Translations under genes and position numbers: made by a program
Source: Octopus sinensis
Taxonomy: Eukaryota
Assembly (NCBI RefSeq): GCF_006345805.1
Contig: NC_043019.1
Location: forward strand, 30,503,360-30,567,359
Direction: 5' to 3'
DNA length: 64,000 nt
Shown: positions 1-64,000 of the stretch, in pieces
How positions within the stretch are numbered: position 1 is the stretch's first letter
Layout: each line of letters begins with the position of its first letter
Notes under the pieces: generated by a model
Seen by the model: only the letters and a program-made list of their open reading frames with translations
The model's database searches: none
Told to the model about the DNA's origin: nothing

Positions 1-411
1 CAAGTGTCTTCTACTATAGCACCTGGCTGACCAGTGACTTATGAGTGAATTTGATAGACAGAAGCTGTGAGAAAGCTTGTGATGTATGTGTGTGCGTGTG
101 TGTGTGTTTGTGTTGTGTTTGTCCCACTATTGCGTGATAAGTGTTGGTTTGTTCATGTTCCTATAACTTAGCAGTTTGGCAAAAAGCAGTCAATAAAATA
201 AGTACCAAGCTTTGAAAAAGAAAAGTACTGGGGTTGTTTTGTTCGACTACAGCCCTTCAAAGCAGTACTCCAGCATGACCACAGTCTGTTGACTGAAACG
301 AAGAAGAAAAATTATTTAGATTTGGTTCTAACACCCAGGTCAGATCTAATTGAACAGATTCGTGATCAAATATATTCAGCCAGGATCATCCTATATTTTC
401 TTTCTGGCATA

Positions 412-1020
412 ATAAATATATCTAGGACTAATTTATCCAGTGTGTTGTCCTTTTAAAGGTTTAATTTAAGGCAGATTTAGCTGCTATTTCTAATGACCTG
501 AGTGACCATATACAGGCTCTTTTGTCAGTTTTAACTTGACATAATATATCTAAAACCAATTTATCCAATGTGTTATCCTTTTAAAGGTTTAATTTGAGAC
601 AGATTTAACTGCTATTTCTAACAGGTTGAGTGACTACATAAAGACTGTTGTTGGCATAATATATCTAGGACAAATTTATTGAATGCGTTATCATTTTAAA
701 AGTTTAATCTGAGGCAGATTTTGCTGGTATTTCTAACAGGCTGAGTAACCAGTTCTTTCATTAATTTCAACATGTTGGCTTACTATATCTAGGACAAATT
801 TATCCATTGTGTTACTTTTTAAAGGTTTAATCTGAGGCAGATTTAGCTGGTATTTCTAACAGGTTGAGTAACCACATAAAGGCTCTTACCTTAATTTCAA
901 CATGTTGGCATACTATATCTAGGACTAATGTATCCAATGTGTTACTTTTTAAAGGTCTAATCTAAGGTAATTTTTGCTGCTATTTCTAACAGGCTGAGTG
1001 ACCACATGGAGGCTCTTGCT
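412..1020. repeat. Tandem repeat, about 5 copies of a 116-130-bp unit
   Basis: ATATATCTAGGAC.AATTTATCC recurs near 415, 543, 659, 784 and 914. Confidence 0.85.
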
Positions 1021-1743
1021 AATCTCGTGCTGTTTGCTTTATGCATATAGTAACATTTATAGGTAATATACTTCGGGTTAGTTGTATTGACTTGCATTGT
1101 TCTGTTGGTTGGTTTTCACAGTGATTCAATGCTATTGAGAGAACTGCAGCTGGTGAGGTTAGTAAGAGTGGTGGTGGTGGCAGCATTAGTGGCACTGGTA
1201 GTGCTGCTGGTGGTGGCGGTGGTAGTGGTGCTGGTGGTGGCGGCGGTGGTGGTAGAGATTTACAGAGCGGTCATCTTAGTAAGGTGGTAGCAGAGGTTTT
1301 ACTGACTGGCCAACTCAATAGGGGATAGTGGAGAGTGGTCGACATTCATACCACTGACATCATCTCTACCATCACCACCACCACCTACAGCACTATTGAC
1401 ACTACCATTTACACTACCACAACCACAACCATTACTTCTACTACTACTACTACTGCCATGACAAAAAAAAACAAGGCACTTTGGACAATGATCAATATCT
1501 AATATCATGGGATGGAAACACTGCAACAATTGTTCTCAACCATTTTTTGCCTTACAACCTTTCTGATTCCTATTTTACTCAACTGGACCCTAATAAGCAT
1601 TTGATATTAAAAAAGGTCCCATTATATTTTTATATGTTTATGAAATTGTGTTGCAAGGTTCCTGATCTGAAACCATGTGTTGGAACAGATATTGTTAGAT
1701 TTCGGGATGGTCATTTTTTTTCTTGCCAAATAAACACATGCAC

Positions 1744-1774
<31 letters not shown>

Positions 1775-1802
1775 TCTTCACTTGTTTATTACTGTTCTTA
1801 TC

Positions 1803-2009
1803 TTATCTTATGTCCATTGTCCAGGAATCTTTTGTCACACATCTGTGACCTCTTCAGCGACCCTTCCTGTCCACATATATCCTCCTGCTCTGCTTTGTCC
1901 ATTCTCAGACTGGACTAAGCGAGAATGGACTGGGAGGAGCAGGAGGATACATGTTGACAGAAAGGGAAGCTGAAGAGATCACAAACTCTGGACGATGGAC
2001 ATAAGATAA
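1803..2009. repeat. Foldback element, imperfect hairpin with arms of about 95 bp
   Basis: Paired blocks CTTATGTCCATTGTCCAG/CTGGACGATGGACATAAG, TGTGACCTCTTCAGC/GCTGAAGAGATCACA, ATCCTCCTGCTC/GAGCAGGAGGAT, GTCCATTCTC/GAGAATGGAC. Confidence 0.8.
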
Positions 2010-2202
2010 ATTAAGAACATTAATAAGCAAATATAAAGTGCATATGTTTATTTGTTGAAAAAAAAAATGACCATCCTGAAATATAATAATATATTTTTAT
2101 AATTAAATCATCATCATCATCATCATCTATATATATATATGTGTGTGTGTGAGTATGTGTGTATATTATATAGTATTATATTATATATACATATATATAT
2201 AT

Positions 2203-2308
2203 CCATTCTGGCTGATCTTACTAATTGATTTCACACTAGTGGTTCAACAGAATGTTAGGTAACAGTCCAGTTATGTAACCTTGTGCTCTTCAGAGATGGT
2301 AATTATGG
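2203..2308 (-). ncRNA. Type I hammerhead, long-loop family copy 1 (decayed)
   Basis: Minus strand: AUCU-CUGAAGA-GCACAAGGUU...AACCACUAGUGU-GAAA-UC(AAUU)AG-UA-AGAU. Core intact, stems I and III partly mutated. Confidence 0.55.
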
Positions 2309-5300
2309 AATGAAATATAGTGCTCTCACAGTTTCTGTCTTCTGAATTCTTTCACAAGACATTGGCCAACCTGGGGTTATATAGAAGACACTTACTCAAG
2401 GTACCACACAGTGGGACTGAACCTGAAACCACATGACTGCAAAGTGAGCTTCTGGAAAAGAGAACATTTTCAACAATGCTGCTCTAGATACACTTCACCT
2501 TAACAGATAGGATGGTTACAGCTGGAACACCTTTGATGATAGGCTTACTGGATCAGGGCTGATCTGGGGCCAAGCAACATCATCACCACTACTACTGCAA
2601 ACATTAATCTTCTGAAGACCTTTGATCTTTTAAGCCTATTGGATCAGGGCTGATCTAGGACTAAACAATACTTAATCTTCGTCATGATTCCTAAACATCC
2701 TTCTCTACTCAATAACACAGATTCAGTATCTTTTGTCTTTCAGTCATTTGACTGTGGCCATGCTAGGGTTTTAGTACTTCTCGCGCCAAACTACTAAGTT
2801 ACATGGATGTAAACAAACCAACATCAGTTGACAATTGGCGACAGGGAACAAACAGAAGGACATGCACTCACATCTTTTGCTTTTATCATTCTTTTTACTT
2901 GTTTTAGTCTTCAGGCTACGGTCATGCTGGGGCACCACTTTGAAAAGTTTATCATCATCATCATACTCTCTTTACTCTTTTACTTGTTTCAGTCATGTGA
3001 CTGTGGCCATGCTGGAGCACTACCTTTAGTCGAGCAAATCGACCCCAGGACTTATTCTTTGTAAGCCTAGTACTTATTCTATCGGTCACTTTTGTCAAAC
3101 CGCTAAGTTACAGGGACGTAAACACACCAGCATCGGTTGTCAAGCAATGTTGGGGGGACAAACACAGACACTCAAACACACACATATGCATATATATACA
3201 TATACATATATACGATGGACTTCTTTCAGTTTCCATCTACCAAATCCACTCACAAGGCTTGGTTGGCCCGAGGCTATAGTTGAAGACACTTGCCCAAGGT
3301 GCCATACAGTGGGACTGAACCTGGAACCATGTGGTTTGTAAGCAAGCTACTTACCACACAGCCACATTGTCCATGCTGGCATGGGTTGAACAGTTTGAGC
3401 AGGCTGGCATGCTGGAAAGCTGCACCAGAGTCCAGTCTGATTTGGCATGGTTGTCTACAGATGGATGCCCTTCCTAATGCCAACCACCCTGAGAGTGTAA
3501 TGGTTGCTTTTACATGCCACTGGCACAGGTGCCATTTGCGTGACACTGGGGTGTTTTTACACGCCACCAGCATGACACTGGTATCTGTCACAACTGTGAT
3601 TTTGCTCAGCTTGATGGGTCTTCTTCTCAAGCACAACATAATACCAAAGATCTCAGTAATTGCTTCCTTGAGGACTAACGCTCAAAAGGAACTCAACCTC
3701 TTTTCCTCCATAAGGCCCTGGCCCAAGTACTTATTTTGAACCCTGGTACTTATTCTATCAGTCTCTTTATGCCAAACCACTCAGTTACAGGGATGTAAAC
3801 AAACCAGCATGTGTTGTCAAGCAGTGGTGAGAGACTTACAATTACAATGCTTTGGTCGACCCTGAAGCTGTAGTATCAACATTTACCCAAAGTGCCACGC
3901 AGTGGGACTGAACTCAGAACCATGTGGTCGGGAAGCAGACTTCTTACCACACAGCCACATTTACCCCTACCCTAATCAAATTATTTACATAATTCATTGT
4001 TGCTGTTGTTAATGTTGTTGTTAAAACAATCTCAAATATTAAGGAGCTTTTCTTCAACTTAGGGTTTTTTTTTTTGTTTTTATGAAATATAATTATCAGT
4101 TTGGCTAAGACAGTAATTTTCCACACTATACCCCCCCCCCACTACACACTTGTTACTAACTGCTACCCCCTCTCTGTTTTATTAACTACCACTCATTCAC
4201 TTGTTCCACTCCTTCTACCCCTCTTTCTCACCTTATTACCACAACATAAAGCACCCCCCCTACACACTTTACAGTTAGTCATTAACTTCCTACACCCCTC
4301 TTCATCATCAGTTTCTTCTTCTTTGCCTTTATTACCACATAAATAAAGCAGCTCCCTCCTTAAGGCTATTTTTAGGTCTATACCTGCACCCCCCCCCCGC
4401 CATTTTTTATTTTTTTAGCTCCCTATCTCCTATGCAGCTCTTTTATCCTAAATCCCTTCTTATTCCCTTATTTTATTTACAGCCTGTTCAAAAGTGGTCA
4501 GATGGTCACATGTAAGTCATGGATAATAGTTTTTATCTCCAGGCTATAAACGTACTGAAAACACCTTCTAACACCACCACCACCACCACCACCACCACCA
4601 CCACCATCATCATCACTACTTCCAATATTATTTTCTATCACTACTCTCTTGCTATCATCATCTCTACTGCCACCACTAATTTTACCTCCACTACCACCAC
4701 CACCACCAACACTACTGCACTATGCTGTCTTTCTTGTTTTTAGTATAAAGTGCAGATCACCTTATAAACCCTTATTTGAGGTTTTAGTGTATAAATAAAT
4801 GACTACGTCACAACATTGCATATAAATGTTAACTGAGTCCTTTATCTGTAACTATCTTTTATCTTTTGCTTGTTTTAGTCATTGGATTGCAGCCATCCTG
4901 GGGCACCATCTTGAAGTGTCTAATCAAACATATTGAATCCCTTGCTTAATTAATTTCTAAAGCCTGATAAATTTATTCTATCAATCTCTTTTGCTGAACT
5001 AGTAAGTTATGGGGATGAAAACACACCAACACCAGTTATCAAGGCGGTGGGCTGGCAGAAACGTTAGCACGCCAGGCGAAATGCGTAGCTGTATTTCGTC
5101 TGCCGTTACGTTCTGAGTTCAAATTTCGCCGAGGTCGACTTTGCCTTTCATCCTTTCGGGGTCGATAAATTAAGTACCAGTTACACACTGGGGTCGATGT
5201 AATCGACTTAATCCGTTTGTCTGTCCTTGTTTGTCCCCTCTGTGTTTAGCCCCTTGTGGATAGTAAAGAAATAAGTGGTGGTGGTGGTGGTGGTGGTGGG

Positions 5301-5654
5301 TACTAACACAAACACAAAGACACACACACATGCACACACACACATGCACACACATACATGCACACATATATATACAAAATGGTCTTATTTATGTTTCCGT
5401 CCACCAGATCCACTCACAAGACTTTGGTGACTCAGGATTGTAGTAGAAGACACTTGCCTAAAGTACCACACAGAGGGACTGAACCCAAGACCTCATGGTT
5501 AGGAAGCATGTGTTTCAGCCACACAGCCACACCTATGCCTTTTTATTTTCCAACAATAACAAGCATCTGTGTAATAGAAATAGCATTAAGCTTTCCCTCC
5601 AATTACAACCTACTGTCTTAGGAAATGACACATTGCACATTGTTGATTAAGATC

Positions 5655-6458
5655 ATTGGTTCTCAATTGGCGTCCATATGGTCCCTTAGGGTCCATATAA
5701 GATTTTAGGGGTTCCACTCAAGAAAATAGTGAATTGGCAATTCACATTGCATTATGTTGATTAAGATCATTGGTTCTCAACCGGAGTCCATATAATCTCT
5801 GAGGATCCATATAAGATTTTAGGGGATTCACTCAAGAAAATAGTGAATTGGCAATCCACAATAGTATTTTAAGGGACCCTGAAAATATTTTGCTTCAGAT
5901 GTATGTATTGGTATGTATTGCAAGAAACAGCTGGGTTTCTTTCTCCAACACTTTTCATAGTTGATCCTACGCAGGTTAATGTGTGAAAAACAAAATGAGA
6001 ATTTTGAAAGAAGAATCTATAAAATGTGTTTTTAAGCATCAAATGTCCATGGGGGTTCACCAGAATAAAATTGTATTTTAAAGGGGTCCATAAATAATAA
6101 AAAAATGGTTGAGAACTGTTTTACATAGTTCAATCTATACAAGTTAATGAGTGAATAACAAAATAGGAATTTTGAAAGGAGTTTCTATAAAAAGGCGTTT
6201 TTAAACATCAAATGGCTATGGGGGGTCCACCAGAATAAAATAGTAATTAAAGGGGGTCCATAGATAGAAGAATAGTTGGGAACCTTGTTTTACATAGTTC
6301 AATCTACACATGTCAATGTGTGAAAAACAAAATAGGAATTTTGAAAGGAGTTTCTATTAAAGGAGTTTTTAAAACATCGAATGGCTATGGAGAGTCCACC
6401 AGAATAAAATAGTAATTAAAGGGGGTCCATAGATAAAAGATAGTTGAGAACCCCTGAT
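5655..6458. repeat. hAT-MITE-derived sequence expanded by internal tandem duplications (about 105-bp x2 and about 180-bp x3)
   Basis: Repeated blocks GATCATTGGTTCTCAA...CCACTCAAGAAAATAGTGAATTGGC and GGAATTTTGAAAGGAG...GGGGTCCATAGATA. Confidence 0.7.
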
Positions 6459-8408
6459 CTAGATACTCAGTGATTGAGTGAAGGGCAGAGAGGTCATAGC
6501 TTAGCCTAACTGGGCGGGCCTTCAGTTTGCCATCCCTGAACCCCCACAAAAATACATATTGCCTATAGTAGACCCAAATGTGGTACCACTCGGGGCAGAC
6601 TGTCTCCTTTGCACTACTACTCCACCTCTAGCTACACTAGTGGAGCTGGGTCTAAACAACTACAGTACAAAAATAGTGTGTGTGTGTGTGTATTTGTGTG
6701 CATATTTGTGTGTGTGTGTGTGTATTTGTGTGTGTGTATTTATGTATGCGTATGTCTTTGTTTGTCTTTCCACTTCTTGAAAACTGGTGTTGGCTTGCTT
6801 ATATCCCTATAACTTAGCAAAAGGAATGGATAGAATAAGTACCAGATGTTAAAAAAAAAAAAGGTACTAGGAAAGATTTGCTCAGTTAAACACTTCAAGG
6901 TGGTGCTCCTGCATGGCCACAGTCCAACAACTGAATCGAATAAAAGAGTATAGTTACATTTCTATAAAACCTAGACTACATTAACAACCATGTCAAGGAT
7001 ATATTTACCCAACCATTTCCTCCATTAGGCATGTCTCTCGTCTATTCAAAGATGACTTGAATTCCACCTCCCTTTCTCAACAAGTTTTCCTACTTTTATC
7101 TGCAGTGATCAAAGTTCAAAATTTTTTATTAGCATTTTTAACATTATTCTTTACTATAAGGAGCTTTTATTATAAAACCTGTTTTTCTTTTTTTTTTTAT
7201 TTCTGTGGATAATTTATTTCTTCCACCCATCCTGGAATGTATTTACAACACTAAAGGTAGTATCTTAAATAAGTGAATATAAAAAAAATAAACTTGGCAT
7301 AATTTGGTCCTCTGTTCAAGGATGGTCATGGACGGAATAGCTTTGTTCATAGGTCTGGGGCTAAACAACAACAGTTAGGCCAGTTGTTCTCAACTGGGGT
7401 CCACATGACCCTTGGGTGGGGTCCATATAAAATTTAATTGTTAAAAATTATGTGCAATAAACCAGGTGTGGCTGTGTGGTAAGAAGCTTGCTTCCCAACC
7501 ACATGGCTCCAAGTTCAGTCCCACTGCATGGTACCTTGGGCAAGTGTCTTTTTCTATGGCCTTGTGAGTGGATTTGTTAGATGTAAACTGAAAGAAGCCC
7601 ATCATGTGTGTGTATGTGTGTGTGTGTTTCCGTTTGTCTCCCTACCACTGCTTGACAACTGGTGTTGGTGTGTTTGAGTCCCTGTAACTTAGCAGTTCAC
7701 CAAAAGAGGCCGATAGAATAAGTACCAGGCTTTAAAAAAATAAGTACTGGAGTCGATTCATTTGACTAAAAATTCAAGGCATTGAATGCTCCAGCATGGC
7801 CACAGTCTAATGACTGAAACAAGTTCAGAAAAAAAAATCCCAGAATACATCTACAATACACAAAATATTTTAGAAATATTTTTTTTATACAATTCGTAAT
7901 AAAATTTAATTGTAAAAATAAAATGGGATTTTTATAAACAATTTAATGGCTATGGGTGTCCAGTAGATAAAAAGCAGGTAGCAAACAGGTTCATAAACAA
8001 AAAGTGATTGTATACCATTGACTAGACCAGCTTCCATTTGCTAGTATGGGTCACAATTGTATGTGGTGAGCATAGCATTCTTGTCACCATATCCTGTTCA
8101 TGTATGTAGAACAACCATCCATGTGAATGCAGTGGCTCCAGTTCAAGTCATTGAATCAATTAGACTACCTCAATTCAACAAGTCAGGAGACCTAAATCTA
8201 GCTTGCTTCAGTTAACCCACCTGTTGGGAAATTGTGTCAGACCTTTCTCAAGTCACCTGTAAGTTATCGTTTCATCTCTTTCTGATGAAGGGTTCCACCC
8301 ATATTTCCTCTTTCTCATGGCAAAATAATTTATTCCACTTTGCAAATTTTTTTTGTTCTAACCATTTATTGACATGTAGTTTTCTTACATTCTGCTGTTC
8401 AGCTAAAT

Positions 8409-8743
8409 CAGGAATTCTCAACCATTTTATATCTATGGACCCCTTTGATTGTTATTTTAATCTGGTGGACCCCCACCAAAGCCATTTGATGTTAAAAAAC
8501 AAGTTTTATAGAAACTTCTTTCAAAATTCCTATTTTGTTTTTCTCATATTATCTTGTGTAGGTTGAACTATGTAAAAATGTGAGAGAAAGAAGCCCAGCT
8601 GTTTTTTTTACAGTACATACCAATGAATACATCTAAAACAAACTGCTTTTCAAGAGCCCTTAAAATACTGTTTTGTTGCATGAACCCCCCAAAACCTTAT
8701 ATAAACCCTTAGGGGCCATATGGACCCCAGTTGAGAACCACTG
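8409..8743. mobile_element. hAT-type MITE
   Basis: CAG(G/T)...TTCTCAAC termini with perfect 8-bp TSD AGCTAAAT (8401-8408, 8744-8751). Confidence 0.85.
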
Positions 8744-10070
8744 AGCTAAATCATCTGTGAAGGGCTTGCATCTTAGGATTATAACTGGAGCTAAAACTCT
8801 CACCTTTTAGACTATTGTAGCTTGGAAAAGGGTTAACCTTGTGTATCTTTTACTTGTTTCTGTCATTTGATTGCAACCATGCTGGGACACCACCTTGAGG
8901 GGTTTAGTCGAAGAAATTTACCCCAGTTTGTTCCCCAACCAACACGTGACAATCAGTGCTGGTTTGTTTATGTCCCTACAACATACATAATGTTTTTGCA
9001 AAGGAGACTGATAAAATAAGTGCCAAACTTCGAAAAATTAGTACTGGGGTAGCTTCATTCAGCTAAAACCCCTTCAAGTCAGTGCCCCAGAATGGCTGCA
9101 GTCCAGTGATTGAAACAGGTAAAAGATAAGAGAGAGTGCAGTCAAGGCATGCCAATGTTATCAAGCAGTTTACTTTCAAACCACATAGTTTCATGCTCGT
9201 CCCTACCGTGCAGCAACCTCTGTATCACTGAACCAACCAAACCCTTGTGAATGGATTTGGTCAACAGAAACAAAGAAAACTATCACATGTGTGTATCTGT
9301 GTGTTTGTTTACATCTCACTTGCTTCTGCAAAAGTTACAACATACATATAGTTATAAACAAGCTTGTGCATTTTCTGCTATGATTTGATAAGCAGTGCTA
9401 AGTTTTCTTCTTCTTCTTGTGCCCTTTTTAAAGCCTAGCTAGGCTCATGGGCCTGGTTTCTATGGTGTATGTGTTCCCCAGCTGGACGGGATGCCAGTCC
9501 ATTGCAGCGCTACTCATTTTTGCCAGCTGAGTAGACTAGAGCAATGTGAAATGAAGTGTTTTGCTCAAGAACACAACGCATCGCCCGGTTCAGGAATCGA
9601 AACCACAATTTAATGATCATTAATAATTTAATCTTATGATCATGGTGGATACCCTAACCACTAGCTACGCGCCTCCACAGTGCTAAGTTTTACACTTCTG
9701 TAAATAATAATAATGATATTTTATAAGCTTAAATCTTATAAAGAATCACTGTATTGGCTACAGAAGATAGTCTAATTTTGGGCCATATAAGCCCTCAACA
9801 GAAAACCTATTATTTTTTTTCGTCGATGGCTTATACAGCCCAGTATTAGACTATTTTCTTTACTCATTGCACGGTTATTGCTTATAAGCTCTAAGATTAT
9901 AAAATACATGTAGTATTATTTTCAGTTCTTCTGTCACCAAATCATCTGCTTGTTTCATGCCTTCAAAGCTACTTGAAATAAGAGATGCCTTGAACAAATA
10001 CAGTTAAGGGTTAGCAAGAAGAAGGGTGCCCATCTGTGAAATAATAGCTCAGCAGCATATTCATCTAACC

Positions 10071-10327
10071 CAGTGGTTTTCAACCATCTTTTATCTATGG
10101 ACCCATCTGATTCTCTTTTTACTCTGGTGGACCCTCATAGTCATTCAATGTTTAAAAAATCCTTGTATATTTTTATTATTAAATATTATTAGGAATTGTA
10201 TCTAAAATAAAAATTATTGAAATATTTTGTGTATTGTTGAAGAATAACCTGTTTATTGCAGATAAATTTTAACAACAAAATATCTTACATGGACCCCTCA
10301 AGGGTCGACCCAAGTTGAGGACCTCTG
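10071..10327. mobile_element. hAT-type MITE (same family)
   Basis: CAGTGGTTTTCAAC...GTTGAGGACCTCTG with perfect 8-bp TSD ATCTAACC. Confidence 0.85.
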
Positions 10328-11039
10328 ATCTAACCAATACAAGCATGGTAAAACATGTAAAAACAAAGATATGAAATAGTGTCCCTTGAACAGTATTGTG
10401 GCCTTTTTAAGATGGTAGAGTGCTTTTGAGGGAGATTCGGTTGATACTTCTAGCAGTATGAGCCACCATATAGAAGCCTAGTTCTCAATAACAACAACAA
10501 ACAATGAAACTGTTGTTATTGTTGGTGTCATGGATCATGTTTGTTAGTAGTGGTTGTAGTAGTGGCAGTGGCAGCAGTGGTGATGTTGGTGGTGGTTAAA
10601 CACAAGGTACAAAGAACTGGAACATCTATCTCTTTCCACTATCAGCACAAGGCCTGAAATTTGGAGCAGGGTAAGAGGTGGAGACCTAGTTGATTACACC
10701 AACCCCAGTACCCGACTGTTTTTATTTTATCAACCATGAAATGTTGAAAGGCAAAGTTGACCTTGGTGGAATTTGAACTCAGACTGTAAAGACAGACAAA
10801 AGGCCACCAAGTCCGCGACCTGTTCACTGACAAAAAATCCGTGCTGCACGGATTTTTGTCAGTGAACAGGTCGCAGATTTTAGCGACGAAAATATTTTGA
10901 CAAATTAAACTTAAATGTTGAAGTGAATCGAACGGCTTTTGTGTGTTTCTTAAATGGCTTACAAACACCTTCCACGCTGCAATTGTTTTCGTTTCAGCAC
11001 ACGATCTCAGATCAAATCACTTGCTATGCGAGTACATCT

Positions 11040-11105
<66 letters not shown>

Positions 11106-11893
11106 CACACACATACATACATATATATATATATCATCATCATGATCGTTTAACGTCCGTTCTCCATGCTAGCATGGGTTGGACGGTTCGACCAGGGATC
11201 AGTTATATATATATAAGGAGAAGCATATTAAAAGGGATCTGTGAGAAAACTCATTTAAATAAAAGGGGTCCTTGGTAGATTTATGTGATTGATAATCCTG
11301 CTAGAAATAGCAGCCAAATCTTCCTGAACTGCATCCTAACCTCTTAAAAGAGAAAACAGTGGTGGTGGGAACATATTGGATAATATAGTTTTTAAGGCCT
11401 TGAATTCCTTTTGATCAGGGATCTACTTAGTGAGAGCTGACATGAAAGTAAACAACATAGAAACCTGTTCTGAAATATTTTGTTTTTTATCTTTCTATAC
11501 AATTTTGTTACTCTCTGCACTCCTCATTTCGAAAAAGGAGTGTATTATTGTTGTTGAACATGAAATAACTTTTTATTTTTCACAAAAGAAGTTTTAAAAA
11601 GAAACCTGATGTTCATTTAATTGCCCATGAGTGTCAGCCTGTGATTGGGTTCCTTCAAGGAGGAAGGTAGCTGCAGGAGATGGTCGTGGTGGTGTTGGTG
11701 GGCAGTGCCTATAGCTTCTGTCAAAAACTATTTCAACTGACCCAGTTTTGTTTTCTTATCCACTTCATAAGAAAGTTATAAATTCCTGTCATTCTTCTTT
11801 TTACTGATAGCAAAGAAGAAAACAAATCTGTTGTTGTTGCTTTTGTTGCTGTTTAACCACAGGTCAGTTATGACCCAGCAGATTTATGATTAA

Positions 11894-12114
11894 CCCTTTA
11901 GTGTTCGCATTATTCAACCAAAATTAATCTTTTTCATCCACATTGTTTTGAACTAATCATTCATTAACCTTGTAGCTATGAGATTTTGATGAGGTAGCTG
12001 TTAATTTTTTAAATGATATTGTAGGGTTGGTGTGAGAGACCAGATCTGGCCAGTTTGAACATAAAACAGGCAGAATACTTTTGGCCGGATATGGCCGGTT
12101 TAAATGCTAAAGGG
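11894..12114. mobile_element. piggyBac-like MITE
   Basis: TTAA-CCCTTTAG...CTAAAGGG-TTAA. A related copy lies at 36714-36940 and a partial one near 38290-38500. Confidence 0.75.
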
Positions 12115-15100
12115 TTAAAGATGTTCTAAACATAACCTATTTCTTTGCTACCCACAAGGGGCTAAGCTAAACACAGAGGAGACAAACAAGGACAGACAGA
12201 CGGATTAAGTCGATTATATTGACCCAGTGTGTAACTGGTACTTATTTAATCGACTCCGAAAGGATGAAAGGCAAAGTCGACCTCGGCAGAATTTGAACTC
12301 AGAACGTAACAGCAGACGAAATACGTATTTCTTTATTACCCACAAGGGGCTAAACACGAAGGAGACAAACAAGGACAGACAGACAGACGGATTAAGTTGA
12401 TTATATTGACCCCAGTGTGTAACTGGTACTTATTTAATCGACCCCGAAAGGATGAAAGGCAAAGTTGACCTCGGCGGAATTTGAACTCAGAACGTAGTGG
12501 CAGACGAAATACCGCAAAGTATTTCGCCCGGCGTGCTAACGTTTCTGCCAGCTCGCCGCCTTAAACATGTTCTAAACATAACCATCCCATATTTCTGACT
12601 GAGGAAGACTTGAAGATTGGTCTCAGGAAGCTGAGGAAGGAGATTGCTGTATATGATGATGCATGAGATGGTTAGTTCACATAGGACTGGTTTCCTTGTT
12701 TCTCTGGCATATATAGTCCTTCCTGGATGGGGTGCCAGTCTCTCACAAGATTACTCTTTTTTACCAGCTGAGTGGACTGGAACAATGTGAAATGAGTTCC
12801 TATTTTCTTTTTGTTTTTGCTAAAAAACACAACACATTGCCCAACCCAGGAATTGAAACCGCACTCTTATGATCTAATCACTAAGCCATGTGCCTCCATG
12901 CATTAGATGCATTTCTTTTGTTCTTAAATATAGGCATAGGAGTGGCTGTGTGGTAAGTAGCTTGCTTATGAACCACATGGTTCCGGGTTCAGTCCCACTG
13001 TGTAGCATCTTGGGCAAGTGTCTTCTACTATAGCTTCAGGCTGACCAAAGCCTTGTGAGTGGGTTTGGTAGATGGAAACTGAAAGAAGTCCGTCGTGTAT
13101 GTATATATGTGCATATGTGTGTGTTTGTGTGTCTGTTTGTCCCCACCAACATCGCTTGACAACCGTTGTTTTTGCATTTTATATAAAATGAGTCTGTCTT
13201 CTTCAGTGTGGAAACAACAGGAGAGTATATCTGGAAAGGGTTAAAATAAGGAAATTAAAAAAAAAAAAATCCTTGAAATGTCACATAGCACTATTACCAA
13301 GTTTTTGACAGAAATGTTCTATTCATGAACCAATATGGGAGTTCCTATATTATCACTTGACCTACTAGAAGTCTTTAAAAGCTTTTACAAGACAAACTGT
13401 CCGATTTACCAATCTATCAGCCCACTGTATTTGTACTAGATAGATGACAGGTTCACTCTCTCCAACAATATATTGTAAAGTAGAAAAGGTAGAATTGATT
13501 ATCTTTGTTAAAAAGTAAACTTGAATTTCTTCCTTTTTTATTTATTTTATCTTTATTTATTATTTTTTTGTTACAACTTTGCTATTATGCAATAAATACT
13601 GAATACCAAATATTACAGAGTTGCTGTAACCTTCTTTCAAAGACTAACCTTGTTTTAAAAATTGCTCCTTTTAAATTATTATTAATAATCACCATTTTAT
13701 ACATATACATGTATATAAGGCGCAATGGCCTAGTGGTTAGGGCAGCGGACTCGCGGTCGCAGGATCGCGGTTTCGATTCCCAGACCGGGCGTTGTGAGTG
13801 TTTATTGAGCGAAAACACCTAAAAGCTCCACAAGGCTCTGGCAGGGGGTGGTGATCCCTGCTGTACTCTTTCACCACTCTTTCTCCCACTCTTTCTTCTG
13901 TTGGCCTGCATCATTTGAAGGCTAAAACAATGCGAACGCATTGTGACCAGCGATGTGTAACAACATCTGATGGTCTGGTCAGTCCTGTGATCCCGTGACA
14001 TGTATATTACGGGCTTCTTTCAGTTTCCGTCTACCAAATCCACTCACAAGGCTTTGGTCGGTCCAAGGCTATAGTAGAAATCACAGTGGGACTGAACCCG
14101 GAACCATGTGGTTGGTAAGCAAGCTACTTTAGGCGCAGGTGTGGCTGTGGGAAAAATAAAATAAGTACCAGTTGAGCACTGGGGTTGGAGGTAGTCAAAT
14201 TACACACTGACTCTAACTTGCTGGCCTTGTGCCAAAATCTGAAACCAATATAAAAGTACTGCCTTATCACAAACTGCATCAGGCTAATTCCAAACGATCA
14301 TGTTAAAGGTATACTTGTCCATAAATGTTCATGGAGTATTCATCATATACTAATTCAGATGAATGGGTAAGTCAGTTGATCAGACAACTGAAAATTCATA
14401 ATGAAACTATCAGAGATCAATTTATTTATCTTTATGCCAACATGGTGTGTGAGCCAGTACATTCAAACAGGAATGCCCATTTTGTTTTCCATATCTTTGG
14501 TGAACAATGAAATACATACCAGACTATTGTGGTCTATGTAATTGACTAAAACTATTCAAGGTGATGCCTCAACATGGCCACAATCCAATGACTAAAAACC
14601 AGTAAAACAAGTGTTTATTAGATATACATGCTAAGTAGAAAGCTCTGTACTGAAAATAATGGCCAAATTTCCTGTAAATCAGGGATCCCCAACCAACAGG
14701 CTACAAACCAGTACCTAGCCCTATATTATTTGACACTAGGCTGCACAGGAAGAATAAATTTTTTAATTCTGTTCCTGTTTTATTGACTATTGCAATCCGC
14801 AGAGTGTTATTACATTATAAATGCCATGAATATATGTAATTTATATGTATTATGCATTTTGTTGTGTTTTGTTATGCACCTGGTTGCCCCAGTCCATAGA
14901 AAAATTGTCTGGCATCAAACCAGTCCATGGTGCAAAACACGTTCATGGGTTGCTGCATTAATACACATCTTACTATCTTTAAAAAAAAAATTTTTTTTTT
15001 AATGGAAAAACATATTTATGGTCTCTGATGCACTGAAAACAACGAGTTGTTCATAGCTTAAATGTCTTTTGACAATCTGAGGAATTTCAACCGTGTTTCG

Positions 15101-16787
15101 TGGTCTGCTACCACAACAGCTCCTTTATAGGATCCAGTTAGCTCAAGATATCATCAGGAGGAACCACGTCCGGTTTCAGCCCCTACTCCTCTACCGTTTT
15201 GACGTAGCGGGTCCCCATCTTTCGAAGGTGTCTTCAGCTCTGGTGTTGGGTGCATGTCTTCTTTCTTCTTTCTTCTGTTCCCTGGCCTCTTTGATGTAGC
15301 GTCGACGAGTGTCAGCGAGTGACTGACTGACTTGTCAAAATTTTAGAGCTGATTTTTTGGTTGAAGACCCATCAAGCCAAGTGAAATCATAGTTGTGGCA
15401 GATGCTGATGCCATGCAACTGATACCTGTGCCTGTAGCACGCAAAAGCACCCATTACACTCTCAGAGTGTTTGGTGTTAGGAAGCTGGAGAAACCATGCC
15501 AAATCAGACTTGGGTCTGGTGCAACCCCTCGGCTTACCAGCCCTGGTCAAACTGTCCAACCCATGCCAGCATAGACAACGGACACTACATCATGATGATG
15601 ATGAATAACACCACTATCACTATTTAGGATAGAAAGCAATTCCTAGGTAGTGAGTTCGCAGTGTAGTTAGAAAAGCTCATAGATTCTCAACTTGTGGCAT
15701 TCACTTTGGCTCTCTGCATTCTGAACTCAAATCTTACTGAAGTCAGCTTTGCTTTTCATCTGTCTTTATTCGATAAAATGCTGTATTTTCTGGCATAGAA
15801 GCTGAATTTTTAAGCTGAAAGGTAGGGCAATTTATACACCAAGCTGACTGTGGAGGACCTAAAATTCCAAAATGCAGCAAAATTTGGAAAGACTGTGACT
15901 CACTAGTGTAGCTAGAGTGTGTGCCAGATATAAAAGAAGAAGTGAAAATAGGAAAAGAGAGAAAGAGAAAGAAAGAGAGGAAGAAAGAGAATTGTTATGA
16001 TATTGGTTAAAAAGGAAAGTTTACCAACTTTGATTTCTGCATTATTGCTGCACACATTTGGACAACAGCAGTTGCAACTATAAAACACTGACATATAAGT
16101 GTGCATATATGTTAGATGTGTGTGCCTCTGTGTGTGTGTATTTGTGTGTGTGTATACACACACACATTACGGAGGTGCAATGGCCCAGTGGTTAGGGCCG
16201 TGGACTCGCGGTCTTAGGATCGTGGTTTCAATTCCCAGACCAAGCGTTGTGAGTGTTTATTGAATGAAAACACCTAAAGCTCCACGAGGCTCTGGCAGGG
16301 GGTGGTGGTGAACCCTGCTGTACTCTTTCACCACAACTTTCTCTCACTCTATCTTCCTGTTTCTGTTGTACCTGTATTTCAAAGGGCCAGCCTTGTCACT
16401 ACATTAAGGGTACACGTGTCTGCACATTAATTTCACAAGTAGGCTGTTCCATTGATCGGATCAACTGGAACACTCGTTGTAACCGACAGAGTGCCAACAA
16501 ATGTGTGTGTACATACATGTGTGTGTGTGTGTGTGCGAATATGATTGAAGTAGTAAAGTGATGAGCTGTATGAATCATTACTCTGCTGGACAAAAAGCTC
16601 AGTACAATTTTTCGTATTCTGTGTTCAAATGCTGTCAGGGTTAACTTTACCTTTCATCATCTCAGGGTCAATAAAGTAAGTACCAACTGAGCACTAGGGC
16701 TGAATTAATCAATTTAACCCCTCCCTCTAAATTGCTGCCCTTGTGCCAAAATTTGAAACCAATATCATTAAAGTAGGTGGCTGTGTA

Positions 16788-18430
16788 TTCCATCCATCCA
16801 TCCATCCTTCCATCTTCTCTACTACTATTCTTGGGAGGGCCATGGTGGTAGAGTCCTCAGGTACCTCCTCTATCAGGTCCTATAAGAAGCATCTGTCATT
16901 AGACTTTTCAGCTGAATTCCCTAGTATGACTAACTGAGACTATGGATATTATCCAGCCATCTCATTCTTGGCCTACCCCTAGGTTCTCTTACCTGTACTC
17001 AGCTTGAAGAATCAGTCTTGGAATTCTTTCCTGCAACATTCTAATTACATGTCCATAGTAACAGAGCTGTGACCTCTCAATGCAGAGAAATAGCAATTCA
17101 GCCTTGATGAGAATTAGAGCTGCAAAGACCGAAACATTGGTTCTTCCCAGTGCAGTCTGCACATTAGTGGAGAAACATTCTTGAGACAAGTGCAGATGTT
17201 TAAGTATCTCGGGGCTGTATATTTCATAAGTGATGGGAAGCAAGCAGCTGAATTGATTGCTGGAATTGTCATGGATGCTAGAACAGTAATGTGCTAGCTC
17301 CAGCATTTGATTCTCAAATGAAGAGAAGTAAGAAAACCATACTTGCTGTCTTGATCTGCATTCCTATACTAACAGGGCTTTGACCTCTCGACGCAGTGAA
17401 GTAGCAGTTCATCTTGGATGAGAATTAGGGTTGCAGAGATCAAGACATTGGTTCTTCCCAGTGCATTCTGCATATTAGTGGAGAAACATTCTTGAGACAA
17501 GTGCAGATGTTTAAGTATCTCGGGGCTGTATATTTCATAAGTGATAGGAAGCAAACAGCTGAACTGATTGTTAGAAGTGTCACGGATGCTAGGACAGCAA
17601 TATGTTAGCTCTAGCATTTGATTCTCAAAAGAAGAGAAGTAAGAAAGCCAAACTTACTGTCTTGGTCTGCATTCCTATACAAACAGGGCTTTGACCTCTC
17701 AATGCAGAGAAGTAGCAGTTCATCTTGGATGAGAATTAGGGTTGCAAAGATCGAGACATTGGTTCTCTCAAGAACATCTTCCCAGTGCATTCTGCACATT
17801 ATTGAAAGAGCATCATTGAGGCAAGTGCAGAAGTTTAAGTATCTAGCGGCCATTTATGTCATGAGTGATGGGAAGCAGAAGGCTCAATCGAGTTCTAGAA
17901 TTGTCACAGTAATGTGTTACCTCCAGCATTCGATCCTCGAAAGAGGAGAGGTTGGTAAGGAAACCAAACTTGTTGTTTTGGTCTGCATTCCTATCTTCAT
18001 CTATTTTCTTGAATGTTGAACGATGACTGAAATGGTACAATTGTGAATACGAGCAGATGAAATGGTTAAGCACTGAATGATGTACTGTAAAAAAATTCTC
18101 AGAAGTTCAAGTTATAAGGATAGAAGATAAGTCTCTACTGCTGTCTGGTATGCGATCATTCTCAATATATATTTCTTTACTACCCACAAGGGGCTAAACA
18201 CAGAGGAGACAAACAAGGACAGACAAACGGATTAAGTCTATTACATCGACCCCAGTGCGTAACTGGTACTTAATTTATCGACCCCGGAAGGATGAAAGGC
18301 AAAGTCGACCTCGGCGGAATTTAAACTCGGAACATAACGGCAGACGAAATACGGCAACACATTTCGCCTGGCGTGCTAACGTTTCTGCCAGCTCGCGATC
18401 ATTCTCAATATGCAGGAAAGGAGTAAGCAG
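16788..18430. mobile_element. Rearranged RTE-clade (Rex3/Expander-like) LINE remnant: 3' part on the minus strand with (GATG)n tail, 5' part inverted, junction triplicated
   Basis: Minus strand reads IERSQLCYYGHVIRMLQERIPRLILQ...PRGRPRMRWLD and ends in a GATG tail at 16788-16817. Plus strand reads LSRTSSQCILH...QVQKFKYL...CIPIFIY...TMTE. All copies carry stops or frameshifts. Confidence 0.8.
18169..18394 (-). mobile_element. tRNA-derived SINE family A (head GGCGGCGAGCTGGCAGAAACG), inserted in the RTE remnant
   Basis: 17-bp TSD GCGATCATTCTCAATAT (18152-18168, 18395-18411). Other copies: 5043-5273 (+), 12137-12560 (-, dimeric, about 17-bp TSD), 34281-34508 (-), 51953-52590 (+, three decayed units), 59377-59600 (+), 59770-59990 (+). 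Confidence 0.85.
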
Positions 18431-20999
18431 GAGTTCCCTGTGGGTACACAAATAAGTTTAGAGAAAAACTGGGTATAAGAGATATAAGAGAAAGAGAGCT
18501 TGCCTGAACAAATTTTGCCAGAATAGACTCTGTTTAACATTATTATCTGGTACTTGGGTTGGTTAAGCAGAATGATGGATTTTGTTTATCCTCCAAGAAC
18601 AGGAACACGATATTTGACGAACTTCTACACAGTTTCTGTCTACCAAATTTCAGGCAACACTTGTCCAAGATGCTGTATGGTGGGAGTGAAAATGAAACAA
18701 TGTTGCAAAGTGAATTACTTAACCACAGAGTCATGCCTGACGACCATGTGATATAGCAACCTACTTTATAACTTCCTCACATTTAACTTACAAACTTTTT
18801 ACTATCCTTCACACACCCTTATTACCATTTCTGCCTGTATTCTCCTCTTATACTTCTGTGAAGCTTCATATGTTAAAACATGGTATTGTTACATTTCTAA
18901 AGTTCTGCATTCTTGAAATTCTTCAGTCACAAATCTAATATACGGAGCACAAATAGTCTGTTATTATATAGCTATACTGTATGTAATTATATATGATATA
19001 CTGTATGTAATTATATATGATATACTCTTTACTCTTTTACTCTTTTACTTGTTTCAGTCAATTGACTGCGGCCATGCTGGAGCATAGCCTTTAGTCAAGC
19101 AAATCGCCCCCAGGACTTATTCTTTGTAAGCCTAGTACTTATTCTATCGGTCTCTTTTGCTGAACTGCTAAGTTACGGGAACATAAACACAACAGCATTG
19201 GTTGTCAAGTGATGTTGGGGGGACAAACACACACATACGCACATATATACATATACATATATACAACGGGCTTCTTTCAGTTTCCGTCTACCAAATCCGC
19301 TCACAAGGCTTTGGTTGGCCCGAGGCTATAGTAGAAGACACTTGCCTAAGGTGCCAGGCAGTGGGACTGAACCTGGGACCATGTGGTTGGTAAGCAAGCT
19401 ACTTACTACACAGCCACTCCTGCGCCTATGGATATAATTTTAGATAACCATAATGTATATAATTTTTGTGTTGCATAATCATACTATATATAAACTTATA
19501 TCATCAAATTGTATATTTTTGTCTATGATTCCACTATCACTATAATATATATATATAATATGATAATAATGAACATAGTGTATACAGTGATCAGGTGCAC
19601 TACAGCTCATCGGAAAAAGTAACCAAAACTGCATGAACAGGAAATAGAATATGCACAGGAAGTGAACAATGAATAAGTCTCTTTATTTATTTACGCGCCC
19701 TTTTCAAGCCAAGCCAGGCTCATGGGCTCAGTTTCCCAGTTTCTATGGCGTATGTGTTCCCTCCCAGCTGGACGGGACACCAGTCCATCGCAGCGTTACT
19801 CAAGACAGAGTGAGAGAAAGTTGGGGCAAAAGAGTACAACAGGGGTCACAACCACCCCCTACCAGAGCCTCATGGAGTTTTTTTGGTGTTTTCGCTCAAT
19901 AAACACACACAATGCCCAGTCTGGGAATCGAAACTGCGATCGTCCGACCGCGAGTCCGCTGCCCTAACCGCTGGGCCATTGCGCCTCGAATAAGTCTCTA
20001 AAAGATAAAAATAAACAAAGGAAAGAAATGGGGCTGGGGTGCGTCAAGCATACTGTTGGTGAATTTCAGGAATCATGGAAGTTTTGAAGGATGTTGTGTC
20101 GTGACAGCTAACAACTAATGCAGGTAGTTTGTTTATTCCAGGCTTTCTGTGCATGTAAAAATGTTTCCGAGAATCCTGGGTACTGTGTAGTTTTTTGATT
20201 TTGTGAGTATGTCTATGAGTGTTAGACATATGGAATTCAAAATGGTGCCCTAGTTTGGCATTGGAAAGATGGTGGATAATCTTATGGGTGTCTGCGAAAT
20301 CAGTTGCCAGATGTCAGAGCTTTAATGTGTCCATGCCCAGGGAAACAAAATGTCCAGAGTATGGTAGATGTCAGACAATAGGTATTCACCTGGTTGCATA
20401 TTTGCTGGTACTTAGATGGATGACTGCTTGGGAAACCTAGGTGCTGTACATCTCACACTTTTTACTAGCAATGCTCCAGTATGGCCACAGCCTTAGGGCT
20501 GAAACATAAAAGATAAAAGAATATATATATATAGAATAAAAGAATACACACACACACACACACACACATACACACGTACATATAGTTGTCTGATAATTCA
20601 GAAGTCAGAAAAAATAGGCACTTGTATATTTGTCAATAGAATGAGTACAATAATCAAAGCATGAAGTATTACAGATCCATTACAGTCAATCTTATCAGCT
20701 GCTTTTATACCAGATACTAGAGTAGCTATCTAGTACACACAACACTTACTCACCTCCAACGATAGAGAACAATCACTATATTGTTTTTCAAACCAGCCAT
20801 CCCTGAAGAGCATATATATTAGACCACCACCTTGTTATCTAATATCCAGTGTATACTTTGATTATGACATATATATATATACATACATATATATGTATTC
20901 TCCACTCCTACTGTGTTCGTTTCACATTCTGATTGAATCTTCCATGTGTCAACATGTACCTCCTTGTGACAATGTAAACTTTCATTTAATCAAGATATC

Positions 21000-21089
21000 C
21001 TTGGCCTGAAGAATAGCCTGCAGTATACACCTCGCTCGGATATTTACCACTTCCAAGGTTCCGCTCGCTATGAAACATATGTAGCCTAG
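21000..21089 (+). ncRNA. Type I hammerhead ribozyme motif (canonical core)
   Basis: Stem I CUUGGC/GCCUAG; CUGAAGA 21006-21012; stem II AUAGC/GCUAU; GAAA 21072-21075; stem III AC-AUAU-GU; GUA cleavage triplet (cut after 21083). Confidence 0.7.
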
Positions 21090-21451
21090 ATCTTACCTAC
21101 TCCATTCCTTAACTCTTGTATGTGTGTGCATATATACATACATATATATATATTATCATTATCATCATCATTTAACGTCCATTGTCCATGCTGGCTGGCA
21201 TGGGTTGGACGGTTTGACCGGGCTAGCAAGTTGGAAGGCTGCACCTGACTCCAGTCTAATTTGGCATGGTTTCTACGGCTGGATGCCTTTCCTAATGCCA
21301 ACCACTCCAAGAGTGTAATAAATATAAAATCTTACATGACCAAACTACAGATAGTTATGTACTATATGGCCCTACCTCATGCAATTATATATGGCCAATG
21401 AACTACCATACTTTAAACATACACTCTCTTATGTATACCCATACTCTATGC

Positions 21452-21951
21452 CTGTGGTTCTCAACCATTTTTTGCCTATGGACCCCTTTGATTCCTTTTA
21501 TTACCCCACTGAACTTCCATACCCATTCGATATATATATATATACATACACACATATATATATATGTGACCTCGTGAGCACCGCCAGCAATTTTTTTTTT
21601 TTTTTTCCTCTGTCTTCCCTTCTCGGGATCTTTCCTTCTCCTTTGTTTCTGACGAAGAGCTCTGCTCGAAACGTTAAACCCTCCTTCTTCCCTTCTTTCC
21701 TGAGCGTCCAATAATACTTTATTTGTTCCATGTCCTCGTGTTGCTGTGTTTTTTTTGTGTTTTCTTGTTTGGATTAACTATATATATAAAGATCCTGTAT
21801 TTTCGTAATTAAATATTATTAGGAATTGTATAAAAATGTTGAAATATTCTGTGTATTGTAGAAATATAAGCAATTTATTGCTGATAAATTTTAACAACAA
21901 AACCTCATATGTACCCTCAAGGGCTATATGGACTCTGGTTGAAAACCACTG
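21452..21951. mobile_element. hAT-type MITE with a nested Penelope-like terminal fragment (~21527-21790)
   Basis: Same TIR family; 6 of 8 TSD bases match (CTCTATGC/TACTATGC); the insert carries the minimal hammerhead at 21645. Confidence 0.7.
21645..21679 (+). ncRNA. Minimal Penelope-type hammerhead motif
   Basis: GUUU-CUGACGA-A-GAGC(UCU)GCUC-GAAA-CGUU-AAAC: 4-bp stems I and II, loop-less palindromic ACGU stem III, extra A after A9, GUU triplet. Confidence 0.5.
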
Positions 21952-22133
21952 TACTATGCAATCATACATTATGGCCATACTTAAACAATCAGATTTAAGG
22001 ATTCCACTGCACACAATCCTATGTATTATAACCACACTGTTGGCAATCTCTAAACATAACCATTGTCTTCTTCATGTTTTTCAGATGGGTTTCACTTGAC
22101 TTACACAGTTTCTGACTGAACAGCTGATTGATA

Positions 22134-22232
22134 ATGCTAGAAATAACAGTACTGGTCTCTATTGTGGTGCTAGCCAGCATTGTCTTCTTGGCGTTTCAGT
22201 GCTCCTGCTTTGGAAAATCTACAAGATTCAAA
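22134..22232 (+). CDS. LMTK: Coding exon 1: signal-anchor/TM segment [33 protein letters not shown]
   Basis: ATG at 22134 has an in-frame TGA upstream (22125-22127). Donor AAA|GTAAGT at 22233; upstream acceptor TTTTCAG ends at 22084. Resembles AATK LACLCCKKGGIGFK|EFE including the intron position. Confidence 0.85.
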
Positions 22233-23116
22233 GTAAGTTGCTTTTTCAACTTTTTGGGAAATGGTCTTATGAATACTGAATGTTTTATACTCTTTTACTC
22301 TTTTACTTGTTTCAGTCATTTGACTGCAGCCATGCTGGAGCACCGCCTTTAGTCGAGCAAATTGACCCCCAGGACTTATTCTTTGGAAGCCTAGTACTTA
22401 TTCTATCTGTCTCTTTTGCTGAACCGCTAAGTTACAGGGGACATAAACACACCAGCATCGGTTGTCAAGTGATGTTGGGGGGACAAACACAGACACATAA
22501 ACTCACACATATATATACATATACATATATACATATATATGACGGGCTTCTTTTCAGTTTCCGTCTACCAAATCCACTCACAAGGCTTTGGTCGGCCCGA
22601 GGCTATAGTAGAAGACACTTGCCCAAGATGCCACGCAGTGGGACTGAACCCGGAACCATGTGATTGGTAAGCAAGCTACTTACCACACAGCCACTCCTGT
22701 GCCTATAGATTAGAAAAAAAAAATGTTCAAGGCAAAGGTTCTCATTTTAAAAGATCTTTGTGATACAGGTGCGGGCATGGCTGTGTGGTGAAGAAGCTCG
22801 CTTTACCACCACTGCACGACATCTTGGGCAAGTGTCTTCTACTATAGCCCCAGGCTTGTGCATGAATTAGTTAAACGAAAACTGTGTGGAAGCCCATTGT
22901 ATATACGTGTGTGTTTGTGTTATTCCCAACCATTGCTGTCAACCAATATTGGTTTGTTTCTGTCCCTGTAACTTAGCAGTTCAGCAAAAGAGACCAATAG
23001 AATAAGTAACATGCTTAAAAAATAAGCAGGGGGTGGGGTCGATTTGTTTGACTAAACATGTTAGGGCAGTGCCCCAGCATGGTCACAGTCCAATGACTGA
23101 AGCATAAAAGATAATG

Positions 23117-23158
<42 letters not shown>

Positions 23159-25236
23159 GTGATATATGCCCTGTAACATAGCAGTCTGATAAATAGAGTT
23201 TAATAAAATAAGTATCAGATCAGAACAAGTACCGGGGTCATTAAAATTATTGACGGCATTATCACATGATCATGGATCACATGACAATGGCCAAAACTAA
23301 TTTTTTTTATCTTTTCTTCCCCCAGAGTTTTGAAGAGGATGCAGAAAATCCAAGAGAACGTTCTTTGGAAGGTTGCGTTGGCCCCGAAGTGGACAATACA
23401 TCGTTGGTGAATTTTGAGCCGTTACCTGACATTTTATCAAAAGCAATACCTGCTACAACAGCCTTGAGACCAAGAATCACTTGTATTGCCACTGACAACA
23501 ATGAACCCAACTCAAGAATTGTCTGTAAGTTTACACTTTATGGAATATTACTTATTTTAGTCACAAACAAAAATATGTTTTATCAGACTAGGAAAGGTCT
23601 GTGTCTAAGACTGCTGTTAGATCACTAAGACCAGTGTATGAGGACGAAAGAAATCGTAGCTTTTTAGTTGATGAAGTAGGAAACAGTACATATCTATATA
23701 TATATAAAGCTGAAGTTGTCTGTGTGTGTGTGTGTGGCAGGTTTGGTAGCCGTCAACTAACACTATCTCCTCCGAGACTCTGCAGCGCAAGTTGACCAAA
23801 ATTGAGAGTATGATAGAAGAAGGCTTGCTCTTCATTCCATAGAAGAAAAAATTCAAATCGGACCATATTAACACCAAAAATTATTTACATCAAAAAGATG
23901 CTTTTTTTCTATGTAAATCCCTATTTTTTACGATTTTTTGACTGCTGTGTTGCCATTTTCCGGTGTATTTTAACCAGAAAAATGTTCACTTAAAGTGAAT
24001 AACAAGCTACATAATGCAAAATTCCAATTCTAATGGGTCGAAAAGAAAACAAATCCGGGCAACGCCGGGCTATACTGCTAGTTAATATATAAAACTATCC
24101 TGAGTCCAGAGAGCTCTTCCAAGTGTTTGTACCTGTGGCTTCCACTAAAAGTACCCAAGGGCTAAGCATTGGTGCCAAACTAGCAAGCCATGCTTGTATC
24201 GAAAAGCAAGTTTGAAATGACAATGATAGGCCTCATCTCTCTTCCCCTGCCCCCAGTTAGAATCTTCCTAAGTCTGATTTTGTATTCTGTCACTTGATAG
24301 GATCAATAGAATAAGAGGCGGGCAAACCCAGTGGGATTTGAACTGAGAAATGTAAAGAGCCACCAAATAGCTATGCAGTTTTTAGTCTGCTTTTATAATG
24401 CTTCGGCTACTAGTATACCATTAACAATAATAATGATTTTGTATGTTTCAAAAAACCAGAAATTTTAGAGTTGGGATACAGTCAATGATATTGATAATTA
24501 TTTTTACAATACTTTATTTTTATCAGTCCCAGAAGGATGAAAGACAAAATCAACTTCAATGGCATTTGAACTCAGAATGCAAAGATCCAGAACAAATACC
24601 ACAAGGCATTTCGTCTGCTGCTTTAACAATTCTTCCAATCCACTGCCCACGAAGATGATTTCTTACATAGGCACAAGGCTAGAAATTGATGAGGGGGAAA
24701 AAGTTGATTATATCTCTCCCAACCAGAACTTAACCAATACTTATTTTGTTTGGTCCCAGAAGTATGAAAACCAAAGTTGAACCAGGCTGGATTTGAACTC
24801 AGATCATAAAGAGCTAGAACAAACATTACAATGTATGCTGTTTGTTCAACACTCAAGTGGTACAGCTAAAATAATAATTTCTAATTTGGCAAAGGAAGAC
24901 AGGTGTATAGAGGGTGGAGCATACAAGCATAATTGATGAATTAAACTCTCTGTATAAATATAAGGACATAACAGAACACAATTAAGTATGGTAAGGTATC
25001 TCGTCCATACACTATCCACCACAGTTTACAATAATTACTTTTACTGACTGCAAGGACTTAAAAGGACAGAATGTAACAAAGTGGCTGTGTGGTAAGTAGC
25101 TTGCTTACGAACCACATGGTTCCGGGTTCAGTCCCACTGCATGGCACCTTGGGCAAGTGTCTTCTACTATAGCCTCGGGCCGACCAAAGTCTTGTGGGTG
25201 GATTTGGTAGACAGAAACTGAAAGAAGCCCGTCGTA

Positions 25237-25278
<42 letters not shown>

Positions 25279-28200
25279 TGTGTGTGCTTGTGTGTCTGTG
25301 TTTGTCCCCCTAGCATTGCTTGACAACCGATGCTGGTGTGTTTATGTTCCCGTCACTTAGCGGTTCGGCAAAAGAGACCGATAAAATAAGTACTAAGCTT
25401 ACAAAGAATAAGTCCTGGGGTCGAGTTGCTTGATTTAAGGCGGTGCTCCAGCATGGCCGCAGTCAAATGACTGAAACAAGTAAAAGAGTAAAGAGTAAGA
25501 AAAATGGGTGTCAAGGGCAGATAATAATAATTTTTATTCCTTGGATGGAAAAGGCGGAATTCTTGAAGTACTGCAATGTAATACTAGGCCACCTCATAGT
25601 AGAGCTAGAGTAGCTCCTAAGTCTCCACCTAGTTCTAAAATAAGCTTGCTATCTGATATCGTTGAATATGGGTCTTTATCAGATAATAAGCTGATAAAAA
25701 AAAGATACTATACTTTGGTTTTAGTCTTCATCTTCACATGACAAATTTAATTTATCTGCAGCATGAAGTCAGCTTATCTGTTCCCTTTTGAAGGAAAAAA
25801 AAGAAGCCCCCCTTTTTTAATTCTTTATTTATACAATTATTTTGTTCTTATCTCTGTTCTCTGTCTCATTGCAGCCTTCCAACAAGCATTCCCTCGTAAA
25901 CAACTCACCTATCTCTCTGAGATGGGGATGGGGTGGTTTGGCCAGGTAAGAAAATCTATATACTCTTTTCTGTTGTTTTCTTTTTTTTTTTTCAATCTTA
26001 CAGAGGTCCATCTTCTGATTGCTGACCAATAATGCCCAGAGGTCGATCTTTCCAAAGATTGATCTGTGCAAGTTTAAGCTGGATATGAACTGTAGTGAGC
26101 TTGCTTCTCCACCACGAAACTGAGACAGATTACAGAGTCTATAAACACTATCTCTCACTCTCCTTCCCCCTCTCTCTCTCTATCTCTCTCTTTCAAATTA
26201 ATAAGGTGAGGAAGTAAAAGAACTGGGATATATACATTACATCTCTGTATGTATACACACACACATATGTTCTTCCATTGAAGCCTTGTGAGTGGATTTG
26301 GTAGACAGAAACTGAAAGAAGCCCGTCATATATATGTATATATATGTGTGTCTGTGTGTGTGTGTGTGTATATGTTTGTGTGTCTGTATTTGTCCCCCCA
26401 ACATCGCTTGACAACCAATGCTGGTGTGTTTACGTCCCCGTAACTTAGCGGTTTGGCAAAAGAGACCGATAGAATAAGTACTAGGCTTACAAAGAATAAG
26501 TCCTGGGGTCAATTTGATCGATTAAAGGCAGTGCTCCAGCATGGCCTCAGTCAAATGACTGAAACAAGTAAAAGAGTAAAAGAGTAAAGAGTATATATAC
26601 ACACCTCTCCCCTGGACTGGGCACTGGTTCATCACAGGATTACTCCCTTTTGCCAGCTGAGTGGACTGGAGCAATGTGAAATGAAGTGTTTTGCTCAAGA
26701 ATACATTGCTTGGTCCAGGAATTGAACAAAACCACTATCTTTGTGCTTGAGAAGACATGTCAGGCTAAGTGAAATCGTAATTGTGGTCAGTGCTGGTGAC
26801 ATGTAAAAGGCATCCGGGCTAATGACACATAAAGGGCACCAATGCCTGTAACACATAAAAAAAAAGCACATGTACCTGTTGCACATAAATGGCAATTGTG
26901 CCAGTGACGTGTAAAAGGTACCCGTACCTGTGACACATAAATTGCACTCATGCTGGTGACACGTAGAGGGCACCCATGCCAGTAACATGTAAAGGGCACC
27001 TGTGCCAGTGATGTGTAAAATGCACCTGTGCTGATGACACGTAGAGGGCACTCACGCCAGTGACTCATAAAGGGCACCTGTGCCAGTGGTACGTTGAAGG
27101 TACCTGTGCCAGTGACACATAGAAGGCACCCAGCACACTCTGTGGAATGGCTGGCATTAGGAAGGGCATCCAGCTTCAGAAGCCAACCCAAAACAGACTG
27201 GAATCTGGTGCAGCTCTCCAGCTTACCCGTTCCAATCAAACTGTTTAACCAATGCTAACATGGAAAATGGATGTGAAATGATGATGATGATGATGATGAC
27301 GACGACTACAACGATAACGACGATGATTTCAACACCCTAACTACTTAGCCATGCACCTCCACTTTCAGACCAAAGTCCTGGTTCAAATGCTTGCAATGGA
27401 ATGGATTTCACGAAAGGCACCCAAGGACCAGATAACAGATAGGTAACATCATCATCATCATTATCGTTTAATGTCTGCTTTCCATGCTGGCATGGTTTGG
27501 ACGGTTTGACTGAGGACTGGCAAGCCAGTAGGCTGCACCAGGCTCCAATCTGATCTGGCAAGGTTTCTACAGCTGGATGCCCTTCCTAATGCCAACCACT
27601 CCGAGAGTGTAGTGGATGCTTTTTACATGCCACCAGCACAGGAGCCAGTCAGGCGGCACCAACTGAAAAACTACAGAAAAACTACAGAAAAATTTCTGTC
27701 CTTTGTAAGTATGTAATAAAATGATGTGTTTATGTTCATTTTTATCAACCACAAAACGTTTGAACATCAGACCACCTGTCAGGTACATGAAGGTCAAAAT
27801 GACCTATCATATAGATTAGAATCTGTTTAAAGGTAACCTCAAGATTAAGATAAAACTATGTCTGTAATAACTGTTTATACCCACCCCTCACACAAAATCA
27901 TAACTCATTTTGTTACTTTATCTCTTCAATTGTTCTCATAAGTTTCTTCTGTTTTACTACGTGCCATCTTCAATGACTGGCAATTAAACTCTGTAATTGT
28001 TTGTCTATCAAGGTCACTATATATATATATATTTTTTATAACGCTTCATTGTTGTATCACCGATATTATTTTTATCAGTGAACCAACTAACCATTGCTCT
28101 CTCTCCCTCTTATGAAAAGATAAAGGAGAACACTTTTACCTTTCAATAAAACTTTCACCTTTGGGTATTCAGCTGCTGATTTTTGTCAGGTCTATCCAAT

Positions 28201-31200
28201 TCAACTTCCCATTTTCCTCACTGTTGGCCTCTGCTTCTCAAGATCTTCTCTTAAGATCAAGTTTGTCAGTTTTCTTATTCGCCTGCTCTGACTCATCTTC
28301 TGGGCATGTTTAACCCCCCATCATTTCAATGATTTTGTGAATTCAAAAATGTCATTAATTTAGATTCATTTGAAACAATTAACCTGAAAGAGACTCTAAT
28401 CAAAGTGCTAGCTACCTGACCTGCTAGAAATAGCAGTCTGTCTGTCTGTCTCTCACTCACTCGCTCACACACACACACACATGCAATTAATTCAGTGAGG
28501 GACTTTGTGATTATGGAGCTAACCCAAGGCTAAATGACATCAACAATAGGTCTGCTAAATGAGGTTTGACCTGGAGCTAAACAACAACAAAAACTGAAGC
28601 CATAGTCACCACAAGACAGCAAGGGAGCTCCTACATACTCACTCAACTACCAAGAAATGGCAGCCAAAACTCCTTCAAATTACACCCCATCATCTTAAAA
28701 AAAAAAAGAGAGAACAAAAAGGGAAGGACATTTTGAAAATGTAATCAGAGATAAAGCATGTCTGAATAAAAGACGAAACATCTGTGATAATAGGTCTGTA
28801 GTGATGCCTGGTTCCAGACGCTATTTTGGGATTTTCATCCACACATGCGCAGAGATTAGAGCCTTCCGGAAGGCCTGCTGAAAGCCCCTTATACACATGT
28901 GCAGTCATCGGCAGCAACTAGGCTTGACTGCCATTCTCTCTCTCTTCACCTCGGCTGCCGACCGAGCGGGAGGCAACTTGACCAGCTCCGTGTGGCTGGA
29001 ATTCTGAAGGCGATCCACGACTTTGGCAAATCTGTGAAGAATGCCTTCACAATTGTGATTAAACCGACTTAATAATAACAACAACAACAATCTTTCTACA
29101 ATAGGAACAAGACCTAATATATTTGGGGAGGGGACTATTCGATTACATTGATCCCAGTAATTGACTGATACTTATTTTGTTGATCCCTAAAAGATGAAAG
29201 GCAAATTTGACTTCGGGAGAATTTGAACTCAGAGCGCGAAGACAGTTGAAATGCTGCTAATTATTTAGTCTGGCATGTTAATGATTCAGCCAACTTCCTG
29301 CCTTAATGATAATGATTATAATAATAATGATAATGATGATCTTTCTCTGTTTTATTGCTGATATTGGCTAAGCTGTTTTAACCATTGTTAATCTGTAAAC
29401 TCTTTTTCATTTTGTAAAGGTTGTCCAAGGAATTGCTGATAATGTTTTGGTTGGAGTTAGACAAAGTAATGTTGTTGTTCAAGTACTTCGAGATGATGCA
29501 AGCGCTCTTGAAATGCAGAAGTTCCTCCAAGAAGTTGCTGGTTATCGGTAAGTTTTGGTATAACTATACTAATAACCTGTTCTTAGAACTCAATTTACAC
29601 ATGCTTCAGTCAAGGCGGCACTGGCATCAGTCACGTTCGGATGGTGCTTTTTACATGCCATCGGCAAGGGGTATATATATATATATATATGTATATATCT
29701 TATAATAATTCTGCTTGTCACTTTGTTACTTAGCCCATCCATAACGCTTTCACATGATTAGTTGAGGGGGAGGGAGAGGTGGTGGTGAGTGAAATGCGTA
29801 ATTTTTTTCTTTTTTTAACCAAGTTTTCTTTCTCTGTCACTTTCATCTGTAATGCTTTCATATGATTAATTGAAGGGAAAAACGAAGAGTGAAAGAGAAA
29901 GTAGAGAGAAAAAAGGGTATGGCAAAGAGTGAGAGAGAAAGAGGAAGAGTATTGTGTATTAAGTCTATAAAATTGTGCATAAAGTATATGAAATGTATAT
30001 ATAAAGTGCATTTAGTATATATTCCAATTTCCTTCACTTTTCAATGATTAGCAAATAAGCAACTGTCTTGTGATATAGACACAACACAGGATATACTTTC
30101 TGGTTTTTTGGATAAAATTTTCAGAAATAACCCAATAAATTTACCATTAATTCTGTGAAATATTCACAGGACCCCTACTATATATATTATATATATTTAT
30201 ATACTCATATGTATATATATATATGTATGTGTGTGTATGTGTTCATGTGTCTGTGTTTGTCCACCCACAACATCGCTTGACAACCGATGCTGGTGTGTTT
30301 ACGTCCCCATCACTTAGCGGTTCGGCAAAAGAGACCGATACAATAAGTACTGGACTTACAAAGAATAAGTCCCGGGATCGAGTTGCTCGATTAAAGGCGG
30401 TGCTCCAGCATGGCCACAGTCAAATGACTGAAACAAATAAAAGAGTAAAAGAGAGTATATGCGTATTATATGCTGCTTGTTTGTATTGAGTACTTCATTT
30501 TTCATTGTGCACTCAAACATATGTGTGTGTATGCATACATTCAGATGCAGTGAAGACATATGGCTTAGTGGTTAGCATCTTTGGCTCATGAGTGTGAGGT
30601 TGTGAGCTTGATTCTTGGTGGCACATTGTCACATCGTTCCAGTCCACTCATTTAGCAAAAATGAGTCGCACTTCTAGTTCAAAGGCCCAGCCTTGTCACA
30701 CTCTGTGTCATGCTGAATCTCCCTGAGAATTATGTTAAGGGCACATCTGACTGTGGAGTGCTCAGCCACTTGCACGTTAATTGCACGAACAGGCTGTTCC
30801 ACTAATCAAATCAAATGGAACTCTCGTCATTGTTGTTTGTTCCTTCTCGAGCCATGCCTGGCTCATAAGAGCCGGTTTCCTGGTTTCCTTGGCATATAGG
30901 TTCCCCACCTGGCCAGGACACCGGTCTGTCACAGGTGAGCTGCAAGATGCAGGAGGAAAGAGTGAGAGAAAGTTGTGGCGAAACAGTCAGCAGAAGCGTG
31001 GAACTTAGGTGTTTCGCTCCTAAACACACATATCGCCCGGTCTGAGATTCGAACCCGCGATCCCTCGACCGCGAGTCCGCTGCTCTAACCACTAGGCCAT
31101 GTGCCTCCACTCTCGTCATTGTAACCAACAGGGTACCAGTTAGTTACATACAGATGCACCCACATGTACACAAACACAAATATATATTTTCATTTGTAAT

Positions 31201-32756
31201 GTATTCTCTCTTCCTCTCTATTTCCACAGGATATTAGATCATCCTAACGTACTCCGACTACTTGGAATGTGTACTGAAGCCATCCCATTCCTCATACTCT
31301 TTGAATATTTCCCACTGGTTTGTATATCCAATCATTTGTTTGCTTTTTCTCGCGATTTATTATTAACATTATTGATTAGTCATCATCATCATCATCATCA
31401 TCATCATTGTTTAACGTCTGTTTTCCATGCTAGCATGGGTTGGACGGTTTTGACTGAGGGCTGGCAACCAGATGGCTGCACCAGGCTCCAGTCTTGATCT
31501 GGCAGTGTTTCTACAGCTGGATGCCCTTCCTAATGCCAACCACTCCGAGAGTGTAGTGGGTGCTTTTTACGTGCCACCGGCACAGGTGCCAGTCAGGCGG
31601 TACTGGCAATGACCTCGCTCGAATCTTTTACACATGCCACTGACACAGGTACCAGTGAAGCGATGTTGGTAACGATCATGCTCGAATGTTGCCCTTTTTA
31701 CGTACCACGGTATATATATATATACATTGTGTCCGTAAAGTCATGGTTGGGTTTCAAAACTGTTTATCGATGTAACTTGCAACACTCCACATTTCATATC
31801 CATGTTGAATAAGAGACCAACTAATAAAGTTTACATAGAGTTTAGTGCAATTTCGATGTGGCTTCCATTTGTTGTCCTACACACATCTAATCAATATTCC
31901 TGTTGGATGAATGAAGCAAACCTTACTGACACACTGTGTGTGTGTGTGTGTGTGTGCGTGTAATGTGTGTATGTATATGTATACACACACACACACATAC
32001 AAGGGGGTGCTGAAATGTTCGTAGTTTTGGGCAAAAGAAAATACAGGAGGATCGGTTAGCTATGACTTTATTCAACATATCTCCCTCCCTGCTTGACACA
32101 CGTATTGCAGTGGCCCTTCAGATTTTTGAAGTCCATATAAAAGAACTCAGAAGATTGGGCCTCCAGCAAGGCCTTTTATGGTACCCTTAAAACCAGGATC
32201 TTTTCTGCACCCCTCATATATATATATATATATGTATATATACTGCAAATTTAGGGTGAATACTTGATAAATGTAAGTACCTGTATACGCCAGCTAGTGG
32301 CAGAGGTGAGAGGGAATATATCAAATAAAATCAAAAACAGAACACAAAGGGTGTCGCGGTACACATGTTTCAAGCTTTATAAACGACCTGTATATATATA
32401 TGTATATATGAGAAGAAAATGGATGTAATAACAAGGGGAAACTCGTGGTTTTCGCTGGTATGCCTTTGATTTAATTAGATAACAAAGAAGAAGGAAGCAA
32501 TGATAAAGGTAGCATTTACAATCGTTTCGATTTACTAGTTTTAGTAAATCTCTTCAGAATAGATTGATACATCGGTTAGGATGCGAAAATAATTGATACA
32601 TATGTGTTGGTAACAGAGGCGAAGTTAGTAAGTCTTACTTTAAATTTTGTTCTTGAGCTGGTAATTTCGCTGGGGAGAGGTTTCATTGTAGAAGATTGGT
32701 TAGTTTCGTTGGGCAATTAGAGCGGGGTGAATATTATTTTTTTGGAACCCTACACC

Positions 32757-32800
<44 letters not shown>

Positions 32801-35800
32801 GAGGGCATGCTGAAAAGTTCCTGGCTTCAGGTAAAAGAAAATACAGGAGGATCAGTTAATTATGATTTTATTGAACATATTCCCCTCTCACATTTACACA
32901 CTTATATACGTATATATGTATATATATTAATCAAAGTATTATATATCCATTACAGCCGATCTTATCAATCGGTTTCACACAGGGTTCTACACAGTGTTAG
33001 GTAACAGTCTGATTATGTAACCCTGTGCTCGTCAGAGATAGCTGTTATGGAATTAAATATAGCGACTGTGTATATACACGTGTGCATGCAAACACACATG
33101 CACAAGCTAGAGACTTGTGTCCAAATACTTACAATTGAGTTGACTCTGCTCATGGTACTAAGAGTGAAGTTAAACTGAATGAGGGATTAATCCTTTGCCT
33201 GTCCTGTGTACTACATGTGATGCCCATCTTATATTTCTCTGGCTTCATGCATTATATATAATACACATTCTCAATATTTTTCAACTATGAGAGTAATCGT
33301 TTCCAATTAGTTTTGTAAGTTCAACAGAGGATCATAGGTGTTGTCCCTTTTACTTCTCAGTCATAATTAAAAGCAGTTATTACTAAGGAGTGTTTTTGTT
33401 ACAAATCAGTCTGAAGGACTATTGGGTTTGATAAATTTGTTTTTTTTTTTTTTTTTGTTCTTATTTTTGCTTATTTGGTACACACGCATCATATGTCTGA
33501 AAAAAAAAAAGGTAAAATCTATTCAAAAAGTAAAATCTGTTCAAAATTGCAAGCAGTATAGATATGTGTTGTATAGAAAGAATGGAGCAATAAAGGATCT
33601 TATAAAATACTACGATAAAAATATTTTTTTATATTAATTCGAATAACATTGAAAAGGATTAAAATAAACGGGGGTAAAAATCGAATCCGTCTGTCAAGCA
33701 AATACTGAAAACCAAGGGAAGCAACTCTTCCGTTCAACCCGAAACGTATCTCTTCATAGTTGGGGAATTTTTCTCTCACCTACGAAACCTCAAGATTTTT
33801 GTCTCCCCACATCATACAAGCTTATTCATATTTACAAATTCGATTAAAGAATTGGTACCCACATAGATCACCGCTATGTTCATTGGATTCTAGTTCTTAT
33901 TACATTATATGTACGTAGAGCGTGATTGTGCGTGGTGTAGTGGTTAGAGTGTTGCACTCAGATCTCAGGATTCCGGTTTGATTCTCAGACCAACGGTTTT
34001 GTGTGTTCGGTAGATTTTGACTTTACCGTGTGTTCTTCAGCAAAACAATTAATTTCAAGTCGCTCCAGTCCACTCGACTGTAAATGGGTGACCCTGCAAC
34101 GGACTGGCGTTCCATTCAGGAGGAACGTTCGCCTGTCCACTTAACCACCAGCGGGGTGGTATCACTTGAAAGCTAAAGTAATGCAAGAAAACGCATTGTG
34201 ACCGGCGGTGTGTGACAACATAAGATAGTCTGGTCAGTAAAGCAATACAATGATATATATATATATATATATATATATATTTCTTTACTACCCACAAGGG
34301 GCTAAACGCAGAGGGGACAAACAAGGACAGACAAAGGGATTAAGTCGATTACATCGACCCCAGTGCGTAACTGGTACTTAATTTATCGACCCCGAAAGGA
34401 TGAAAGGCAAAGTCGACCTCGGCGGAATTTGAACTCGGAACGCAACAACAGACGAAATACGGCTACGAATTTCGCCCAGCGTGCTAACGTTTCTACCAGC
34501 TCGCCGCCTGATATATATATATATGTGTGTATGTGTGTGTGTGTCTATGATGTATATAGAACACATCAACACACATGCGTATATGCACGCTTGCGTACGT
34601 AGATTCTGCAAAAGGGCTTTACTCAAAACATTAATGATTTCACCTCCCATGGCATACAAACATATGAACTTTATTATATGCGTTTATCTGAGTGAATTTA
34701 ACTTTTTCTCTATATTATAGGGTGATCTGAAGAATTACCTCATTGAACAGGAAAATAAACTACCAATGCATAAAGAGAGGAAACTCTTGTTACATTTTGC
34801 TGTCGATGTTGCTTGTGGTTTGGCCTGTCTTCATCGTCACAACTATGTTCATTGGTAAGTGTGTACAGGATCTGATCATCGTCTTCAGTGTCTCAACGAC
34901 GTTCATTGTTAGATTTTTTGGTAAATTTTTTGAGTAACACCCACACGATTTTCACTAAGAAACAAATAACTCAGATTTTTTGCGTGGAATCAAGTACCCT
35001 GACCTCCTAATACGCTGCAAATCCCTAATTTTGGTTTGGGAAAAGGAGGGGACGGGGGGGAGGAGTCCTTCACCTTTTTTCCGAACCAAAATAAGGGACT
35101 TGCTGCATATTAGGAGGTCAGGGTACTTGATTCCATGCAAAAAAATCCGAGTTCTTTTATTCCTAGTGAAAATCATGCAGGTGTTACTCAAACAATTTAC
35201 CGATTTTTTAACCTCTGTAAACAAGTGAAAAAATAAAAAGAGGTGGGGTACACTGCGATAGTTGAAGACAGATACAAGTATACCTCAAGTTACGGTGATT
35301 ACGTCTTCAGCCCATAGGTCGTTTTTTTCTTTTTCTTTTTTCTAAATAACTGGAGGAAAATATTCTTAATTTCAGTTGATTTATTCGCATTTATGATGAT
35401 CTCAGCGAACATGCTAATAAACATAAAAATTTTCAAACCACTTAAAAGCCAATACTGAAGTAGAAAAATCAAATAGAATACTTGTGAATATATATTTAAA
35501 CCATTTATATTGAGATGTTTTTACCTATCTATAGTCAATATATTTAGGTACACAGCTTCACTTATCTGTTATTATATATTTAGTCTATTTGTTAATCTAT
35601 AGTCAAAGTATTGAGAGAAATAAAGATCTTTAAAGAATATTTTTATGGAGTGGTTTAATGGTTGGCCAGAACTGGTAGAATATTAATGCAATGGAGATGT
35701 TAAAAGACCAAAGAATTACTGTACAACTGTGGTTCTTGACCACTGGGCTGTAAACCAATACTGGGCCATGTAGCAACTTGATACCAGGCCAAACAGAACA

Positions 35801-35862
35801 AATAAATCTTTTAATTTTATTTCTGTTGTATTGACTATCTCAGTCTGAAGAGTGTTTTTTGC

Positions 35863-35909
<47 letters not shown>

Positions 35910-36149
35910 ATAGGCGTAGGAGTGGCTGTGTGGTAAGTAGCTTGCTTACCAGCCACATGGTTCAGTCCCACTGTGTGGCACCTTGGGCAAATGTCTTCTA
36001 CTATAGCCTCAGGCCGACCAAAACCTTGTGAGTGGATTTGGTAGACGGAAACTGAAAGAAGCTCATCGTATATTTGTTACAGGGATCGTAAACACACCAG
36101 CATCGGTTGTCAAACACACACACAAACATATATACACACACACACACAA

Positions 36150-36195
<46 letters not shown>

Positions 36196-36241
36196 CATCA
36201 TCATCATCATCATCGAAAACGGATGCTAAACGATGATGATG

Positions 36242-36281
<40 letters not shown>

Positions 36282-36656
36282 TTGTGTGTGTGTTTGACAA
36301 CCGATGCTGGTGTGTTTACGACCCCTGTAACTTAGCGGTTCGGCAAAAGTGACCGACAGAATAAGTACTAAACTTACAAAGAATAAGTCCTGGGGTCGAT
36401 TTGCTTGACTAAAGGCGGTGCTCCAGCATGGCCACAGTCAAATGACTGAAACCAGTAAAAGAGAGATGACCTTATGCTTAACTTTAAAAGAAATTGTCTT
36501 TAAAATTCATTTTCCTTTTCCACAATTTTTTACTTGTAGTGATCTTGCTCTGCGTAATTGTTTGGTAACCAATGATCTGTCTGTAAAAGTTGGTGATTAT
36601 GGCCTGGCTGAAGATATATATAAGGTCAGTATTTTATATATATTTATGAATAGGAT

Positions 36657-36697
<41 letters not shown>

Positions 36698-38574
36698 CTG
36701 CAATCTGGTTTAACCCTTTCGCATTTAAACTGTCCAAGTTCGGCCAAAATATTCTACCTGTTTTGTTCAAACTTGCCAGATCTTGCCTCTCGCACCTACC
36801 CAACAATATCAGTCCAAAATTAAGCAATCACATCATTGAGATCTTGAAGCTATGAAATAATGCATGATTAATTGAAAACAATTGTTACTAAATAAATAAG
36901 CTTTACATTTATTTGACAGAGTAACCTGAAAGCTGAAGGGTTAACATCCTGGTTGTCATCATTTCACTTCATTCTCATTGGACAAAAATTATGCACATCA
37001 TAGCTTTCCCTTCTTACCCCTCTCCTCCACCACCACCACCACACATATGCATGCACACACATGCACGCACACACATTAAGTATCTCATGCTTTATGTCCT
37101 ATATAAATAAAAATATCAAACAATCAAAACCATCAGAAAGTTATTTACACTGCAAACATTTGAATGTAGGTCAACATACCAAACAGGTCATTGTTATAGT
37201 GGGGTCACCACTTGTAAGGTCATCAACGCTCATCAAAAGGTATATTTAATTCATAATAATATAGCTTCCTACTGTCACATGCTACATGATGGATCTAGAA
37301 GTTTATTTTTCGACATAATTACAAGGGAATGGATAGCTGCTGTTTTTTTTTTATATTTAGCCCCCAGGTCAGCCCTTATCAAATAGACCTATCATCAAAT
37401 ACATTCCAACTGTGACCATTCCATCTTTTTATTGTGTGCAGAGGAACACAATAAATAAAAAATAAAAGATTAAAAATATATTTATATATATGTATGTTCA
37501 CACATGATCAGTTTCCATGAACCAAATTCCCTCATAAGTTGCTGGCCTGGGGTTATATATAGCAAAAGACACTTGCCTCAGATGCTGCACAGTGGGACTG
37601 AACCCAAAGCCATATGGTTGCAAAGCAATCTTCTTAACCACAAAATCATACATGTACTCACATCTATCTATGTGTTGTTAAATTTTTTGTTTGTTAGTAG
37701 ACCAGGTCTTTATATGTCTGGTATAATTCTTTATGTGGAGGCGCAATGGCCCAGTGGTTAGGGCAGCGGACTCGCGGTCGGAGGATCGTGGTTTCGATTC
37801 CCAGACCGGGCGTTCTGTGTGTTTATTGAGTGAAAACACCTAAAAAGCTCCATGAGGCTCCGGCAGGGGATGGTGGCGACCCCTGTTGTACTCTTTTGCC
37901 ACAACTTTCTCTCACTCTCTCTTCCTGTTTCTTGAGTAACACTGCGATGGACTGGTGTCCCGTCCAGCTGGGGGGAACACATACGCCACAAAAACCAGGA
38001 AACCGAGCCCATGAGCCTGGCTAGGCTTGAAAAGGGCGAACGTTTATCGTTTATAATTCTTTATACATCATTTCAACAACAATTGTATAAATATATTTAA
38101 AATGTCTATTGTAGGAGGATTATTATGATACAGGATGTGACTTGTTGCCAGTCCGGTGGATGGCTCCTGAGACTCTTACTTTACAAAAAGGAGTTTGGCG
38201 TACAAAGGCTTTTACACCTCAGGCCAATATTTGGTAAGCATCTGAGTTCAAGTCTTTTACAGAATCTTCTTGTTTTTTTTTTTCTTTCTAAACCAACCAT
38301 GTCCAGCCCAGATATTCTACACATTTTATGTTCAAACTGGCCAGATTTGGCCTCTCACACTTAGCACAAAATGTCAATCTAAAAATATACAATCACATCA
38401 TTTGAAATCTTGAAGCTGTGAGATAATTGTATGATTAATTCAAAACAATTTGAATAAATAAGCATTATATTTAACAGAGTAATCTGAATGCTAAAGAACT
38501 AATTTTTTGCTTTGTCAAAAGAAATTTTCTCAATTTGAAAATTATTATTTCTATTTAACAAGCATGTTGTTGTT

Positions 38575-38621
<47 letters not shown>

Positions 38622-41600
38622 TTCAGTGAAATTACATCAATCATGAATCAAAGCCATATTACAAATGTAGCTTTCTGGGATCTTATCACCTTATTTTTCT
38701 GGATACTGTGTGTTAATAAGCATAAGTAAGCAGTGTAAAGGCATGTGACCTAGTGGTTGGGGTGTTGCACTTATGATTACAAGATCGTGGTTTCAATTCC
38801 TAGACTGGCAGTGTGTTGTGCTCTTGAGCAAAACACTTCATTTCATGTTATTGCATTTGTCTCAGTTGCAAATGGGTAACCCTGCACCAAACTGGTATTC
38901 TGTTATGGAGGATTGTTGGTTTGCTTCCCTAGCCAGTGGGGTGGCTTCATTCGAAATCTACAACAATGTGAGGAAGTGCATTGTGATCAGCAGTGTATAA
39001 CAAAATCTGATAGTCTGGTCAATACAGTGTTGCATTCAGGTAAGCTGTGTATGGTTTAAAGAAGCTAATACCATATTGTTTTTGTGTTTTGTTTTTTCAT
39101 AACCCCTAGGTCTTATGGTGTGAGCATGTGGGAATTGATACAGTTTGGCCGACAGCCCTATCATTGGTTGACTGATGAACAAGTCTTGGACTGTGTTGTT
39201 CTAAAGAAGACAGAAGTTCTGCCAGTTCCAAATTATCCTGAAAACCAGAAGATCAACATGTAAGTTCTACATAACGCTGACTATGCTCTGTAAAATTCTA
39301 TGCTTGTTTTTTTACTCCCTGTCATCTCTGATGCAGTTGAATGATCAAATAACATTCCAGCCATGACCATCACATCCTTCTCTTGAGTTTTGAGTATTTA
39401 ATACTAAATTGTCTAATGTTGTTGATGTTGTTGTTTAGCCCTAAGCCATCCCTGATCCAGCTGACTAATGATCAAAGAAGTTCCAGTTGTGATCATTCTG
39501 TTGTAGGCATGGCTATGTGATAAGAAGGTTGCTTCCCAATCACATGGTTCTGGGTTCATTCCCATTGCGTGGCACCTTGGGCAAGTATCTTTTACTATAG
39601 CCTCGGGCTGACCAAGGCCTGATGAGTGGGTTTGGTAAATGGAAACTGAAAGAAGCCAATTGTGTGTGTGTGTATATATACTCTTTTACTTGTTTCAGTC
39701 ATTTGAGTGTGGCCATGCTGGAGCACCACCTTTAGTCGAGCAAATTGACCCTAGGACTTATTCTTTGTAAGCCTAATACTTATTCTATCAGTCTCTTTTG
39801 CTGAACCGCTAAGTTACAGGGATGTAAACACACCAGCATTGGTTGTCAAGCGATGTTGGGGGACAAACACAGCCACACAAACACACACACACATACATAT
39901 ATACATGCATACGACAGGCTTCTTTCAGTTTCCGTCTACTAAATCTTTGGTCAGCACAAGGCTATTGTAGAAGACACTTGCCCAAGGTGCCACGCAGTGG
40001 GACTGAACCCGGAACCATGTGGTTGGTAAGCAAGCTACTTACCACACAGCCACTCCTACACCTATATATATATATGGCTGATCTCTAATTGTGGAGGAAA
40101 TTTGTGTAAAAGGTAGACCCATGAAGACATGGGGCAAAGTTGTGAGAAGGGATCTTCAGATGCTGAGTCTCACTGAGGAAATGACAAAGGACCAGGTGTT
40201 GTGGCAATTTGCTGTACTTGAGAAGACGTGTCAAGCTAAGTAAAATCGCAGTCATCCATACTTGTAAGTCTGTCCTTTACAGGTGCTGGTGCCACATGAA
40301 ATGCACTCATGCCAGTGTTGCACATGTGCACCCGTGCCACGGGGGAGTAAAAGAGAGATGGTGGTGGATGTGTGTCAGGACATATCTTCATGGTTTAGTG
40401 GGGGCGGGTGAATATGGGTGAAGTGATATGGAGGATTGGACTGGGTGAGTGAGCAAGGTGGACAGAGGGTCAAGTTTCAGAAGAATGTGAGGTGAGATGG
40501 TTAGAGATTGGATAGAGGTCTCTGTAATCTGAATGCTAAAAGGTTAAAACAGTTTTTAAAATTTTACACCTGATGCGTACCAGTAATTACCCTGCAGACT
40601 GCACTAGTCATTCTTTTGTTTGATCTCCAGTACACCACTAAGTCAAAAAGAGATAGGGAGTCATTGTAATAGGATTAAAGTGCAAGGGATTTAGCTGCTA
40701 TTTCTAGCAGATTGATCAACCATGTAAATGCTACCATCTTGGTTTTGTGTATTGTTTTAACAATATTTGTTTTAATTAGAATTTGAGAAATTCTTTGACT
40801 TCTCTTTAATTTTTGTCGTTTGTCTTATTCAGATATGAACTGATGAAAATGTGTTGGCAGAAAGCAGAACAACGTCCTACAATTGAGGAATTACATGGTC
40901 ATCTGTTGGATCTGGAGATCTCTTTGAAAAACATGGAAGAATCAGATTTTGAAAGCAAATGGAATATTCTGAGTCCAATTGAAATCGAAAGCCCAAGTCA
41001 TGGAATTGCCCCAGAATCCATGGAGATAGCGACAGATGCTCTGGAACTGTTTGTAGCTGAGACTGAAGCTCCTGTTGCTAATGGTAACACAGGAGATGTA
41101 GTTGTTAATATTCCCATCGAAGTTCCATTAGAAAATGGTCTGACAATTCCACTGGCTAGCCGTCACCTCTTGACCTTTAATGATAGTGATTTGGTGACTG
41201 ACATCAATACGGAAACTGAAGAGAAGCTTTTAGCTCAGCTAGAGTCTGAAACAAAGAATGCACCAAACAGTGAAACTATGCTTGATCTTGATCCTGAGTT
41301 TGAGTTGGAACCAAAAAGTCCAGCAAAAGCCATGGCAAAGCAGGGTAAAGTTGACCATTCTGGTCATGATGCTGTTGATAGTGTTGATGGATCCAGTCCA
41401 ATCAGTGCCGGCAAAATGAAAAAGGCGAACAGCACTGAAGAAGATGGAATGCCCTCCCCAATACCACATGTGTCTCCCAATACTTCACCTTCTCACTCAG
41501 ATGCTGAGCTGCAGCGTTCGTCAGAGCGTATCCAAGATCTGAGCTCAATCCATTCTTTTAGTGATGAAAGTGCCAATGAATCGTCTCCTGAAATCTCTGA

Positions 41601-42285
41601 AGAAATGGCTGACATCTATTTTCAAAGACGTCCAAATTCAAGCGGCTTACGTCGCTCCAATCTGATAGCAATGCCTTTAGCGCCAATACCAGAAAATGGT
41701 ATACCTGTAGACAGTTTTAGTGGGACTTTTAATAAATCTCGGCTAGTAAAATGCAATTCTGATGACTCTCCGTCACAACAAGACTCTCCGTCACAACAAG
41801 ACTCTTACGAATGGGATGAACTAGTTGGTGGACAGCTTGTGGGTAAAAGCTGTGATAATGTACCCTCACCCCGTCGAAGCTTGGACTTTGACTGGTCCAT
41901 GGATTCGAACCCCAAACCAGTTACCCACAATAAAAGGCGAAGACATACGTTGGCATCACTCCCAGATCTAGGTAAAAACAGTAATTTTTCTTTTGGTAAA
42001 TCAGATAGTTGTTTTTCCACGTCCGGAACTGGACTTAATGCTTGTTCCATTGCATCGGAGATCTTGACCAGTCGGGTCATCTCTCCAATTACTAAAAAAA
42101 CACCACCACGTCGAACATTTTATACAATTTCCTCTCTCAATGATATTGATCTGGACATTGGTGATGATGACGATGGACTTGAAATGGACAATTTTGATAT
42201 TCCACGTAGCCTTCATTTAAAATATTCCACCAGTCAAGATCTCACAACAGTTGGCAATTCAGACACATCAAAGGTATTTATTTAA
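22134..42285 (+). CDS. LMTK: LMTK/AATK-family (lemur tail) membrane-anchored kinase, 10 coding exons, 841 aa: join(22134..22232,23326..23524,25875..25945,29420..29547,31230..31317,34721..34854,36540..36624,38115..38233,39110..39259,40833..42285)
   Basis: Manually spliced exons total 2526 nt in one open frame, and every intron is GT..AG with matching phase. The protein has an N-terminal hydrophobic anchor followed by CSC, then [38 protein letters not shown] and CWQ...RPT, and a long acidic Ser/Pro-rich tail. DLALRN, DYG, the non-Arg HxD and the anchor-plus-tail layout match vertebrate LMTK1-3. The single symbol LMTK is used because the paralog cannot be assigned. Confidence 0.93.
23326..23524 (+). 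CDS. LMTK: Coding exon 2 (juxtamembrane, SFEEDAEN...NSRIV)
   Basis: Polypyrimidine tract + CCCAG acceptor; open phase-0 frame; donor T|GTAAGT at 23525 (phase 1). Confidence 0.85.
23693..24081 (+). mobile_element. Non-autonomous Helitron (389 bp)
   Basis: 5' TC(TATATATATAAAG), 3' CTAG, subterminal GC hairpin CCGG-GCAACG-CCGG, inserted between A and T with no TSD. Confidence 0.82.
25875..25945 (+). CDS. LMTK: Coding exon 3 (glycine-rich loop, [19 protein letters not shown])
   Basis: TTGCAG acceptor, CAG|GTAAGA donor, GxGxFG motif. Confidence 0.92.
29420..29547 (+). CDS. LMTK: Coding exon 4 (beta2-beta3-alphaC; [43 protein letters not shown])
   Basis: TTTGTAAAG acceptor, CG|GTAAGT donor. Aligns to AATK QVVVKELQASASVQEQMQFLEEVQPYR. 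This frame is absent from the supplied ORF track. Confidence 0.9.
31230..31317 (+). CDS. LMTK: Coding exon 5 ([29 protein letters not shown])
   Basis: TTTCCACAG acceptor (phase 2), CTG|GTTTGT donor; kinase subdomains IV-V. Confidence 0.92.
31400..31690 (-). mobile_element. (GAT)n-tailed retroposon family D (GGCATTAGGAAGGGCATCCAG core)
   Basis: Recurrent block abutting (CAT)n tracts. Copies near 3365-3600, 15360-15600, 21165-21315, 26740-27290, 27455-27660, 56725-57000 and 57075-57320. Confidence 0.7.
31723..31938. mobile_element. Decayed Tc1/mariner-type MITE
   Basis: Imperfect TIRs TACATTGTGTCCGTAAAGT / CCTTACTGACACACTGT in TA-rich flanks. Confidence 0.5.
32513..32561 (-). ncRNA. Minimal type I hammerhead ribozyme motif
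   Basis: Minus strand: UAUU-CUGAAGA-GAUUUACUA(AAAC)UAGUAAAUC-GAAA-C(GAUU)GUA-AAUG. Perfect 9-bp stem II and intact core. Confidence 0.7.
32947..33050 (-). ncRNA. Type I hammerhead, long-loop family copy 2
   Basis: Minus strand: CCAUAACAGCUAUCU-CUGACGA-GCACAGGGUU...AACCCUGUGU-GAAA-CC(GAUU)GA-UA-AGAUCGGCUGUAAUGG. About 15-bp stem I, 10-bp stem II, one C.A mismatch in stem III. Confidence 0.75.
34721..34854 (+). CDS. LMTK: Coding exon 6 (GDLKNYL...[15 protein letters not shown])
   Basis: TATTATAG acceptor, TG|GTAAGT donor; subdomain VIa. Confidence 0.93.
34944..35177. repeat. Foldback (imperfect palindromic) element with arms of about 110 bp
   Basis: GGAATCAAGTACCCTGACCTCCTAATA pairs with TATTAGGAGGTCAGGGTACTTGATTCC, and pairing extends to CACGATTTTCACTA / TAGTGAAAATCATG. 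Confidence 0.85.
36540..36624 (+). CDS. LMTK: Coding exon 7 ([29 protein letters not shown])
   Basis: CTTGTAG acceptor, AAG|GTCAGT donor; catalytic loop and DYG motif. Confidence 0.95.
37737..38040 (+). mobile_element. tRNA-derived SINE family C (GGAGGCGCAATGGCCCAGTGGTTAG head)
   Basis: tRNA-like head with GGTTTCGATTCCC B box followed by a non-tRNA body. Copies include 9420-9678 (-), 13718-13990 (+), 16150-16490 (+), 19690-19986 (-), 30846-31108 (-), 47265-47540 (+) and 62577-62820 (+). Confidence 0.85.
38115..38233 (+). CDS. LMTK: Coding exon 8 ([40 protein letters not shown])
   Basis: ATTGTAG acceptor, TG|GTAAGC donor; activation segment with PxRWMAPE. Confidence 0.93.
39110..39259 (+). 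CDS. LMTK: Coding exon 9 ([26 protein letters not shown]...QKIN)
   Basis: CCCCTAG acceptor, AT|GTAAGT donor; subdomains IX-X. Confidence 0.93.
40833..42285 (+). CDS. LMTK: Coding exon 10 (subdomain [11 protein letters not shown]...RPT plus acidic, Ser/Pro-rich tail)
   Basis: TTATTCAG acceptor; 490-codon ORF in the track. Contains CDK-type (S/T)Px(K/R/H) sites (SPAK, SPSH twice, SPRR, TPPR). Ends at TAA 42283-42285, or is spliced at AAG|GTATTT 42273/42274. Confidence 0.92.
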
Positions 42286-42544
42286 CAATAGACATTTCCA
42301 TTTATTTACCATGTTATTTCTTTGTTATTCCCTTTTTTTAATTGGCAAATATTTCGTTAGATTTTTTTTTTGGTGCTGAGTACAAATAACCAGGTATAGT
42401 TTGTAGTGAAATGGTATCTATAGTACTGGATTGTATTATCTTGATTTAATTATATTTTGATTTTTTGTTTAACATCTTAAATACATCAGATATTACCCTA
42501 GAAGATTGAGTATTGGCGTAGATATAACACATATTGTTCCATAG

Positions 42545-43830
42545 ATACATTGTATATTGCTATAGATATGCTACATCTTGGTCTAGATACTGTATATTGT
42601 CATAAATACACTCTACATTGCCATACATACACTGCGTGTCACCATAGATGCACTACATGCCACCATAGACACACTGCATGTTGCCATAGACACACTGCAT
42701 GTTGCCAGAGAGACACTGCATGTTGCAAAGATATACTGCATGTTGCCATAGACACTCTGTATGTTGCCATAGAGACACTGCATATTGCAAAGATATACTG
42801 CATGTTGCCATAGACACTCTGCATGTTGCCATAGAGACACTGCATGTTGCAAAGATATACTGCATGTTGCCATAGACACTCTGCATGTTGCCATAGACAC
42901 TCTGCATGTTGCCATAGACACTCTGCATGTTGTCATAGATACAGTGTGTTTCTGTAGATACACTGTTACATCGTGTTTTGCTTTAGGCACATTGCATGTT
43001 ACCATGGATACACTTCATATTTCCTTAGACACACTTCATGTTTCCTTAGACACATTTCATGTTTCCATAGACACACTACATGTTGCAATAGACACACTGC
43101 ATGTTGCTATAGACAAGCTGCATGTTATCACACATACTCTGCATGTTGATGCAAATACATTACATCTTGCTTCAGTTACTTTACAGTTGACATAACTATA
43201 AAAGCTGATTTAGTTACAGTACAGTTTGCCAGAGATATATTAATACATAACTTGTCTTACATATACCATATCTTGCTTTACATATGCCATATCTTGCCTT
43301 ACATATACTATATCTTTCCTTACATATACCATATCTTGCCTTACATATACCATATCTTGTCTTACATATGCCATATCTTGCCTTACATATACCACATCTT
43401 GCCTTACATACACCATATCTTGCCTTACATACACCATATCTTGCCTTACATACACTATATCTTGCTCTTACATACACTGTATCTTGCCTTACATATACCA
43501 TATCTTGCCTTACATATACCACATCTTGCCTTACATATAGCACATCTTGTCTTACATACACTATATCTTGCCCTTACATACACTGTATCTTGTCTTACAT
43601 ATGCCATATCTTGCCTTACATATACCACATCTTGCCTTACATATACCATATCTTGCCTTACATACACTATATCTTGCCCTTACATACACTGTATCTTGCC
43701 TTACATATGCCATATCTTGCCTTACATATACCATATCTTGCCTTACATACACTATATCTTGCTTTACATATACCATATCTAGCTTTACATATACCATATC
43801 TTGCTTTACATACACTGCATCTTGCCTTAG
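42545..43830. repeat. 21-bp minisatellite array with two related unit types
   Basis: ATGTTGCCATAGACACACTGC type at 42545-43150 and ATCTTGCCTTACATACACTGT type at 43250-43830; produces the 7-residue periodic ORFs. Confidence 0.92.
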
Positions 43831-44864
43831 ATAAACAATATGAAGAACAAGTCTTCGAGTGGTCATTTTACATCTCATCAAGATGTGAGACTCAGACATG
43901 TCTGAGATATGATGTCCACGTGTTTTAGCGCATCTCTCAATGCATGTCTATAGATGTGTGTTTATGGTAAATAAATAAACAGGTCGATTAAATGTCTAAA
44001 TGTCTGAGATAAATTTTTGTTAATTTCTTTGTCATCATCCATACTATAAATCTCAGTGTTATATAATGTATATTTATAATATTTAACCAAAGATCTGATT
44101 TAGTTCTGTGAAAGTCACACTGCTTGTTGCAAAGAATACATCAATGATAGTCAAACTTGTACTTTATAGAGTATCAGTATCTAATCGGGACTGGAGTTTT
44201 TCCTCAGAAGAACCCTGCTTTTTATTATGTACTTTTGGCAATCTTACATACAAAGCCTAACTTTTGTGATGTATTTTTAGTAATGTTACATAAGTGGGTT
44301 GTAACAAGAGATTAAGTGCAATTGCTGTGTTTAACATTAATAGTAACTTTGAGCATTTTAGCTGTTGTTCATATGTGTCATTCATACGGCACACAAGTTT
44401 ATTTTCTTAACCCTTTCACAGGGAAATTAAATTTCTGGTTATTTCAGTAATGATATTAAATATCTACCAAAAAGTAGAATTGGTATTTTCTGCCTCAATA
44501 AACTTAATATATCTCAACAAATAATAGTTTCAAACACGATATTCTTCAATGAAAGATAGATTGGTGAATAAAACTGCTTTCCGCAGTTAAGGGTAATGAA
44601 ATTTTGATTGGATACATCTGTTTTTCACTGTAAAAGTGTTAATGTTTAGGAATAGTGTCTTTGTGCTTTTGAAAAAAGACAAGATTGTTGTCCCATAGAA
44701 GGATGTTGTATAGATCTGTTTGTACATGAAAGCAGTGTATGTCGATAAGAGGTGTCTATATTGCACATGGAAAACCTCTATAGACAGATTAAGGAGAAAT
44801 GAATGCGAGTGTCATTTGAGTAAGAAAATATAAAGCTAACAAAGCTGACTTCAAGTTGGTCATT

Positions 44865-45850
44865 AATATATAGAAGGAATATATAGCAGGAATATATAGA
44901 AGGAATATATAGAAGGAATATATAGAAGGAATATATAGAAGGAATATATATAGAAGGAATATATAGAAGGAATATATAGAAGGAATATATAGAAGGACTA
45001 TATAGAAGGAATATATAGAAGGAATATATAGAAGGAATATATAGAAGGAATATATAGAAGGAATATATAGAAGGAATATATATAGAAGGAATATATAGAA
45101 GGAATATATAGCAGGAATATATATAGAAGGAATATATAGCAGGAATATATATAGAAGGAATATATAGAAGGAATATATAGCAGGAATATATAGAAGGAAT
45201 ATATAGAAGGAATATATAGAAGGAATATATAGAAGGAATATATAGAAGGAATATATAGAAGGAATATATAGAAGGAATATATAGAAGGAATATATATAGA
45301 AGGAATATATAGAAGGAATATATAGCAGGAATATATAGAAGGAATATATAGAAGGAATATATAGAAGGAATATATAGAAGGAATATATAGAAGGAATATA
45401 TAGAAGGAATATATAGAAGGAATATATAGCAGGAATATATAGAAGGAATATATAGAAGGAATATATAGAAGGAATATATAGAAGGAATATATAGAAGGAA
45501 TATATAGAAGGAATATATAGAAGGAATATATAGAAGGAATATATAGAAGGAATATATAGAAGGAAGAAGGCAGCAATATATATAGAAGGAAGAAGGCAGC
45601 ATTAATATATAGAAGGAATATATAGAAGGAATATATAGAAGGAAGAAGCAGCATTAATATATAGAAGGAAGAAGGCAGCAATATATATAGAAGGAAGAAG
45701 GCAGCATTAATATATAGCAGGAAGAAGGCAGCAATATATATAGAAGGAAGAAGGCAGCATTAATATATAGAAGGAATATATAGAAGGAAGAAGGCAGCAA
45801 TATATATAGAAGGAAGAAGGCAGCATTAATATATAGCAGGAAGAAGGCAG
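44865..45850. repeat. 13-bp minisatellite (GAAGGAATATATA)n changing to about 25-bp composite units
   Basis: GAAGG recurs at 45005, 45018, 45031, 45044 and so on; from about 45560 the units add GAAGAAGGCAGC. Confidence 0.95.
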
Positions 45851-45954
45851 CAAAGTGGCAGAATCAATAACATGTCAGACAAAAGGCTTAGCAGCCTTTC
45901 TTATGATTCATTATGTTCTGAGTTCAAATTCTGCTGAGGCCAACTTTACTTTAA

Positions 45955-46174
45955 CCCTTTCGTTACAAACCTGGCTGAAACTGGCTCTGGCTCTGAGTAC
46001 AAATGTTTTGTTTTCATAAGTTTTGAATTAGAATCTTCCACCAAACCTTAGTCACAATTTATGTTCCTAACGCTAGCTGAATGACAACTAAGTTATTTTA
46101 CTAAATTCTTTGTTATATTTAAAGTAATTGAAAGAAACACAGAGCATCTCAATATAAATACGGTAACGAAAGGG
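45955..46174. mobile_element. piggyBac-like MITE (second family), nested in a SINE
   Basis: TTAA-CCCTTTCGTTAC...GTAACGAAAGGG-TTAA. Further copies at 58330-58551, 61210-61431 and 61585-61806. Confidence 0.8.
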
Positions 46175-46485
46175 TTAAACCTTTCAGGTTTGATAAAATA
46201 AAGTACCAGTTAGGTTCTGGGGTAAATGTAATCAACTTTGCCTTCTCAAAATAGTCTGGTTGGAGGCCCAACCTTCTGAGTTCTTTTACAGGACTTAGAA
46301 AAACTAAAGGACTGCTGCAATAAGAGTGTGAATCTGAGAGGAGAGTATGTTGAATAAAATCATAATTGACTGATCCTCTTAAATTTTCTTTTACCCAAAA
46401 CCAGGAACTTTTCAGCCCCACCCTTATAGTGGTGGTCTGTATTGGCAAGGAGACTATAATGGTGGTTTGTGGTGACTAGGAGAGT

Positions 46486-46705
46486 ACAAGGGGGTACTGA
46501 AAAGTTTCTAGCTTTAAAGGTATCACAAAAGGCCTGATTGGAAGCCCTACCTTCTAATTTCTTTTACAGGCCTTAGTAAAACTTAAGGACTGCTGCAATA
46601 AGGATGTGAATCTGAGAGGAGAGTATGTTGAATAAAATCATAATTAACTGATCCTCCTGTATTTTCTTTTACCCAAAGCCAAGAACTTTCCAGCACCCCC
46701 TTATG
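46486..46705. mobile_element. Tc1/mariner-type MITE
   Basis: Termini TACAAGGGGGTACTGAAAAGTT / AACTTTCCAGCACCCCCTTA. Homologous copies at 31998-32218 (opposite orientation), 46225-46430 and 32800-32900 (partial). Confidence 0.7.
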
Positions 46706-48721
46706 TGTGCGTATATATATTCTTGTAGAGAAAGAGAGAGAGAGAGAGAAAAGTGCTTATTTCTTCTTTTGCTTTAAAATAGTTTGTATTTTTTATTCAA
46801 TTCTCCTATGTTCATCATGTCAGAATAAATGAAGTGACAACCAGTTTAGAGCAAGAGGTAAGGTCTTGGTGAGTGAAGTATGTGATCTGCTTTCAGTTTC
46901 TCGCTGAAACCAATTTGCTTCCCTTATGCTGCTAATCCATATCCCTGCTTCCCTCTGGAAAGGCATGAGCATTGCAGCTTCCCAGTCACCTCTGCTTCCT
47001 ATGCCCTGCATTCTTAAAATAATATAGGGATCTCTACCTGCCCCCCCAACTCCACTGCCTGCTAATTTTGTTGACTTGAAAGCCAGACAGACTTCATACT
47101 GTGGTAAAGGTGGCGATGGCAGCAAATTTTCATCAAATGAAATATGTAAACAGGTTTCAAATCCTCAATGAAAATACTTTACTTTTTTCCACTAATATTT
47201 TGGTGAGGAGAGAGGTATGGGTGTGACATTTTCCATTTGTTCTGTCCTGAAGTCATTTCATGTGGAGGCACATGGCCTAGTGGTTAGAGCAGCGGACTCG
47301 TGGTCGAGGGATTGCGGATTCGAATCTCAGACCGGGCGATGTGTGTGTTTATGAGTGAAACACCTAAGCTCCACGTGGCTCCGGCAGAAGGTAATGGCGA
47401 ACTTCTGCTGACTCTTTCACCACAACTTTCTCTCACTCTTTCCTCCTGCATCTTGTAGCTCACCTGCAATGGACCGGCGTCCCATCTAGGTGGGGAACCT
47501 ATATGCCAAGGAAACCGGGAAACAGGCCCTTATAAGCCAGGTGTGGCTCGAGAAGGAACAGAAGTCATATCATACCTCTTTCTCCTCTTAATGATGATGG
47601 TAATGATGATGCTGATAACATTGACAAAAGGCTTAAATTACACAACTACAGTGTTGTGGTGATGATGAGGAGATGCAGTTCTTGGTGTCATATTTTCCTG
47701 CATATAAATTGACATAGCATATTGTGTAAACATATATTGTAAATGTTCAAACATCATTGCTATCTTTCCAAATCCGCCTGCATTTCACGTGGAATGTTTG
47801 GTCTTCCAAATTTGTGTTGGTGTATAATTCAACATATCATTTTTTTTTTTATATATGGCTGTAAATTTTGGTCTGAGAAATTTTACTTGTATGCTGGAAA
47901 ATATGGTGATTTTTATGTTCATGCCTTACCACTATAGTCGGTGCCTCAGTTCACCCGACTGACAAACAGATTCCACTTAAGGCAGAACAGAATAAGTAAA
48001 GCCATTCTAACATATGAGACAGACGTGAAAACAACAAAGAAAACAATGAAAGAGATTGTGTTATGATGAGGATAATTAAGATGCTGATAAGGATAATGAA
48101 AATAAAGATGATAATTGATGCCATAAGAATTTATAAACTTTTGAGAAAATGTGAAATAACTATTTTTTGGAACAATGGATCTTAGAGCAGATAGAGCTAT
48201 AAATGATAGCATGTAAATAATGAGATGAAAATTCCTTTTGGATAGAAAAAGTTGACGGCTGCCCATGGGACATCTTATTTGTAGCTTTATGTGCTTCAAG
48301 ATTTATTGTTCCAAAAAAAAAAAAAATGATTATTGCTATTGATGATAAAAATTGTATTGATAATAATCATTATGATAACGATAAGAGATAATAATTGATG
48401 CTTGTGATATGATGAGGTAGATGTGACATGGCCAAACTGGCTGCAACTGTGTAAGTCAATTATGTTTAAGTATATGTATGTGCACACATACATATATACC
48501 ACGGTAACCATGCAAATGTACACACTTGAACACACACAGATACACATACTCATATATATATATACACACAAATGCACATAGACACATGCATGTATGTGCA
48601 CGCATGTGTTCATAAGTTCATCTAGACTTTGGGGTAGACATTTAATAGTATGTTGATTAAAACACTTTCACTGTTTAGACTACCTGAATAAACATTCTCT
48701 GTTTCTCTCATTCATTATACA

Positions 48722-48768
<47 letters not shown>

Positions 48769-48831
48769 TTTTTTTGTTTTGGGATTTGGTTCGCAAGATT
48801 CTTTATGTTAGTTCGTGTGTTGAAGCATATT

Positions 48832-49124
48832 CTGTTGTGTCTGGGGAGAGTCATTTTCTTTTTGTGCCTTATTATTTAACACACTCACCGGTAAAATTTC
48901 CACTTATTTCTTATTTTTATTTTCCTAAAATTTTCATTGCATCTTGCAACCTTTTCAATAGTCTTGACTCTCAAGCCTATCGTAAAGAGTCAAGACTATT
49001 GAAAAGGTTGCAAGATGCAATGAAAATTTTAGGAAAATAAAAATAAGAAATAAGTGGAAATTTTACCGGTGAATGTGTTAAATTATAAGGCACAAAAAGA
49101 AAATGACTCTCCTCAGACACAACA

Positions 49125-49125
<1 letters not shown>
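48832..49125. repeat. 140-bp near-perfect inverted repeat with a 14-nt spacer
   Basis: Arms 48832-48971 and 48986-49125 differ at 3 positions. Confidence 0.95.
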
Positions 49126-49222
<97 letters not shown>

Positions 49223-49368
49223 GGAAACGCGGGAAACGCATATAAGATATAACAAATTTATAACACATATGATAGCATTATGGTAGGTGATAACCATAGA
49301 GGAGCTTTGAAATGCATGTTATTATCCAGATGATATTAAATAGATATATATATCAATATACACGTGCA

Positions 49369-49420
<52 letters not shown>

Positions 49421-49429
49421 TATACATAC

Positions 49430-49475
<46 letters not shown>

Positions 49476-49559
49476 AAATATATATATATAACAGGTGAAG
49501 AATGGCGCTGTCAGTATTATAGTTATTCTTCGGTTTTCAATCAGTCATCATATTCCCTT

Positions 49560-49665
49560 CCATATCAGCTAACTCTGATGAGTGTAAAGTTATATAATCA
49601 GTTTGTCACCTAACACTCCATTGTATTCTTTACATGAAACCATTTGGTAAGATCAGCCGTGATGG
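49560..49665 (+). ncRNA. Type I hammerhead, long-loop family copy 3
   Basis: CUGAUGA 49575-49581; stem II GUGUAAAG/CUUUACAU; GAAA 49636-49639; stem III ACC(AUUU)GGU; GUA triplet (cut after 49649); stem I 11 of 15 pairs. Confidence 0.72.
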
Positions 49666-50092
49666 ATATTTAATACTATACTTTTTCAGATGAATATATA
49701 TCTGTGTGTTTTCTGCATGGTCTAGAATATATAATTGAATGCAAATAACAAATTAGATTTGATTATAAATCTTTCATTTTTTAACTTGAGAAGGCTGCAA
49801 AGAAGCCGTATACATGCTATATATATCCTGCTTCAATTATATTGCTTTGATTTTTATGAATTGCATGCTCTGGCTTCTGTATCAGGAATCACCACTATTC
49901 ATGTGTGCGGTGTGTGTGTGTGTGTGTCAGTGTATGTATGTGTGTTTGTCAGTGTGTGTATGTGTGTATATATTTATGTGTATGTGTATATATATATGTG
50001 TGTGTATATATATATATATGCATGTGTTTATGTATGTGTGTGTGTGTGTGTATATATATATATGTATGTATATATATATATATATATATATA

Positions 50093-50488
50093 CTAGCAGT
50101 ATCGCCCGGCGTTGCTCAGGTTTGTAAGGGAAATAACTATATAAGCATTTTGAGAGAGTTATAGCCAAAAAATAGCAAAAAAATGCATTAAAAATGGAAA
50201 AAAAATTATGGTAAATTTTTTTTTAAATCGTTGACTCATCGTAGACATTTTTAGAGAGTTACTTCCCTTTTTTTAATAGCGAAAAATGCATTAAAATGGA
50301 AAAAAATGATGGTAATTTTTTTTTTAAATCGTAGACTCATCGTAGACGCGCGCTAATACTCAGAAAAGCTCGATATGAATCACGACTATAAGATACCCGG
50401 TTTTGGTTAAACTGCACCGCAAAATGTGGGAGTAGTTAGGAATCTAAATTGTAGGAGACAGACACACAACTTGACTTTTATATAAAGA
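50093..50488 (-). mobile_element. Non-autonomous Helitron (396 bp)
   Basis: Minus strand starts TCTTTATATAAAAGTCAAGTTG and ends CCTGAGCAACGCCGGGCGATACTGCTAG; A|T insertion site. Confidence 0.82.
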
Positions 50489-50698
50489 TATATATATAAA
50501 TACACACCACACACACACATATATATATATAGTGATGGCTTGTTGCCAACTTAATGTGGTAGTCCCAGGAAAGGGAGGAATGTTACTGCTATTTAGCCCC
50601 AAGAAACACCATTTCTAGTTGGCTATGCGAAACAAGCGTTTTGTGTCCTTAAGTTTTCAAACAGGGGAGATAAGTACCTCCACCCGACAAACCCAGCA

Positions 50699-50741
50699 TC
50701 CAGAGACTAGTTTCAGGGTAATTGCCCTTCATCAATCTGGA
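50699..50741 (-). ncRNA. Minimal hammerhead motif with C3U substitution
   Basis: Minus strand: UCCAGA-UUGAUGA-AGGG(CAAUUA)CCCU-GAAA-CUAG-UC-UCUGGA. Perfect 6-bp stem I, 4-bp stem II, palindromic ACUAGU stem III, GUC triplet. Confidence 0.6.
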
Positions 50742-51049
50742 GTAGCTTCGCCTTGCTAGATGTCGCTGCTAAATCTCTCTATATATAGAGAGATAGATAG
50801 ATTTAAATATGAAATACAAGCATATATGCTTCTTGTATTTGCTGGGGGCCTGCTATTGGCATGCTGAAATATATACTCACTTGGTGTTTTCAGAGAGCAT
50901 ATACTCTACCACACCAACAGAAGCCCACTGGCAAATGCACAAGACAAATACATTAAGTATTTGTGGTTAACGATATATGTATATATATATATATATATAT
51001 ATAAATATCAACTTAGATAAACTTAGATATGTTTCGACCAAAGATTGGT

Positions 51050-51700
51050 CCAGGCCATGTCTAACTTGATAGCACCACCTGATAGGATTATCTAAATCCT
51101 GTTTAAGTCAAGTTTTGTTTATGGTCCATTCGAGTAGTGAGTTCTTGTTGAGTGAGTTGTATCCAGGTATGGGTGGCTTATCCGGTATTCTTTGAAGAAA
51201 TCTGTCCAGACTCCGTTTAAAGGTGATGGGATCCTTTTCCTTTTTGATCTCTTTTGGAACAATGTTAAACAGGGCAGGGCCTATTGAGGAATATAAATTT
51301 TGTCGCAGTGTACCTATATGCTGTGATTCTGAATTGGGCAGGGGACATGTGGCCTGTGGTCTCAGTTTTGGATGAATCTTGAAACTAATGTTCAGGTCGT
51401 TTGGGCAATGCTAGCAATATATTCTCCACATCATACAAATGATGTACCGCTTGTGGCGGCGCTGGAGAGAGTAGAGTTTCAAGGCTTTAAGGCGGTCCCA
51501 ATAATCAAGATCAGTCATGCCTTCAATTCGTTTAGTGAATGCCCTCTATTATTCTTTTTCTTATGTAAAAAACTCCCAAAACAAATGGATAGTGCAAAAC
51601 ATCAATATCCTTGTTTCAATAGCATGGTTTATTTCAGATATGAGTCCATTACCTAATTTTTACATAACATTACATAATTTCACAACTGTTATCTAGCAGC
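51050..51700 (-). mobile_element. CR1-type LINE 3' remnant
   Basis: Minus-strand fragments IEGMTDLDYWDRLKALKLYSLQRRHKRYII and GPALFNIVPKEIKKEKDPITFKRSLDRFLQRIPDKPPIPGYNSLNKNSLLEW match the post-RT C-terminus of CR1-type ORF2. Confidence 0.75.
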
Positions 51701-52602
51701 CATTTCATCAGGTGATATTCTGTTGAATATACTCTCTATATATATATGTGCAGTGCTTAGTAGTGCTATTATGCTGAGGATTCTATACATAATGTGCTAT
51801 GCCTGGTAGTGCTATTTCCCATATGCTGTAAAAGTGTAAGTCTTGGAGTTTCGATTATGTATTCTGTTGAAACGTTTTTTATCTTTCTTAAAGAACTATT
51901 ATTAGTATATGGATTGATTCTGTTTTTGTTGTTGTTGTTGTTATTATTAAGGCAGTGAGCTGGCAGAAACGTTAGCACGCCGGGCGAAATGCTTAGCGGT
52001 ATTTCGTCTGTTATTACGTTCTGAGTTCAAGTTCCACTGAGGTTAACTTTGCCTTTCATCCTTTTGGGATCGATAAATTAAGTACCAGTTACGCACTGGA
52101 GTCGATGTAATCGACTTAATCCCTTTGTCTGTCCTTGTTTGTCCCCTCTATGTTTAGCCCCTTGTGGGTAGTAAATAAATAAGAATTGTTAGCAAACTGG
52201 ACAAAATGCTTAGCGTTCTGAGTTCAAATTTCACTGAGGTTGACTTTGCTTTTCATCCTTTTGGGGTTGATAAAATAAGTACCAGTTAAACACTGGGGGT
52301 TAATGTAATTGACTCATCCCCACCTCCCCCAAGCTGCCTTTGTGGCAAAAATTTGAAAAAATAATAATTATTATTATTAAGGTGATGAGCTGGCAGAATC
52401 ATTAGCATGCCAGGCAAAATGCTTAGCGGTATTTTGTCTGTCACTACGTTCTGAGTTCAAATTCCACCAAGGTCAACTTTGCATTTCATCCTTTTGGAGT
52501 CAATAAATTAAGTACCAGCTGAGTACTGGGGTCAATGTAATTGACTAGTCTCCTCTCTCGAAATTTCAGGCCTTGTGTCTTTAATAGAAAGGATTGTTAT
52601 TA

Positions 52603-52656
<54 letters not shown>

Positions 52657-52689
52657 GATAAACTGTTACCTATTTTCAATATTTTGTAG

Positions 52690-52851
52690 GATTTAACTGA
52701 CCTACCATTTGACGAAGAATCCGTTCCATCATCACCAACATCACTACCATCAACATCAGAAGCATTTTGTGAAGACTTATTGGAGAGAATTTCATCTATA
52801 GAATCTGGATCAGGAAGTCCATTAGAATCATTGAAACAACGAGACAGCTGA
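52690..52851 (+). CDS. LMTK: Probable alternative last coding exon (DLTDLPFDEESVPSSPTSLPSTSEAFCEDLLERISSIESGSGSPLESLKQRDS*)
   Basis: ATTTTGTAG acceptor. Only phase 0 is open, matching the phase-0 donor at 42274. Acidic Ser/Pro composition resembles the tail. Donor TAG|GTGAGG at 52861, 9 nt after the stop. Confidence 0.62.
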   Translation, partial: DLTDLPFDEESVPSSPTSLPSTSEAFCEDLLERISSIESGSGSPLESLKQRDS

Positions 52852-53603
52852 CATTTTTAGGTGAGGAAGGATCCCTTTGCAAACTGTGGAAGAAGGATTG
52901 CTTAAATCATCATCATCTTCATTATCATCATTTTTCCATTATTTGAAATATATAATTATAGGTGAAGGCACATGGATGGGTGAGTGGTTAGGGTGTTGCG
53001 CTCATGATCACAAGATCGCAGTTTCAATTCTCCGACTTGTTGTACATTGTGTTCTTGAGCAAAGCACTTCATTTCACGTTGCTCCAGTCTACTTGACTGT
53101 GAATGAATAACCCTGCAATGGACTGGTGTGCCATCCAGGAGGAATGTTGGCCTGCCTGTCTAGTCAGTGGGATGGCATCTAAAACAATAGTAAAGCAATG
53201 AAAGGAAGTGCATTGTGACAAGCGGTGTATAACAACATCCAGTCATCTGGTTGATACAGTGATACAATTATAGAATCCCATATGAATATCTTATCATATG
53301 GATTATGTTATATCCATGATATATAGTTGTTTAACTTCACACACACACACACACACGTGCGTGCGTGTACATGCATGCACACACAGTTGAGTGAATAATC
53401 TAGTAAGATCCCAGTAGTGATTGAAACCAAAAGGAGCTAAGAAAAAATAACTCAAAAAGCCAACAACAACAACAACAACATCGAAAAATACCTTAGGAAT
53501 GAGAACCCAGGTTTGAAATTTCCCCAAGACACCTGAATATGGCTGGAAACGTGTTAACAACAAACAAAATGAGAACAAATATCTGTCGATTGTAACTAAT
53601 AGG

Positions 53604-54006
53604 CACAGGAGTGGCTGTGTGGTAAGTAGCTTGTTTACCAACCACATCGTCCCGGGTTCAGTCCCACTGCGTGGCACCTTGGGCAAGTGTCTTCTACTAT
53701 AGCCTCGGGCCGACCAAAGCCTTGTGAGTGGATTTGGTAGACGGAAACTGAAAGAAGCCCGTCGTATATATGTATATATATGCGTGTGTGTGTGTGTGTC
53801 TGTGTTTGTCCCCCTAGCATTGCATGACAACCGATGCTGGTGTGTTTATGTCCCCGTTACCTAGTGGTTCGGCAAAAGAGACCGATAGAATAAGTACTGG
53901 GCTTACAAAAAGAATAAGTCCCGGGGTTGAGTTGCTTGATTAAAGGCGGTGCTCCAGCATGGCCGCAGTCAAATGACTGAAACAAGTAAAAGAGTAAAGA
54001 GTAAAG
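53604..54006 (+). mobile_element. tRNA-derived SINE family B (GGAGTGGCTGTGTGGTAAG head, internal microsatellite, (AAGAGTA)n tail)
   Basis: A/B-box-like head GTGGTAAG...GGTTCAGTCCC. Copies include 2985-3362 (-), 19030-19428 (-), 22288-22703 (-), 25081-25498 (+), 35913-36462 (+) and 39682-40056 (-), plus many partials. This family explains the recurrent MLGGQTQTH / [12 protein letters not shown] ORFs. Confidence 0.88.
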
Positions 54007-54070
54007 AGAATGTAAATAATGTGAATTTCTCATGTTTCACCATGTTTTACTAATCCTGTTATATTTTCAG

Positions 54071-55165
54071 ATATATTCTGAAGTATCAATGGAATGTGAT
54101 CCTCTGTTTTTACTATTGTCCACAAGCTGAAGGTGTGTTAATATTCTTGGAAACAGCAACAACAGCATCTTAGCATCCAGCATCCAGCATCCGGCATACA
54201 ATCACCAGTCATCTTCATCAAATTGTATTTAGTTCCATCCATTTAAAATGAAATAATAAATTATTTCATTCAGATTCATCTCGTCCTGCAAAACAAAAAG
54301 AAAAAGAAAAAAGAAAGAAACCCCCAAAAACAGACATTTGTTTTGAATATCTTTTGTTAAACTAACCATGTCCGAATTAGGGGTATTACAAATCAGGTTG
54401 CCCCCCACCCAACGTCTAACAAACATATTCTGCCAAAATTTGGTAGCTAATAATCAAGATCTCTCCACTTTAGTTGTATCTGATTTATATTAATTTTTTA
54501 TATTTCATCATCTCTCTCCCCACCTTCCCTTCCTTGTTCCCTCTCTTTCTTCCTCCAAAGTTGTATATTATTTTTTTTTGTTTTGTTTTCCTTATTCTTT
54601 CCCCTTTTTACTTCTTCTGCCAAAGTTGTACATTATTTTCATTTAAAAAATTTTTTTCTTTTCCCCCTTCTTATTCTCTTCATCTCCTCCTTCTTTATTC
54701 TTCCCTCTCTCCCTCTCCTTCATTTCTTTCTTTCTCTCATCCCCTTCTTTCTGCCCCCCCCCCCGTTTCCTCCTCTTCCTTATGCTTTCATTGCCTCTCC
54801 TCTTCCTTCTCCTCCAAAGTTGTACATTAATTTTTGGCCCTCTTTTCTTTCTCTTCTCCTTCCTTTCCTCCAGAGTTCTGTCTTTTAACCCTTCCCTTCC
54901 TCTTATTCCTCTTCTCCCTCCCCTCTTTATTATCCCCTCTTACTATTCCTCCCCTCCCTCTCCTTTTTATTATCCCTCTTACCATCCCCCCCCCCAAGAG
55001 TTGTACATGATTTTTGTGTTATTTAAAAAATAAAAAGAACTGTTTTACTTGGACAGCATATTGTTGCAAATGAAAATTAATTGAAATATTAATTAACTTA
55101 TTAAAATATATCTTTATTGATTTTTTTTAATGAATTTGAAGAATGGAAAATTTAAATAAAATACA
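54071..55165 (+). other. Candidate terminal non-coding (3' UTR) exon of the LMTK gene
   Basis: ATATTTTCAG acceptor at 54061-54070 follows the donor at 52861; unique non-repeat sequence with AATAAA near 55027 and 55155. The end point is a guess. Confidence 0.3.
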
Positions 55166-55329
55166 CAATATTGATATTTATAGTTCTTGAAGACATCTGT
55201 CGCCTGATAAGATTTTTATCTAGAATCCTCACTCAAAGGCTTACAGTTGTTTTCTTATGTTCTGACAGGAACAAATTTTGATTTTCAGATGAACTTTTAG
55301 AAATTATAAGTTAAATCGCATTGAAAGTT

Positions 55330-55560
55330 ATACCAACTCCTGAATAGGACATTACTGCACGGTGCTAAATGTCCTGAACACCCAGTTTAGAGTAAGGACC
55401 AGGTACTGCAATAACTTGGGTTTTGAGGGTCCATAGCTGTTTAATATTTTGCCAAAAAATTCAAGGGATCAGCATGGTGTTATGGTCTACTCTAATTCCA
55501 TGCAGATCCCATGAGTTTCCCTTGTGTTCAAGTAGAACTTTGACCTTCTGTCCAAGATTC
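55330..55560 (+). mobile_element. Highly decayed CR1-type LINE fragment
   Basis: Reads ...GFEGP*LFNILPKNSRDQHGV..., similar to the GPxLFN motif of the 51 kb remnant. Confidence 0.45.
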
Positions 55561-55902
55561 CAGGTGAGTCTATATTATGTCAAGAAACCCAAATGAGGGC
55601 AGCATTATCATTAAAAGGCCACATTCATCAAAAGCCAACAACTTAAGAATGGCCATTGAAAAGATGATGAAAACAGCCTTTGGGTTGGAACATGGAAAGG
55701 AAAAGAAAGAAGTGTGTTTTAACATTGATTGCTTGTGCAGGTTGAAAAATTGTCATGTGCTGCAGATATAGATGAAGGGCATACTGTGGATGAAGGACAC
55801 TGTTCTGGTGCAGGGTACTGGAAATAGAGGTACTATATTGTTAACAGGGAGCACTGTGCTATCGATGACAGGTCCTGTTCTGCAGGTGGGGAGTGTCTAG
55901 GG

Positions 55903-56121
55903 CAGTGCTTTTCAAACTTTTTGCTGGAGCGGAACCCCAAGGAAACATTCCACTGGCTCGAGGAACCCCTGTGCGATAATTTAATAGTCTTATGCACACA
56001 TATCTGCACAGGAGACTTAAAAATTACTGCCAATTTTAGCAGTTTTATAACTTCTTGCCGAACCCCTGCACTGTACTGGCGGAACCCTAAGGTTCTGCAG
56101 AACCCTGGTTGAAAACCACTG
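55903..56121. mobile_element. hAT-type MITE (second family)
   Basis: CAGTGCTTTTCAA...TTGAAAACCACTG with perfect 8-bp TSD GTCTAGGG. Confidence 0.88.
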
Positions 56122-57355
56122 GTCTAGGGGCTAAGTTACTACAGGTGGAAAATGTTGTGTTGTGGATGAAGTGTTCTTAGCTGTGGGCGGTGAGAGCTGT
56201 TAGTGGAAAGCTCTGTAGGTGAGGTGAACTGTAAGTAGAAAGCACTTTGTTGTAGTATGTGGAGGTTACCATACTGTAGGTGGAAAGCACTGCATTCTTC
56301 AAGACTGTTTTTTCTGGTATTTCTATCTGCATTCACAAGAATGAGTTGAGTTGGGTCCATCCAGCTAACCTGTCTGCTACTTACTTACCTGTTTGATAAT
56401 ACTTACTTTTTCATCACATCTGTGTGTGTGTATATATATGTGTGTGTGTATAATATATGTATGATGGAACAGTAAGTAGCAGCAGATGGGTTGGTAGGTA
56501 TGCATGCATGCCTGTTGATCAGATTGCCTTTCTGCCAGAAGAAAATGTCAAAAAAATCTTAATCCAATAACACTCAACCATTGAACTAATTCTTCTGATT
56601 CAATCACATTCACTTCTTAATGAAAACCCCAACACACACAAGATTGTTAATGCAACCCACACACCTATATCGTTATGGTAACTCCACATAACTGTATTAT
56701 TCATATAACTCCTGAAACTATATCATCATCATTTAATGTCAGTTGTCCATGCTGGTGTGGATTGGATGGCTTGACCAGAGCTGGAGAGCTGCACCAGACT
56801 CCAGTCTGATTTGGCATGGTTTCTATAGCTGGATGCCCTTCCTAATGCCAACCACTTTACAGAGTGTGCTGAGAGCTTTTACATGGTACTGCACAGGCAC
56901 TTTTATGTTCTTCCACATGGGTGCTTTTACACGATACCACACAGGTGCTTTCACGTGCCATCACACAGGCACTTTTATGTGGCACTGCATGGGCGCTTTT
57001 ATGTCATGAGTGCTTTTCACCACCAGAGGCATTTCTCTTAACACTTCTACTGCAGAGATAATCCATTCATCGTCGTCATTGTTGTTGTTTAAATCCGCTT
57101 TCCATGCTGGCATAAGTTGGATAGTTTGACTGAGGATTTGTGAGCCAGAAGGCTGCACCAGGCTCCAATCTGATCTGGCAAAGTTTCTGCAGCTGGATGC
57201 CGTTTCTAATGCCAACCACTCCAAAAGTGTAGTGAGTGCTTTTACATGCCACCGGCACAAGCGCCAGTCAGGCAATACTGGCAACGACCACGCTCAAAAG
57301 GTGTTTTTTACATGCCACCTGCTCATCTATAATGTTCAGGTAATCCCATAATCTA

Positions 57356-57912
57356 TTGGGTTGTCCGGAAAGTTCATGCCGATTTATAGTAGCTTACATT
57401 TCGACTTACTTTAGAACATGGTTGAGTTCATAAAATAGGATTTGACTACACCTCCATTTAGAGCACAGTTTAAGCTATCGTTTCGTGGAAGAAAATTTAT
57501 GTTCCTTTAACCTGTGTTAATTCTGTAATCCTTTAAAATGAAAGATCATTTTCGGCACTTGATGCTTTGGGAACCAGACAAAAATTGCTGCAGCTCGGCT
57601 GGGATGTGTTACCCCACCCTCCATATTCACCAGATATTGCTCCTTCAGATTTCCAGTTATTCAGGTCTCTGCAGAATAGTCTTAATGGTAAAAATTTCAA
57701 TTCCTTGGATGATGAAAAAGATACCTCAATGAATTCTTTTGCCATGAAACCACCTCACTTCTGAGAAGAGGGTATTTTCAAGTTAAAGGAAAGATGGAGA
57801 TGCATTGTGCAACAAAATGGTTCATATTTGGTTGATTAAAAATGTAATGGCAAGTATTTATTGACCTTTTTCTTTCCTTTAAAAATCGGCACGAACTTTC
57901 CGGACAACCCAA
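57356..57912 (+). mobile_element. Internally deleted mariner transposon (557 bp)
   Basis: 30-bp TIRs (TTGGGTTGTCCGGAAAGTTCATGCCGATTT, one mismatch), flanking TA at both ends, and a frameshifted transposase C-terminus LLQLGWDVLPHPPYSPDIAPSDFQLFRSLQNSL. Confidence 0.92.
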
Positions 57913-60900
57913 TATATTATTCAGATCACTCATTTACATTCTTCACTTAACCCAAAAACTAATCTCAGAAGATGAGTGGGGTTAGAGATTTAAGATGAAT
58001 GCATTCAGCATTTGAGTGTCATGTGATATCTCTTGACTGGTATCTATTTACATTCTGTCACATGTACCACTGGTAGTTCATCATAAACTTCACACAATTG
58101 CCATATGCTTCACAAGTGGTACAGTTTCATAATTTGAGAAAAGTGAATTGATCTGAGATTGTGTGCTGAAACGAAAACAATTGCAGTGTGGAAGGTGTTT
58201 GTAAACCATTTAAGAAACACACAAAAGCCGTTCGATTCACTTCAACATTTAAGTTTAATTTGTCAAAATATTTTCGTCGCTTTAAGACCACGACCTGTTC
58301 ACTGACAAAAATCCGTGAAGGATATTTATCCCTTTCGTTACCAACCTGGCTGAAACCGCTTCTGGCTCTATAGTACAAATGTCTTGTTTTCTTAAGTTTT
58401 GAATTAAAATCTTCATTCAAACCTTAGTCACAGTTTACGCTCCCTAACACTAGCTGAATGATAACTAAGTTATTTTACTAAATTCTTTGTTATATTTAAA
58501 GTAATTGAAAGAAACGCAGAGGATCTCAAAATAAATACAGTAACGAAAGGGTTAAATGATATGATTGCTAAATGTTAAAGTTTAATTATGAAATATTGTA
58601 AAAATTCAAAAAAAAAATCATATTTCCTTGTAATTAAACAGTATGCAGGGTGATTGAAAATATGTGGCATCACTAGTAAGTTCCAGTACCAGGCCATGGT
58701 GAAGTTAAGACCCTCTTCGGTCATGCATGACCATGCACCAAGAAAGTTCCCTCCAAGGCAGAGTTGTTTATGAAAGATCAGCAGTCTCTCATGCATACCA
58801 GCCTACCCATTCCATATCACTGATGTTATCCAAGAGAAAGGCAAAGGCCAATACAATTTGGCACCAGTGATGTTATAACTCATTTCTACAGCACAGCCCG
58901 GTCCTAGAATCAAACTCACTACCTCATGATTGTGAGTCTGATGCTCTAACCACTGAGCCATGCACCTTCACAGGTCATGGTAGATTAAGATATTAAACAA
59001 CAGCAACAAAAACAAATACATCATCCAGGTGCTCAAGAATGAAGGGAACAACGTCCTATGGTTTGATAGTGAACTCTTCAAGAAGTATTCACTTTGCAAC
59101 AGCCTTCCAAGCTTGCTCAGAACTGTATACAAGCATACCTCAGCAAAAATTGAAACACTCGTCATTGTCACCATCATATTATCAGTTCTTGTGTGTGAGT
59201 GTGTGTTACTGTTTCCTTGACATCATGTGATAGCTGTAACATGTAATATTACCTTGCTTGGAAACAAGTGAGGATTGGTAACAGGAAGAGCATTCAGCTG
59301 TAGAAAATCTGCTGCAACAACTGCTAACCTATGTAAGCATAGCAAAGTGGACATCAAATGATGATGTTGGTATTGAGCTGGCAGAAACGTTAGCACGCCT
59401 GGCGAAATGCTTAGCGGTATTTTGTCTGCTGTTATGTTCTGAGTTCAAATTCCGCCGAGGTCGACTTTGCCTTTCATCATTTCGGAGTCGATAAATTAAG
59501 TACCAGTTACACACTGGGGTCGATGTAATCGACTTAATCCGTTTCTCTGTTCTTGTTTGTCTTCTCTAGGTTTAGCCCTTTGTGGGTAATAAAGAAATAG
59601 GTATTAACATTAGTTGGTTCGTTAGAAAATGCCTAAGTAACAGTTTTTAAAAATCTACAGTTTCCAAGCCAAACAAGGCATTTAGTAAGCTTGTACTTTA
59701 CATGTGCAATCTATAAGGCCCTAAGCACTTAAATCATGTTGGTGCTCCCATATATATGTAATTCATATAGGCGGCGAGCTGGCAGAAACGTTAGCATGCC
59801 GGGCGAAATGCGTAGCCGTATTTCGTCTGCCGTTACGTTCTGAGTTCAAATTCCGCCGAGGTCGACTTTGCCTTTCATCCTTTTGGGGTCGATTAAACAA
59901 GTACCAGTTATGCATTGGGGTCGATGTAATCGACTTAATCCGTTTGTTTGTCCCCTCTGTGTTTAGCCCCTTGTGGGTAGTAAAGAAATATATATATGTA
60001 ATTCAAAATATAAACCATAAAACAAAACTTATTTTTCAAAATGAAACAAAACTAACAGTAAGATGGAAAATAATGCTTATTTTTGTACATTTACTTATAT
60101 TTGGAAAGTTTTCTTCTACATTTTTTTAATTGCAGTCTTTGATCAGATCCTCCTATGACACCATGAACACTTGGAAATTATTTTTCTGATCATATAAACC
60201 ACTTCAAATATTATTTTAGCAAGTTTAAAGTGATTTCTTTTGTGCTGTAACCCATTAACCACTTCTGTGGTGCCCTACTTCCATTGGTATCCCAAGCATT
60301 TGCTTATTTTGCTTAATGGTTAATCCAGTGCTGACACACAAACACACATTGAGAATGGGCTTAGCTTCAAACATAAGTAGTCTTGTTTCCCTTGACTGCG
60401 CAAATACAAACTTCACCAAGTTTGTGAACTTTACTGAAAGAGCTTTGTTGATACAAACCACCACTAATTAACTCCTTTGTGTCTCATTTTCTTTTTACTG
60501 TCCATACACACTGATGTGTTCTAACCCAGCGACAACACTTGTTCCTTTCCAGTCTTGACTGATCTTTCAGTAGATTTGAAACCAGATCAGCAAATTACCA
60601 AATAAAAGCTTCAGCTTAGTAACATCCATTTCATGTGATTGGCTGAATAACTGACCAATCAGCATTGAGACATCACATGCGGCAACTTTCTAGAACAGCG
60701 TTTTTCAAACTTTTTTGTACCAACCCATTTTATTTTATCTTGCAACGTACTGAAGGGTTAGGACCCACAGTTTGAAAAACACCGAATATTCTGCACTTTG
60801 CACCCACTTGTGTCTTTTTCTTCCCTTCTTTTTTGTTGTGACCCATTTTATTTATCTTGTGACCTAGTTTTAAAATGCTATTCTAGAATGTCTCCTAACA

Positions 60901-63672
60901 AGGCTTATATTGACATACTTTGGGCACTAAATTTCAGATTGTGGAGAATCACTGCTATGCAAACCACTCTCTTGCTTTGCAGCATTTAACATTCATTTTA
61001 ATGATTCCTTATTCAACCAAGAAGACAGCAGTACAGTTTTGCAGTCATGAATCCAACTTGATATTTTCTCCTGTCTTGATGGAGTTTAAACAGAGCCTAC
61101 TTAACTGACTATTTTCCAATAACTACAGAATTGTCCTTCCAGTATGTAAACTTTGTTGTTCTGTTTCTAATTCAAGACCAACATAGAAATTATTTTGTGT
61201 GGTGATTAACCCTTTTGTTACCGTATTTCTCTTGAGATGCTCTGTGTTTCTTTCAATTAACTTTAAATATAACAAAGTATTTAGTAAAATAACTTAGTTA
61301 TCTTTAAGCTAGTGTTAGCAACTTAAATTGTAACTAAGGTTTGGTGGAAGATTTTAATTTCAAACATATGAAAACAAGACATTTGTACTTCAGAGCCAGG
61401 GGTGGTTTCAACCAGGTTGGTATCAAAAGAGTTAAATAGTTCCCTGGTAGAGCGTTAATGATTGCCAAGAATGTTTTCAAAAAATTTGGCTGCTATTTAT
61501 AGCAGTCAAGTGTCTGTAAAGAAATTTCATTATGAACTGATGTCCTCTTAAACCTACACAACATTGATATTACTTCATCTTTAACCTTTTTGTTACCATA
61601 TTTCTGTTGAGATGCTCTGTGTTTCTTTCAATTAATTTTAAATATAACAAAGAATTTAGTAAAATAACTTAATTATCATTAAGCTAGTGTTAGGAACTTA
61701 AATTGTAACTAAGGCTAGGTGGAAGATTTTAATTTAAAACTTATGAAAACAAGACCTTTGTACTACAGAGCCAGAGGCAGTTTCAGCCAGGTTGGTATCA
61801 AAAGGGTTAAAGTCTCCATAAAATTTTTCACAGAATGACTGTAGTAAGAAGCTTGCTTCCCAACCACATGGTTCCAGGTTCAGTCCCACTGTGTGGTATC
61901 TTTGGCAAGTGTCTTCCTCTATAACCTCAAGCAACCAAACCTTCGTGAGTGGATTTGGTGGATGGAAACTGAAAGAAACCTGTCAGATGTATGTATATAT
62001 GTGATAGTGTATATAAGGTTAATACGAAAATCTGGCAAGAAATTTGAAATAATAAACATAAACAATAATTTTTTCTTTCCTTTAAAGAAAAGGATACTTT
62101 AATTAAACAGTAAAAATATATAACAGATTGACAAAGACAAAACAAGCAATAATATAAAAGAGAAATGTCTCCATACATCAAACTGATATAGATTTGGTCT
62201 AAATGGCTATATACTAAATGATATAAGCTTTATTTTACACCAGTAGAAGATATACAAAATTAACATTGAAGGTTCACAGCTAACTAGCAGAACAACTATG
62301 CACGACTCATTAAGTTGTAATATATTTAATCTAAGATTCTTCACAAAACACCAAAATATCCAGACAAATCGCTTTTGACTTTCAAGTTTTTAGGTTTCTA
62401 TTGCTATTATCATTATTATTATTATTATTATCATTATTATTTGTTTATGTTTACAAATGGAAAATTCTTTGGTTTTCTTTCTTCACATGCATGCATACAT
62501 AGTTTTTTTTGTTGTTTTGCTTTGAGTTCTTCTTAAGAGTGTTCAAGCCTTGTATGTATATATGTATGTATGTGTGGAGGCGCATGGCTTAGTGGTTAGG
62601 GTGTCAGCATCATGATCGTAAGATTGTGGTTTTGATTCCTGGACCGGGTGACACATTGTGTTCTTGAGCAAAACACTTCATTTCACGTTGCTCCAGTTCA
62701 CTCAGCTGACAAAAATGAGTAACGCTGCGATGGACTAGCATCCCATCCAGTTGGGGAACACATATGCCATGGAAACTGGAAAACCAGGATCATGAGCTTG
62801 GCTAGGCTTTAAAAGGGCGCATTTATTTATTTTTTATTATGTATGTATGTATGTATGTATGTATGCGTGTGTATGTGTACATGCACACGCAAATGTACTT
62901 GTAAGTGTGTGAGTGCATATACATGTACGTGAGTATATATATGTATGTATGTGAATATGGGTGAAGCACTGGCATACAACTTCAGTTGAATCAATATATA
63001 AATCTATAAAGTCTACAAGTATCTAGTACTCGCTTTTCCCTAATTTTTACACCAACGTGTGTGTGTGTGTGTGTATAGATATATACACAAATGTGTGTGT
63101 GTGTATGTGTAAAAATGGTGTAGTTAAAGGGAAGCTGAGAAAAAAAAAAAAAAACAAGCCATGAAACACAATATGGATTTCTTAAAGAGCTGAAAATATA
63201 AACGTGTAAATGTGAAAATGTTTTGGCAATATTTCACCTCAAATATACACAGAAAAAAAAAAAAAAGGCTACATACAAGTCATTTTAGCTATCAACACTA
63301 AGGCCATATTGGATCAATGTCTTCAAAATATGAAATAATAAGGATATTTAATACATGTAAAACTGGTAAAGAGGTGATCACATGACCTCCTTCCAAAATA
63401 TCACTAACACATACACGAAGATACACACACACATATATTGATATACATACATGCACAATTTTCTATGTAAGAGTTTATCAAAAATATTTTTATTTGTGCA
63501 ATTTAGTTGCCATATGATTTTATTAGTAATCCAAGACTGACTACCAATGGTTGGAACTACTTGACTTCTGTCACTAATACTCTTAGGTATGAACATCACA
63601 ATATCACACCTCCTTAGGTATACGGTTTCTTGTCTATGCACGAAATCATCACCATCGTCATCATTATCATTT

Positions 63673-63707
<35 letters not shown>

Positions 63708-64000
63708 GTTATTATCGTTATTATTAAAGGCAGCAAGCTGGCGGAATAGTTACCACACCAAGCAAAATGTTCAGTGGCATTTCTTCCAGTTTTATGTTCT
63801 AAGTTTAAATTCTACCAAAATAAACAGAAATAATGGGCTATACACTTTTATTTATTATAGACTTACATCTGTTTCAGATCTGTGTTTGGGTGCATTCATG
63901 GTTCAATCTTAACAATCACTTGACTGATTGACTGAAAATATAGGGAACTACAAGCCTACATCTATCTTCTTCAGGGCTGTAAGCCTATAATAAATAACTG

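What the first reader, a model, noticed from the sequence alone, without database searches (positions are those of the whole stretch)
29468..29491. LMTK-family kinase lacks the invariant beta3 lysine (VVVQ): candidate pseudokinase
Seen in sequence: exon 4 reads [13 protein letters not shown] where AATK has AQVVVKELQASAS, and codon 29480-29482 is CAA (Gln). There is no compensating Lys in the G-loop or beta2 ([11 protein letters not shown]), so a WNK-type rescue is not evident. The G-loop, alphaC Glu (FLQEV), HCD..N and DYG are intact and the frame is open over 10 exons, so this is not a decayed pseudogene. Established: the VAIK lysine positions ATP phosphates and its loss usually abolishes phosphotransfer. 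A-to-I editing could give Arg (CGA) but cannot restore Lys. Inference: a scaffold or allosteric lemur-tail pseudokinase, or an editing-tunable site.
Basis: partly seen in the sequence, partly recalled or inferred. Interest (0 to 1): 0.78.

Follow-up and report, generated by a model that had tools for sequence, protein, structure and literature searches.

The report
Cephalopod LMTK kinase without catalytic lysine
Octopuses, cuttlefish and their relatives have all replaced the ATP-anchoring lysine with glutamine in their only detectable lemur-tail (LMTK) kinase, yet have kept the rest of the active site almost unchanged, so the enzyme is probably crippled but has a conserved, still unknown job.

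Summary
Codon 29480-29482 is CAA (Gln144) in exon 4 of an 11-exon, fully open LMTK-family gene (window 22134-52851, + strand). It aligns without gaps to the beta3 Lys of LMTK3.

It is not an assembly error, a rare allele or a decaying gene. The same Gln is encoded in the Octopus bimaculoides and Argonauta genomes (the latter as CAG). It is also present in RNA-seq assemblies of a cuttlefish and a second decapodiform. All 35 other mollusc orthologues have Lys.

The kinase domain is under strong purifying selection (dN/dS about 0.05). It has diverged no further from outgroup orthologues than the Lys-bearing mollusc domains have. The G-loop, alphaC Glu, HCD..N and DYG motifs are invariant.

Six further cephalopod-specific fixed changes accompany K-to-Q. 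They include gatekeeper Leu-to-Phe and hinge Ala-to-Phe.

Loss of the beta3 Lys recurs in other protostome LMTKs: Capitella (Gln), and a springtail and hemipterans (Arg). It usually comes with an aromatic gatekeeper.

By the sequence definition this is a predicted pseudokinase. Whether it is truly inactive is untested, and the intact remainder of the site keeps an atypical active kinase plausible.

I found no alternative exon supplying a Lys and no support for RNA editing at this codon.

The parts
22134..22232 (+). Exon 1: start codon and N-terminal hydrophobic membrane anchor with a Cys cluster ([33 protein letters not shown])
   Evidence: 100% tblastn match to residues 1-33 of the O. bimaculoides orthologue; gtaagt donor
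23326..23524 (+). Exon 2: juxtamembrane segment (SFEEDAEN...FEPLPDIL...[12 protein letters not shown]), conserved across cephalopods
   Evidence: AG/GT boundaries and phase fit; conservation
25875..25945 (+). Exon 3: start of the kinase domain, glycine-rich loop GMGWFGQ
29420..29547 (+). Exon 4: beta2, beta3 and alphaC. Gln144 codon CAA at 29480-29482 in place of the beta3 Lys. Cephalopod-specific Met155 (29513-15) and Lys157 (29519-21). AlphaC Glu161 (29531-33).
31230..31317 (+). Exon 5: beta4, beta5 and hinge. Cephalopod-specific Met179 (31267-69), gatekeeper Phe190 (31300-02) and hinge Phe193 (31309-11).
   Evidence: gatekeeper position taken from LMTK3 Met239 (PMC7673765)
34721..34854 (+). 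Exon 6: alphaD and alphaE up to the His of HCD ([12 protein letters not shown])
36540..36624 (+). Exon 7: catalytic loop (H)CDLALRN with Asp241 and Asn246, and DYG with Asp259
38115..38233 (+). Exon 8: activation loop (EDYYDTG), P+1 loop PVRWMAPE and an LMTK-type insert
   Evidence: invariant in five cephalopods
39110..39259 (+). Exon 9: alphaF to alphaH of the C-lobe
40833..42273 (+). Exon 10: end of the kinase domain, the post-kinase F-E-x-x-W motif and a roughly 450-aa tail with no Pfam domain but several conserved blocks
52690..52851 (+). Alternative last exon (isoform X1-type C-terminus DLTDLP...EAFCEDLLERISSIESG...KQRDS, then stop)
   Evidence: 79% tblastn match to O. bimaculoides isoform X1 residues 834-885; AG acceptor and stop codon

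Best explanation
The window carries the octopus orthologue of the lemur-tail (Lmr/LMTK) kinases. The protein is 835-885 residues long. It has an N-terminal membrane anchor, a tyrosine-kinase-like domain and a disordered tail.

Shown:
- One A-to-C change turned the beta3 Lys codon (AAR) into Gln (CAR) in a cephalopod ancestor. This happened after cephalopods split from the other mollusc classes sampled and before octopods and decapodiforms split.
- The Gln has been kept by purifying selection ever since.
- It is accompanied by a small set of fixed changes around the ATP pocket: two Gln-to-Met, gatekeeper Leu-to-Phe and hinge Ala-to-Phe.

Inferred:
- Without the lysine that positions the ATP alpha/beta phosphates and pairs with the alphaC Glu, ordinary phosphotransfer is lost or greatly weakened.
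- The bulky gatekeeper holds the hydrophobic spine together without the Lys-Glu lock.
- The domain now works mainly as a membrane-tethered module that depends on conformation, and possibly on bound nucleotide. It recruits partners through the kinase fold, the conserved YY activation loop and conserved tail motifs.
For: Family: LMTK3 (6SEQ) is the best solved relative, 240 bits against 183 for the insulin receptor, and Gln aligns to its Lys. The orthologues recovered are LMTK-named mollusc proteins.

Fixation:
- O. bimaculoides, Argonauta hians, a cuttlefish-type transcript (99% identical to the Acanthosepion pharaonis protein named LMTK2) and a second decapodiform all read [11 protein letters not shown].
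- The codons are CAA, CAA, CAG, CAA and CAA, with synonymous differences in the flanking codons.
- All 35 non-cephalopod molluscs have Lys. The chiton has AAG in the homologous exon.

Constraint: kinase-domain dN/dS is 0.059 (window vs O. bimaculoides) and 0.047 (between the two decapodiforms), against about 0.15 in the tail.

Pocket remodelling: there are seven cephalopod-specific fixed substitutions. Five lie in beta3, beta4, gatekeeper-1, gatekeeper and hinge.

Precedent in the family:
- The kinase-dead LMTK3 construct includes K193A (together with D295A and D313A) (PMC7673765).
- An aromatic gatekeeper co-occurs with a broken Lys-Glu pair in cephalopods, the springtail Orchesella, hemipterans, P0337 and vertebrate LMTK2.

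No rescue:
- No Lys in the G-loop or beta2.
- No alternative beta3-type exon in the flanking introns.
- No Lys-bearing cephalopod paralogue among hits down to 295 bits.
Against: - Inactivity is not demonstrated by anything here.
- The catalytic Asp, the Asn, the DYG Asp, the alphaC Glu, the G-loop glycines and the YY activation loop are invariant in all five cephalopods.
- The domain is no more diverged from arthropod and vertebrate outgroups than Lys-bearing mollusc domains are: 43.7% identity against 42.2% and 40.3%. That is not what relaxed catalytic constraint predicts.
- Vertebrate LMTK2 lacks the Glu partner of this Lys and is still reported to phosphorylate substrates (PMC10401967).
- The published LMTK3 dead mutant is a triple mutant, so the effect of the Lys alone is not known for this family.
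- The PP1-docking K-x-V-S-F motif of vertebrate, arthropod and Mytilus tails is missing in cephalopods. The best-known LMTK scaffold function therefore cannot simply be assumed.
- The gatekeeper covariation has exceptions: Capitella has Gln with Met, and P0118 has Lys with Phe.
Confidence: 0.55

Rival explanations
1. The protein is still a working Ser/Thr kinase with a non-canonical ATP site. Gln144 hydrogen-bonds the phosphates, or another basic residue takes over. One candidate is the cephalopod-specific Lys157, one helical turn before the alphaC Glu. The remodelled hydrophobic pocket compensates for the lost Lys.
For: - All other catalytic residues and the activation loop have been invariant since the octopod-decapodiform split, with dN/dS about 0.05.
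- There is no rate acceleration relative to Lys-bearing orthologues.
- Lys157 is fixed in cephalopods and absent (0 of 35) in other molluscs.
- LMTK2 lacks the alphaC Glu yet is reported active (PMC10401967).
- The beta3 Lys has been lost repeatedly in protostome LMTKs (Capitella Gln, Orchesella and hemipterans Arg). Each time HxD..N and DYG were retained.
Against: - The beta3 Lys is nearly invariant in active kinases (established knowledge).
- The only well-known rescue, in WNK, places a Lys in beta2, and none is present here.
- A Lys or Arg at the alphaC-4 position also occurs in Lys-bearing LMTKs (Allacma, LMTK3), so it is not specifically tied to the loss.
- I know of no example of a Gln at this position supporting efficient catalysis (my own knowledge).
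Confidence: 0.3
2. The CAA codon is an ADAR recoding site, and the protein switches between Gln and Arg forms.
For: CAA-to-CIA would read as Arg. Cephalopods recode neural transcripts extensively (for example PMC8382921). Arg occupies this position in Orchesella and hemipteran LMTKs.
Against: - All 16 cluster members that cover the site read Gln. These include more than 12 distinct RNA-seq-assembled sequences from two decapodiform lineages.
- Codons flanking the site differ synonymously between species, so no conserved RNA structure is evident.
- The local fold has z = -0.55.
- No LMTK entry appears in the held supplementary text of a coleoid recoding study.
- Assemblies report only the majority base, so low-level editing is not excluded.
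Confidence: 0.04
3. A different exon or isoform supplies a canonical VxxK beta3 strand.
For: Introns here are long (2.5-3.5 kb on either side of exon 4) and could hide a mutually exclusive exon.
Against: - No open AG...GT segment of the right phase with a beta3-like motif and kinase similarity exists between 25949 and 31224.
- The O. bimaculoides isoforms X1 and X2 in the protein collection differ only at the C-terminus.
- Full-length decapodiform transcripts splice exons 3, 4 and 5 exactly as modelled.
Confidence: 0.02
4. The Gln is an assembly error or rare allele, or the gene is a decaying pseudogene.
For: None found.
Against: - The same residue appears in three independent genome sequences (this window, O. 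bimaculoides, Argonauta) and in at least seven independent RNA-seq runs.
- The frame is open over 11 exons.
- dN/dS is about 0.05.
Confidence: 0.01

Closest known systems
Vertebrate LMTK1 (AATK), LMTK2 and LMTK3 (Lmr family, IRKL clade of tyrosine-kinase-like domains)
   Same: - Best sequence match.
- GxGWFGxV loop, a DYG motif, and a catalytic loop of the form H-x-D-L-A-x-R-N without the usual Arg.
- AlphaE histidines, an insert after APE, and a post-kinase F-E-x-x-W motif.
- N-terminal membrane anchor and a domain-free tail.
   Different: - Beta3 Lys is replaced by Gln.
- Gatekeeper is Phe (Met in LMTK1 and LMTK3, Phe in LMTK2) and the hinge residue is Phe (Cys in vertebrates).
- The tail is only about 450-500 aa.
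- It lacks the K-x-V-S-F...VYLFDQE PP1-docking block.
Vertebrate LMTK2 specifically
   Same: The Lys-Glu salt bridge is broken, there by loss of the alphaC Glu (PMC10401967), and the gatekeeper is Phe.
   Different: LMTK2 keeps the Lys and is reported to be catalytically active. Here it is the Lys that is missing.
KSR1/KSR2 (beta3 Lys replaced by Arg, otherwise near-canonical; scaffold with disputed residual activity). From my own knowledge.
   Same: A single substitution at the beta3 Lys with the rest of the catalytic machinery retained and conserved. Function is thought to be largely scaffolding or allosteric.
   Different: A different kinase group (TKL, Raf-like), Arg rather than Gln, and well-defined partners. 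No partners are known here.
[quoted passage not shown] The residue details are from my own knowledge.
   Same: A tyrosine-kinase-fold protein at the membrane whose beta3 Lys is, as I recall, replaced by Gln.
   Different: EphB6 has also lost the HRD Asp and the DFG motif. The cephalopod LMTK has lost only the Lys.
WNK kinases (catalytic Lys moved to beta2). From my own knowledge.
   Same: No Lys at the canonical beta3 position.
   Different: WNK has a compensating Lys in the glycine-rich loop. None is present here.
Other Lys-less protostome LMTK-like proteins found here: Capitella teleta CAPTEDRAFT_228532 (Gln), P0337 (Gln), Orchesella dallaii (Arg), Rhodnius prolixus and P0290 (Arg)
   Same: Same family and same position. 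HxD..N and DYG are retained, and the gatekeeper is aromatic in most.
   Different: These are independent lineages. Capitella has a Met gatekeeper, and P0337 has also lost the alphaC Glu.

Membership tests
Lmr/LMTK kinase family | The kinase domain is more similar to LMTKs than to other tyrosine-kinase-like families | tested here: met
   LMTK3 6SEQ scores 240 bits; insulin receptor/IGF1R score about 183 and TrkA 165. The orthologue set is made up of LMTK-named proteins.
Lmr/LMTK kinase family | DYG instead of DFG | tested here: met
   GDYGL at 36592-36606. All cephalopods have DYG. The motif is described for LMTK3 in PMC7673765.
Lmr/LMTK kinase family | Catalytic loop H-x-D-L-A-x-R-N with a non-Arg residue after His (HSD in vertebrates) | tested here: met
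   HCDLALRN.
Lmr/LMTK kinase family | Serine/threonine-type alphaE histidine regained (LMTK3 His260; PMC8662651) | tested here: met
   [12 protein letters not shown] aligns to LMTK3 GLAHLHSHNYVH. Both His residues at chain positions 258 and 260 are present.
Lmr/LMTK kinase family | Trp-containing glycine loop GxGWFGxV | tested here: met
   GMGWFGQV. A Gln after the third Gly is the protostome norm.
Lmr/LMTK kinase family | Post-kinase F-[DE]-x-x-W motif | tested here: met
   [11 protein letters not shown]. The motif is present from vertebrates to arthropods and molluscs.
Lmr/LMTK kinase family | N-terminal membrane anchor and a long domain-free C-terminal tail | tested here: met
   Exon 1 encodes a hydrophobic stretch of about 19 residues followed by CSC. 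This was read directly; no transmembrane predictor was run. The tail has no Pfam hit. It is shorter than in vertebrates.
Lmr/LMTK kinase family | K/E/D/D catalytic signature (LMTK3 Lys193, Glu210, Asp295, Asp313; PMC7673765) | tested here: not met
   Lys is replaced by Gln144. Glu161, Asp241 and Asp259 are present.
Lmr/LMTK kinase family | C-terminal PP1-docking K-x-V-S-F motif followed by VYLFDQE-like block | tested here: not met
   Present in human AATK, mouse LMTK3, fish LMTK2, Strigamia, Schistocerca and Mytilus. Absent from octopus, Argonauta, cuttlefish and the second decapodiform; the nearest block is [15 protein letters not shown].
Lmr/LMTK kinase family | Ser/Thr phosphotransfer activity | not testable with these tools
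   Needs recombinant protein.
Pseudokinase (sequence definition) | Lacks at least one of the beta3 Lys, the HRD Asp or the DFG Asp | tested here: met
   The beta3 Lys is absent in all five cephalopod orthologues.
Pseudokinase (functional definition) | No phosphotransfer; nucleotide-binding class | not testable with these tools
   Needs thermal-shift and kinase assays.
WNK-type relocated-lysine kinase | Compensating Lys in beta2 or the glycine-rich loop | tested here: not met
   No Lys in kinase-domain residues 1-48. The only basic residue there is Arg in the beta2-beta3 loop, and other molluscs share it.
ADAR recoding site | A/G discordance between genome and transcripts at the site | tested here: inconclusive
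   Every assembled transcript has A, giving Gln. Read-level frequencies are not available.
ADAR recoding site | Stable, conserved double-stranded RNA around the site | tested here: not met
   The 181-nt local fold has z = -0.55. Flanking synonymous sites vary between species. Long-range pairing was not tested.

The most novel reading that the evidence does not exclude
In the Lmr/LMTK family the beta3-Lys/alphaC-Glu lock is dispensable for the function that selection preserves. It has been broken independently at least four or five times: in coleoid cephalopods, Capitella, a springtail, hemipterans and vertebrate LMTK2. Each time the rest of the catalytic site is retained, and usually the gatekeeper is aromatic. 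On this reading the cephalopod protein is not a dead scaffold. It would be either a kinase with a genuinely non-canonical ATP-phosphate contact, or an ATP-independent, permanently 'spine-assembled' conformational switch. Cephalopods would then run their nervous-system LMTK pathway entirely on this form, because no Lys-bearing paralogue was found.
Probability: 0.25. Interest if true: 0.7.

Novelty: new variant of a known kind. Interest (0 to 1): 0.52.

Why it matters
LMTKs regulate endosomal traffic, phosphatase targeting and ion-transporter control in vertebrate neurons. Yet it is still argued how much of that needs their kinase activity.

Here a whole animal class with large brains has kept its single LMTK orthologue under tight constraint after deleting the catalytic lysine. 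That gives a natural 'kinase-dead knock-in' hundreds of millions of years old.

If the protein is inactive, the conserved functions of LMTKs must be non-catalytic. The co-evolved gatekeeper and hinge changes would then show how a kinase fold is stabilised without the Lys-Glu lock. If the protein is active, it would be a new way of building an ATP site.

Either outcome is directly testable with a recombinant domain and the Q144K revertant.

On a practical level, several mollusc orthologues are misnamed in public records: MAP3K21-like, insulin-like receptor, abl-1-like, erbB-2-like and serine-rich adhesin.

Tried and rejected
- **Exon probe.** It served only to find exons. Boundaries were then set from the sequence and checked against O. 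bimaculoides.
- **First protein searches.** The first protein search returned no cephalopod or mollusc orthologue. The second returned only the chiton P0113 among molluscs. I noticed that the hit lists stopped at about 1.75 times the longest query sequence. A padded alignment lifted that limit and recovered the orthologues.
- From the same restriction I assumed structure prediction would too, and ran no structure prediction. The tool returns no coordinates, so it could not have shown pocket geometry anyway.
- **Metagenome scan.** A scan with the exon 3-5 peptide found nothing.
- **Alternative exon.** The search for a beta3-type exon in the introns was negative.
- **Editing.** I found no Arg variants, no local RNA structure, and no LMTK entry in the held supplements of PMC8382921. 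PMC5499236 and PMC6997932 are not held.
- **Literature.** Searches for LMTK together with pseudokinase, invertebrates or cephalopods found no description of this substitution. One search was badly framed and uninformative.
- **Compensating basic residue.** Lys157, at alphaC-4, is cephalopod-specific among molluscs. Lys-bearing LMTKs elsewhere also have a basic residue there, so it is only a candidate.
- **PP1 docking.** The motif as evidence for a scaffold role was not found in cephalopods.
- **Nautilus.** No orthologue was recovered, so the change cannot be placed before or after the nautiloid-coleoid split.
Full report
**What is at the coordinates.** Window 29468-29491 reads AGT AAT GTT GTT GTT CAA GTA CTT (S N V V V Q V L). 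Codon 29480-29482 is CAA. It lies in an exon with canonical boundaries (29420-29547, ag|GTT...TATCG|gtaagt). That exon encodes beta2, beta3 and alphaC of a protein kinase domain.

**Locating the exons.** A tblastn probe placed eight kinase-domain exons on the + strand. I set their boundaries by hand from the sequence. The spliced product is open with AG/GT at every junction.

**Gene model.** Comparison with the Octopus bimaculoides protein found later completed the model:
- exon 1, 22134-22232: ATG and the hydrophobic anchor [33 protein letters not shown]
- exon 2, 23326-23524
- exon 3, 25875-25945
- exon 4, 29420-29547
- exon 5, 31230-31317
- exon 6, 34721-34854
- exon 7, 36540-36624
- exon 8, 38115-38233
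- exon 9, 39110-39259
- exon 10, 40833-42273
- alternative last exon, 52690-52851

**Family.**
- The spliced kinase domain scores 225 bits on Pfam PK_Tyr_Ser-Thr.
- Its best solved relative is LMTK3 (6SEQ) at 240 bits, against about 183 for insulin receptor/IGF1R. The Gln aligns without gaps to the Lys of VVVKEL.
- It has the family's DYG motif and an H-x-D-L-A-x-R-N catalytic loop without the usual Arg (HCDLALRN). It also has the alphaE histidines (PMC8662651), the Trp-containing GxGWFGxV loop and a post-kinase F-E-x-x-W motif. That last motif is conserved from vertebrates to arthropods.
- The tail has no Pfam domain.
- In LMTK3 the K/E/D/D signature is Lys193/Glu210/Asp295/Asp313 and the gatekeeper is Met239. 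The published kinase-dead construct is the triple mutant K193A/D295A/D313A (PMC7673765).

**Finding the orthologues.** The first protein search gave only vertebrate and springtail LMTKs of 513 residues or fewer. A second search with an invertebrate profile reached 778 residues. This suggested a length limit of about 1.75 times the longest query sequence. An alignment containing a padded copy of the window protein lifted it. The third search returned:
- O. bimaculoides LOC106870410 (96% identical)
- Argonauta hians (76%)
- two sets of RNA-seq-assembled proteins (61% and 57%)
- about 35 bivalve, gastropod and chiton orthologues

Of the two transcript sets, one is 99-100% identical to the Acanthosepion (Sepia) pharaonis protein named LMTK2. 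It is therefore cuttlefish. The other is a second decapodiform, 82% identical to it. In the tables my labels 'squid' and 'cuttle' stand for these two, respectively.

**Is the Gln real?**
- All cephalopod sequences read S[NK]V[VI]VQVLRDDAS, with [16 protein letters not shown] and DYG.
- At DNA level the codon is CAA in the window, in the O. bimaculoides genome and in both decapodiform transcripts. It is CAG in the Argonauta genome.
- The neighbouring Val, Leu and Arg codons differ synonymously among species.
- All 35 non-cephalopod molluscs have Lys. The chiton has AAG in the homologous exon, with the same boundaries.
- The change is therefore a single first-position A-to-C substitution. It was fixed after cephalopods separated from the other sampled mollusc classes and before octopods and decapodiforms diverged. 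From my own knowledge that split is of the order of 250-300 million years old.
- No Nautilus sequence was recovered, so I cannot place the change relative to the nautiloid-coleoid split.
- Assembly error, a rare allele and pseudogene decay are excluded.

**Selection.**
- Nei-Gojobori estimates for the 277-codon kinase domain give dN/dS of 0.059 (window vs O. bimaculoides, dS 0.118) and 0.047 (between the two decapodiforms). The tail gives about 0.15-0.17.
- The G-loop, alphaC Glu, catalytic Asp and Asn, DYG, the EDYY activation loop and PVRWMAPE are invariant in all five species.
- Identity to arthropod and vertebrate outgroups is 43.7% for cephalopods. For Lys-bearing molluscs it is 42.2% and 40.3%. 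Losing the Lys did not speed up evolution of the domain.

**What changed together with the Lys.** Only seven kinase-domain positions are fixed in cephalopods and differ from a conserved state in other molluscs:

| Position | Change | Element |
|---|---|---|
| Val, in IADNVLVGV | Ile to Val | beta2-beta3 loop |
| Gln144 | Lys to Gln | beta3 |
| Met155 | Gln to Met | before alphaC |
| Met179 | Gln to Met | beta4 |
| Leu189 | Ile to Leu | gatekeeper-1 |
| Phe190 | Leu to Phe | gatekeeper |
| Phe193 | Ala/Ser/Pro to Phe | hinge |

These changes make the surroundings of the nucleotide pocket more hydrophobic and bulkier. In addition, Lys157 lies four residues before the alphaC Glu. It is fixed in cephalopods and never basic in other molluscs. 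A basic residue there also occurs in Lys-bearing LMTKs, namely Allacma and LMTK3.

**A wider pattern.**
- The beta3 Lys is also missing in Capitella teleta (Gln, CAG in the genome) and in an unidentified JGI sequence, P0337 (Gln).
- It is Arg in Orchesella dallaii, Rhodnius prolixus and P0290.
- All of these keep HxD..N and DYG.
- Among 143 LMTK-like sequences, an aromatic gatekeeper occurs in 21 of 23 without Lys and in 5 of 120 with Lys. That count is inflated by relatedness.
- By lineage, four of five Lys-less lineages have an aromatic gatekeeper. The exception is Capitella, with Met.
- Four of the five Lys-bearing sequences with a Phe gatekeeper are vertebrate LMTK2. LMTK2 has lost the alphaC Glu partner instead (PMC10401967).
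- The remaining case, P0118, is an unidentified RNA-seq-assembled sequence with an intact pair. Its hinge region (LLLFEYCP) closely resembles that of P0290.
- A broken Lys-Glu pair thus tends to travel with a bulky gatekeeper. From established work on gatekeeper mutations, a bulky gatekeeper stabilises the regulatory spine. That last step is inference, not something tested here.

**Alternatives tested.**
- No alternative beta3-type exon exists in the introns between 25949 and 31224.
- The recorded O. bimaculoides isoforms differ only at the C-terminus.
- Full-length decapodiform transcripts use the same exon 3-4-5 junctions.
- No Lys lies in the G-loop or beta2, so there is no WNK-type rescue.
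- No Lys-bearing cephalopod paralogue appeared among hits down to 295 bits.
- For RNA editing, all 16 cluster members that cover the site read Gln. Flanking synonymous sites are not conserved. The local fold is ordinary, z = -0.55. A held supplement of a coleoid recoding study has no LMTK entry. Low-level editing cannot be excluded from assemblies.

**Mechanism.** The beta3 Lys positions the ATP alpha and beta phosphates and pairs with the alphaC Glu (established knowledge). Its loss therefore most likely removes or greatly weakens ordinary phosphotransfer. By the sequence definition the protein is a predicted pseudokinase. I put about 0.55 on a crippled domain that may still bind nucleotide. 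On that reading it acts as a membrane-tethered conformational or scaffolding module, using the kinase fold, the conserved YY loop and conserved tail blocks. Examples of those blocks are [55 protein letters not shown] and [15 protein letters not shown].

The intact and slowly evolving remainder of the site, and the LMTK2 precedent, keep an atypical active kinase at about 0.3. The classical LMTK scaffold partner cannot be assumed. The K-x-V-S-F...VYLFDQE PP1-docking block is present in vertebrate, Strigamia, Schistocerca and Mytilus tails but absent in cephalopods.

**Novelty and verdict.** The gene is present in public annotation as 'uncharacterized protein', 'LMTK2' or 'MAP3K21-like'. I found no description of the substitution or of its fixation in cephalopods.

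It is a lineage-wide, Lys-less variant of a known kinase family. Loss of the catalytic Lys within an otherwise intact kinase domain is itself a known kind of event, as in KSR.

Its functional reading remains open. I score interest as moderate, at 0.52.

Noticed in passing
window 42535-43148, 43246-43841, 44865-45776: Three large tandem-repeat arrays lie in the intron between exon 10 and the alternative last exon. Their units are 21 nt, 21 nt and 13 nt, with roughly 21-61 copies. They create long spurious ORFs on both strands.
   Followed up: partly
window, e.g. 3284-3736 (+), 5307-5618 (+), 22280-22660 (+), 25061-25309 (-), 39828-40085 (+), 53306-53845 (-): Many copies of one interspersed repeat occur in both orientations. 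Its translation contains RHLPKVP(R/H/C/Y)SGTEPGTMW(L/F)[10 protein letters not shown]. It looks like a SINE-type element scattered through the introns and flanks.
   Followed up: no
window 42273/42274 (exon 10 donor); P0344, P0224: An RNA-seq-assembled octopus protein (P0344) ends in ...SDTSKVFI. That is exactly what reading through the exon 10 donor into the intron gives in the window. O. bimaculoides isoform X2 ends ...SDTSKNK instead. So at least three C-termini exist: read-through, a short exon, and the 52690-52851 exon.
   Followed up: partly
Related proteins P0117 (locus L010), P0337, P0002, P0116, P0290: The beta3 Lys of LMTK-like kinases has been lost independently in an annelid (Gln), in a springtail and hemipterans (Arg), and in an unidentified sequence (Gln, which has also lost the alphaC Glu). 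In each case HxD..N and DYG are kept.
   Followed up: partly
Kinase-domain alignment, window codons 31300-31302 and 31309-31311: An aromatic gatekeeper goes with a broken Lys-Glu pair across the family. This includes vertebrate LMTK2, which lost the Glu. The exceptions are Capitella and P0118. The sequence-level Fisher test is strongly significant but is not corrected for phylogeny.
   Followed up: partly
Tails of P0343, P0225, P0226, P0227 compared with P0289, P0330, P0309, P0257, P0267, P0235: The PP1-docking block K-x-V-S-F followed by VYLFDQE/VYEYP is shared by vertebrate, myriapod, locust and mussel LMTKs. It is absent from the cephalopod tails.
   Followed up: partly
Hit list: Mollusc LMTK orthologues carry misleading public names. 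Examples are 'MAP3K21-like' (Argonauta), 'serine-rich adhesin for platelets' (Patella, Haliotis), 'insulin-like receptor' (Ylistrum, Ruditapes), 'abl-1-like' (Mizuhopecten) and 'erbB-2-like' (Physella).
   Followed up: no
Whole window vs locus L008: The window is not O. bimaculoides itself. The protein is 96% identical and kinase-domain dS is 0.118, so it comes from a congeneric or closely related octopus.
   Followed up: no
Tool behaviour: the search for homologous proteins returned no hit longer than about 1.75 times the longest query sequence. Full-length eukaryotic orthologues appeared only after the query alignment was padded with a long row.
   Followed up: yes
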